NCBI GenBank assembly: GCA_964647565.1
Contig: CAZYIM010000032.1
Location: forward strand, 1 to 33,481
Origin: an uncultured Methanosarcinales archaeon
GTDB lineage: Archaea; Nanobdellota; Nanobdellia; Woesearchaeales; CAZYIM01
DNA: 33,481 bases
Direction of reading: 5' to 3'
Shown: positions 1-33,481 of the stretch, in pieces
How the letters are laid out: every line of letters starts with the position of its first letter
Position numbering within the stretch: the first letter of the stretch is position 1
Notes under the pieces: model-generated
What the model saw: the letters and a program-made list of their open reading frames with translations, nothing else
The model's database searches: none
What the model was told of the DNA's origin: nothing
Program-made: the position numbers and the translations under genes

Positions 1-1
1 A

Positions 2-103
2 ATGATACTTATCATATAACAAGCTCTGACTAAAGCTTGCACCTGCGCTTAGTCCCAATGTTAGCGCTATCAAAGCTGTCTTAATAATGCTTTTTTTCTT
101 CAT
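2..103 (-). CDS. N-terminal fragment of a secreted or membrane protein (runs off the window edge)
   Basis: ATG at 103 reads MKKKSIIKTALIALTLGLSAGASFSQSLYMISII: basic N-region, hydrophobic core, open to the window edge. Minus-strand TATA-like TTTATATAT near 190-198. Confidence 0.7.
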   Translation of the reverse strand, partial: MKKKSIIKTALIALTLGLSAGASFSQSLLYDKYH

Positions 104-293
104 AGTTTTAATATGAGAGAAAAAGATGCCACCTCTTCTTCTCATCCCGGTTTTATTTACTGTTAAGTAGTATCAAAAACCACCCCCCATATATAAAGTT
201 TATCATAATATAATAATAACATATACGAATATAATAGAAAAATAGAAAAATATATATATATATTAGTTCAAACATCACAACATTATTAAATAA

Positions 294-377
294 ATGCGAA
301 AACAAGAGGTTTCCAATATCCTGAGAAATTTAAAAAAAAATATCTGGGACATTGTAAATCTTGGAGGTTTCCAATGA
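294..377 (+). CDS. Putative 27-aa upstream ORF (MRKQEVSNILRNLKKNIWDIVNLGGFQ)
   Basis: Begins downstream of the BRE/TATA at about 244-260. Its stop overlaps the next start as ATGA (374-377), the usual translational-coupling geometry. Confidence 0.4.
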   Translation: MRKQEVSNILRNLKKNIWDIVNLGGFQ

Positions 378-1294
378 AAAGAAAAGTAGTACAACAAGGC
401 CCGGCCACTCTGATGATCAGCTTACCTGCAAAATGGGTGAAAGAAAACAACATAACCAAAGGAATAGAACTCGAGATAACGCTCGAGAAAAACCTTCTGA
501 CCATAAGGACAGAGGGCAAAAAAATAAAAAAGGTAAAAGAATACGATGTAACAGGATTCTCAACCAACACAATAAGTTCATTGGTATCTGCACCCTACAA
601 GATGGGCTATGATCAGATCACCTTAACCTATAAGAAAGACATTCAAAAAGGCTTTGTCCAGCAGTTCGCTATGGAACACTTCCCCAGCTTTGTGGTCATG
701 GAACAGACCCCCACAAGCTGTAAGATTAGGAGCATATCAGAAGAGATGGCCTCAGAATTCACCCCAACCCTGCGAAGAGCCTATCGTGTAACTCTAGCTA
801 TGGGAGAAAGTCTTGTTGCGATGCTAAGGGAAAAGAACTACAAGGAATTAAAAACAGTGAACTCCCATGAGCTGACCAACAACATATTGACTAATTTCTG
901 CGAGAGGATCATCAACAGGTTTGGCTATGAAGAACCAGAAAAGAACACATTCATGTATGCTCTTGTCTGGAATCTTGAAAAGTTGTGTGATGACTATAAG
1001 TATATCGCGAACTTCATGAACAAGGCAAATCCCAAACAAACTCATCTAAAAAAAGAGGTGATTGACTTTATTGAAGAATGCAACGAACTGCTCAGGGAAT
1101 ACTACCAGATCTTCTTTGATTATGATATTGAAAAGCTCGATGCTAACATGATCAGGATAAAAGCTGCCAAGAAGAAGGTGCTGGATCTCATGAAAGATAA
1201 GAGCTATGAAGAGATCATAATTCTGCATTACCTCTCAGGATTTCTACTAAAACTCTATGACAATAAAGGATGCACAATAGCAGTGTACTCCTAA
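374..1294 (+). CDS. AbrB/MazE-type DNA-binding domain plus PhoU-like helical domain regulator
   Basis: N-terminal RKVVQQGPATLMISLPAKWVKENNITKG is the archaeal AbrB-PhoU signature. C-terminal NFCER...NLEKLCDDY is PhoU-like. RBS GGAGGT at 363-368. Confidence 0.85.
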   Translation: MKRKVVQQGPATLMISLPAKWVKENNITKGIELEITLEKNLLTIRTEGKKIKKVKEYDVTGFSTNTISSLVSAPYKMGYDQITLTYKKDIQKGFVQQFAMEHFPSFVVMEQTPTSCKIRSISEEMASEFTPTLRRAYRVTLAMGESLVAMLREKNYKELKTVNSHELTNNILTNFCERIINRFGYEEPEKNTFMYALVWNLEKLCDDYKYIANFMNKANPKQTHLKKEVIDFIEECNELLREYYQIFFDYDIEKLDANMIRIKAAKKKVLDLMKDKSYEEIIILHYLSGFLLKLYDNKGCTIAVYS

Positions 1295-1317
1295 GAACGC
1301 AACTAAGATTTAAGAAC

Positions 1318-4300
1318 TCATGGAAGGCTATAATCCCTGTTCTTCGAATAGACCTTGAAAAGGGTTTTATACTGGGCGTTCAAAGACGACCTACCCTTCA
1401 CACCTAGAAAATCAGCAATCTCCTCATGAGCAATCCCCTCTTTAAGCAAACGAACCATTCTAAACTCTCTTAGTTTTTTGGCTGTAATATTGCCGTTTTT
1501 ACCATAACACCTTTGATGCCAATGTTGGACAATATAATCATTAGAGACCCGGTCGCAGGCTTTGTTGACTGCACCTATATCCAAGGGCAGCTCTTCACCT
1601 TGCCATTGTGTTGCAATAAGAGGTTTTTTGCTGTTATGCTTCCTAATACCCCTTGAACCAAGATATTCAGACAGATCCGCTGTCAACGCCCCTGATATTT
1701 GAACCTCTCTAGGCAGGATAGTTTCAGAAAGACCAGGCAAGCTGACTTTATTGTTTTCAAAATCAACATCAGCTGGCTTCAACTGTGTTAGTTCACTAGG
1801 TTTACATCCTGTCTCATAAAGCATTCTGACTATAAATTTCTCTTTATCACGATTTGAATTATTAAGCAACATATTAACAATATCTTCCTGAACTTCAGCC
1901 CTCTCTGAGAAAACTTCCCTTAAATATTCGTAATTATAATAAAACACATCTTTAGTTCTTCTTATTCTCTTATCAAACAATAGCCTGTGCTTCTTGACCA
2001 CTTTATGCTTTATCTCGAACATATCCTTCAAGCCCTTAAGCTGGGATTTCAAGGACTTATACTGTTGACCATAATGATATCCCTCAGATGTTACATTATG
2101 ATAATAGGAACCATGCTCATTTTCTATCCTGTCAATGGCCTGCAGGGCATCCTCAACCCACTCTTTCCTCGCAGGCTCCTTGATAGGCCTGGAACAGAGA
2201 CCGCCGTAGAAATCAAGTGCTCTCAAAACCACAGCATTCAAAAACTGCAGATGGAACTTCTTGTAATTAAGCAGGTTAGTATTGTCTCCTGTCGCCTCCA
2301 TATGCCTTCTGTTGTAATCCTGAACATAAAATTTTACAAATTCATCAATGATTCTCCAGTTTTCCTGAGCATCATCAACAAAGTTCTCATAAACTAAAAG
2401 ATTGACAAGATCAAGAACAATAGGTGCATAAGGTCTTCCATCAGTGTCCCAATGGATAACCTCTCCAGCATCTGAAATACAAAAATTATCTGGCTTAGCA
2501 TCCCTACTAAACGCACAGATACAATCATCCAGGCTAGCATACACAGGCATCAGGTTCTTGTTCATACGCGTCAAAAATCCATCCCATTTCATATTCCTAA
2601 GACCCTTTCCAACCTTCTCCATTATCTTGGATTCAAGATGCACAACATTGTTTTCTTCTTTTTCAGGAAGTAAATAGTGGACTTTTACCATCTCCTCGAC
2701 AACCTTCTTCGCGGCACACATATAATTTAGGTCCTTGTCTCTAATATATTTCAAAAGAGATTTGCCTTCGTCAATAAACTCTGTGACCAGAATGTTGTTG
2801 TTCGCCAGATAACTCAGGTGTGCAGGGACATTACAGCCAATCGAAGCAAGCGCATTATAAGACGCCTCTGTGGCCTTAACCTGAGAAGAGCTATCCATCA
2901 TCTTGGTGAAGATCGAGACAATCTTGATTTTAGCGTTGTTATCAAAATTCGGCAATCTTATATCAACCCTGTAAGATCCTCTGTTTTGAGAATCATCAGA
3001 CAGTATAAGAGTCTCTTCTGTTGCCAGGGAATGATAACCGTGCTCCGCTGCAAACTGTCTAATAAGTTTCATGTCCCTTCTTTTGAAATCAATATCCTGG
3101 ACTTTTTTCATGGAAAGAAAGAAATCATCGGTAAGAATGTAATTGTTAAAGAGCTTGTTCCACTTTTTCATGCCTAATCTGCATTTAAGCACCTGTTTTC
3201 TTGTCTGATCCTGGATTGTCCGAAAATTATCCAAGTCTCCAGCTTTCAGCCCCAAAATAGATAATCTGACATTTTTTAGGTATTTCTCACCAAATAACCT
3301 TTCCAGATCCCTGTTATGAAGAAAGTAATTTTCAATAGCATCATTTCGTTCTGAAACAGTATGAGGGGATAAGCATCTGACCCGCTGATCAAGCCGATCC
3401 TGAAAATGCTTTGGAAACGAGCTGAAAAAATCAACCAAAGCTTGTTTATGATACCACTCGCACAGCAAAGGTACCTTATGGTGATGCTTTGTGCTTTTCT
3501 TATAAAAATGGAAAGCTCTTTGAGCTCTTTCAGCATGTGTAAGATGATCCCTATACAGAGGATCAAGCAGCATCTTGCTAACCTCTTTTGCATTTATAGT
3601 TTCATCAAGCTGCCAGGTTTCAGGTACGACTGTACAAGCAATGTCAACTAATTGTTGGAGATAAGTGCTATCGCTTGCCTCAATTAGCTCACCATACTGC
3701 TGATGCTTTTTCAGCTCGTCAGCCACCTTCTTTGTTATCTGTCTCCTTTTCACATCATCTCTACTCATCTTGATTTGCCTAAAAGAAGGTATGTCAGTTG
3801 TCTTGAGCCTCCATTTCATGTCTTTGGCACTCTTGAACCTGAAATCTTTTCTTATCTGATCTTCAAGACCATACTCTGCATCATGCTCATTGACCCAGTC
3901 AACAAAATGCTGGCTCTTGCAAAACCTGTACTTGGCCTGGGAAGCACCCCAGAAAAAACCCATATTGATCATAGAAGGATCTCTGTTAAAACGCATAAGG
4001 TTCTTTCTCTCAAAAAAATGTGAAATCTCAATGATATCCTTAAGGCTCTTACCCTGTCTGAGATAGCTTGAAAACATCTCTTTGATAGCGCGTAGGCCAG
4101 GAGTATCATCTCCATTGATCCACTTGCCAGACCAATTGCTCGCGGGTGCAATGTGGCTAATGAAATGCTGGTTTCCGACGCCCTCATAGAATTTCCTGAC
4201 AACAGGATCAGGATGCTCCTCTAAAAATTTTCGCACAAAGCCTGCGAATTGGCTATCAGAGAAATATTTATTCACAACAGCAAATCTATAATTTCTATTA

Positions 4301-5739
4301 AAGAAATTATTTTCTAATAATTTCGTCCTGAATTTATCAAAAATTGAATCATCATAATCCAGATTCAAGCGATTCCTAAAAACATGATCTAAAACCACAA
4401 AATTCTTCCTGGCTGCAAGGCCGTTTTCTAAAGCAGCCTTGTTAGTCAACATCCCAGTTAAATTCTCTCTTTTAGTCATTTCCATGGATTTCTCAAAATA
4501 AGTGATCAGCAATTCAGGGTTGAAATTATGATCCTGAGCCAGATATTCCTGCTTCAGCGTCTTCATATCCTGACCCTTGAACCTCCATCTGGCCTGGTTA
4601 TGATAAAGAACATATTGAGAGTTACTGCTGGTCATGTAAGAGATAGCCTTTAGTAAGATTTCATCGCTCAACTGCTTGGGTGCCGGCGCCTCAACATATT
4701 CCATCTCACTATCCTTAAGATCGCTCTTAAGATGCTCAACAAGAAGAGCCTCATCCACAAAATGCTTGAATCTTACCTTATCCTTGGCAAGGGAATTCAG
4801 ATTTTCCCTGATTGCTTTAATTACCCTTCTTTCATTCTCTTTTGAACTGTTCTTCAAGTTTCTGTAAACCTGGCTAGCGTTAGCTCCATATTTGATTTCA
4901 AGATCTGTGTCACAAAGCGACCTATATGATCCTGCTACAATCTCATCGACTGACATACCGTTTTTGGCATGAGCCAAAACTACCTCTCTGAAATATTTTT
5001 CACCTAACTCAAGGTCAGGCTTGCCTTTATAAGTGATCCAGTGCTTGAATCTTGGAAAGTGATAGATCTCTAGATCCTTATATCTTGCTCTAACTTCAGG
5101 ATCAACAGAATTCCTAAACAGTTCCTTGAATATCTGGGATGTTGAGTAATAATGAGGATTCATGAGATGCTCTGGGAAATTATCAATGATAGAATCCTTG
5201 AGATTCATGATGGAATCGTAATTGAAGTATTTTGTGTTGAAGAGACCTAGCAAGCTATCGTCATACCCCCCAAATTCTTTCTTGACATACTGATCAAAGA
5301 CTATCTTGGCACGCCTCCACCCTGTAAGGATGCCCATCTGATCATCATTGTCAAAGAAATTATGAGGAAATTTGACCTTATTCTTCACCCTACCTCTTTT
5401 TGCGAGACGATTAGCATACACTTTGTCAAATATACGCAATACCTCTGCTCTTGGTGTTGGCCCGTAGTTTAGGATATCCTTATTATCCCAAGATAATCGA
5501 GAGTATTTCTTTTTTGATTTGGATTCTGCGTCTGCACGGATATTTGCCTGCAAAAGACTGATGGTTGGAGTTGTTGAATGGAATATTCTGGCTATCTCTT
5601 CAGCTGTATAATGTCCAAATAGAACTATAAGATCGTTTTCTGGCAAACTAGGAATGTCTTTGTGTGAGAGACGGTCTGGCTTTAGCTCCCTCTCAAGCAA
5701 CTTCATTTCTAGAGTTGTATCCTCTGTTTTATCAGACAT
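1318..5739 (-). CDS. 1473-aa multidomain protein: HTH-like motif, duplicated central region, APH/protein-kinase-like domain, C-terminal tyrosine recombinase-like domain
   Basis: Long uninterrupted ORF. Kinase motifs IFTK, TE, LVTEFI, RDAKPDN, HWDTD, DLVNLL. Recombinase boxes RMLYETGCKPSELTQL and ITAKKLREFR...IADFLGV...AQY. Confidence 0.8.
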   Translation of the reverse strand: MSDKTEDTTLEMKLLERELKPDRLSHKDIPSLPENDLIVLFGHYTAEEIARIFHSTTPTISLLQANIRADAESKSKKKYSRLSWDNKDILNYGPTPRAEVLRIFDKVYANRLAKRGRVKNKVKFPHNFFDNDDQMGILTGWRRAKIVFDQYVKKEFGGYDDSLLGLFNTKYFNYDSIMNLKDSIIDNFPEHLMNPHYYSTSQIFKELFRNSVDPEVRARYKDLEIYHFPRFKHWITYKGKPDLELGEKYFREVVLAHAKNGMSVDEIVAGSYRSLCDTDLEIKYGANASQVYRNLKNSSKENERRVIKAIRENLNSLAKDKVRFKHFVDEALLVEHLKSDLKDSEMEYVEAPAPKQLSDEILLKAISYMTSSNSQYVLYHNQARWRFKGQDMKTLKQEYLAQDHNFNPELLITYFEKSMEMTKRENLTGMLTNKAALENGLAARKNFVVLDHVFRNRLNLDYDDSIFDKFRTKLLENNFFNRNYRFAVVNKYFSDSQFAGFVRKFLEEHPDPVVRKFYEGVGNQHFISHIAPASNWSGKWINGDDTPGLRAIKEMFSSYLRQGKSLKDIIEISHFFERKNLMRFNRDPSMINMGFFWGASQAKYRFCKSQHFVDWVNEHDAEYGLEDQIRKDFRFKSAKDMKWRLKTTDIPSFRQIKMSRDDVKRRQITKKVADELKKHQQYGELIEASDSTYLQQLVDIACTVVPETWQLDETINAKEVSKMLLDPLYRDHLTHAERAQRAFHFYKKSTKHHHKVPLLCEWYHKQALVDFFSSFPKHFQDRLDQRVRCLSPHTVSERNDAIENYFLHNRDLERLFGEKYLKNVRLSILGLKAGDLDNFRTIQDQTRKQVLKCRLGMKKWNKLFNNYILTDDFFLSMKKVQDIDFKRRDMKLIRQFAAEHGYHSLATEETLILSDDSQNRGSYRVDIRLPNFDNNAKIKIVSIFTKMMDSSSQVKATEASYNALASIGCNVPAHLSYLANNNILVTEFIDEGKSLLKYIRDKDLNYMCAAKKVVEEMVKVHYLLPEKEENNVVHLESKIMEKVGKGLRNMKWDGFLTRMNKNLMPVYASLDDCICAFSRDAKPDNFCISDAGEVIHWDTDGRPYAPIVLDLVNLLVYENFVDDAQENWRIIDEFVKFYVQDYNRRHMEATGDNTNLLNYKKFHLQFLNAVVLRALDFYGGLCSRPIKEPARKEWVEDALQAIDRIENEHGSYYHNVTSEGYHYGQQYKSLKSQLKGLKDMFEIKHKVVKKHRLLFDKRIRRTKDVFYYNYEYLREVFSERAEVQEDIVNMLLNNSNRDKEKFIVRMLYETGCKPSELTQLKPADVDFENNKVSLPGLSETILPREVQISGALTADLSEYLGSRGIRKHNSKKPLIATQWQGEELPLDIGAVNKACDRVSNDYIVQHWHQRCYGKNGNITAKKLREFRMVRLLKEGIAHEEIADFLGVKGRSSLNAQYKTLFKVYSKNRDYSLP

Positions 5740-5802
5740 TTTGACACGTTATCAAGATAAATTGAATTTTATTACTTATTAGTAATAAAATGGGTTTTAT
5801 CA

Positions 5803-5817
5803 TTTATAAAGTTTTCG
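5803..5817 (-). promoter_or_regulatory. BRE+TATA promoter for the 1473-aa gene
   Basis: Minus strand reads CGAAAACTTTATAAA, the same BRE-TATA pattern found upstream of the genes starting at 7767 and 11366. Confidence 0.6.
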
Positions 5818-5847
5818 CTTTTTGACGACTAAAACGTAGTAAAATAG

Positions 5848-5861
5848 AAAACTATTTAAAT
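5848..5861 (+). promoter_or_regulatory. BRE+TATA promoter for the GTPase leader region
   Basis: GAAAACTATTTAAAT, 22 nt upstream of the ATG at 5884. Confidence 0.55.
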
Positions 5862-5883
5862 CTGTAAAAACCCTAAAAACAAC

Positions 5884-5976
5884 ATGAACGCAGCAAATAG
5901 CCATAAAATACTGGAATTCAACGCAGTAGCTAGGCTGCAAATCATTTCTGACTTTGGAGCCGGCCGAGCAAATTAG
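5884..5976 (+). CDS. Putative 30-aa leader peptide (MNAANSHKILEFNAVARLQIISDFGAGRAN)
   Basis: The ATG is at the leaderless-start distance from a TATA box, and the stop is followed immediately by a long hairpin (5979-6027). Confidence 0.35.
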   Translation: MNAANSHKILEFNAVARLQIISDFGAGRAN

Positions 5977-6046
5977 GCTAGCGACAGCTATCCACACGAT
6001 CCATTATATGTGATAGCTCTATCGCTAACTTCTCATTGTTTTATTC

Positions 6047-6132
6047 TGCCCGATGATGATAAACCGGTGCGTTAGAGCTCTATTCCGCATCCAAGCAAGA
6101 GTTCAAATATGACACTAAACTGGCTGAGGGCA
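6047..6132 (+). ncRNA. Candidate C/D-box sRNA / k-turn element
   Basis: Terminal stem TGCCC (6047-6051) / GGGCA (6128-6132). C box ATGATGA (6053-6059) and D box CTGA (6124-6127) sit in k-turn geometry. Internal hairpin GAGCTCT/AGAGTTC. Confidence 0.55.
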
Positions 6133-6174
6133 ATTATTTTTACATCAAATCCGAATAACCAGGAGGTGCATAAA

Positions 6175-7101
6175 ATGCCCATGTCACACATCATCCAAAA
6201 ACAGATCATAAAAAACAGGATAAAAGGAAAAAAAGGAAAACAAAGAACAGATGAATTAAACCAGATACTCGCAGAGTTGCCCAATTTCAACTCAGGACCC
6301 TACGTAGTACTGAGAAAATGGATTGAAGAACAGATAGAGAAAACGCAAACAAGAAACAAGATTAAGCATAAAGAATACCTGACAGTTGAAAAGGAGGGTG
6401 AAGCACAACTCGTCATAGTTGGCCCGCCCAATATCGGCAAAAGCTCTCTGCTCAAAGCAATCTGCGACAAGCAGATAAGAATCGGAAATTATGCCTTTAC
6501 CACAACAATACCAATAGCATCCACAATGAAATACAGCAACATCGAAATTCAATTGGTTGAAGTTCCAGGACTAATAGAGGGTGCAAATGAAGATAGAGGT
6601 AAAGGCAGGAGATTGCTTAATGTGATCAGGACAAGCGACGGAATAATATACATGCTCGATCTGTCCAAGCCATTGAATGAATTCAAAAATATCCTCCATG
6701 AAATACATAAAGCAGGCATCAAAAAGAAAAGCATCATAATTGCTAACAAAGCAGATCTACCAGGAACCCGCGCAGCCTATTATAAGTTGCTGGAGGAGTT
6801 TGAATCAGTCGTACCTATATCCGTAGCCTCGAAACAGAATCTTAGCACCCTAAAAAATAGAATCTGGAAAATGACAGATCTAATCAGGATATACACCAAT
6901 AAAGAGGATGAAAAACCAGTAGCGCTTCCAAATGGCAGCACAGTGAAAGACTTTGCTAAAAAGATACATAAGGATTTCATAAATAGGTTTAAGACTGCAA
7001 GAGTTACAGGAAATTCAGCAAAATTCGATAAGCAACAGGTAGGATTGGATCATATACTCGAAGATGGAGATATAGTTGAATTAGAATTAAGGAAATCGTA
7101 A
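6175..7101 (+). CDS. DRG/OBG-family GTPase with C-terminal TGS domain
   Basis: G1 GPPNIGKS, G2 YAFTT, G3 EVPG, G4 NKAD; TGS domain TVKDFAKKIHKDF...QVGLDHILEDGDIVE. Start moved to the ATG at 6175 because of RBS AGGAGGTG at 6161-6168. Confidence 0.9.
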   Translation: MPMSHIIQKQIIKNRIKGKKGKQRTDELNQILAELPNFNSGPYVVLRKWIEEQIEKTQTRNKIKHKEYLTVEKEGEAQLVIVGPPNIGKSSLLKAICDKQIRIGNYAFTTTIPIASTMKYSNIEIQLVEVPGLIEGANEDRGKGRRLLNVIRTSDGIIYMLDLSKPLNEFKNILHEIHKAGIKKKSIIIANKADLPGTRAAYYKLLEEFESVVPISVASKQNLSTLKNRIWKMTDLIRIYTNKEDEKPVALPNGSTVKDFAKKIHKDFINRFKTARVTGNSAKFDKQQVGLDHILEDGDIVELELRKS

Positions 7102-7106
7102 TAGGA

Positions 7107-7208
7107 TCACAAAGTTTTATCAAGAAGCCTGTCATAAACTTCGTCATCTGAAGCGAGTTCCTTTTTCTCCTCTTCAGACTCTTCAGTATTAAACGTAGTA
7201 ATCCGCAT
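7107..7208 (-). CDS. Small acidic protein, 33 aa (MRITTFNTEESEEEKKELASDDEVYDRLLDKTL)
   Basis: TTTATATA box (7233-7240, minus strand) about 25 nt upstream of the ATG. Protein-like composition; fills the intergenic gap. Confidence 0.55.
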   Translation of the reverse strand: MRITTFNTEESEEEKKELASDDEVYDRLLDKTL

Positions 7209-7245
7209 CCAAGAATAAGTAGTGAAAAAGAATATATAAATATTG

Positions 7246-7767
7246 TTATTTCACTCCATTACCGACATAAACTCTTGCTTCAATAAGTAATTTGCCTTTC
7301 TGAGTCTTAAAACCAGGGTGTAGTACAGCTACAATTGTATTTTTCTCACCAGGACTCATCTGAACAGCTAAATGATAATTATGATCAAACTCCATTCCCA
7401 CTTCTGCGGCAGGCAACAATCCAGTCCGCTCTCCGATTGAATCCAATGTTTCTTCCAAAGCGCGCCTCTCCACAATATCAGCATCTGTGAATTCAACCAA
7501 AGCTTCATAGAGATCCCACAGACCCTTAACCTGACAACAAACTTTGCTTGGCTGGCCTCTTTGTTTAGGGATTTGATCAGGATATCCTTTAGAATCAAAG
7601 ACTTTATAGACTGCTTGAACCGACATCTCTAATCCCTTGTTGACATTGTCTCTGAATTGTAAATCCAATCGATATCTGTCGTCAAGATAACCAAGAGTAA
7701 GATAACAAAGTCCTAATGACTCAAGTACAGAATCCCTAATATCAGTCATAATTGCTTGTCTGGACAT
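7246..7767 (-). CDS. GrpE-like protein (C-terminal GrpE beta domain, atypical N-terminus)
   Basis: VGMEFDHNYHLAV...NTIVAVLHPGFK...LLIEARVYV matches the GrpE G-x-x-FDP-x-x-H-x-A...GY...LR-x-A-x-V pattern. Own BRE-TATA at about 7791-7804. Confidence 0.65.
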   Translation of the reverse strand: MSRQAIMTDIRDSVLESLGLCYLTLGYLDDRYRLDLQFRDNVNKGLEMSVQAVYKVFDSKGYPDQIPKQRGQPSKVCCQVKGLWDLYEALVEFTDADIVERRALEETLDSIGERTGLLPAAEVGMEFDHNYHLAVQMSPGEKNTIVAVLHPGFKTQKGKLLIEARVYVGNGVK

Positions 7768-7843
7768 CAAATTGACGGGATATGTACCTGTTTATAAAAG
7801 TTTCTATCGATAACTACTGTTAAGTGACTAATTAAAAGAAATA

Positions 7844-7981
7844 AAGCGACATCATCGGCGCAGAGGCCAGGTATGTCAGAAATCGAAGATTTATGATCAT
7901 GCCAGAAATGCGTAGCATTTCTAAGTATCCTGACCAGATTTGCATAGCAAATCGGTCTGCCTGCCGGTAATGATGTTGCTT
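7844..7981. repeat. Multi-hairpin intergenic element (REP/MITE-like or structured RNA)
   Basis: Outer stem AAGCGACATCAT/ATGATGTTGCTT. Inner perfect hairpins AGAAATGC-gta-GCATTTCT (7904-7922) and GATTTGC-ata-GCAAATC (7937-7953). Confidence 0.7.
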
Positions 7982-8013
7982 CAGGAAATTCTTTAAAAAA
8001 ATAATCTTCCTCT

Positions 8014-8802
8014 CTATCCTCCTGCACTAGTATATTTCTTCATAGCAGCATTCCAGAGAAGAATGCTCAATAATCCGAAAGCAGCCACAGGCAACGCTAT
8101 CTTGATAAAACCCATAAAACTAAGTCCGTTCAACAAAGCATCTGCAGGAAAAAAAGCAGCAACCGAAATGGGGAACAGGAAGTTCACAAACACCTGGAGT
8201 GGTGCAGAGTACAAAGTAGATGGATACCTGGCAAAATCAGAGAGCTTGAAAAATATATCCATCAGGGCCCAGGACTGGACTACAAGAAACGACAACGAAC
8301 TGATCAGGATCATTGCAAATAGATGGAACAAGAATCCCACAAATACCAACAGCAAATACCAAAGTAGATTTGTATTAAACAACTGCAATTTGACAATTGC
8401 CCAGGTCACCAAAGCAATACCCGTCATTACCTCTCCCAAAGCCTCAAGATCCCAACAACTAGTCAAGACATTGATCAATGGCGGAAACGGCTTGGTCAGG
8501 AACTTGTCAAAATTTCCCTTCCTTACAGCATGGATTACATGCACAGGCAATAAGATGGTCAACATATGGCCCAATCCAAAAACAAGTGCAAACGTACCCT
8601 GGAAAAGTATGAACTCCTCAAAACGCCAGCCCGGAATACCAGACGTGGTGCTGTACAGCAGGATTGTAAAAACAGGACCTATGATATCCACCAAAACCAG
8701 GGCAAAGAACTTGAAAAAGAAATTGACCTTATAGGCCATCTCCCTACTCAACTCAATACCTAAATGCCGGATCCATAGTTCAAAATATCTTAAAAGCTTC
8801 AT
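8014..8802 (-). CDS. ABC-2 family exporter permease (DUF990-like)
   Basis: Multiple TM helices; motifs IPGWRFEE, VRKGNFDKFLTKP, FARYP, YTSAGG. Coupled to the upstream permease by an ATGA overlap. Confidence 0.88.
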   Translation of the reverse strand: MKLLRYFELWIRHLGIELSREMAYKVNFFFKFFALVLVDIIGPVFTILLYSTTSGIPGWRFEEFILFQGTFALVFGLGHMLTILLPVHVIHAVRKGNFDKFLTKPFPPLINVLTSCWDLEALGEVMTGIALVTWAIVKLQLFNTNLLWYLLLVFVGFLFHLFAMILISSLSFLVVQSWALMDIFFKLSDFARYPSTLYSAPLQVFVNFLFPISVAAFFPADALLNGLSFMGFIKIALPVAAFGLLSILLWNAAMKKYTSAGG

Positions 8803-9593
8803 ACGCCAGCACCTGCAAATTTCTTAAATGCCTTTATCCAGATAAAATAGGATAACAGATACAGTACAACCACCCAGACAATGCTGATCAATATCATCAG
8901 CAGGGAATAGTTGATGGTGTAGTTACCCAGATATATGCTGATAGGCACATACCTGACATACTGGAAAGGCAGGTATTTGAAAACAGTCTGGATAGTAAGC
9001 GGAAAAAAGGTCAGTGGGATCATAGAACCACTAAGAAAAGCAAGCGTAACCCTCTTCACCCTCCTCAAACCAGATATCCTCTTAAGCCAAAATGCGCTAA
9101 GACCCACTATATAAGATATCAGGAAATAGATGATAGCTGCAAAAAATACTGATATGACTGCCAGTATCGTGTTCCAAAAAGAAACGTATATCAGGCCGAA
9201 CAAGAAGCCCAAGACCAATACTGGAATAATCTCTATTAGGATGGCCAAGGTATTCAGACCGACATTGAAATACATGTTCCAGCTCATAAAAGACATAGGT
9301 TTAAGCAAAGAAGCCACCATCTCGCCGCTGATAACATTCTCCTCGATCCACTCATCAACATTGGACCAGGTCAGAGAACCAACTATCATACTCATCACAT
9401 AATATGTTATCATCTGCCCCAGGGTAAATCCTCTTATGATCTCTACATCCATATAAGTATATATAGAGCTCCAGAGAAAATAATAGATAAGCAGCGAGAT
9501 GGGCATGGATAACAGGGTTACAAAATAATGGAGCTTGTATGCCAATCCAGTCTTAAATCCCGCCACTCCAACTGCATAGTTGGCTTTAACCAT
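8799..9593 (-). CDS. ABC-2 family exporter permease (DUF990-like)
   Basis: TM helices; motifs GFTLGQMITY, SGEMVASLLKP, FLSGSMIPL..FP, LPFQY. The ATG at 9593 overlaps the end of the ATPase gene. Confidence 0.88.
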   Translation of the reverse strand: MVKANYAVGVAGFKTGLAYKLHYFVTLLSMPISLLIYYFLWSSIYTYMDVEIIRGFTLGQMITYYVMSMIVGSLTWSNVDEWIEENVISGEMVASLLKPMSFMSWNMYFNVGLNTLAILIEIIPVLVLGFLFGLIYVSFWNTILAVISVFFAAIIYFLISYIVGLSAFWLKRISGLRRVKRVTLAFLSGSMIPLTFFPLTIQTVFKYLPFQYVRYVPISIYLGNYTINYSLLMILISIVWVVVLYLLSYFIWIKAFKKFAGAGV

Positions 9594-10566
9594 TCTTGTA
9601 AATCCTCTCAATTATCTCCTCAATTGGAGGATCAAGGATGTTGATATCTGCGACATCATAGTGGGCCAACAGATAATCAATGACTTCCTTGACGGTCTGC
9701 TTACGGGTATCAAGCTCAATCTTCATCTCATAGTCCATAGCTTCCAGCATATTACAGCCAGGCAACTTGAATTTTTGGGCAGGAGACTCTAGCTTGACAT
9801 CTACTATCTTAGAGGTCATATACTTTTTCTTGATCTTGTTCAAGGAGCCATCATATACAATCTCACCTTTATTGATAATGATGATCCGCTTACACAATCT
9901 CTCAATCTCCTGCATGTCGTGAGTTGTTATGATAAATGTGGTTCCATACTTCTCATTGAACTCAATGATAAAATCTCTGAGCCTGTTCTTGGCAATCACA
10001 TCTAGTCCGATACTAGGTTCGTCCAGGAAGACCAGCTTAGGCTTATGCAGAAGAGCTGCCACTAGTTTGCACTTCATACGCTCTCCTAAAGACAGGTCTC
10101 TAACAGGTTTCTTGGAAACCTCCTCGAGGTCAAGATGTCGAACCATCTTTTTCATCCTCTTCTCAAACTCTACTTTAGGAACATCATAGATGTATCTATT
10201 CAGATAAAATGTGTCGGCTGCAGGCAGATCCCACCAAAGCTGCTCTTTTTGGCCAAATACAACACCGATGTTCTTCACATAGTCCACCCTATCCTTCCAA
10301 GGCACAAAGTTCAGGACCTTGACAAGCCCCGAAGTAGGATAAAGCACACCAGACAAAGCCTTTATGGTAGTTGATTTGCCTGCCCCGTTGGGGCCAATAA
10401 AACCAACTATTTCACCTGCTTCTATCTTAAAAGAGATGCCCTTCAAGGCCGGTTTTTTAACTGTGTCTTTCTTGAAGAGGGCTCTGACTGCATTGAACAC
10501 ACCAGATTCTCGCTTTCGTGTGGTATACACCTTCCTCAGGTTCTCTACATCAATAATTGGCTGCAT
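9586..10566 (-). CDS. ABC transporter ATP-binding protein
   Basis: Walker A GPNGAGKST, signature LSLGERMK, Walker B VFLDEP, H-loop TTHD. Confidence 0.95.
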   Translation of the reverse strand: MQPIIDVENLRKVYTTRKRESGVFNAVRALFKKDTVKKPALKGISFKIEAGEIVGFIGPNGAGKSTTIKALSGVLYPTSGLVKVLNFVPWKDRVDYVKNIGVVFGQKEQLWWDLPAADTFYLNRYIYDVPKVEFEKRMKKMVRHLDLEEVSKKPVRDLSLGERMKCKLVAALLHKPKLVFLDEPSIGLDVIAKNRLRDFIIEFNEKYGTTFIITTHDMQEIERLCKRIIIINKGEIVYDGSLNKIKKKYMTSKIVDVKLESPAQKFKLPGCNMLEAMDYEMKIELDTRKQTVKEVIDYLLAHYDVADINILDPPIEEIIERIYKNG

Positions 10567-10742
10567 AGTACTAACCTCGCAGATTTTTTATATAAACTTT
10601 TATGATTATTATATAGGAGATAAAAAACAAACAGAATAGAGTAATGACTCAGTCACAAAACAATGAGTGGTTTTGAGTTAGTCATTTGGATCAAGACTGT
10701 GAAAAAATTAGTACTATATAAAAGTTGTGATTTAGAAGAAGA

Positions 10743-11366
10743 TTATTCCGAATTTGATGTTTCTGGTTTGACAGCAACAGGAACTAACGCAGGCTTATAT
10801 TGTAAGGCTTCACCGATCCAGTTCTTGACACCATCCCAGATCTTGCCTAATCTCTTGGTTTTATCATCCTTCATATATATTGAAGATGCATGGCAAAGAA
10901 GACCAGATCCCAGGATAAACTTACCTCGAGTCATTTGAGGATCTACAGGCTTTCCTGTAATTGCAGATTCAATAACATCGTAACCAGCCATTATCAACAA
11001 TCCTGCTCCAGCCAGAACAGTCGGAAACCTCACAAACCTGTTTATGGTCTTGTATGTTTCATGTTCTGGATTCAGAACACCGACATCATCCTCAGCTGCA
11101 TGCCTGTCCAGCTTACCGCATAGGCCAATAGCATTCATATAATGATCACTCCCATAAAGAAGAAAATTTGTCAGTAAGGCTGTAGAGGATGCAGTTGGAC
11201 TCAGTACAGCCATTCCAACAGCTGTAAGTGCGTCTCCTGCGATGCTGGACATCGAAGTAAACGTATATAGATATCCAATCTCTTCTTCAATTACATCTGC
11301 AACCTTAGAGTAGCCTTTATAGATCAAAGTATCAATTGTTTTTAATGAATGTGAATCAAAACCCAT
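10743..11366 (-). CDS. Hypothetical membrane protein
   Basis: 207-aa ORF with 3-4 hydrophobic segments and its own BRE-TATA (CCGAAAACTTTAAAT) about 24 nt upstream. Confidence 0.75.
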   Translation of the reverse strand: MGFDSHSLKTIDTLIYKGYSKVADVIEEEIGYLYTFTSMSSIAGDALTAVGMAVLSPTASSTALLTNFLLYGSDHYMNAIGLCGKLDRHAAEDDVGVLNPEHETYKTINRFVRFPTVLAGAGLLIMAGYDVIESAITGKPVDPQMTRGKFILGSGLLCHASSIYMKDDKTKRLGKIWDGVKNWIGEALQYKPALVPVAVKPETSNSE

Positions 11367-11477
11367 AACGAGTTAGGGAAAATTACAGATATTTAAAGTT
11401 TTCGGAAATTTACTACTTAGAAGTGATAAAATAATAATGGCCATAAAATTTATAAAATTAGAAATAAAATTCAATCT

Positions 11478-11978
11478 ATGAAAGAATTCAGAGCCATAAC
11501 CAGTGCATTTCTATTCTTCGCAGGCTCTCTGCTTCTGCTCTTACCAAAAGCCGCGACAACAGCAGCAGTCATCGGAACAAGAGCAACTCCTCTATTCTCA
11601 GACTGGATAGGCCTTCTAATCATCTTCATCTCCTGCTCCATATATCTCACAGGTGTTGCAGCGGTCCACGCAGCCTCTGTCACAAATGACATTCCAAACC
11701 ATCCCAACCTGGCCAGATATGCCAAGAAAGCAGTGCACAACCAACAAGTTGCCAGAGAACTTGAGCATCTGACCAACGAACTAGAAAAAGGACACATCCA
11801 CGGAGGGATTAACCATATCGGACACCTGCATGCAACCAACATCCACTATCTAAGAGGCAAGCGAGGAGGCAGATTGTTTTTCCACCAAAAAGGGGAGGGA
11901 TATGAGATCGTAGGCAAGTCAGGAAAGAATAACGAAGATGCCGTGATTAACGCTATCAAAAAAATCTACCATAACTAA
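11478..11978 (+). CDS. Membrane-anchored protein with C-terminal RelE/BECR-like putative toxin domain
   Basis: Two N-terminal hydrophobic segments, then ELEKG...IHYLRGKRGGRLFF...YEIVGKSGKNNEDAVINAIKKIY. TATA box TTTATAAA about 22 nt upstream. Confidence 0.6.
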   Translation: MKEFRAITSAFLFFAGSLLLLLPKAATTAAVIGTRATPLFSDWIGLLIIFISCSIYLTGVAAVHAASVTNDIPNHPNLARYAKKAVHNQQVARELEHLTNELEKGHIHGGINHIGHLHATNIHYLRGKRGGRLFFHQKGEGYEIVGKSGKNNEDAVINAIKKIYHN

Positions 11979-14123
11979 CTATCTAACTTTACCATTCTTG
12001 ACATCACGCATGACTCGGATCTTCTCTGAGCCAGCCTTTAATTCTTTATCACCAGAAACAACAGCACCATCTTTTAACTCGAGCTTGACTCTGAAGAACT
12101 CATCAATAGTAATCTGATCTGACTTAGGCTTGACACCCTCCATAGTTGCAGAATCTCCTGGTTTGGCCTCTTCAACAAACAACAAACCAACTTGCTTGCC
12201 GTCATCAGCAGCAAGCAGCATGCCATTGGAATCCTGACCCCTTAATTTGGCAGGTTCAAGATTAGAGACCACAATGATCTTTTTACCCAACAACTCATCC
12301 TTTGTATAATGCTTTCGAAGTCCAGCGACAATCTGGGAAGGTCTTCCAATATCAATCTTCATTATATATAGCTTATCAGCCTCAGGATGATCCTTGACCT
12401 CTTTTATCTCAGCAACCCTAAGATTCAGGATTTCAAAAGGTAATTCAAGCTTGTTTTCCTCAACCTTTTTTTTGCCTGCAAACCTCTGCTTAAACTCTAT
12501 AACCTGCTTGTCTTCAAGCTTTTGGAACAATATCTCTGGCTGGCCTATCTTATGACCTTGTTTCAATAAATCTTTGCCAAGATTTTCCCATTTTAGGAAC
12601 TTTTTATCCAGTTTTAGCTGGTCGAAAATTTTATCAGCAGTCGCAGGCAGGAAAGGCTGTGCCAAGATAGCTAAATCCTTTGCAAAGTTGGCCAATACAG
12701 CCAAAGCATTGCCCGCTTTTTCAGGATTGTCCTTGACATGCTTCCAAGGCTCTTGTTCTTGGAAATACTGATTGCCTGATTTGGCAACACCCATGATCTG
12801 CTTTAATGCTTTTTTCAGCTGTATGTTTTCATAGGATTCATGGATCTTATCATATTCCTCCTTTAAAGAAAGACTGTTCTCCTTTAATTTAGGAATCTTA
12901 GAATCATAAAACTTAGACAGGAAAACAACAGTCCTGTTGATCAGGTTGCCCAGGTTACCAACTAATTCTGTGTTGAGCTTTTCCTGGAAATCACCCCAGG
13001 TGAAGACTGTATCTGCCTTTTCTGGCCTATTGATCATAATATAATATCTCCAGACATCTGCAGGGATGCCGGATTCCTTGGCATCATCACCAAAAACACC
13101 CTCACCTCTTGACTTGGAGAACTTGCCAGATTCATAGTTCATATACTCGTTCACATCGATCGAGTCCATCAAAGTATAGTCATCCTTAGCTCCAATTAAA
13201 AAAGACGGAAAAAGTATAGTGTGAAAGGGTATGTTATCCTTACCCATGAACTGGACCAGTTTGGTTTTTTTGGAAGAGTGCCACCAATCATGCCAGTCTT
13301 TCTTGTTCTCTGCAGTGATACCGATATAACCGATCGGAGCATCAAACCACGAGTAGAACACCTTATTAGGAAAATCTGGAACAGGAATACCCCATTTCAA
13401 GTCTCGGGTTATGCATCTTGGCTTCAGACCCTCCTTAAGCCAGGCATTAGTCATGGTCCTTGCATTCTCAGACCAGGTCTTCTCTTTCTTCCACATCCAT
13501 AGTTCAAGATCAGGCCTTAGCTTGGGCAGATCAATGAATAGGTGCTCTGTCTCTCTTATCTCAGGAGAAGCACCGCAGACCTTACATCTTACCTCAATCA
13601 GCTCTTCTGGGTTGAGCAGCTTGCCGCATTTCTCACATTGGTCGCCACGAGCATTTTCATAGTTACAATGAGGACAAGTCCCTTCAACAAACCTGTCTGC
13701 AAGGAATTTCTCGCACTTGATGCAGAAGACCTGCTCCACAATATCCTTTATTATATAGCCATTGGCCTTGAGCTTGAGAAAGATATCCTTGGTGATCTTA
13801 TGATTCTCCATGGACGATGATCTTCCTAAACAGTCATAGTCATTGTTGAACCAGAGATAGATATCCTTATGGATCGCGAAATACTTGTCAACACACTCCT
13901 GAGGTGTAATACCTTCTTCAAGGGCCTTGGTTTCAGTTGTTGTACCGTGCTCATCAGTTCCAAGCACTGAAATCACATTTTTACCTAAGAGACGCAAGAA
14001 TCTTGTATATACATCTGCTGAAATCACACATACTAAATTACCTAGGTGAGGCACATTATTCACATATGGCAATGCACTCGTAACTAAGACACGTTCAAAT
14101 TCCTGTGCTTTTTTGTTATCCAT
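11979..14123 (-). CDS. metG: Methionine--tRNA ligase with C-terminal tRNA-binding OB domain
   Basis: ALPYVNNVPHLGN (HIGH), GTDEHG, CxxC zinc knuckles, WFDAPIGY, GKDNIPFH, KFSKS, C-terminal HPEADKL...NLEPAKLRG..SNGMLLAA. Start placed at ATG 14123 by TATA spacing. Confidence 0.97.
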   Translation of the reverse strand: MDNKKAQEFERVLVTSALPYVNNVPHLGNLVCVISADVYTRFLRLLGKNVISVLGTDEHGTTTETKALEEGITPQECVDKYFAIHKDIYLWFNNDYDCLGRSSSMENHKITKDIFLKLKANGYIIKDIVEQVFCIKCEKFLADRFVEGTCPHCNYENARGDQCEKCGKLLNPEELIEVRCKVCGASPEIRETEHLFIDLPKLRPDLELWMWKKEKTWSENARTMTNAWLKEGLKPRCITRDLKWGIPVPDFPNKVFYSWFDAPIGYIGITAENKKDWHDWWHSSKKTKLVQFMGKDNIPFHTILFPSFLIGAKDDYTLMDSIDVNEYMNYESGKFSKSRGEGVFGDDAKESGIPADVWRYYIMINRPEKADTVFTWGDFQEKLNTELVGNLGNLINRTVVFLSKFYDSKIPKLKENSLSLKEEYDKIHESYENIQLKKALKQIMGVAKSGNQYFQEQEPWKHVKDNPEKAGNALAVLANFAKDLAILAQPFLPATADKIFDQLKLDKKFLKWENLGKDLLKQGHKIGQPEILFQKLEDKQVIEFKQRFAGKKKVEENKLELPFEILNLRVAEIKEVKDHPEADKLYIMKIDIGRPSQIVAGLRKHYTKDELLGKKIIVVSNLEPAKLRGQDSNGMLLAADDGKQVGLLFVEEAKPGDSATMEGVKPKSDQITIDEFFRVKLELKDGAVVSGDKELKAGSEKIRVMRDVKNGKVR

Positions 14124-14200
14124 ACTAGTCAAAGACTGATTTTATGTATATAAATGTTGTTGTTGGATAAACATAGTTGATGATATTTAATCACATATCG

Positions 14201-14293
14201 AAAAAATAGCAGCAGCAATGGCATGCAAACCAGTTTTCTTGTCAGAAAACTTCGGGAGGAGACCTCCCGTTTGCGCCAGTACTGCTATTTTTT
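14201..14293. repeat. Multi-hairpin intergenic element / possible terminator of the glycine-zipper operon
   Basis: Outer stem AAAAAATAGCAG/CTGCTATTTTTT, then TGGC/GCCA and GCAAAC/GTTTGC. Inner hairpins AGTTTTCT-tgtc-AGAAAACT and CGGGAGG-aga-CCTCCCG. Confidence 0.7.
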
Positions 14294-14304
14294 GTGCAAT
14301 AAAA

Positions 14305-14673
14305 TTAAAACTTGCCAACAACCCAGCCGCCAGCGTATCCTATTGCCTGGCCAATAAAAGATCCTATTCCTGTTGTGGCAGCCACCTTTGTGCCGACCAC
14401 CACAGGAACAAAGGCTCCAAGCTCTCTGTCACCTTTAGCAGCATAATATGCAAACTGTCCTGCGTAAGGTAAGGCTGAAGCCCCGGCTGCAGCAGCAGGC
14501 CCAACTGAGACAAGCGGACCTATGCTCGGAGGCGTAGGATTTCCATTTCCATGACAAAAACCATTGTAGGCGCCAAGACCTACTGATGCCAGGATGCTGG
14601 CACCTGCTGTTGCAATACCGAGAACATGAGGTACGATGTCCATTGATTTGTCGATTATGTTTCCTAGTCCCAT
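14305..14673 (-). CDS. Glycine-zipper small membrane protein (paralog 5)
   Basis: Gly/Ala-rich and hydrophobic; GAYNGFCHGNGNP and C-terminal GQAIGYAGGWVVGKF. RBS AGGTGA overlaps the upstream stop. Confidence 0.75.
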   Translation of the reverse strand: MGLGNIIDKSMDIVPHVLGIATAGASILASVGLGAYNGFCHGNGNPTPPSIGPLVSVGPAAAAGASALPYAGQFAYYAAKGDRELGAFVPVVVGTKVAATTGIGSFIGQAIGYAGGWVVGKF

Positions 14674-14682
14674 CTCGATCAC

Positions 14683-15006
14683 CTAGATATATTTACCAAG
14701 TACAGATCCTGTAATCTGTCCTGCAATCTGCATAACAAGGCTTCCGATCCCACAAACTCCTACCCCACTCGCCATTGCATGGAATTCGCTCGGAAACATG
14801 TCGGTTCCGGGATCTTCACCATTCATCGTCAATAATCCTGCAATCGAACCATAAAATCCGCCTGCGATCGGATATCCGAATGAGGTTCCAAGATCAACTG
14901 CAGTTGATATCGGATTTCCTTGTGATTGGTTGTATCCTTTCCAAAAGCCTAATGCTCCTGCACCAAGGACAATAGGCGCGTATGCTAGTGTTCTTTTCCA
15001 GTTCAT
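14683..15006 (-). CDS. Glycine-zipper small membrane protein (paralog 4)
   Basis: LGFWKGYNQSQGNP...AGQITGSVLGKYI. RBS AGGTGA overlaps the upstream stop; ATG at 15006. Confidence 0.8.
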   Translation of the reverse strand: MNWKRTLAYAPIVLGAGALGFWKGYNQSQGNPISTAVDLGTSFGYPIAGGFYGSIAGLLTMNGEDPGTDMFPSEFHAMASGVGVCGIGSLVMQIAGQITGSVLGKYI

Positions 15007-15015
15007 TCTGATCAC

Positions 15016-15342
15016 CTATATGTACTTACCAAGCACTGAACCAGTCAAGTATCCTGCGCCTTGTGCAACTAAGCCAACCACTCCGCCAGCCGCGGCACCA
15101 AATAATCCGCCAATTCCACTCATAATACCTGCTGCTGCAAAAGAGTTAGCCCCTTCCATTCCATCTCTTGCACCAATATCTGCACCAACTAAGCCTCCTG
15201 CAATTGGTGTTCCATAAGTTATCAAAGCATCAATTCCTGCAGGCAATGGATGACCATCTGCTGCCGCATTTCCTTTCCAATATCCAAGTGCAAACGCACC
15301 AATCGTACCAACTGTTGCCGCTATTACTGATTTGTATCCCAT
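15016..15342 (-). CDS. Glycine-zipper small membrane protein (paralog 3)
   Basis: MGYK..IAAT.GT.GAF.LGY.KGNAAA.G.PLP.GIDA.ITYGTP...AGYLTGSVLGKYI; RBS AGGAGGT. Confidence 0.85.
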   Translation of the reverse strand: MGYKSVIAATVGTIGAFALGYWKGNAAADGHPLPAGIDALITYGTPIAGGLVGADIGARDGMEGANSFAAAGIMSGIGGLFGAAAGGVVGLVAQGAGYLTGSVLGKYI

Positions 15343-15404
15343 TTTTTTACCTCCTAAGTTTTTTTACGAAGGGTGCCAGAAATTAGTTGTAATTTCTCAG
15401 CATC

Positions 15405-15725
15405 CTAGATGTATTTACCAAGGACAGAACCAGTAAGGTGTCCAAGACCTTGTGCGACCAAACCAACAGTCCCGCCAATTGCGGCTCCAAATCCGCCATC
15501 TATCATGGCCAACAATCCACCTGCAATTCCACCTTCAGAAGCTCCATGTTCAGCACCTATAAGAAAACCACTAATAGTACCTATAACAGGCGTTCCATAG
15601 GTGATTGCGGCATCAATTCCACCTGGCAACGGATTTCCATTTGCCGCCGCATTTCCTTTGTAATATCCTAGTCCAAATGCTCCAACAGTTCCTAATGTTG
15701 CAGCTATCGTAGTTTTATATCCCAT
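15405..15725 (-). CDS. Glycine-zipper small membrane protein (paralog 2)
   Basis: Closely similar to paralog 3 at both termini; RBS GGAGGT before the ATG at 15725. Confidence 0.85.
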   Translation of the reverse strand: MGYKTTIAATLGTVGAFGLGYYKGNAAANGNPLPGGIDAAITYGTPVIGTISGFLIGAEHGASEGGIAGGLLAMIDGGFGAAIGGTVGLVAQGLGHLTGSVLGKYI

Positions 15726-15742
15726 TTTTTTACCTCCGAGTT

Positions 15743-16123
15743 TTATATGCACGCTCCAAGCAATTTTCCTGCTTGATAACCAGTAAATGAAAGTACACCG
15801 TTTGCAATCTTACCAACTGTAAACTTACGAGAAGTTGTCTTTCTGTATCCTGAATTCATTTGAGGAAACACACGACGAGTGACTGCGGTGTAAGCCATCC
15901 CAGGCATTCTTTTCAGATGATCATTCATATTGTAATCAAGCCCAACACCCTTAGAATGACAGACGCCTCTAACTCCGTTTGTTACTGCAGATCCTAAATA
16001 CATACCGAGAACAGTAGGCAGGTAAAGTGCCTTGATTGCAGAACTCCCTATTTTCTGAAATAAAGACGATTTGTGTGTGTCTGTTTTTGTTTTTTCATCC
16101 AATGATTGTTTTTTATCGCTCAT
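15743..16123 (-). CDS. Divergent glycine-zipper family protein (paralog 1)
   Basis: NGVRGVCHSKG aligns with NGFCHGNG of paralog 5. C-terminal TGYQAGKLLGACI aligns with GYLTGSVLGKYI. RBS GGAGG. Confidence 0.7.
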   Translation of the reverse strand: MSDKKQSLDEKTKTDTHKSSLFQKIGSSAIKALYLPTVLGMYLGSAVTNGVRGVCHSKGVGLDYNMNDHLKRMPGMAYTAVTRRVFPQMNSGYRKTTSRKFTVGKIANGVLSFTGYQAGKLLGACI

Positions 16124-16285
16124 TTTTGCCTCCTATAAGCAAAAGATGCATCAAGGCACCTTTGCCGCTTGTCTAGAAGTAGGTAGGGGGCAAGAATCAT
16201 ATATATTTGATTATTATATTATTCGTACACATATACATATATAAATATAGAAAAATTTATATATACAACAAGCAAATTAAATATT

Positions 16286-17191
16286 ATGAGAAGGAAAGTC
16301 GTAAAGCAAGGACCCTCAACATTGATGATCTCACTACCGTCTGCATGGGTCAAAACATATGAGATAACCAAAGGCAGCGATCTGGAGGTAGAAGAACAAG
16401 AGAAAAGACTTCTGATATCAACTGAAAGATCTGTCCAGAAAGAACAACTGGAGGTAGATATCGCCGAATTATATCCAATGAATATGGCAACTGTAAAGGC
16501 ATTATACAAGGCAGGTTACGATAATCTCAAGATAACATTCTCAGACTCAAAAAAAATACTAGACATTCAAAACGCTCCGCGAGAAGAGATCACCGGATTC
16601 GAAATCACAGAGCAAGGTTCAAACTATTGCATCGTGCACAAGATTGAAGAAGGAGTAATGGAAGGTTTTGAACCCATCCTAAGAAGGACTTTCTTGCTGC
16701 TCCTGACCATGGCAGAGAAATCAATAATCTCAGTCAAGGAAAAAGATCTTGACGAATTAAAACAGCTCGCTATGCTTGAGACCAGCAACAACAGGTTTAC
16801 CACATACTGCCTTCGACAACTGTCAAAAACAGGTTACAAGAAACCGAACAAACTACAGTTCATCTATATGGTTGTCGATAAACTTGAGAAAATCGCCAAT
16901 GAATACAAACTATTGCTGGAATACCTGGCAGACAATCAGAAGAAAGACTTATCTGAAGAGACCTATGAATATTATGAAAAAGTAAGTCAGATGATGAGGA
17001 CTGTGTATAATATCTTTTATGATTATGACAAGAAGCATCTTGTTAAATTAGGTAAACTAAAAGAAGAACTAAACGAAAACGCAAACAAAAGACTCGAGAA
17101 TACAGGAGATGTAATCAGCATGCATCATTTAATGACCTTGGGAGGACAGATATTTGAGCTTGCCGAACCATGCATTTGCATCCACTTCTGA
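16286..17191 (+). CDS. AbrB/MazE-type plus PhoU-like regulator (paralog of 374-1294)
   Basis: RKVVKQGPSTLMISLPSAWVK, YKAGYD, TYCLR, KLEKIANEY. Leaderless start after GAAAAATTTATATATA. Confidence 0.85.
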   Translation: MRRKVVKQGPSTLMISLPSAWVKTYEITKGSDLEVEEQEKRLLISTERSVQKEQLEVDIAELYPMNMATVKALYKAGYDNLKITFSDSKKILDIQNAPREEITGFEITEQGSNYCIVHKIEEGVMEGFEPILRRTFLLLLTMAEKSIISVKEKDLDELKQLAMLETSNNRFTTYCLRQLSKTGYKKPNKLQFIYMVVDKLEKIANEYKLLLEYLADNQKKDLSEETYEYYEKVSQMMRTVYNIFYDYDKKHLVKLGKLKEELNENANKRLENTGDVISMHHLMTLGGQIFELAEPCICIHF

Positions 17192-17287
17192 GATCTCGAC
17201 TAAAAAACAGAAAGATTTATAAATATAATAGTATAAAGATATAGTAAATAGTATACTAAGGTTGATTTCAACTATAAGAGGTAGAGC

Positions 17288-18982
17288 ATGTCAGGAATAT
17301 TCTTTGATATAGGCATTATTATAATTATCGCAACAGCCTTTGGCTTCATAGCTAGATTGCTCAAGCAGCCTCTAATCCCAATCTATATTCTTTCAGGCAT
17401 ATTTTTAGGTCCCATCGGCCTCGGTGTTGTCAGCGACGCAGAAACAATAAAGACGCTGGCCGAAATAGGAATTGCCTTCCTATTATTCATGGTTGGTATG
17501 GAACTGGACTTAAAAAAACTCAAAGATATTGGCCTTATCGCTTCTGTTGGAACAGTCTTTAGAGTGATAATCATCTTTGCCCTGGGATTCCTACTCATGG
17601 CTATCCTCGGATTCACAAGCATGATAAGTGCTTATATTGCCCTGATTATCTCATTCTCGAGCACAATGGTAGTTGTTAAGCTATTGTCAGATAAAAAAGA
17701 ATTAGATACTCTTCACGGCAGGATAATCATAGGTATACTATTAATGGAAGACGTGCTTGCAATCATGGTGCTTTCGGCTCTACCATCGATAAGCAATTTC
17801 TCGTTTTTTATCTTTTTCACATCTCTGTTAAAGGGATTGGGATTGATAATGCTGGCCATGATTGCAAGCCGTTACGTCTTCCCTCTATTGTTCAAGTTTG
17901 CTGCCAAATCACAGGAGATCCTTTTCCTGCTTTCCATAACAGCGTGTTTTTCATTCGGACTATTGAGCAGCGCACTAGGCTTCTCAATTGCCATAGGCGC
18001 CTTTGTTGCAGGTGTTGCATTAGCCAACCTGCCATACCATACTGAAATTGCCAGCCGTATTCGATCATTAAGAGATTTCTTCTCAACCCTGTTCTTCGTC
18101 TCTCTAGGAATGGAACTCACTTTTATCAACATAGGATCTTTTATATTACCCATAATCGGAATCGTGATTCTGATTATTTTCATAAAGCCCTTAATAATAA
18201 CAATTAGTTGCAGTTTGTTCGGATATAAAAGGAAAACTGCATTCATGACAAGCGCCAGCTTAACCCAGATTTCTGAGTTCGGACTGATTATAGCTGCGCA
18301 AGGAATGCTACTTGGCCACATCGGTCAGGAAATTCTCTCTTTAGCAACAATCGTAGCGGTCGTAACTATCAGCCTGACCACCTATCTGATCAAGTTTGAT
18401 GACAAACTCTATGATAAGCTCTCTAATCGCCTGAAAATATTTGAAAATCTCAGCAGGCATAACAAAGAACTGCACTATTTTACTGAAGAAAATATCTATA
18501 ATGTAATCCTGGTCGGATACGACCGGATAGGATACAGCATTTTTCGGAAATTACATCTACTTAAAAAAGGAACTCTTATTGTAGATTTCAATCCAGATAT
18601 CATTAAAAAACTGATTCGAGAAAAAATACCTTGCGTATATGGAGACATCGGAGATGTTGAAACCGTTTCAAAAATGAATCTTGGAGATGTCGAATGGTTA
18701 ATATCTACCATTCCAGATCACACCAGCAACATCCTGCTCATAAAGAAACTCAAAGAGGTCAACAGAGAAGCACACATCATTGTAACATCCTATTTTGTCG
18801 ATGAAGCTCTCGAGCTTTATGACATGGGTGCAGATTATGTTATCCTACCCCATCTTCTTGGAGGAGAACACGTATCATTCCTATTAGAAGAGGTCTCATC
18901 CAACATCGACAAACTGATAGACACTAAATTAGAACATATCAAAGAGCTCAGGAGGCGAAAGCACGTTCATCATCACACATAA
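17288..18982 (+). CDS. CPA2/Kef-type cation:proton antiporter with C-terminal TrkA-N (KTN/RCK) domain
   Basis: LAEIGIAFLLFMVGMEL, FSSTMVVVKLL, LLMED, QISEFG; NAD-binding-type LVGYDRIG, YGD, GADYVILP. Confidence 0.92.
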   Translation: MSGIFFDIGIIIIIATAFGFIARLLKQPLIPIYILSGIFLGPIGLGVVSDAETIKTLAEIGIAFLLFMVGMELDLKKLKDIGLIASVGTVFRVIIIFALGFLLMAILGFTSMISAYIALIISFSSTMVVVKLLSDKKELDTLHGRIIIGILLMEDVLAIMVLSALPSISNFSFFIFFTSLLKGLGLIMLAMIASRYVFPLLFKFAAKSQEILFLLSITACFSFGLLSSALGFSIAIGAFVAGVALANLPYHTEIASRIRSLRDFFSTLFFVSLGMELTFINIGSFILPIIGIVILIIFIKPLIITISCSLFGYKRKTAFMTSASLTQISEFGLIIAAQGMLLGHIGQEILSLATIVAVVTISLTTYLIKFDDKLYDKLSNRLKIFENLSRHNKELHYFTEENIYNVILVGYDRIGYSIFRKLHLLKKGTLIVDFNPDIIKKLIREKIPCVYGDIGDVETVSKMNLGDVEWLISTIPDHTSNILLIKKLKEVNREAHIIVTSYFVDEALELYDMGADYVILPHLLGGEHVSFLLEEVSSNIDKLIDTKLEHIKELRRRKHVHHHT

Positions 18983-19020
18983 TAAAAAAACATAAAAACA
19001 CACAAAACAAGAATAATAAA

Positions 19021-20556
19021 ATGCAATCTGCTGCAAAAAGACTCATCGGGGCTGGCTTCATTAATAAGAAATATAAAGGATTGTATCGTGATATGTCTGA
19101 TAAAGAGAAAAAAAATCACATCAAACACCTATCAGATTCTCAAGCTAAGAAAGAAGCCGACGGCGAATATGTTGAAGTCGAGAACAACCAATGGGATTAC
19201 ACAGGGTATCCGCCTACAGTTAAAAAATATAGAATGATCTATGAGTCCATGCAGGCAAATATGGAAGAGAGTTATTTCTGGATCAAGGAACATATCAAGC
19301 AGGATCAAGGCTTTCATTATTTCACTAAGATTGTTGATATATTCTCAGCAACAGAGAGCAGCTCATTCTGGGGTGTGATGAACCAACGGCTCATGCAACT
19401 CCAGGATAAGGTAGGACAATTTATGGGAACCATAGCTAATATGGTAAAGACTCTATTCCAAATTGTCAGGGAGATAAGGGTCATTGACGAAAGGCTTGCC
19501 GCCTATCACTCATGGAAAGAGAGCAAAGCAGCCGACCTCACTCTAAAGGGTCTATTCATAGATCAGGTTGAAGGTGCAAGCAAGAATCCAACATCTGTTT
19601 ATGGACTTGCCCAGACAGTAGGTTTCACAATACTACCAGACTTATTCTTTAACACACAAGCATATTCCCAAGAAGAGATCGAGGAAAAGGTTGAAGCAAT
19701 GGATTATAATATTGCTGTCAAGAATATCCTGAAAAGAAAACTGTTTCAATATGTAACCTGGAAACTACGGACTGAAGAAGAGCTTGAGAACAGGAGATCT
19801 TTTACAATAAAATACCTGCGGCAGCACTGGGATACAATCAAGATGTATATGTCCTGGATCAAACCACACATCAAGTCTATAAAAAGAATGCAGATGAACC
19901 AGAATCAGATTGACAGCGCAGATATGATCAGCGGATTTGAGACTGGCGTCATTGAAATTGAATTCCTTGCAAAGCAGCAAGCAATCAAAGGTGTCTGTCC
20001 TGTTATTGTCGCATCTTTCTTCTATAGGACAGTACCCAAAATGGACTCTCAGAAAGAGTGGCAAAGAGGAGCTATTCACATTGGCAGGATTGAATTCAAT
20101 TTAAGAGCATACACATGGACAGAGAAACAAATAGCTGCCTATATCAAGATGCGAGATGAAGAAGACCTTGAACTCCTGGGCTTTATTGACGGCTCAGTTG
20201 AGGCAGCTATGGAAGCACTGGGAGACGACCTAAAGAGGTATCTTAAGGAAGCTGGAGGAGAGGACCTAGACAGATTCAAAAGTAAAGATGAAGTTAAAAA
20301 GAGAAAAAAGCGCTCTATAGGTCTGGGTGCTCTCGAACCATTTGTGGCTATTTTCAAGGGAATATTTGAGATTGCGGATGCCCTAATTCCTATCTCTGCA
20401 ATTGCAGGTAGTGCTTCTGATGCAGCGAAGAGAAGGAAGAAGTCTTCTGGTAGCCCGCCTGCAAGCGCATACAAAAGCGCTAAGAAAGCTGTTACTTTCC
20501 ACATGTATCAAGCTTATAAGAATTATAAGAAAGCACATAAGATGCTTTCATGGTAA
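19021..20556 (+). CDS. Hypothetical protein (helical/coiled-coil rich, 511 aa)
   Basis: Long ORF; first gene of a tightly coupled three-gene run. Confidence 0.8.
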   Translation: MQSAAKRLIGAGFINKKYKGLYRDMSDKEKKNHIKHLSDSQAKKEADGEYVEVENNQWDYTGYPPTVKKYRMIYESMQANMEESYFWIKEHIKQDQGFHYFTKIVDIFSATESSSFWGVMNQRLMQLQDKVGQFMGTIANMVKTLFQIVREIRVIDERLAAYHSWKESKAADLTLKGLFIDQVEGASKNPTSVYGLAQTVGFTILPDLFFNTQAYSQEEIEEKVEAMDYNIAVKNILKRKLFQYVTWKLRTEEELENRRSFTIKYLRQHWDTIKMYMSWIKPHIKSIKRMQMNQNQIDSADMISGFETGVIEIEFLAKQQAIKGVCPVIVASFFYRTVPKMDSQKEWQRGAIHIGRIEFNLRAYTWTEKQIAAYIKMRDEEDLELLGFIDGSVEAAMEALGDDLKRYLKEAGGEDLDRFKSKDEVKKRKKRSIGLGALEPFVAIFKGIFEIADALIPISAIAGSASDAAKRRKKSSGSPPASAYKSAKKAVTFHMYQAYKNYKKAHKMLSW

Positions 20557-20557
20557 A

Positions 20558-21148
20558 ATGGCTGATGATATAGAGGAAGAGATCAAGAACCTTCCCCCTG
20601 CAGAAAGGATAAAGAAACTAAAAGAGATAGAAGAGAAAAGAAAAAAGGAACTGAAGGAACTTGAGATTAAGAGGACAGAGGACGTTAAAAAAGCTGAGGA
20701 AATAATCAAGGCTAGCATCGAAGAGATTACAAAAAATGAGGAAGCCAGATTTATACGTCAAGAAACCCTGAGAAGAGAGCTTGATGAAGAAAGAGAACAA
20801 CTGGAGCTTGAAGACACTCTGGATAAAGAGAAACCACGAGAACAACCCCTTCCTACTAACATCGAATATAATCCATTTGATGAACTTCAACATGGTCATG
20901 TCAGCATCTATAACATTGCAAATGAAAATGTCTATGGAAAACTTAAAAGTATGACGGAAAGGTTAGCCAGCGGTCAATGGACAGAAGCTGACTCCCAATT
21001 GGTTGAACAAGTTAAAGAGCAAATAGACAATCTTCAGGGTAAAAGGGATGATGACTATTTCAATGAGAAAGATCCCAACTGCTACTTAAAAAGAACCGAA
21101 GAGATAATCAAGAATCTTGACATATACAGGAGGATGAAGAACCTATGA
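20558..21148 (+). CDS. Charged coiled-coil hypothetical protein
   Basis: ATG 1 nt after the upstream stop (MADDIEEE...); E/K-rich; ATGA overlap with the next gene. Confidence 0.75.
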   Translation: MADDIEEEIKNLPPAERIKKLKEIEEKRKKELKELEIKRTEDVKKAEEIIKASIEEITKNEEARFIRQETLRRELDEEREQLELEDTLDKEKPREQPLPTNIEYNPFDELQHGHVSIYNIANENVYGKLKSMTERLASGQWTEADSQLVEQVKEQIDNLQGKRDDDYFNEKDPNCYLKRTEEIIKNLDIYRRMKNL

Positions 21149-23109
21149 TTTTCAACGAAATAACACCCGCATACTATACTGCTATTGACTCGTTTGAACA
21201 GGCAGATCAGATCCAGGAGACCATATCTGTTCCAGAAGAGAAAGACGGCGATTTCAAGACAGGTCTAGGTCCAAAAGAGATAGGAACAGGTGCCAATCCA
21301 TTTGAGCATCCGCTAAGCGGTTTGAATGCCAGGATAAAGCATGGAGCTGGCAGGGTTGAATTCACATTCTTTGGTGCAGGAAAGGGTAACAAAGAAAGAT
21401 TCACACCAGAATCTATTAGTTCAAAAGAAAGAAAGGACATGAGGGAGCTGGCTGAGATCAACCAGATCAAAACCTCTACACACGCCTCGGTAGCAGTCCA
21501 GGGCCTTGCAGGCATGGGCCAGAATGGCTTTGACAATGCCCAAAGGTACCAGGCTGTAAAAGAGATCAAAAAAGCTGTTGATTTTGCTGCAGAAGCCACC
21601 ACTGGCGGAGCCATCGTAGTGCATACAGGCGAATGGAACAGACCTATTTCAGAATCCTGGAAAAGAGAGGGCTTTATTGGTTATGATGAAGAAGAGAAGG
21701 AAGCCCAGGTATTTGTAGTTGACCAGAGGACAGGTAAGTTTGTGGGTGAGATCAGCAAGGACAGGATCATATATGAGCCAGAGTATGAGACTAATGAAGA
21801 TGGCGAATGGATTGATATGGACGGTAATGTCATTTCCAAGGATGCTTCTATCAAGGAAAGATTCAATAGAGTACCGGTTTGGAATAAGGAAAACAGAAAT
21901 TTCAAAACTCACCGATTAACATGGAATGACCTTGTTGAAAAAAGTGAAACATGGAACAAGACACATCATGAAGACCAAATTACACCCGAAATAGCTTATA
22001 TGAGAATCCAGCTAGAGAACCAGATCTTGCAAGCAAAAGGATCCTCGCTTTACCACGCCCAGAGATATGAGGGTGAGAAAAGGACCAGAGATGCTCTTAA
22101 GGAAGCATTGGCATTCTATGAGAAACTAGAGGCAACCATTCCAGACGATGAGAAATGGAGATTGCTTACCAACAAACTGGCTCAATACGGTCTAGCAGGC
22201 CAATTCACCAGACCAAAACTAGGTATGCCAAGTGAAATCTTAAAAAATGAGTTGACCCAGACCTCTGATATGATGCGATACACGCATGAGGCTTCAGGAG
22301 CTGCAGATGTCCAGGCCTCAACCCATATGGAAATGTATGAGAACCTCGTAACTACCAAAGAATACGGCCTGAAGAAGACTGCTGAGACTATCTCAACCGC
22401 AGGCATCCACGCCATGCATCAATACGAGCAGAACAAGGATCATCTTGATGAACCATTATATGTAGCCCCTGAAAACTGGCAGACCACCCAATTCGGAGGA
22501 CATCCTGATGAGTTAAGAGAAATCATTGAATCATCTCGAAAAAGGATGGCTGCAAAGCTGAAGAATCAGTTTGGCGAACAAAAGGCCAAAGAGCTGGCTG
22601 CAACACACATAAAGGCAACCCTGGATGTTGGCCATATGAACCAATGGAGGCAACATTTTCAAAAGGAACAGGGCGAAACAGAGGATGAGTGGCATAAACG
22701 ATTCAACAAATGGCTGGTCAACAAGACCAAGGATATGGCAAAGGATGGTTTAATAGGTCATGTACACCTTACAGACAACTTTGGTTATGATGATGAACAT
22801 CTGACTCCTGGCGAAGGAAACGCGCCTATCAAGGAGTTTGTCACAGAGATGGAAAAGGCAGGACTTAAAGAGTTCATTGTTGAAGCTGGAAGCTTCAATC
22901 CACTAACAGCTTTACCTGATACCTGGACTTATCTTAAAAGCCCTGTCTATGGAGTTTCGAGAAGGCAAGTAGGAGCGCCTGGAGGCCCAAGCCATTTCGG
23001 TAATTTCCAGCATCAGCATTTCGGTTACAATGCGCCACCACATTATATAATAGGAGCCTATGTACCATCCAATGAATGGAAGCTCTGGACAGAAACGCCG
23101 TTGGAGTAA
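21145..23109 (+). CDS. Xylose-isomerase-like / AP-endonuclease-2 TIM-barrel metalloprotein with a large insertion
   Basis: Metal-ligand motifs STHAS, IVVH, APEN, TLDVGH, HVHLTDN..YDDEHL.PG.G and IVE. About 270 aa lie between VVH and PEN. Confidence 0.75.
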   Translation: MIFNEITPAYYTAIDSFEQADQIQETISVPEEKDGDFKTGLGPKEIGTGANPFEHPLSGLNARIKHGAGRVEFTFFGAGKGNKERFTPESISSKERKDMRELAEINQIKTSTHASVAVQGLAGMGQNGFDNAQRYQAVKEIKKAVDFAAEATTGGAIVVHTGEWNRPISESWKREGFIGYDEEEKEAQVFVVDQRTGKFVGEISKDRIIYEPEYETNEDGEWIDMDGNVISKDASIKERFNRVPVWNKENRNFKTHRLTWNDLVEKSETWNKTHHEDQITPEIAYMRIQLENQILQAKGSSLYHAQRYEGEKRTRDALKEALAFYEKLEATIPDDEKWRLLTNKLAQYGLAGQFTRPKLGMPSEILKNELTQTSDMMRYTHEASGAADVQASTHMEMYENLVTTKEYGLKKTAETISTAGIHAMHQYEQNKDHLDEPLYVAPENWQTTQFGGHPDELREIIESSRKRMAAKLKNQFGEQKAKELAATHIKATLDVGHMNQWRQHFQKEQGETEDEWHKRFNKWLVNKTKDMAKDGLIGHVHLTDNFGYDDEHLTPGEGNAPIKEFVTEMEKAGLKEFIVEAGSFNPLTALPDTWTYLKSPVYGVSRRQVGAPGGPSHFGNFQHQHFGYNAPPHYIIGAYVPSNEWKLWTETPLE

Positions 23110-23202
23110 GCAAAAAATCCTGCCAATACCAGAAGGATTTACTCTATGTAATAACTTTTTATTTTTCAAAACTTTATATATAAATAACTTAATATTTATA
23201 AA

Positions 23203-23736
23203 ATGAACAAGTTAAAAATACACATAGTTATAACCGGAGGAACAATTGATTCTTATTTTAAGGGTTCTTTAGACACTGTTGTTCCAAAAAAACACTCAGT
23301 GATTCCTGAATACATTAAAAACTTACAATTATATGAGGAATTTCAATTCTCTGAAATCTGTATGAAGGATAGCAGAAATCTCACAAAACAAGATATTAAA
23401 AAAATCTGCGAGACTGTTGAAAATAGCCCTCATAAAAGAATAATTATTACACATGGGACTTACACAATGCCAAATACAGCTAAATTTCTTGAAAGGAATT
23501 TAAAAAATAAAAATAAAGTAATAATTATTACTGGCGCTATGGTACCACTGGAAGGTTTCTCACCTTCTGATGCCCCGTTCAATTTGGGTTTCTCCATCGC
23601 AAGATCTAAAGATTTACCAACTGGTATTTACATATGTATGAATGGTAGAATGTTCTCTCCAAAAGAAGTACATATACCTCAAAAGAATGTGAATTTCATT
23701 ATAGAAGGTAGATTTACTTCAATAACAAATAAATAG
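23203..23736 (+). CDS. L-asparaginase-like protein (N-terminal catalytic domain only)
   Basis: ITGGTID, KDS, ITHGTYTM, TGAMVP, SDAPFNLG. Confidence 0.85.
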   Translation: MNKLKIHIVITGGTIDSYFKGSLDTVVPKKHSVIPEYIKNLQLYEEFQFSEICMKDSRNLTKQDIKKICETVENSPHKRIIITHGTYTMPNTAKFLERNLKNKNKVIIITGAMVPLEGFSPSDAPFNLGFSIARSKDLPTGIYICMNGRMFSPKEVHIPQKNVNFIIEGRFTSITNK

Positions 23737-23811
23737 AATGTACTCATTCCCACTGTCTTTAACCCGAAAAATTAATAAACCCCAATTATTCTGTAAATAG
23801 AAGAGAGGTGA

Positions 23812-24615
23812 GTGGTTTTGGATTTCAGAGTTAAAAATAAAGAAAATCCTAATGTCAAGAAGTACGGCACTAGTGATCTTGACATCGCCTATGTCTTTGC
23901 AAAACAAATACATAAAGAGATAGGTCCTGTTCTAAAAGCAATTGTCATATTCGGCAGTACAGCCAGAAAAAAACAGAACAGGCACGACCTTGACATCCTT
24001 CTGATCATCGATGATGTTACCATCAAACTTACACCTGAGTTCATCCAGACTTATAGGATTGTGGTAAAACAGATCATAGCTAAGGTTTCGACCAAGATCC
24101 ATGTCACAACCTTACGACTCACAAATTTCTGGGAATATATCAAGGCAGGAGATCCAATCGCAATAAACATCTTAAGGGATGGCGTACCTTTAGTAGACTC
24201 GGGACTTTTCGAGCCTTTACAAGCTCTGCTATACCAGGGCAGGATAAGATCAACTCCTGAATCAATGTGGGCTTATTTCAACAGGGCACCCCAAACCCTA
24301 ACCAACTCAGAATGGCATCTTCTACAGGCAACTGTCGACCTCTATTGGGCTGTAGTTGATGCAGCACATGCTGCCCTGATCAAGATGAATGAGATACCGC
24401 CTTCCCCAGAGCATGCAGCTGAGATGTTGACCGAGAAACTGGTCAAACCAGGTCTCCTTGATAAGAAGCATCCAAAGACCATGCAGCTATTCTACAAACT
24501 AAGCAAGGATATCGAACGCAAGAACCTCAAGAGAGTGACTGGCAAGGAATACGATAAATATCTCAAGCAGGCCAAGGAGTTTGTTGCAGCAGTGCAGCAG
24601 ATAATAAAGAAATAG
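23812..24615 (+). CDS. Minimal nucleotidyltransferase-HEPN fusion protein
   Basis: IFGS...HDLDILLIIDD (Pol-beta NTase). C-terminal helical HEPN-like DLYWAVVDAAHAAL...PPSPEH...YLKQAKEFV. GTG start after GAGGTGA. Confidence 0.8.
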   Translation: MVLDFRVKNKENPNVKKYGTSDLDIAYVFAKQIHKEIGPVLKAIVIFGSTARKKQNRHDLDILLIIDDVTIKLTPEFIQTYRIVVKQIIAKVSTKIHVTTLRLTNFWEYIKAGDPIAINILRDGVPLVDSGLFEPLQALLYQGRIRSTPESMWAYFNRAPQTLTNSEWHLLQATVDLYWAVVDAAHAALIKMNEIPPSPEHAAEMLTEKLVKPGLLDKKHPKTMQLFYKLSKDIERKNLKRVTGKEYDKYLKQAKEFVAAVQQIIKK

Positions 24616-24645
24616 ACGAGTTCTAAAAAAAATGTTTGTCCTAGA

Positions 24646-24738
24646 GAAAAAAATAACAACATGGCCAGGCGAGCGTTAGCGAGTAGGACTTTTCTATAGG
24701 AAAAGGCCGTCTGTGCCTTCGTTGTTGTTATTTTTTTC
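24646..24738. repeat. 93-bp element with perfect 16-bp terminal inverted repeats
   Basis: GAAAAAAATAACAACA (24646-24661) / TGTTGTTATTTTTTTC (24723-24738), enclosing a GC-richer core with TGGCCAGGCG, CGAGCGTTAGCGAG and a CTTTTC/GAAAAG hairpin. Confidence 0.7.
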
Positions 24739-24802
24739 GTCATTTATGTTTCTATTTCTTACCTTCGAAAATGTTAAAAATCTATTCATTTCACTCGCCT
24801 CT

Positions 24803-25378
24803 ATGGATTTTGATATTCAGAAGAAAAAGACACTGGATGCTTTATACAAACCAGACCAGTCCAAGAAAGGCAATGTAGATGTGCAGATAAAAGATCTGCT
24901 TGATCTAATCAATGATAAATATGACTATTACACCACAAGCTCCTGTGCTGGCAGGATAAATCTTTTTGTTGAACCTAAGTCTGGCAGAAAGGATCATGCA
25001 GAATGGTTGTTTGTCAGCCACGACACTGCCCAGGCAGATTCTGTTTTAGAGTCTGTTGCCAAACTACCTAAAGAGACAGTTTGGTTCAGGTTTGAAAGTG
25101 CAATACTACACATATGCTGCAGGGATATGGGTGCAGCTAAGACACTGGTTGACCTTGCTCATAAGATGGGTTTTAAGCATTCAGGCATAATTTCTATGAG
25201 CAAGAGGATCATGGTCGAGATTGTCTCAACAGAAAGGATCGATACGCCTATTTCAAAGGAAGGTAAGCTGTTGGTTTCTGAAGACTATATCACATTCTTG
25301 GTTGAAAAAGCCAATAAAAAACTGGATAAGAACAGGGAAAGGATTGATAAGTTCAAGAAAAGTTTTTCTAAGCTATGA
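24803..25378 (+). CDS. taw3: tRNA wyosine-derivative methyltransferase Taw3 (TYW3 family)
   Basis: SKKGNVD, YYTTSSCAGRI, WLFVSH, ILH, GFKHSG; start placed at ATG 24803. Confidence 0.9.
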   Translation: MDFDIQKKKTLDALYKPDQSKKGNVDVQIKDLLDLINDKYDYYTTSSCAGRINLFVEPKSGRKDHAEWLFVSHDTAQADSVLESVAKLPKETVWFRFESAILHICCRDMGAAKTLVDLAHKMGFKHSGIISMSKRIMVEIVSTERIDTPISKEGKLLVSEDYITFLVEKANKKLDKNRERIDKFKKSFSKL

Positions 25379-25436
25379 GTTTAATTAGATTATAATCTAG
25401 TTCTATTGAATAAAAAGAAAAAAGAAAATAAAAAAA

Positions 25437-27083
25437 TTAAACTAAAAACTTAGCCACCAGTATAATGATGATTATCAGGATCAGTAAGATACCGAGTCCT
25501 AACAATATTAAGGTCATGCTGCCAGCATTGAAGAGGCTTTCTGAGCCCTTATCTCCAACAGCAACCTGGTAGTACTGAGATGGCGGAGTTGTAGTTGTTC
25601 CTGTACCTGTCTGAGGATCTCCTGGTGTGATGATAGTATCATCGCCATCATCATCGTCACCTGTATCATCATCGTCATCATCATCTCCAGTGTCTGGAGG
25701 TGTTGTTTGTCCGCAGTTAGGCACAACAAGTGTCAAAGACTTTGAATCTGACTCGTCATCATTGTCATAGTATACAGTCACTTCAACAAGGTATGTTCCC
25801 TGGCCGACATTGCTTGGTATACTTATATCATAAATCTTTGTCTCGTCGTCATCTTCATCAATCTCAAGATTAACATCTCTCTTGTAGAAGTCAAGATCAT
25901 CTGCCTTTACTTTGACTGAAACCTCATCTTCATCTTTCTTTCCTGAGTTCCATAAGTCAACAGAGAGTTTTGTTCTCCTGTTTGCGCAGCTTATAGTTTC
26001 AGGTGCAAGGTCTGCATCAACAATGGTAATCTCGTGATTTTTCTGCTTGATTTCGATATCAATGGTCCAACTATCCCTATGGATAGCACCATTTTCATCT
26101 TCTCCTTCAACAGTGATCTCTACTAGGTAACTGTCAGGATCGATGTCTTCATCAATATCTGCAGAAAGCTCGATTTCTTCCTTTTTACCATCTTTTATTG
26201 ATGATGTGTCTTCTTCCTCATCCCAATCAAGATCATCGTTATAGATAGTTACAGTAACATCATCCATATCAATATTATCGCTAAATGTGTTTTTGACCTC
26301 AACCAAGAAGTTGATTGTGTCTCCTCTCTTTGCATCATCATAATCATCGCCGTCATCTAGAGACTTGTCATCATCACCATCAGAATTTCTTGAAACTTCA
26401 ACATCTCTAATCTCAAGTTCTGATACTGCGTTCATATTCAGATCCGATGTCTGAGTATATGGTTGTGCGCTTGCAGTTCCTGCAAAAGTAACAATACCTA
26501 TTTTCTCTGAACCAGAATCCTGGTCTTCAGGAATATAAGCCATCACAGTAACAACTTGTGATGCACCTGGTGCTAGTGAGCTTGGTACATTCAAGAAAGT
26601 CACATTGTACTTAGAATCTGCGGTTGATGTTATAGTTATTCCAGTTACAGTATTAGAACCGGCGTTGGTTACTGTGAATGTGTTTGTTACAGTTTCTTCC
26701 CTTTCCTGGCTGTTACTGCCGATATTAACGTTTGGCAAGGTTACAGAAGTTGTCACAACATCGTTCACTGTTATCAGCATCCACTGAGCATCTGTGGAGT
26801 TGCCGTCGGTCACATTAAATGTTACGTTATAGACTCCTGCGTCTGAAAATCCAGGAGACCATGTGTATGTTGCTGCGGTGTCGCTTACTTTCGTAAGGGT
26901 TCCAAATCCTGCGTCTGTCGCAAATGTTGATGCGCCATTGTCAGGGGCGGAACATGTTATTGTAAAGGTTAAAACAGCACCTTCATCAACTGTCTGGTCT
27001 GCAATCACATTAAGAAGTGGGTTTGCAGATACTCCAACTGCCAGAACAATCAAAAAAAGCACGTACAAAGCAATCCTTTTCAT
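25437..27083 (-). CDS. Acidic cell-surface protein with Ig-like/CARDB-like domains and a C-terminal TM anchor
   Basis: Signal peptide, DQTVDEG..LTFT..WSPGFSDAGVYNVTFNVTDG (Ig/cadherin-like), several beta-rich acidic domains, Asp/Thr/Pro linker, hydrophobic C-terminus. Confidence 0.85.
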   Translation of the reverse strand: MKRIALYVLFLIVLAVGVSANPLLNVIADQTVDEGAVLTFTITCSAPDNGASTFATDAGFGTLTKVSDTAATYTWSPGFSDAGVYNVTFNVTDGNSTDAQWMLITVNDVVTTSVTLPNVNIGSNSQEREETVTNTFTVTNAGSNTVTGITITSTADSKYNVTFLNVPSSLAPGASQVVTVMAYIPEDQDSGSEKIGIVTFAGTASAQPYTQTSDLNMNAVSELEIRDVEVSRNSDGDDDKSLDDGDDYDDAKRGDTINFLVEVKNTFSDNIDMDDVTVTIYNDDLDWDEEEDTSSIKDGKKEEIELSADIDEDIDPDSYLVEITVEGEDENGAIHRDSWTIDIEIKQKNHEITIVDADLAPETISCANRRTKLSVDLWNSGKKDEDEVSVKVKADDLDFYKRDVNLEIDEDDDETKIYDISIPSNVGQGTYLVEVTVYYDNDDESDSKSLTLVVPNCGQTTPPDTGDDDDDDDTGDDDDGDDTIITPGDPQTGTGTTTTPPSQYYQVAVGDKGSESLFNAGSMTLILLGLGILLILIIIIILVAKFLV

Positions 27084-27409
27084 TTTTAAAAACCCCCATT
27101 TAGTTTTGGTTTTTGCACAATATATAAGTGCTATTATTAGCTATTCACGAGTAGTGAATCATCTCCCCTTTTTAAATATTTATATTCTCCAGGCAACAAG
27201 TTAAGTAATTAACTCATTCTAGAGTAATAATCAAATATATTGATTGTACAGTAGTATTTAAATTTATCGAAATATGTATTCTAAACTTCAACATCATATA
27301 ACAATTTTAATTTCACAATAAAGTCTAACAAAGAACGACCCGGAAAATTTCTGGGCTTAAAAAGAAACTTTAAAAAAGAAAAAAATGGCCTGTGTTCAGG
27401 GTGATAGAG

Positions 27410-27871
27410 ATGAAAATTGATGAATTCAATCTTAATGATATAGTCGGCAATGAAAAAGTGATTGGCTTCGTAACTCAAATATCTAAGAAAAAGGTTAAAC
27501 TTAGCCCGATTGCAGAAGAAACCAATCGGAAGAAAGCAGCTTGGTACAATATAAAAGAGCTAGAGCAATATTCACCAACAGAACCAATCCAACAAAGAAA
27601 GGAAATAACTCTAGGCATGCCTATTTTAGTAATGAGGCCAGGCCCAAATATCTGTGGCTATATATTAGAGATAACTGAAAAGATAAAGAAATCCGGCAGA
27701 GATAGCCAACTTGCCCTGACCATATCAGGCGCGAGCTTAAAAAAAGCGGGCAGCATATATGAAATTAATCTGGCCAATAATGACCAATTATATAATTTGA
27801 ATGTTCCAACTACGTTTGACACAAAAAAGCCAACAAGGCCAGAAATAGAACAGGCAGCTAACAAACTATAG
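27410..27871 (+). CDS. Hypothetical protein
   Basis: ATG at 27410 after a GGGTGA RBS-like sequence; ORF fills the gap before secF. Confidence 0.6.
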   Translation: MKIDEFNLNDIVGNEKVIGFVTQISKKKVKLSPIAEETNRKKAAWYNIKELEQYSPTEPIQQRKEITLGMPILVMRPGPNICGYILEITEKIKKSGRDSQLALTISGASLKKAGSIYEINLANNDQLYNLNVPTTFDTKKPTRPEIEQAANKL

Positions 27872-27939
27872 CTCGTTGTTACTATTATTTACGAATCTAA
27901 CCTAAAAATTTATAAATTAATTTAAAACCTCACCTTTCT

Positions 27940-28959
27940 ATGGGTAAACTTTCACGAAGGCAGAGAAGACTAGAAACGCTCAAACGTATGAGATCTTCAA
28001 GAGAACATGCAATAAATGAGCCTGAAGAAGATCAAAAGGCTATAGAAGAGCGAAGACTAGCAAAACGTCATGGAAATAATAAATTTCTCAAATTTTATGA
28101 CACGCAGTATAGAAAACTGCTGTTCATCCCGATAATCATGCTAGTTGTGGCCATCCTACTAATAGGTATTCAAACTGCAACCACAGGTGACTTTGTGAAT
28201 AAAGGCGTCTCATTAAAGGGAGGCCTTACCATGACCATTGTCACAGATGAATATATTGATGTTGATGAACTTCAGATATATCTTTCGCAACAATTCCCTA
28301 CAGCAGATATATCCGCGAGAGCTATTTCTGAACTAGGAAAAACTCAAGGAATTCTCATAGACGCCTCATTAGAAGTCAATGAGACCGAGCTGATTACCGC
28401 TCTAAAACCAAGAATTGACGATATTGAAAACAAGATATCTGTTGAATTCATCGGACCTGTACTTGGAGATGCTTTCTTTAAGCAAACCATCTTTGCAATG
28501 CTTATTGCTTTTGTCTGTATGGGTATAGTTGTTTTCGCATACTTCAAAACCCTGGTACCCAGCGGAGCAGTTATTCTGGCTGCATTCTCAGATATCGTTG
28601 TCACATTAGCTGTTGTCAACTTGATAGGTATGAAAATGACTACAGGAGGTATAGCAGCCTTCCTTATGTTGATAGGATACAGTGTAGACACAGACATCCT
28701 ACTTACCAGTCGAGTTTTAAAAAGAAAGGTAGGCACTATCTTTGAAAGAATAATAAGTGCAATGAAAACAGGTCTTACCATGAATGTAACCACCATGGCA
28801 GCTATAATAGTTGCAATGGTATTCACCAGTTCTGAGAGCATCAGACAGATCATGACCATACTATTAATAGGTCTTTTGGCAGACATAATCAATACATGGC
28901 TTCAAAATGCAGCCATCATAAGATGGTACGCAGAGAAAAAAAAGCCTGAATCAAAATGA
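27940..28959 (+). CDS. secF: Protein translocase subunit SecF
   Basis: GVSLKGG, IGPVLG, FSDI, IAAFLMLIGYSVDTDILLT, LIGLLADIINTWLQNA. Confidence 0.93.
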   Translation: MGKLSRRQRRLETLKRMRSSREHAINEPEEDQKAIEERRLAKRHGNNKFLKFYDTQYRKLLFIPIIMLVVAILLIGIQTATTGDFVNKGVSLKGGLTMTIVTDEYIDVDELQIYLSQQFPTADISARAISELGKTQGILIDASLEVNETELITALKPRIDDIENKISVEFIGPVLGDAFFKQTIFAMLIAFVCMGIVVFAYFKTLVPSGAVILAAFSDIVVTLAVVNLIGMKMTTGGIAAFLMLIGYSVDTDILLTSRVLKRKVGTIFERIISAMKTGLTMNVTTMAAIIVAMVFTSSESIRQIMTILLIGLLADIINTWLQNAAIIRWYAEKKKPESK

Positions 28960-30662
28960 GCAATCTCAAGAAACTATATAAAAATGTAAGGATCATTGTC
29001 TTAGTTGTATTCCTAGTACTCGCTCTATTTGCAATAAGACCTGATCCCTGGACTGAAGGTGTTGCTATCAGATCAGTTATCCAAAACAGCTCAGCGGCTC
29101 TTGCAGGTTTAGAAAACCCACCACCAGGAAGAGCACCCATGGATAGGGAAAAAATAGAAACCATAAACAACATACCAATTAAAACAGTAGAAGACTTTTA
29201 TGATTTCACAGCAAGCCTGACCTATAACAGGAGTTTTGTGGTCAGGACCAATAAAGGCACATACAGGTTAACTACCAAACCACTCTATGAAGTAACTATT
29301 CTCAACGAGACAGAGTTGGTTAACGTAACCAATGAAGTTTACAACGAAACTACCAATGAAACAATCAACGTCACAGAGACTATAGAAGTACAAAAAATCA
29401 AAAAAGACATCATAGGTATGGAAGATATAGGCTTGAATATTTATGAGGCCCCAACAAGTAATATTGTACTTGGCCTCGATCTTGCAGGAGGTACACGAGT
29501 AATCCTAAAGCCTGCTGAAAAGGTATCTAACACAGAGATGGAGATTGTCCTTGAAAACATAAAGGAAAGGCTTAATGTCTTTGGATTAAGCGATATCTCA
29601 GTCAGATCAGTCAATGATCTAACAGGTGACAAATTTGTATTGGTTGAGATACCCGGAGCCAATAAGGAAGAAGTCAAAGAGCTGCTATCTAAACAGGGCA
29701 AGTTCGAAGCAAGAATATCCAATCAGACTGTTTTTGCAGGCGGTAAAAAAGATATTACCAGCATTTGCAGATCTGCTGACTGTTCAGGAATCGATCCAAG
29801 AGCTGGCTGCGGTAAGAATGGTGACCAGTGGGCTTGCAGGTTCTATTTCTCGATATCCATTAGCCAAGAAGCTGCTGAAACACATGCTGAAGTAACAAAT
29901 AAGCTTGATGTTGTGATTGAAGATGGCAAAGAGTATCTTAATGAATCTATCTACCTATATCTTGATGATGTAGAGGTGGACATGCTCAGAATAGGTGCTG
30001 AACTAAAAGGCAATGTAGTCACAGACATCCAGATATCAGGTTCAGGAAGTGGTCTCACAGAACAAGAAGCCATGTTCAATGCTCTTGAAAACATGAAGAG
30101 AATGCAGACAGTCCTCGAGACAGGTAGCCTGCCTGTGAAGCTTGAGATTGTAAAGACAGATACCATATCACCTCTTCTTGGAAAAGAGTTCATAAGAAAC
30201 GCTATCATGATAGGTCTCCTGTCAATAGCTGCAGTCGTCATAGTAGTCTTCATAAGATATAGAAGAGCAGTCATCTCATTACCAATGATCATCACAATGG
30301 GAAGTGAAGCAATCATACTTCTTGGATTTGCAGCCCTAATCAGATGGCGAATAGACCTAGCTGCAATCGCAGGTATAATTATAGCCATAGGTACTGGTGT
30401 TGATCACCAGATCGTCATAGCTGATGAAACCTTTAAGGGTGCTAAGACAGCCTATCTCAGCTGGAAGGACAAGCTAAAGAGAGCATTCTTCATAATCATG
30501 GGAGCCTACTTCACCACGGTAGTTGCAATGGTGCCATTACTATTGGCGGGAGCAGGACTTATCAAAGGCTTTGCAATCACAACCATAATCGGTGTTTCAA
30601 TAGGCGTCTTTGTAACAAGACCTGCCTATGCTGCAATCATAGAGATATTGGGAAAAGATTAA
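28956..30662 (+). CDS. secD: Protein translocase subunit SecD
   Basis: LGLDLAGG, ERLNVFG, VEIPG, GSLPVKL, SPLLG, IAGIIIAIGTGVDHQIVI, KGFAITTIIG, TRPAY. Confidence 0.93.
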   Translation: MSNLKKLYKNVRIIVLVVFLVLALFAIRPDPWTEGVAIRSVIQNSSAALAGLENPPPGRAPMDREKIETINNIPIKTVEDFYDFTASLTYNRSFVVRTNKGTYRLTTKPLYEVTILNETELVNVTNEVYNETTNETINVTETIEVQKIKKDIIGMEDIGLNIYEAPTSNIVLGLDLAGGTRVILKPAEKVSNTEMEIVLENIKERLNVFGLSDISVRSVNDLTGDKFVLVEIPGANKEEVKELLSKQGKFEARISNQTVFAGGKKDITSICRSADCSGIDPRAGCGKNGDQWACRFYFSISISQEAAETHAEVTNKLDVVIEDGKEYLNESIYLYLDDVEVDMLRIGAELKGNVVTDIQISGSGSGLTEQEAMFNALENMKRMQTVLETGSLPVKLEIVKTDTISPLLGKEFIRNAIMIGLLSIAAVVIVVFIRYRRAVISLPMIITMGSEAIILLGFAALIRWRIDLAAIAGIIIAIGTGVDHQIVIADETFKGAKTAYLSWKDKLKRAFFIIMGAYFTTVVAMVPLLLAGAGLIKGFAITTIIGVSIGVFVTRPAYAAIIEILGKD

Positions 30663-30690
30663 AAAGAGATGATTATTCAGGATATTTCTC

Positions 30691-30763
30691 GGGCCCATAG
30701 TCTAGTGGCTATGACGTCGCCTCGACATGGCGAAGGTCCCCGGTTCGAGTCCGGGTGGGCCCA
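30691..30763 (+). tRNA. tRNA-Val(GAC), no intron, CCA not encoded
   Basis: Acceptor stem GGGCCCA/TGGGCCC, anticodon arm TCGCC-TCGACAT-GGCGA, T-arm CCCGG-TTCGAGT-CCGGG, discriminator A. Confidence 0.95.
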
Positions 30764-30803
30764 TTATATTTCAAGGCTTACGCCAGACTAAAAAAAAACG
30801 CAA

Positions 30804-30938
30804 CGGACTCGAACATCAGCGGAATTCTAACAAATTCCTCGAATTTCAAAACATCCTGTTTTGAAATAGTCCGGGTGAATTGAATTTCACAAAAATTCAA
30901 TTTCTGAGAACCCAAAGTTCCCAGAGGCCCATCATATT
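30804..30938. repeat. Duplicated tRNA 3' end interrupted by palindromes, plus an inverted T-arm copy
   Basis: CGGACTCGAAC (30804-30814) is the reverse complement of tRNA GTTCGAGTCCG. TCGA|GTCCGGGTG|GGCCCATCATATT reappears, split by hairpins. Confidence 0.75.
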
Positions 30939-30941
30939 AAA

Positions 30942-31784
30942 ATGAACGACATAGCTATACAAGATCAAGAATCCTTTGAACAGAAATTAACTAGCATCAA
31001 GAATGCGGGCCCTTCTAATCTGCATGTCATTGCTGATTTTGACAGGACACTTTCTAAAGCTATTGTTGATGGCAACAAGGTTAACACCACATATGCCATC
31101 ATCAGGAATAATAACTATCTAAAACCAGATTATGCCAATAAGGCTCATGCTCTTTTTGACCAATATCATGAATATGAAATATCTGATAGTATAACTGAAG
31201 ATGAAAGAGATTCGAAGATGATAGAGTGGTGGCAGAAGCATATGGAACTGTTGATGGAAGATGGAATGAACCTTAATGTTGTTGAAGATATAATACAAAG
31301 GCATTCGCCCACTATGAGACAAGGTGCAAAAGAGTTCTTCAGGGTACTTTATGAAAAACAAGTTCCATTGTTGATCTTTTCGGCAGGCATCGGCAACCTG
31401 ATTGAAGGTTTTCTGAAGAAAGAAGGCATGTTTTATGATAATGTCCATATCATTGCCAATTTCTATGATTTTGATGAAGAGGGCAATCTGAAGGGATATC
31501 GCTCTAAGATTGTGCACCCTTTCAATAAGAGTGAAGTACAGCTCACCAACACACCCTATTTCAAAGGCATTGCAGAAAGGAAGAATGTCATACTGCTTGG
31601 AGATCTTATTGCTGATCTGGAGATGACCAAGGGTATAGAACATGACACAATCTTAAAGATCGGATTTCTTAATGATAGGATCGAAGAGCAAAAAGAGGTC
31701 TACTCGTCTAGCTTTGATATTGTAATCATGAATGATGGACCGATGGATTATGTTGTGGAAGAAATAATAAAAAAAATAGAATAA
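30942..31784 (+). CDS. Pyrimidine 5'-nucleotidase (UMPH-1/NT5C3-like HAD hydrolase)
   Basis: LHVIADFDRTL, MIEWW, LIFSAGIG, HPFNK, NVILLGD..AD..M, KIGFLN, FDIV..ND. Confidence 0.88.
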   Translation: MNDIAIQDQESFEQKLTSIKNAGPSNLHVIADFDRTLSKAIVDGNKVNTTYAIIRNNNYLKPDYANKAHALFDQYHEYEISDSITEDERDSKMIEWWQKHMELLMEDGMNLNVVEDIIQRHSPTMRQGAKEFFRVLYEKQVPLLIFSAGIGNLIEGFLKKEGMFYDNVHIIANFYDFDEEGNLKGYRSKIVHPFNKSEVQLTNTPYFKGIAERKNVILLGDLIADLEMTKGIEHDTILKIGFLNDRIEEQKEVYSSSFDIVIMNDGPMDYVVEEIIKKIE

Positions 31785-31786
31785 TA

Positions 31787-32623
31787 TCAATACTCGTTCA
31801 TGGTCTTGATGTCACCTTGCACAGATATTATATATTGTTTTATCGGAATCTGTTTCTGTGAATCATTTACTGCTGTCTGGACAATATGCTGTAGTCCAAA
31901 GCAACAGGGCACTTCCATATTCACAAGACCAATGCTCTTGATGTTGTTCTGAGTAAATATGGTTGTTAACTTTTCCTTGTAATGCTCTGCATCGTCAAGT
32001 TTCGGACAACCCATCAACAAAGTCTTACCCTTCAGGAAATCCTGATGGAAGTTGGCATATGCAAAAGGTACACAATCTGCAGCTATTAACAGGTTTGAAT
32101 TGTCAAGATATGGCGCATTAGGAGGCACCAGGTTTAGTTGGACAGGCCATTGTCTTAATTCAGATTCAGCCCTTCCTGCAGGTTCAGCACTTTCTTCCTT
32201 CTTAGAAAAATCCTGTACTGCAGTTCCTGGGCAGCCGCATGCTAATGGCTTCTTCTGATAGTCTGCATGCAAGGGATTGTCAATATTATTTTCTTTTAGA
32301 TATGTAACAGCCTGTTTTAAGATTTCATGCTCTCCATGATCCTTCAGGTGTTCAAGATGTGCTTTAATGGTGTTGGGTCCTTTCTCCACGATTTTCTCCA
32401 TCACCTTCATCTCATCATAGGGCTCTGCTTCCCTTTCTTCAACAGTCATTGCACCTGTTGGACATTCACCTATACATGCGCCCAGACCATCGCAGAAAAG
32501 ATCGCTGACCAACCTTGCTTTGTTGTCAATTATCTGCAGTGCACCTTCTGGACAGGCAGGAATGCAATCTCCACAGCCATTGCAAAGCTCTTCATCAATA
32601 CTAATTATTTTTCTTTTTACCAT
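31787..32623 (-). CDS. FrdX-like 4Fe-4S ferredoxin-domain protein
   Basis: CNGCGDCIPACP and CDGLGACIGECP, CGCPG, QWPVQL, AADC, GCPKLD, MEVPCC. RBS GAGGTGA before the ATG at 32623. Confidence 0.88.
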   Translation of the reverse strand: MVKRKIISIDEELCNGCGDCIPACPEGALQIIDNKARLVSDLFCDGLGACIGECPTGAMTVEEREAEPYDEMKVMEKIVEKGPNTIKAHLEHLKDHGEHEILKQAVTYLKENNIDNPLHADYQKKPLACGCPGTAVQDFSKKEESAEPAGRAESELRQWPVQLNLVPPNAPYLDNSNLLIAADCVPFAYANFHQDFLKGKTLLMGCPKLDDAEHYKEKLTTIFTQNNIKSIGLVNMEVPCCFGLQHIVQTAVNDSQKQIPIKQYIISVQGDIKTMNEY

Positions 32624-32672
32624 TTTTAATTTCACCTCAATAGATATAAAAGGATTTAACTATATTTGATTT

Positions 32673-32692
32673 ATACCGCATATATTCGGTAT
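32673..32692. promoter_or_regulatory. Palindromic operator candidate upstream of the ferredoxin gene
   Basis: ATACCG-N8-CGGTAT in the promoter region. Confidence 0.4.
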
Positions 32693-32736
32693 CTCTTAAG
32701 AGGTTATTACAAACATTCAGTTCAGCCCATTCGTCT

Positions 32737-33342
32737 TCAAAGTTGGTCCAAAGGACTAACAATATTTGCCAGTTCTTTTTTTAGATTTTCTAGATCAGAA
32801 TAAAAGATTGATTTTATACCTAATGATTCAGCAGCATCTGTGTTTCTTTTCATGTTATCAATAAAAATAGTCTCTTCTGGCAATAGTTTCTGCTCTTTTA
32901 GAACAATTTCAAAGAATTCGCTTTGAGGTTTTGCCATACCTAGTTCTCCTGAAACATAGAGTTTATCAAAAGCTTTATCTAAGCCTCCTTTTTTTCTGTA
33001 AATATTCATCCATTCTTCAGATTCATTAGATAAAATTACTACGATAAATCCCTTCTTTCGAAATGAAGATAAATATTCAACAACAGGGGCATAAACTTCC
33101 ATTCTTTCAGTTACTTCATTTCTTATTTTGTTGGCAAGAAGTTCATCTTCTAATTTCTCAGAAATTTCAGACCAATATTTCTCTATTGATTCAGTTCCAA
33201 CTTTAAGAAAAGGCCAATGTTTGGACCAGATTGAAATTGCTAAATCACGTAAAAGACCATTATCTTCAAACACATCTTCAACAATGAGATCTACATCTGT
33301 TCCTATAACACCCCCAAAATCACAAACAATAGCTTTAATCAC
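32737..33342 (-). CDS. HAD-superfamily phosphatase (YihX-like)
   Basis: CDFGGVI (motif I), ILSN, S.ELGMAKP, IFIDN...N..AA..LG. Confidence 0.88.
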   Translation of the reverse strand: MIKAIVCDFGGVIGTDVDLIVEDVFEDNGLLRDLAISIWSKHWPFLKVGTESIEKYWSEISEKLEDELLANKIRNEVTERMEVYAPVVEYLSSFRKKGFIVVILSNESEEWMNIYRKKGGLDKAFDKLYVSGELGMAKPQSEFFEIVLKEQKLLPEETIFIDNMKRNTDAAESLGIKSIFYSDLENLKKELANIVSPLDQL

Positions 33343-33385
33343 ACCTATAAAAAGAGCTGGCCAATATATAAAGTTTTGCTAATAG

Positions 33386-33481
33386 TAGGCTTTGTAGAAA
33401 AAGTGCGTCTGAGCCTAGTCAGGCAATGAATGCGTAAGCATTCTTACCTTGGCCAGGCGTAGCAAATTCTGCAAAGAATTT
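33386..33481. repeat. Multi-hairpin intergenic element (truncated by the window end)
   Basis: TAGGCT/AGCCTA stem, GAATGC-gtaa-GCATTC, TGGCCAGGCG, AAATTCT-gcaa-AGAATTT. Confidence 0.6.

Follow-up and report, generated by a model that had tools for sequence, protein, structure and literature searches.

A lineage-specific archaeal protein that joins a kinase-like domain to a degenerate tyrosine-recombinase-like domain

Introduction

Invertases of the FimB/FimE type are tyrosine recombinases that consist of the catalytic domain only. Deviations from the canonical active site are also known in archaea. According to the review PMC8371274, the SSV1-type archaeal integrases are active with the signature R...KxxR...Y, whose HxxR box has Lys instead of His-II. 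Furthermore, Faure et al. (2023, PMC10293859) describe that an inactivated tyrosine-recombinase domain recognises DNA in TnsF of Tn6022-like Tn7 transposons. Here, we analyzed a gene from a marine archaeon with a small genome, whose product carries a degenerate recombinase-like domain behind a kinase-like domain. The window, that is the whole stretch of DNA analyzed, comprises 33,481 nucleotides, and coordinates refer to it unless amino acids (aa) are given.

Results

The gene (P0001) occupies positions 1318..5739 of the minus strand and encodes 1473 aa plus a stop codon. A sequence-only reading of this DNA had called the ORF and described its product as a kinase-fold domain fused to a degenerate tyrosine-recombinase domain. 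The ORF was borne out as genuine, all motifs quoted in that reading were recovered from the translated frame where it had placed them, and the kinase fold and the degenerate recombinase catalytic domain are indeed present in one protein. P0001 is a genuine, lineage-specific fusion of three parts. An assembly or sequencing artefact joining two genes had to be considered, since the source is a metagenome-assembled genome and depth in public runs is only ~3-5, where one run may be the assembly source. However, contigs assembled separately from four runs of two studies (X1 over window positions 1255-2424, X2 over 1727-2414, X3 over 1653-1959 and X4 over 1653-1957) match with 0 differences, without indels or loose ends; X1 and X2 both span the linker between the kinase and the recombinase-like part. 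A separate contig of 6112 bases encodes aa 1-1026 identically. Since the contigs of all four public runs read through the junction between kinase and recombinase without differences, the fusion is contiguous and not an assembly chimera. The artefact reading is already largely refuted and we regard it as highly improbable.

The same fusion was found in no other of the 401 genomes of the order, nor among 1.84 billion representatives, nor in scans of metagenome and genome contigs. In line with the claim that no such architecture had been described, sequence, genome and metagenome searches turned up no described protein that has it. Among the outcomes that would refute its proposal, the sequence-only reading had named homologues that never occur fused. 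Throughout everything searched, each of the two domains had its homologues in genes of their own, and consequently the fusion, genuine in itself, is a singleton and not a recurrent system. Selection for the fused state can therefore not be claimed from the distribution, and any function ascribed to the fused protein is a guess, because the fusion is present in no other searched sequence.

The gene had been regarded as solitary. This is contradicted by a convergent gene (374..1294, plus strand) encoding an AbrB/SpoVT-domain protein of 306 aa (PF04014, 27.3 bits versus a cut-off of 24.7), which accompanies the kinase family as a conserved partner. Members of this kinase family, usually TPR-kinase proteins, are present in 27 of the 401 genomes (~7%). 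Among 19 loci of relatives, 15 have a convergent AbrB-domain gene next to the kinase gene, and the layout at P0001 is the same. The partner belongs to a large family of AbrB-domain regulators; its four best non-self matches in 100 genomes are those that adjoin kinase genes. By position, the P0001 kinase is orthologous to the kinase of this conserved kinase/AbrB pair. Upstream of the gene, the promoter ascribed to it corresponds to a TATA-like TTTATAAA (5803..5810, minus strand, 64-71 nt 5' of the ATG), which is a mere consensus match and no proof of function.

The further neighbours are housekeeping genes (a DRG-type GTPase, GrpE, an ABC transporter and MetRS). This context bears on the proposal that the protein is a one-gene defence or conflict system, in which a pseudo-recombinase would sense DNA and a coupled kinase would be the effector. 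The large size of the protein, its several domains, its orphan region and a domain derived from mobile elements would suit such a role, and singletons may be typical for fast-evolving conflict genes. On the contrary, the housekeeping surroundings provide no defence-island context, the kinase belongs to the conserved kinase/AbrB pair, and PADLOC-DB 2.0 yielded 0 families for P0001 as well as for its kinase and recombinase-like relatives. The defence claim is not supported by these data, and we consider it very unlikely.

The central part (aa 915-1245; 2005..2997, minus strand) was assigned as an APH/choline-kinase-type kinase-like domain using homologues, ESM features, an AF2 model and Foldseek. 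No direct Pfam kinase match was obtained on P0001, and aa 901-1265 matched no family even at E<=10. When aa 66-1265 were used as HMMER query against the 1.84 billion representatives, all 48 non-self hits covered only aa ~810-1245. Pfam APH (PF01636) was detected in 21 of 38 scanned homologues at E<=0.01, of which 15 exceeded the cut-off of 23.2, and APH accounted for 26 of the 30 nearest clusters in the ESM features (score 0.94). The AF2 model of the domain (pLDDT 85.5, pTM 0.87) gave the expected kinase-fold match, with 262 PDB matches at E<=0.001 in Foldseek and APH and choline kinases foremost. The best match was 3csv (E=4.9e-8, TM 0.56/0.62); further leaders were 8agy, a corramycin phosphotransferase, YihE (1zyl), choline kinases and APH(3')-Ia. 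Furthermore, the family profile retrieves the LicA choline kinase at E=4.6e-4. An APH/choline-kinase-type fold of aa 915-1245 is thus supported indirectly but strongly by homologues and modelling. The kinase claim of the sequence-only reading stands with respect to the fold, while a direct Pfam match is lacking. A eukaryotic-type Ser/Thr protein kinase was also considered and rejected: only the RDxKPxN loop is alike, no Pfam protein-kinase (Pkinase) match was found on P0001, and the best structural matches are of the APH type.

The kinase motifs comprise IFTK (aa 943-946), LVTEFI (aa 984-989), the catalytic loop RDAKPDN (aa 1079-1085; 2485..2505, minus strand), HWDTD (aa 1096-1100; 2440..2454, minus strand) and DLVNLL (aa 1110-1115). 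In the family alignment the catalytic residue D1080 is kept in 20 of 21 relatives and N1085 in 18, and the metal-binding D1098, equivalent to the Asp of DFG, in all 21; the latter is the sole invariant column in a second family alignment (A3). K1082 of the loop is replaced by His in 20 of the 21 relatives. While these C-lobe residues D1080, N1085 and D1098 are all in place, the beta-3 Lys of the family aligns to T945, so that K946 is one position off, and the assignment of the alpha-C Glu is ambiguous in this alignment. Owing to this divergent N-lobe, the P0001 kinase domain could be a pseudokinase.

The N-terminal orphan region (aa 1-914; 2998..5739, minus strand) is predicted to be mostly helical and without a hydrophobic segment, the highest 19-residue hydropathy mean being 1.16. 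The search with aa 66-1265 recovered for this region only a fragment of the protein itself, no paralogue was found in the own genome, a search of the ESM Atlas gave no usable match, and no similarity to the profile of the TPR-APH kinase family was detected. Two segments, aa 142-272 (4924..5316, minus strand) and aa 444-574 (4018..4410, minus strand), form a weak internal repeat in blastp (22% identity over 148 columns, pairwise E=0.01). A segment that had been labelled HTH-like (aa 44-64; 5548..5610, minus strand) is present in the sequence and has no match to an HTH family. With no Pfam family in aa 1-500 even at E<=10, and an AF2 model of aa 1-914 at pLDDT 39, an N-terminal HTH is unsupported.

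Pfam and hhalign revealed a tyrosine-recombinase-like catalytic domain in the tail (aa 1272-1473; 1321..1926, minus strand). As predicted, PF00589 (Phage_integrase) matched above cut-off (33.6 versus 27.1 bits; aa 1285-1457, window 1369-1887, profile positions 9-165 of 172). There is no core-binding domain: the sequence before the tail consists of the kinase C-terminus and the linker, and the XerA profile match begins at position 92 of 263. The degenerate residues were as described in the sequence-only reading. The Arg-I of XerA and its relatives aligns with K1313 within TGCKPSE (aa 1310-1316), the position of His/Trp-III is V1447 within LGV (aa 1445-1447), and Tyr1457 (window 1369-1371) is present. 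Relative to the canonical Tyr, Y1457 is shifted by one column in one alignment, and in a larger one it faces a gap. The beta-hairpin catalytic Lys is absent, with Leu at the aligned position, and the HxxR box reads K1421-x-x-R1424, in which Arg-II is kept and His-II is Lys.

The closest kin of the tail are separate proteins of the same order with ~165-200 aa (about 180 aa) that contain the catalytic domain only (A7; hhalign probability 98.3%, E=1.1e-14). Arg-I is found in 0 of 26 and the canonical catalytic Tyr in 2 of 26 members. Tail and short proteins are alike in being degenerate and in having the LYETGC motif, the conserved R-II and a C-terminal Tyr (for instance L012 1225-1776, 184 aa); it is the second Tyr of P0001, Y1464, that aligns with this conserved Tyr. 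In contrast to the P0001 tail, which keeps Y1457 and is joined to a kinase, the short proteins are encoded by separate genes and mostly lack the canonical Tyr. In 21 of 28 loci, the gene that follows theirs encodes a protein with a hydrophobic segment at its N-terminus, whereas the next gene downstream of the tail is the convergent AbrB gene. A domestication inside P0001, as had been suggested, is not supported, since the degeneration of the domain preceded the fusion and is found already in the family of stand-alone proteins.

We conclude that the recombinase-like part is probably non-cleaving, judging from the Lys at Arg-I, the absent hairpin Lys, the Val at His/Trp-III, the missing core-binding domain and the nearest relatives, which lack Arg-I and mostly the Tyr. 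Since the tail, unlike most short relatives, keeps a Tyr close to the catalytic site as well as a Lys in place of Arg-I, it may have residual DNA cleavage activity. An active, unusual tyrosine recombinase (K...KxxR...Y), with a kinase that controls or accompanies a rearrangement of DNA (for instance by an inversion switch or a mobile element), would agree with the retention of R1424 and Y1457 and with the conservative exchange of Arg-I to Lys. Likewise, catalytic-domain-only recombinases exist, and the short family gives weak NCBIfam invertase matches. KxxR is used by active SSV1-type integrases (PMC8371274). However, Arg-I, hairpin Lys and His/Trp-III are all missing, 24 of the 26 nearest relatives lack the canonical Tyr, and SSV1-type enzymes retain Arg-I in the account of the same review. 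Direct and inverted repeats flanking P0001 are only chance-like 14-30-mers, the gene is single copy in its genome, and the conserved chromosomal neighbourhood speaks against a mobile element, which agrees with the earlier statement that att sites and mobile-element signatures are absent. An active recombinase is therefore quite unlikely.

In alignments, kinases of relatives end opposite aa ~1245, and between this end and the start of the similarity to the short family lies a Lys/Arg-rich linker (aa 1246-1271; 1927..2004, minus strand). These ~26 residues fill exactly the gap from the usual kinase C-terminus to the usual short-family start. Such a position would fit a recent neutral fusion, in which the stop codon that had separated the kinase gene from a short recombinase-like gene downstream of it was lost in this population, each half works or decays on its own, and being fused confers no function. 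The singleton distribution points in the same direction. So does the lack of linkage of the partner families, which were not seen as neighbours in other genomes and lie on different contigs in G003, G152, G055 and G230. In addition, the tail query found no stand-alone short-family copy in the own genome (86.9% complete). On the other hand, the 4.4-kb frame has stayed open in DNA of ~39% G+C, and GC3 of the three parts (0.36-0.45) is inside the range of the neighbouring genes (0.37-0.50) and hence carries no mark of a recent insert. With only 29% identity between the tail and its nearest short-family member, the domain was not acquired recently; the fusion event itself may nevertheless be recent. 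A recent neutral fusion thus appears rather unlikely, but deserves to be taken seriously.

Discussion

We tentatively favor, at somewhat less than even confidence, that P0001 is a regulatory kinase specific to its lineage, whose tail binds DNA without cleaving it. The sensor half of the kinase family would here have been swapped for a soluble helical region of 914 aa without relatives found. The tail would be a once-separate downstream gene, joined via loss of a stop codon, from a family that has lost its catalytic residues; it would no longer cut DNA and might instead serve to bind DNA or to dock a protein. The kinase would be active and share a regulatory circuit with the AbrB-type DNA-binding protein encoded next to it. 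P0001, held on DNA, might for instance phosphorylate the AbrB protein or another DNA-bound target. Points counted against this regulatory-kinase reading are the singleton fusion, the partner families unlinked elsewhere, the divergent kinase N-lobe, the retained Tyr and the low depth.

Compared to the TPR-APH kinase family (for instance L002 1432-3534, 700 aa), P0001 shares a homologous kinase domain (E down to 3e-20) and the convergent AbrB-domain neighbour. The relatives have TPRs and hydrophobic N-terminal stretches, the latter seen by eye in the translations, whereas P0001 has neither, and its 914-aa N-terminus is unrelated to their N-terminal half. They also stop directly after the kinase domain, where P0001 adds the recombinase-like tail. 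With APH and choline kinases (PF01636; 3csv, 8agy, 1zyl YihE, APH(3')-Ia, LicA 4r77) the protein has the bilobal kinase-like fold, the catalytic Asp and Asn and the metal-binding Asp in common. It differs by the Lys for the family His in RDAKPDN, a loop reminiscent of HRDxKxxN in protein kinases, by a long helical C-terminal extension, by being embedded in 1473 aa and by the lack of a direct Pfam match.

The catalytic-domain match, R-II and a near-canonical Tyr are common to the tail and XerA (PF00589; P. abyssi XerA 4a8e). In contrast to XerA, P0001 has no core-binding domain and no hairpin Lys, carries Lys at Arg-I and His-II and Val at His-III, and reaches a score of only 46.4, with the XerA equivalog cut-off at 220. 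The Lys at His-II is shared with SSV1-type integrases, which according to the review keep Arg-I and are full-length, active and located on mobile elements (PMC8371274). As described by Faure et al., TnsF is bacterial, fused to a zinc finger, part of a transposon, equipped with both recombinase domains and without a kinase (PMC10293859). We counted TnsF as a precedent for a DNA-binding tail: its inactivated recombinase domain is a DNA-recognition module (PMC10293859), a role that the tail of P0001 might share.

A kinase-like domain of the APH type

The giant gene is read as 1473 codons without interruption (1318..5739, minus strand) and is single-copy in the source genome (2.68 Mb, 86.9% complete). 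All motifs quoted for its product in the sequence-only reading were recovered in place: IFTK (aa 943-946), LVTEFI (aa 984-989), RDAKPDN (aa 1079-1085), HWDTD (aa 1096-1100), DLVNLL (aa 1110-1115), TGCKPSE (aa 1310-1316), LGV (aa 1445-1447) and Tyr1457 (1369-1371, minus strand). A hydrophobic segment was not found in the protein, the maximum 19-residue hydropathy mean being 1.16.

Neither Pfam nor NCBIfam gave a kinase match to the giant protein itself, and scanning the isolated region with Pfam at E<=10 did not change this. The kinase fold that had been proposed from the sequence is nevertheless borne out by four independent lines that agree, namely ESM features, homologues, structure and profile search. 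In the ESM Atlas, 26 of the 30 clusters nearest to aa 880-1265 are APH clusters (score 0.94; 190/256 features shared). When 1.84 billion representatives were searched by HMMER (query aa 66-1265), 48 non-self proteins were returned, each matching only aa ~810-1245. Thirty-eight of these were scanned with Pfam, the 10 left out being fragments or short proteins of 160-378 aa, and APH (PF01636) was found at E<=0.01 in 21 of the 38, with 15 at or above the cut-off. The AlphaFold model of aa 901-1262, built on a 63-row alignment, reached a mean pLDDT of 85.5 and a pTM of 0.87. With this model Foldseek matched 262 PDB chains at E<=0.001, led by the putative aminoglycoside phosphotransferase 3csv (E=4.9e-8), and other leading matches were corramycin phosphotransferase, YihE, choline kinases and APH(3')-Ia. 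Finally, the family profile was compared with PDB sequences. In its full-length form (A3) it matched TPR proteins (E=3.5e-29), and these dominated the result, so that a trimmed profile (A4) was used instead, which matched the choline kinase LicA (E=4.6e-4).

The catalytic residues of the C-lobe are intact. Of 21 aligned relatives, 20 share the catalytic Asp D1080 and 18 share Asn N1085, and all 21 have the metal-binding Asp D1098. At position 1082 the family has His (20/21 relatives) and the giant protein Lys, and it is this replacement that makes the RDAKPDN loop look like that of a protein kinase. The N-lobe assignment is less certain than that of the C-lobe: T945 aligns with the family beta-3 Lys, K946 being the next residue, and the alpha-C Glu has no confident counterpart in the alignment.

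The kinase gene is paired with an AbrB-domain gene

Of the 401 genomes sampled from this order, 27 encode the kinase domain or a relative of it, the source genome being included in the count. They occur as a single copy per genome, in frames of mostly ~590-760 aa, and the longest frame besides the giant protein has at most 973 aa. Their N-termini contain hydrophobic stretches, as seen by eye in the translations, and TPR repeats are shown by sub-threshold Pfam matches together with the strong match of the full-length profile A3 to TPR proteins. The relatives have their C-terminus directly behind the kinase domain, at a point that aligns with aa ~1245 in the giant protein; this comparison used the combined alignment A2, which put integrases onto the kinase and was used for kinase C-termini only. 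Two relatives, L031 (745-1500, minus strand) and P0035 (aa ~230-454), carry a C-terminal extension of ~250 aa. These extensions are related to each other (E=2e-24) and may represent a second, degenerate kinase-like lobe; a recombinase-like identity was rejected, since they are unrelated to the tail of the giant protein.

The giant gene had been described as solitary, a description that we have to correct. In 15 of 19 relatives' loci a gene for an AbrB/SpoVT-domain protein of ~306 aa lies tail-to-tail with the kinase gene; in one further locus it lies upstream, and in three none was found within the DNA examined. The window repeats the tail-to-tail arrangement, with its AbrB-domain gene at 374-1294 on the plus strand. 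The AbrB family is present in 70 of 101 sampled genomes and has 17 matches in the source genome, and the four best non-self matches are the kinase-adjacent genes of genomes G087, G018, G004 and G083. The giant gene and its neighbour thus represent the form that a conserved kinase/regulator pair takes at this locus. A complex prediction for the kinase domain with the AbrB neighbour gave no verdict for or against an interaction (score 0.00).

A role in defence had also been suggested. PADLOC detected 0 families and the neighbours are housekeeping genes, and we regard this explanation as quite improbable.

Several features of the locus and its genome are recorded here. The ~306-aa AbrB/SpoVT-domain family is strongly expanded, with copies in the window at 374-1294 and 16286-17191 (both plus strand) and 15 more in the source genome; its C-terminal part gave a sub-threshold PhoU match only, in one paralogue. 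The giant gene and a DRG-type GTPase gene are divergent, and their starts are separated by a 369-nt spacer (5740-6108); this spacer has no second copy in the source genome and folds no better than shuffled sequences (z-score -1.72). At 14305-16123 (minus strand) five small ORFs of 108-126 aa follow in a row, glycine-rich, hydrophobic and without Pfam family, three of which end alike in GSVLGKYI; they may be paralogues encoding small membrane proteins, arranged in tandem. The source genome itself, at 2.68 Mb and 86.9% completeness, exceeds all sampled relatives of the order (about 0.6-2.3 Mb) and is the sole sampled genome of its family.

The tail is a degenerate recombinase catalytic half

The tail matches Pfam Phage_integrase over aa 1285-1457 with 33.6 bits against a cut-off of 27.1. 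The NCBIfam model of archaeal XerA is matched over positions 92-241 of 263 only, with 46.4 bits against a cut-off of 220; judged by these matches the tail comprises only the catalytic half and is no orthologue of XerA. The sole solved structure related to it by sequence is Pyrococcus abyssi XerA (4a8e, E=3.1e-4). The only HTH-like Pfam signal in the giant protein, HTH_23, also falls within the tail (aa 1420-1448, E=0.027).

Catalytic residues were assigned by alignment with XerA and canonical Xer-like proteins from related genomes. The tail has K1313 at the Arg-I position, Leu at the beta-hairpin Lys, K1421 at His-II and V1447 at His/Trp-III. Arg-II (R1424) is kept, and Y1457 lies at most one column from the canonical nucleophile. 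The earlier appeal to a KxxR motif in SSV1-type integrases agrees with a review (PMC8371274); these integrases keep Arg-I, whereas the tail has K1313 there. That the tail is a still-active, unusual recombinase, with R1424 and Y1457 at work despite the replaced positions, therefore appears to us improbable.

The closest relatives of the tail are not Xer proteins, but stand-alone, catalytic-domain-only proteins of ~165-200 aa. A word search for short relatives gave none at E<=0.001, and they were recovered by searching the genomes of the order. Three members reach 41-69 bits with PF00589, the alignment of 25 members matches the tail in hhalign with a probability of 98.3% (E=1.1e-14), and the LYETGC motif is common to both. 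Among the 26 members counted (one further member, from an unpublished genome, was left out), Arg-I is found in none (Thr in 13, Ser in 9), Arg-II in 23, His-III in one and the nucleophile Tyr in two. With these losses, as read from the alignment, no known mechanism would allow members of the short family to act as recombinases.

The loci of the short family (L042-L071; examples are L012, 1225-1776, L013, 1270-1809, and L022, 1222-1782) share a layout: at 21 of 28 the next gene on the same strand overlaps or starts within ~70 nt, and its product has an N-terminal hydrophobic segment and often exceeds 400 aa. Sixteen of 22 downstream products are without Pfam family; the others have Ig-like (Filamin) or Laminin_G-type matches. 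This layout resembles a FimB/FimE-type switch, but with an apparently dead enzyme. The short-family profile also matches more than once in open frames of 326-368 aa, with two tandem matches in G208:C21:5894-6802, G083:C12:15784-16626, G208:C63:4738-5622 and L070 (G334:C1, 982-1977), and with a second match from a separate search in L066 (G397:C77, 1450-2454).

The junction is contiguous and the fusion is a singleton

A fusion seen once might be an assembly or sequencing artefact. We compared window positions 1000-6200 with contigs assembled run by run from four public marine/seawater metagenome runs of two studies (X1-X4). The contigs cover 1255-2424 (X1), 1727-2414 (X2), 1653-1959 (X3) and 1653-1957 (X4), jointly spanning a stretch that runs from the stop codon through the entire tail and the linker into the kinase C-lobe, with 0 differences and without indels, joints or loose ends. 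Run depth is only ~3-5 and one run may be the assembly source; the junction is well supported, though by data that are not entirely independent. The fusion is unlikely to stem from a chimera or a frameshift artefact, and we give the artefact explanation a very small probability.

Similarity to the short proteins starts at about aa 1272, after a Lys/Arg-rich linker of 26 residues that follows the normal kinase end. This is the pattern expected if a stop codon was lost, and the fusion probably arose in this way, by joining a co-directional downstream gene. In the other genomes that carry both families (G003, G152, G055 and G230) these lie on different contigs and are not neighbours. No other recombinase-like match was found in a frame >430 aa in the 401 genomes (this tally and that of the genome search for the short family include some genomes flagged unpublished), PF00589 was found in none of the 38 scanned kinase homologues, and scans of metagenome and genome contigs for related-locus patterns gave generic integrase pieces only. 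None of the sequence collections searched contained a second combination of recombinase and kinase; on these searches the fusion is a singleton, and the genome that carries it is uncultured. That the fusion is a neutral read-through product we consider unlikely, yet this is the likeliest of the alternative explanations. In the literature, with coverage that lacks most subscription journals, no report of a tyrosine recombinase domain fused to a kinase domain was found, nor, judged by titles and the beginnings of abstracts, a relevant report on DPANN kinases.

The N-terminal 914 residues are an orphan region

The region preceding the kinase domain has no recognizable relatives in the collections searched. 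A word-based search of 5.8 billion clusters recovered a self fragment only, the HMMER search of 1.84 billion representatives (query aa 66-1265) gave no match before aa ~810, the source genome holds no paralogue, and the ESM Atlas gave no usable match. Pfam returned no family for aa 1-500 at E<=10 and one chance-level match of 13 bits for aa 501-900, and PHROGs only a sub-threshold match to a protein of unknown function. A single-sequence AF2 model was unusable (pLDDT 39). The HTH segment that had been claimed at aa 44-64 is left unverified by these searches. A weak internal repeat relates aa 142-272 to aa 444-574 (pairwise E=0.01). Two further identities were considered and rejected: that the N-terminal repeats are additional degenerate recombinase-like domains, an idea prompted by a 32-column resemblance (hhalign probabilities 0.2-0.5%), and that the region derives by divergence from the TPR half seen in the kinase family (hhalign 0.09%).

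Proposed function and relation to known systems

The reading we favor, though with somewhat less than even confidence, is that the tail would have lost DNA cleavage and would serve as a DNA-binding or docking module, while the kinase would be catalytically active and share a circuit with the AbrB-type DNA-binding protein encoded next to it; the TPR sensor half would be replaced by the orphan N-terminus. In Bacillus, Ser/Thr kinases regulate AbrB, and the protein kinase YihE/SrkA has the APH fold.

A more specific idea, which we hold to be rather improbable, is that the giant protein is a DNA-tethered kinase and hence an undescribed kind of archaeal signalling protein. Here the dead recombinase domain would read a specific DNA site or shape and place an APH-type kinase on chromatin, where its substrate might be the AbrB-type regulator encoded next to it or some other protein bound to DNA, with the 914-aa orphan region as sensor. 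In a bolder variant the tail would still nick DNA, gated by the kinase.

Should the fused state of tail and kinase have a function, it would represent the first example found in which a kinase is coupled to a DNA-binding module derived from a recombinase. It would also offer a handle on regulation in small-genome archaea, a group whose signalling has hardly been studied. Independently of the role of the fusion, the analysis brought out two uncharacterised recurrent features of the order, both easier to test than a singleton: the kinase/AbrB-regulator gene pair, and an apparently dead, catalytic-domain-only recombinase-like family whose genes usually lie ahead of a gene with a product that has a hydrophobic segment at its N-terminus.

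Both domain families are of known kinds, and inactive recombinase domains acting as DNA binders are already known. In Tn6022-like transposons TnsF retains a dead recombinase domain for DNA recognition (PMC10293859).

What the first reader, a model, noticed from the sequence alone, without database searches (positions are those of the whole stretch)
14305..16123. Operon of five paralogous glycine-zipper membrane microproteins
Seen: five tandem 106-126 aa Gly/Ala-rich ORFs share a design of hydrophobic helix, a G-x-x-x-G-x-x-x-x-x-G motif (usually followed by x-P), variable middle, and a GxxxGxxxG C-terminal helix. Three end in the identical TGSVLGKYI. All have strong RBSs (GGAGG(T), or AGGTGA overlapping the previous stop). 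Paralogs 2 and 3 are close and 1 and 5 are divergent, consistent with repeated duplication and diversification. The operon is divergent from an AbrB-PhoU regulator and ends at a structured element. Established: glycine zippers drive membrane-helix oligomerisation in pore-forming peptides and multi-peptide bacteriocins. Inference: a hetero-oligomeric pore or channel, or a multi-peptide archaeocin, possibly used by an ectosymbiont to reach host cytoplasm under nutrient limitation.
Basis: partly seen in the sequence, partly recalled or inferred. Interest (0 to 1): 0.8.

Follow-up and report, generated by a model that had tools for sequence, protein, structure and literature searches.

The report
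Tandem glycine-zipper small proteins, Woesearchaeal family
A DPANN archaeon carries a tight row of five small genes, at least four of them copies of an unnamed glycine-rich three-helix protein family that is probably membrane-embedded, and nothing found here shows it to be a pore toxin or a secreted antimicrobial peptide.

Summary
The observation mostly holds. Five co-directional ORFs (106-126 aa, minus strand, 14305-16123) lie 9-62 nt apart, each behind a Shine-Dalgarno-like site. gz2-gz5 are demonstrable paralogs. gz1 is polar, not Gly/Ala-rich, and only a marginal member.

No Pfam, NCBIfam, PHROGs or PADLOC model reaches significance. The genes belong to an unnamed family found in 45 of 401 sampled genomes of the phylum, all hits in the window's order or class. 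Source names on relatives are Woesearchaeota/Nanobdellota. Most genomes hold one copy, with no conserved neighbour.

The family has an N-terminal GxYxGYxxAxG motif, a YGP motif, a variable Gly-rich middle and a C-terminal (ET)xxGYxxG helix. AlphaFold gives a three-helix bundle (pLDDT 83) with no significant structural match.

GxxxGxxxG periodicity exceeds all 2000 shuffles. Polar content (12-17%) matches membrane proteins of the same contig, but Kyte-Doolittle hydropathy is only borderline.

Best reading: a cell-autonomous small membrane glycine-zipper protein, locally amplified here. The pore, archaeocin and host-access ideas have no support: no leader peptide and no adjacent export, processing or recognisable immunity genes. 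Oligomerisation and expression could not be tested.

The parts
15743..16123 (-). gz1: 126-aa polar, basic first gene of the cassette; a marginal, very divergent family member with a ~20-residue polar N-terminal extension
   Evidence: ORF and the GGAGG site at 16129-16133. HMM of 29 relatives from other genomes: E 0.024, rank 6 of 24,968 ORFs. hhalign against the family: 55% probability, E 1.2e-4 over residues 44-84. AlphaFold with the family alignment: three helices H18-57, H64-85, H91-125, pLDDT 80, though the alignment biases this. No credible ortholog in 400 other genomes of the order.
15405..15725 (-). gz2: 106-aa glycine-zipper paralog (26% Gly), ends in TGSVLGKYI
   Evidence: 65% identical to gz3. 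HMM of other-genome relatives: E 1.4e-4 genome-wide. The same 106-aa protein is on record in the public protein set (P0002).
15016..15342 (-). gz3: 108-aa glycine-zipper paralog (24% Gly, 19% Ala), ends in TGSVLGKYI
   Evidence: HMM of other-genome relatives: E 4.7e-6. AlphaFold three-helix bundle H3-28, H35-64, H68-107, pLDDT 83, pTM 0.69.
14683..15006 (-). gz4: 107-aa paralog, ends in TGSVLGKYI; its AGGTGAT site overlaps the gz3 stop codon
   Evidence: HMM of other-genome relatives: E 3.8e-5.
14305..14673 (-). gz5: 122-aa paralog, the copy closest to the wider family (keeps GFCHGNG); its AGGTGAT site overlaps the gz4 stop codon
   Evidence: Found by an HMM of gz2-4 at E 3.8e-4 and by the HMM of other-genome relatives at E 9.1e-12.
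16124..16285 (.). AT-rich 162-bp divergent intergenic region shared by gz1 and the AbrB-type regulator gene; presumed to hold the promoters
   Evidence: Sequence read; TATA-like runs seen by eye. No promoter test was available for archaea.
14201..14293 (-). Structured element just after the gz5 stop: a long stem enclosing two hairpins, followed by a U-run; likely the cassette's transcript end
   Evidence: RNA fold of 14133-14310: -49.8 kcal/mol, z -5.72, 0 of 200 shuffles as good. No Rfam match at E<=1. No second copy in the genome by blastn.
16286..17191 (+). Divergent neighbour: 301-aa AbrB/SpoVT-domain protein with a sub-threshold PhoU-like part; any regulatory link to the cassette is unproven
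   Evidence: PF04014 E 1e-6, 29 bits (cut-off 24.7). PF01895 PhoU 17.4 bits (cut-off 23.5). No AbrB or PhoU neighbour among the 56 flanking ORFs scanned at 27 relatives' loci.

Best explanation
The cassette encodes co-expressed copies of an unnamed small-protein family (about 100-160 aa). In everything I searched, the family is confined to the window's own order and sister orders of its class (Woesearchaeota/Nanobdellota, DPANN).

Each protein is predicted as an antiparallel three-helix bundle. The helices are built from Gly/Ala with i, i+4, i+8 glycine spacing. I think they sit in the cytoplasmic membrane, pack helix against helix through the small-residue faces, and act within the cell that makes them. 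Possible roles of that sort are a small self-associating membrane module, a stress or stabilising protein, or a small channel. I do not think they are a secreted weapon.

In most genomes one copy suffices. Here the gene was duplicated repeatedly. gz3, gz4 and gz5 are spaced for translational coupling, so the paralogs are probably made together and may mix into hetero-oligomers.

Shown: gene reality, paralogy of gz2-5, family range, glycine periodicity, purifying selection, predicted fold, lack of a conserved neighbourhood.

Inferred: membrane location, oligomerisation, physiological role.
For: - Paralogy and family membership. In the tree, gz2-5 form one clade with three sequences from other sources, support 96/96.
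- Range: 28 of 401 genomes of the order with profile A3. 45 of 401 of the phylum sample with profile A4: the window's own genome, 34 in the same order and 10 in the same class. One of the 45 is the unpublished G501.
- Copy number: mostly 1 match per genome. G271 has 6, and the own genome has gz2-5 plus one on contig C50, plus gz1.
- Fold: three helices, pLDDT 83, pTM 0.69.
- Glycine zipper beyond composition: GxxxGxxxG 17 observed against 4.3 expected in gz2-5, and 73 against 14.5 in 29 relatives; 0 of 2000 shuffles reach either.
- Polar residues: 12-17% and charged 7-8% in gz2-5. Three membrane proteins of the same window have 14-18% and 10-11%. Six soluble proteins have 37-42% and 28-31%.
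- Uncharged runs: 27-67 residues in gz2-5.
- Structural neighbours, all within noise, are mostly transmembrane helix bundles.
- Selection: dN/dS about 0.19 for gz2/gz3. The identical 9-residue tail is written with different codons.
- Context: no leader peptide; neighbours of relatives are varied housekeeping genes.
Against: - Kyte-Doolittle 19-residue maxima are only 1.3-1.8 for the five proteins and 0.9-1.9 across 29 relatives. That overlaps the soluble controls (1.0-1.8) and lies far below the membrane controls (2.7-2.9). Membrane insertion is therefore not shown.
- Some relatives, such as the ~155-aa subfamily, have 25-31% polar residues and a long charged insert.
- No dedicated transmembrane predictor was available.
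- The family was found in only 7-11% of sampled genomes, so it is not a core function.
- No structural or sequence match gives a function.
- The gz1 model rests on an alignment with the family and is not independent.
Confidence: 0.5

Rival explanations
1. One reading: the paralogs assemble into a hetero-oligomeric pore, or are exported as a multi-peptide archaeocin that permeabilises another cell (a competitor or the host).
For: - Tandem small paralogs with glycine-zipper helices resemble multi-peptide bacteriocin loci. That resemblance is recalled, not tested.
- Tight spacing suggests stoichiometric co-expression.
- An ABC ATPase with two ABC-2 permeases lies on the same strand at 8014-10566.
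- Weak, non-significant Foldseek rows include alpha-pore-forming toxin chains (6grj, 7a0g, E about 5).
Against: - No leader or signal sequence; the conserved helix starts at residue 3-5.
- At 106-126 aa they are larger than class II peptides, whose size I recall rather than looked up.
- The ABC system is 3.7 kb away, beyond MetRS and two other ORFs, and has no peptidase domain.
- No bacteriocin, holin or defence model matches.
- Relatives are single genes beside PTH2, methyltransferases, Kae1, FtsZ, HSP20 and others.
- The family is conserved across an order or class under purifying selection.
Confidence: 0.12
2. They are small accessory or anchoring subunits that dock onto a larger, still unidentified membrane complex, and do not self-assemble. 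The array would then supply alternative subunits.
For: - Conserved motifs sit at helix ends (GxYxGYxxAxG, YGP, GYxxG) and not along a pore-like face.
- Structural neighbours within noise include small subunits of large membrane complexes, such as PsaL, complex I and IV subunits, EMC and TIM22.
Against: - No conserved neighbour was found among the 56 flanking ORFs scanned at 27 loci.
- Patchy occurrence, 45 of 401 genomes, argues against a universal complex.
- All structural matches are below meaningful scores.
Confidence: 0.2
3. They are not membrane proteins. They would be soluble or surface-associated Gly/Ala-rich helical bundles, or self-associating low-complexity proteins.
For: - Hydropathy maxima overlap those of soluble controls.
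- Predicted helices of 26-40 residues are longer than a bilayer needs.
- Some relatives are 25-31% polar with long charged inserts.
Against: - gz2-gz5 have only 7-9 charged residues each and uncharged runs of 27-67 residues.
- The helices have no polar face by inspection.
- Their polar content equals that of polytopic membrane proteins of the same contig.
Confidence: 0.13

Closest known systems
Pfam glycine-zipper families (PF13441 Gly-zipper_YMGG, PF13488 Gly-zipper_Omp, PF05433 Rick_17kDa_Anti / SlyB-PCP type)
   Same: - Short proteins whose helices carry GxxxGxxxG runs.
- 2-3 of 42 family members give sub-threshold matches (best E 0.0011-0.11).
- Foldseek lists a partial SlyB match: 7ojf_A, 51 columns, rmsd 3.1, E 7.0, not significant.
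- Works alike in the sense of small-residue helix packing.
   Different: - None of the five window proteins matches these models at E<=1.
- Those families are, as I recall, bacterial outer-membrane lipoproteins with a signal peptide and a two-helix hairpin.
- These are archaeal, have no signal peptide, and have three helices with their own terminal motifs.
GlsB/YeaQ/YmgE small stress membrane proteins (PF04226; description recalled, not from a call)
   Same: - About 80-110 aa with three Gly-rich hydrophobic helices.
- Stand-alone genes of unknown molecular role.
- 2 of the 27 relatives' loci have an HSP20 gene next door, which is only a faint stress hint.
   Different: - No match of the five proteins at E<=1.
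- PF04226 is not among the 25 of 28 families listed for the 42 relatives.
- Different motifs; bacterial.
Two-peptide / multi-peptide class II bacteriocins (description recalled)
   Same: Adjacent small genes, GxxxG-type helix-helix motifs, and presumed equimolar production.
   Different: - No double-glycine leader.
- At 106-126 aa they are much longer than the tens of residues I recall for class II peptides.
- No C39-peptidase ABC exporter or immunity gene is adjacent.
- Orthologs are single-copy in housekeeping contexts.
Tim17/Tim22/Tim23 family (PF02466)
   Same: Gly-rich transmembrane helices. It appears as a structural neighbour twice: 7cgp_A at Z 6.6, rmsd 4.3, 70 aligned, and an Atlas row at TM 0.50.
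   Different: Four helices, eukaryotic, no sequence match. Both scores lie in the range the tools call common for helical bundles.

Membership tests
Unnamed Woesearchaeota/Nanobdellota three-helix glycine-zipper family (defined here from 29 relatives in other genomes) | Significant match to a profile built only from members of other genomes | tested here: met
   Among 24,968 ORFs of the genome, gz5 scores E 9.1e-12, gz3 4.7e-6, gz4 3.8e-5 and gz2 1.4e-4. Caveat: the 29 relatives were first collected with a profile that included the window's proteins.
Unnamed Woesearchaeota/Nanobdellota three-helix glycine-zipper family | The same profile match, for gz1 | tested here: inconclusive
   E 0.024, rank 6 of 24,968. 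hhalign 55% probability. Not found by the A4 profile at E<=0.001. gz1 does keep G-V-C-H-S-K-G and a C-terminal GYxxG.
Unnamed Woesearchaeota/Nanobdellota three-helix glycine-zipper family | Motifs GxYxGYxxAxG, YGP and C-terminal GYxxG, in a three-helix layout | tested here: met
   Nearly invariant glycines G20, G24, G30, G97 and G101 (gz3 numbering) in 42 sequences. Three helices in the gz3 model. gz2-4 have lost the common Cys, and all five have lost the common Glu of the ET motif.
Pfam glycine-zipper families (PF13441, PF13488, PF05433, PF13436) | Score at or above the Pfam gathering threshold | tested here: not met
   0 of the 5 window proteins match at E<=1. 2-3 of 42 relatives match only below threshold.
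Class II multi-peptide bacteriocin / archaeocin locus | N-terminal leader (double-glycine or Sec) removed on export | tested here: not met
   By inspection, the conserved first helix begins at residue 3-5 of gz2-gz4 and no leader-like extension is present. No signal-peptide predictor was available.
Class II multi-peptide bacteriocin / archaeocin locus | Adjacent dedicated exporter/peptidase and immunity gene | tested here: not met
   The flanks are MetRS and an AbrB-type regulator. The nearest ABC system (8014-10566) has no peptidase domain. An immunity gene with no known family cannot be excluded.
Class II multi-peptide bacteriocin / archaeocin locus | Antimicrobial or membrane-permeabilising activity | not testable with these tools
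   Needs bench assays.
GlsB/YeaQ/YmgE (PF04226) | Match to the Pfam model | tested here: not met
   No match at E<=1 for the five proteins. Not among the 25 of 28 families listed for the 42 relatives at E<=5.
Phage holins / PHROGs and defence-system proteins / PADLOC | Match to a library model shared by family members | tested here: not met
   Only gz5 matches phrog_4076 (unknown function, E 6.3e-4), and that is 1 of 42 members. PADLOC gave 0 of 7. tblastn against 50,697 phage records found no match.

The most novel reading that the evidence does not exclude
The family is a Woesearchaeota-specific modular membrane pore or membrane-remodelling unit built from glycine-zipper three-helix subunits. 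This unusually large-genome member has amplified it into a co-translated set of four to six different subunits. They would form mixed rings with altered conductance or target specificity, possibly at the contact site with another cell.
Probability: 0.1. Interest if true: 0.7.

Novelty: new variant of a known kind. Interest (0 to 1): 0.35.

Why it matters
DPANN genomes hold many lineage-restricted small proteins that nobody can place. This work turns one anonymous cluster into a defined family. It now has a profile, diagnostic motifs, a confident predicted fold, a taxonomic range and two examples of local amplification (this genome and G271).

That makes the family testable by membrane fractionation, oligomer state and conductance assays. 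If it proved to be a channel or a contact-site component, it would bear on how these small-celled archaea manage their membranes or exchange material.

Tried and rejected
- **Oligomer prediction.** Four copies of gz3 with alignment A4: verdict 'no answer', score 0.00, controls not run. This is no evidence either way.
- **Expression.** No RNA holder was listed. The 8 runs listed are all DNA (marine or seawater metagenomes, 2 studies). Laid contigs of 4 runs only confirm the sequence and bridge the gz5/gz4, gz4/gz3, gz3/gz2 and gz2/gz1 junctions with 0 differences. They may come from the source samples, so they are not independent.
- **Single-sequence searches.**
  - The word-indexed search with gz3 found only gz3 itself and gz2.
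  - phmmer against 1.84 billion representatives gave 5 hits at E<=0.001: two own paralogs, P0004, P0006 and an unrelated 1285-aa repeat protein.
- **Locus fetching for P0004.**
  - Nothing was found in genome contigs.
  - The one metagenome locus (L009) is a false positive: a 475-aa ORF on a GC-rich contig that shares one short word.
- **Structure searches with the gz3 model.**
  - Foldseek against PDB and BFVD gave nothing at E<=0.001.
  - VIA-align wide gave a best Z of 8.2 (VIT1, rmsd 2.5, 89 aligned), inside the range the tool calls common for helical bundles.
- **PDB profile search.** Best E 0.17.
- **ESM Atlas.** Scores of 0.76-0.81 by features and TM 0.42-0.58 by structure; leads only.
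- **Phage link.** phrog_4076 matches 1 of 42 members. There was no tblastn hit in phages and no viral contig.
- **gz1 orthologs.** Nothing credible in 400 other genomes of the order; the best hits contain stop codons or have E>0.001.
- **Rfam.** No match for the structured element at E<=1.
- **Literature.** 'Woesearchaeota' + 'glycine zipper' and 'DPANN' + 'glycine zipper' each returned 0 papers. A broader search listed 10 of 355 papers, none on this family judging by title and abstract. The passages of PMC9258230 that I read do not mention it.
Full report
**What is there**

On the minus strand between MetRS (11979-14132) and a divergently transcribed AbrB-type regulator gene (16286-17191) lie five ORFs:

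| Gene | Coordinates | Length |
|---|---|---|
| gz1 | 15743-16123 | 126 aa |
| gz2 | 15405-15725 | 106 aa from the ATG |
| gz3 | 15016-15342 | 108 aa |
| gz4 | 14683-15006 | 107 aa from the ATG |
| gz5 | 14305-14673 | 122 aa from the ATG |

- The spacers are 17, 62, 9 and 9 nt.
- GGAGG(T) precedes gz1-gz3. AGGTGAT overlaps the preceding stop codon before gz4 and gz5.
- gz2, gz3 and gz4 end in the same nine residues, TGSVLGKYI. The three copies write this tail with 4-7 synonymous differences (read). The identity is therefore kept by selection on the protein, not by recent gene conversion.
- The 172-nt spacer after gz5 folds into a long stem enclosing two hairpins at 14201-14293: -49.8 kcal/mol, z -5.7, 0 of 200 shuffles as good. 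It has no Rfam match and no second copy in the genome.
- Contigs from four public DNA runs bridge every gene junction with no differences. They may come from the source samples, so they are not independent support.

**Are they paralogs?**

- gz2/gz3 are 65% identical. gz4 is 35-38% identical to them, and gz5 24-29%.
- An HMM of gz2-4 finds gz5 at E 3.8e-4 among 24,968 stop-to-stop ORFs of the genome. The next hit is at E 1.7, and gz1 is not found.
- A profile built only from 29 relatives in other genomes gives, genome-wide:

| Rank | ORF | E-value |
|---|---|---|
| 1 | gz5 | 9.1e-12 |
| 2 | gz3 | 4.7e-6 |
| 3 | gz4 | 3.8e-5 |
| 4 | gz2 | 1.4e-4 |
| 5 | ORF on contig C50 | 0.015 |
| 6 | gz1 | 0.024 |

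- hhalign of gz1 against the 42-sequence family alignment gives 55% probability (E 1.2e-4) over 41 columns that cover the signature motif.
- gz1 differs in make-up: 11% Gly, 20% charged residues, GRAVY -0.28.
- So four copies are certain. The fifth is a plausible but very divergent member.
- gz2/gz3 show dN 0.27 and dS 1.43, which indicates old duplicates under purifying selection.

**The family**

- None of the five proteins reaches a curated threshold in Pfam or NCBIfam. PADLOC gives nothing. PHROGs gives only a lone gz5 match to phrog_4076, a family of unknown function, at E 6.3e-4.
- An exhaustive phmmer of gz3 against 1.84 billion representatives found only its own paralogs, two ~105-aa proteins (P0004, P0006) and one unrelated repeat protein.
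- Iterating with profiles over whole genomes opened the family up:
  - 10 of 401 genomes of the order with profile A2.
  - 28 of 401 with profile A3.
  - 45 of 401 in a phylum-wide sample with profile A4, which excludes gz1. These are the window's own genome, 34 in the same order and 10 in other orders of the same class. The count includes one unpublished genome, G501.
- A profile search of the protein collection returned 31 proteins. All named ones are 'hypothetical protein'. The source organism names are Candidatus Woesearchaeota archaeon and Nanobdellota archaeon.
- These are samples, so I can say 'not found elsewhere in what was searched', not 'absent elsewhere'.
- Shared features:
  - a hydrophobic first helix ending in GxYxGY(C)xAxG;
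  - a short loop and a YGP motif;
  - a variable middle, either a Gly run or, in a ~155-aa subfamily, a ~50-residue charged insert;
  - a last helix with (E-T)xxGYxxGYxxG.
- gz2-4 have lost the frequent Cys, and all five have lost the frequent Glu.
- In a maximum-likelihood tree, gz2-5 form one clade with P0004, P0006 and one other genome's copy (support 96/96). gz1 and the C50 copy sit elsewhere on long branches.

**Copy number and context**

- Most genomes have one match. G271 has six, four of them on one contig interleaved with ORFs that have no Pfam match. The window's genome has gz2-5, the C50 copy and gz1.
- I called 104 flanking ORFs at 27 relatives' loci and scanned the 56 nearest ones. 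28 had no Pfam match.
- The rest are a mixed bag: PTH2, TRAM, methyltransferases, glutamate dehydrogenase, Kae1, PolX, HPr, a GT2 glycosyltransferase and thioredoxin-reductase-like proteins. HSP20, FtsZ and Lrp/AsnC regulators each occur at two loci.
- None is an AbrB or PhoU protein.
- There is therefore no conserved partner, exporter, protease or regulator.

**Structure and physical character**

- AlphaFold2 with the 42-sequence alignment predicts gz3 as three antiparallel helices: 3-28, 35-64 and 68-107. Mean pLDDT is 83 and pTM 0.69, and the five models range from 65 to 83.
- gz1, folded with the same family alignment, gives the same layout after a disordered N-terminal 17 residues (pLDDT 80). 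This is not independent of the alignment.
- No structural match is significant:
  - Foldseek against PDB and BFVD gives nothing at E<=0.001.
  - VIA-align gives a best Z of 8.2, within the stated background for helical bundles.
  - Atlas neighbours have TM scores of 0.42-0.58.
- The neighbours are nevertheless mostly transmembrane helix bundles.
- Glycine spacing peaks at i+4 and i+8: 34 pairs each, against 10-24 at other spacings. GxxxGxxxG occurs 17 times in gz2-5 against 4.3 expected, and 73 against 14.5 in 29 relatives. 0 of 2000 shuffles reach either value.
- Composition compared with proteins of the same window:

| Set | Polar residues | Charged residues | Kyte-Doolittle 19-residue maximum |
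|---|---|---|---|
| gz2-gz5 | 12-17% | 7-8% | 1.5-1.8 |
| Membrane proteins (3 for composition, 5 for hydropathy) | 14-18% | 10-11% | 2.7-2.9 |
| Six soluble proteins | 37-42% | 28-31% | 1.0-1.8 |

- Hydropathy is therefore only borderline, because Gly and Ala stand where Leu and Ile usually do.
- Membrane embedding is the best inference, but it is not shown.

**Interpretation**

- I read the family as a lineage-specific small membrane protein whose three helices pack through glycine-zipper faces, acting in the cell that makes it.
- I read the cassette as a local amplification whose tightly coupled products probably co-assemble.
- It works like known glycine-zipper membrane proteins, but it is not a member of any named family. 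The Pfam Gly-zipper models are hit only below threshold, by 2-3 of 42 relatives.
Against it stand:
  - the missing leader peptide;
  - the missing export and immunity genes;
  - the single-copy relatives in housekeeping surroundings;
  - the order- and class-wide conservation.
- The link to nutrient limitation rests only on a neighbouring AbrB-type gene. Its PhoU part is below threshold, and the adjacency is not seen at the other loci.

**What stays open**

- Oligomerisation: the one complex prediction gave no verdict.
- Expression: no RNA run was listed.
- True membrane topology.
- Any phenotype.
- I found no paper on this family in three full-text searches. Those searches do not cover subscription-only literature.

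Noticed in passing
window 14201-14293 (minus strand): A roughly 93-nt three-way structured element between gz5 and MetRS: -49.8 kcal/mol for the 178-nt spacer, z -5.7, followed by a U-run. It is unique in the genome and has no Rfam family. It could be a terminator, a MetRS leader or a small RNA.
   Followed up: partly
G000 contig C50, 13827-14204 (locus L021:1279-1845, minus strand): A sixth, longer (188 aa) and divergent member of the same family elsewhere in the genome, next to a thymidylate-kinase-like ORF. E 1.0e-5 with profile A4 and 0.015 with the HMM of other-genome relatives.
   Followed up: partly
whole genome G000: The assembly is 2.68 Mb in 86 contigs at 86.9% completeness and 1.85% contamination. 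The order-level relatives listed are 0.6-2.1 Mb. This is unusually large for this DPANN order, if it is not a mixed bin.
   Followed up: no
window 1318-5739 (minus strand): A 1473-aa ORF whose only Pfam match is a C-terminal phage-integrase domain (residues 1285-1457, E 4e-8). That makes it a giant tyrosine-recombinase-domain protein with about 1280 unassigned residues.
   Followed up: no
window 374-1294 (+) and 16286-17191 (+): Two AbrB/SpoVT-domain proteins of about 300 aa in one 33-kb window. Only the second lies next to the cassette.
   Followed up: no
G271 contig C28 (loci L012, L019): A second local expansion of the family. Four members (100, 112, 112 and 127 aa) lie on one contig, interleaved with 189-, 227- and 326-aa ORFs that have no Pfam match. 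This may be a different gene island built around the same family.
   Followed up: partly
window 19021-21148 (+): Two adjacent ORFs of 511 and 248 aa with no Pfam match at E<=0.001, upstream of a 654-aa protein that has a xylose-isomerase-like TIM-barrel domain.
   Followed up: no
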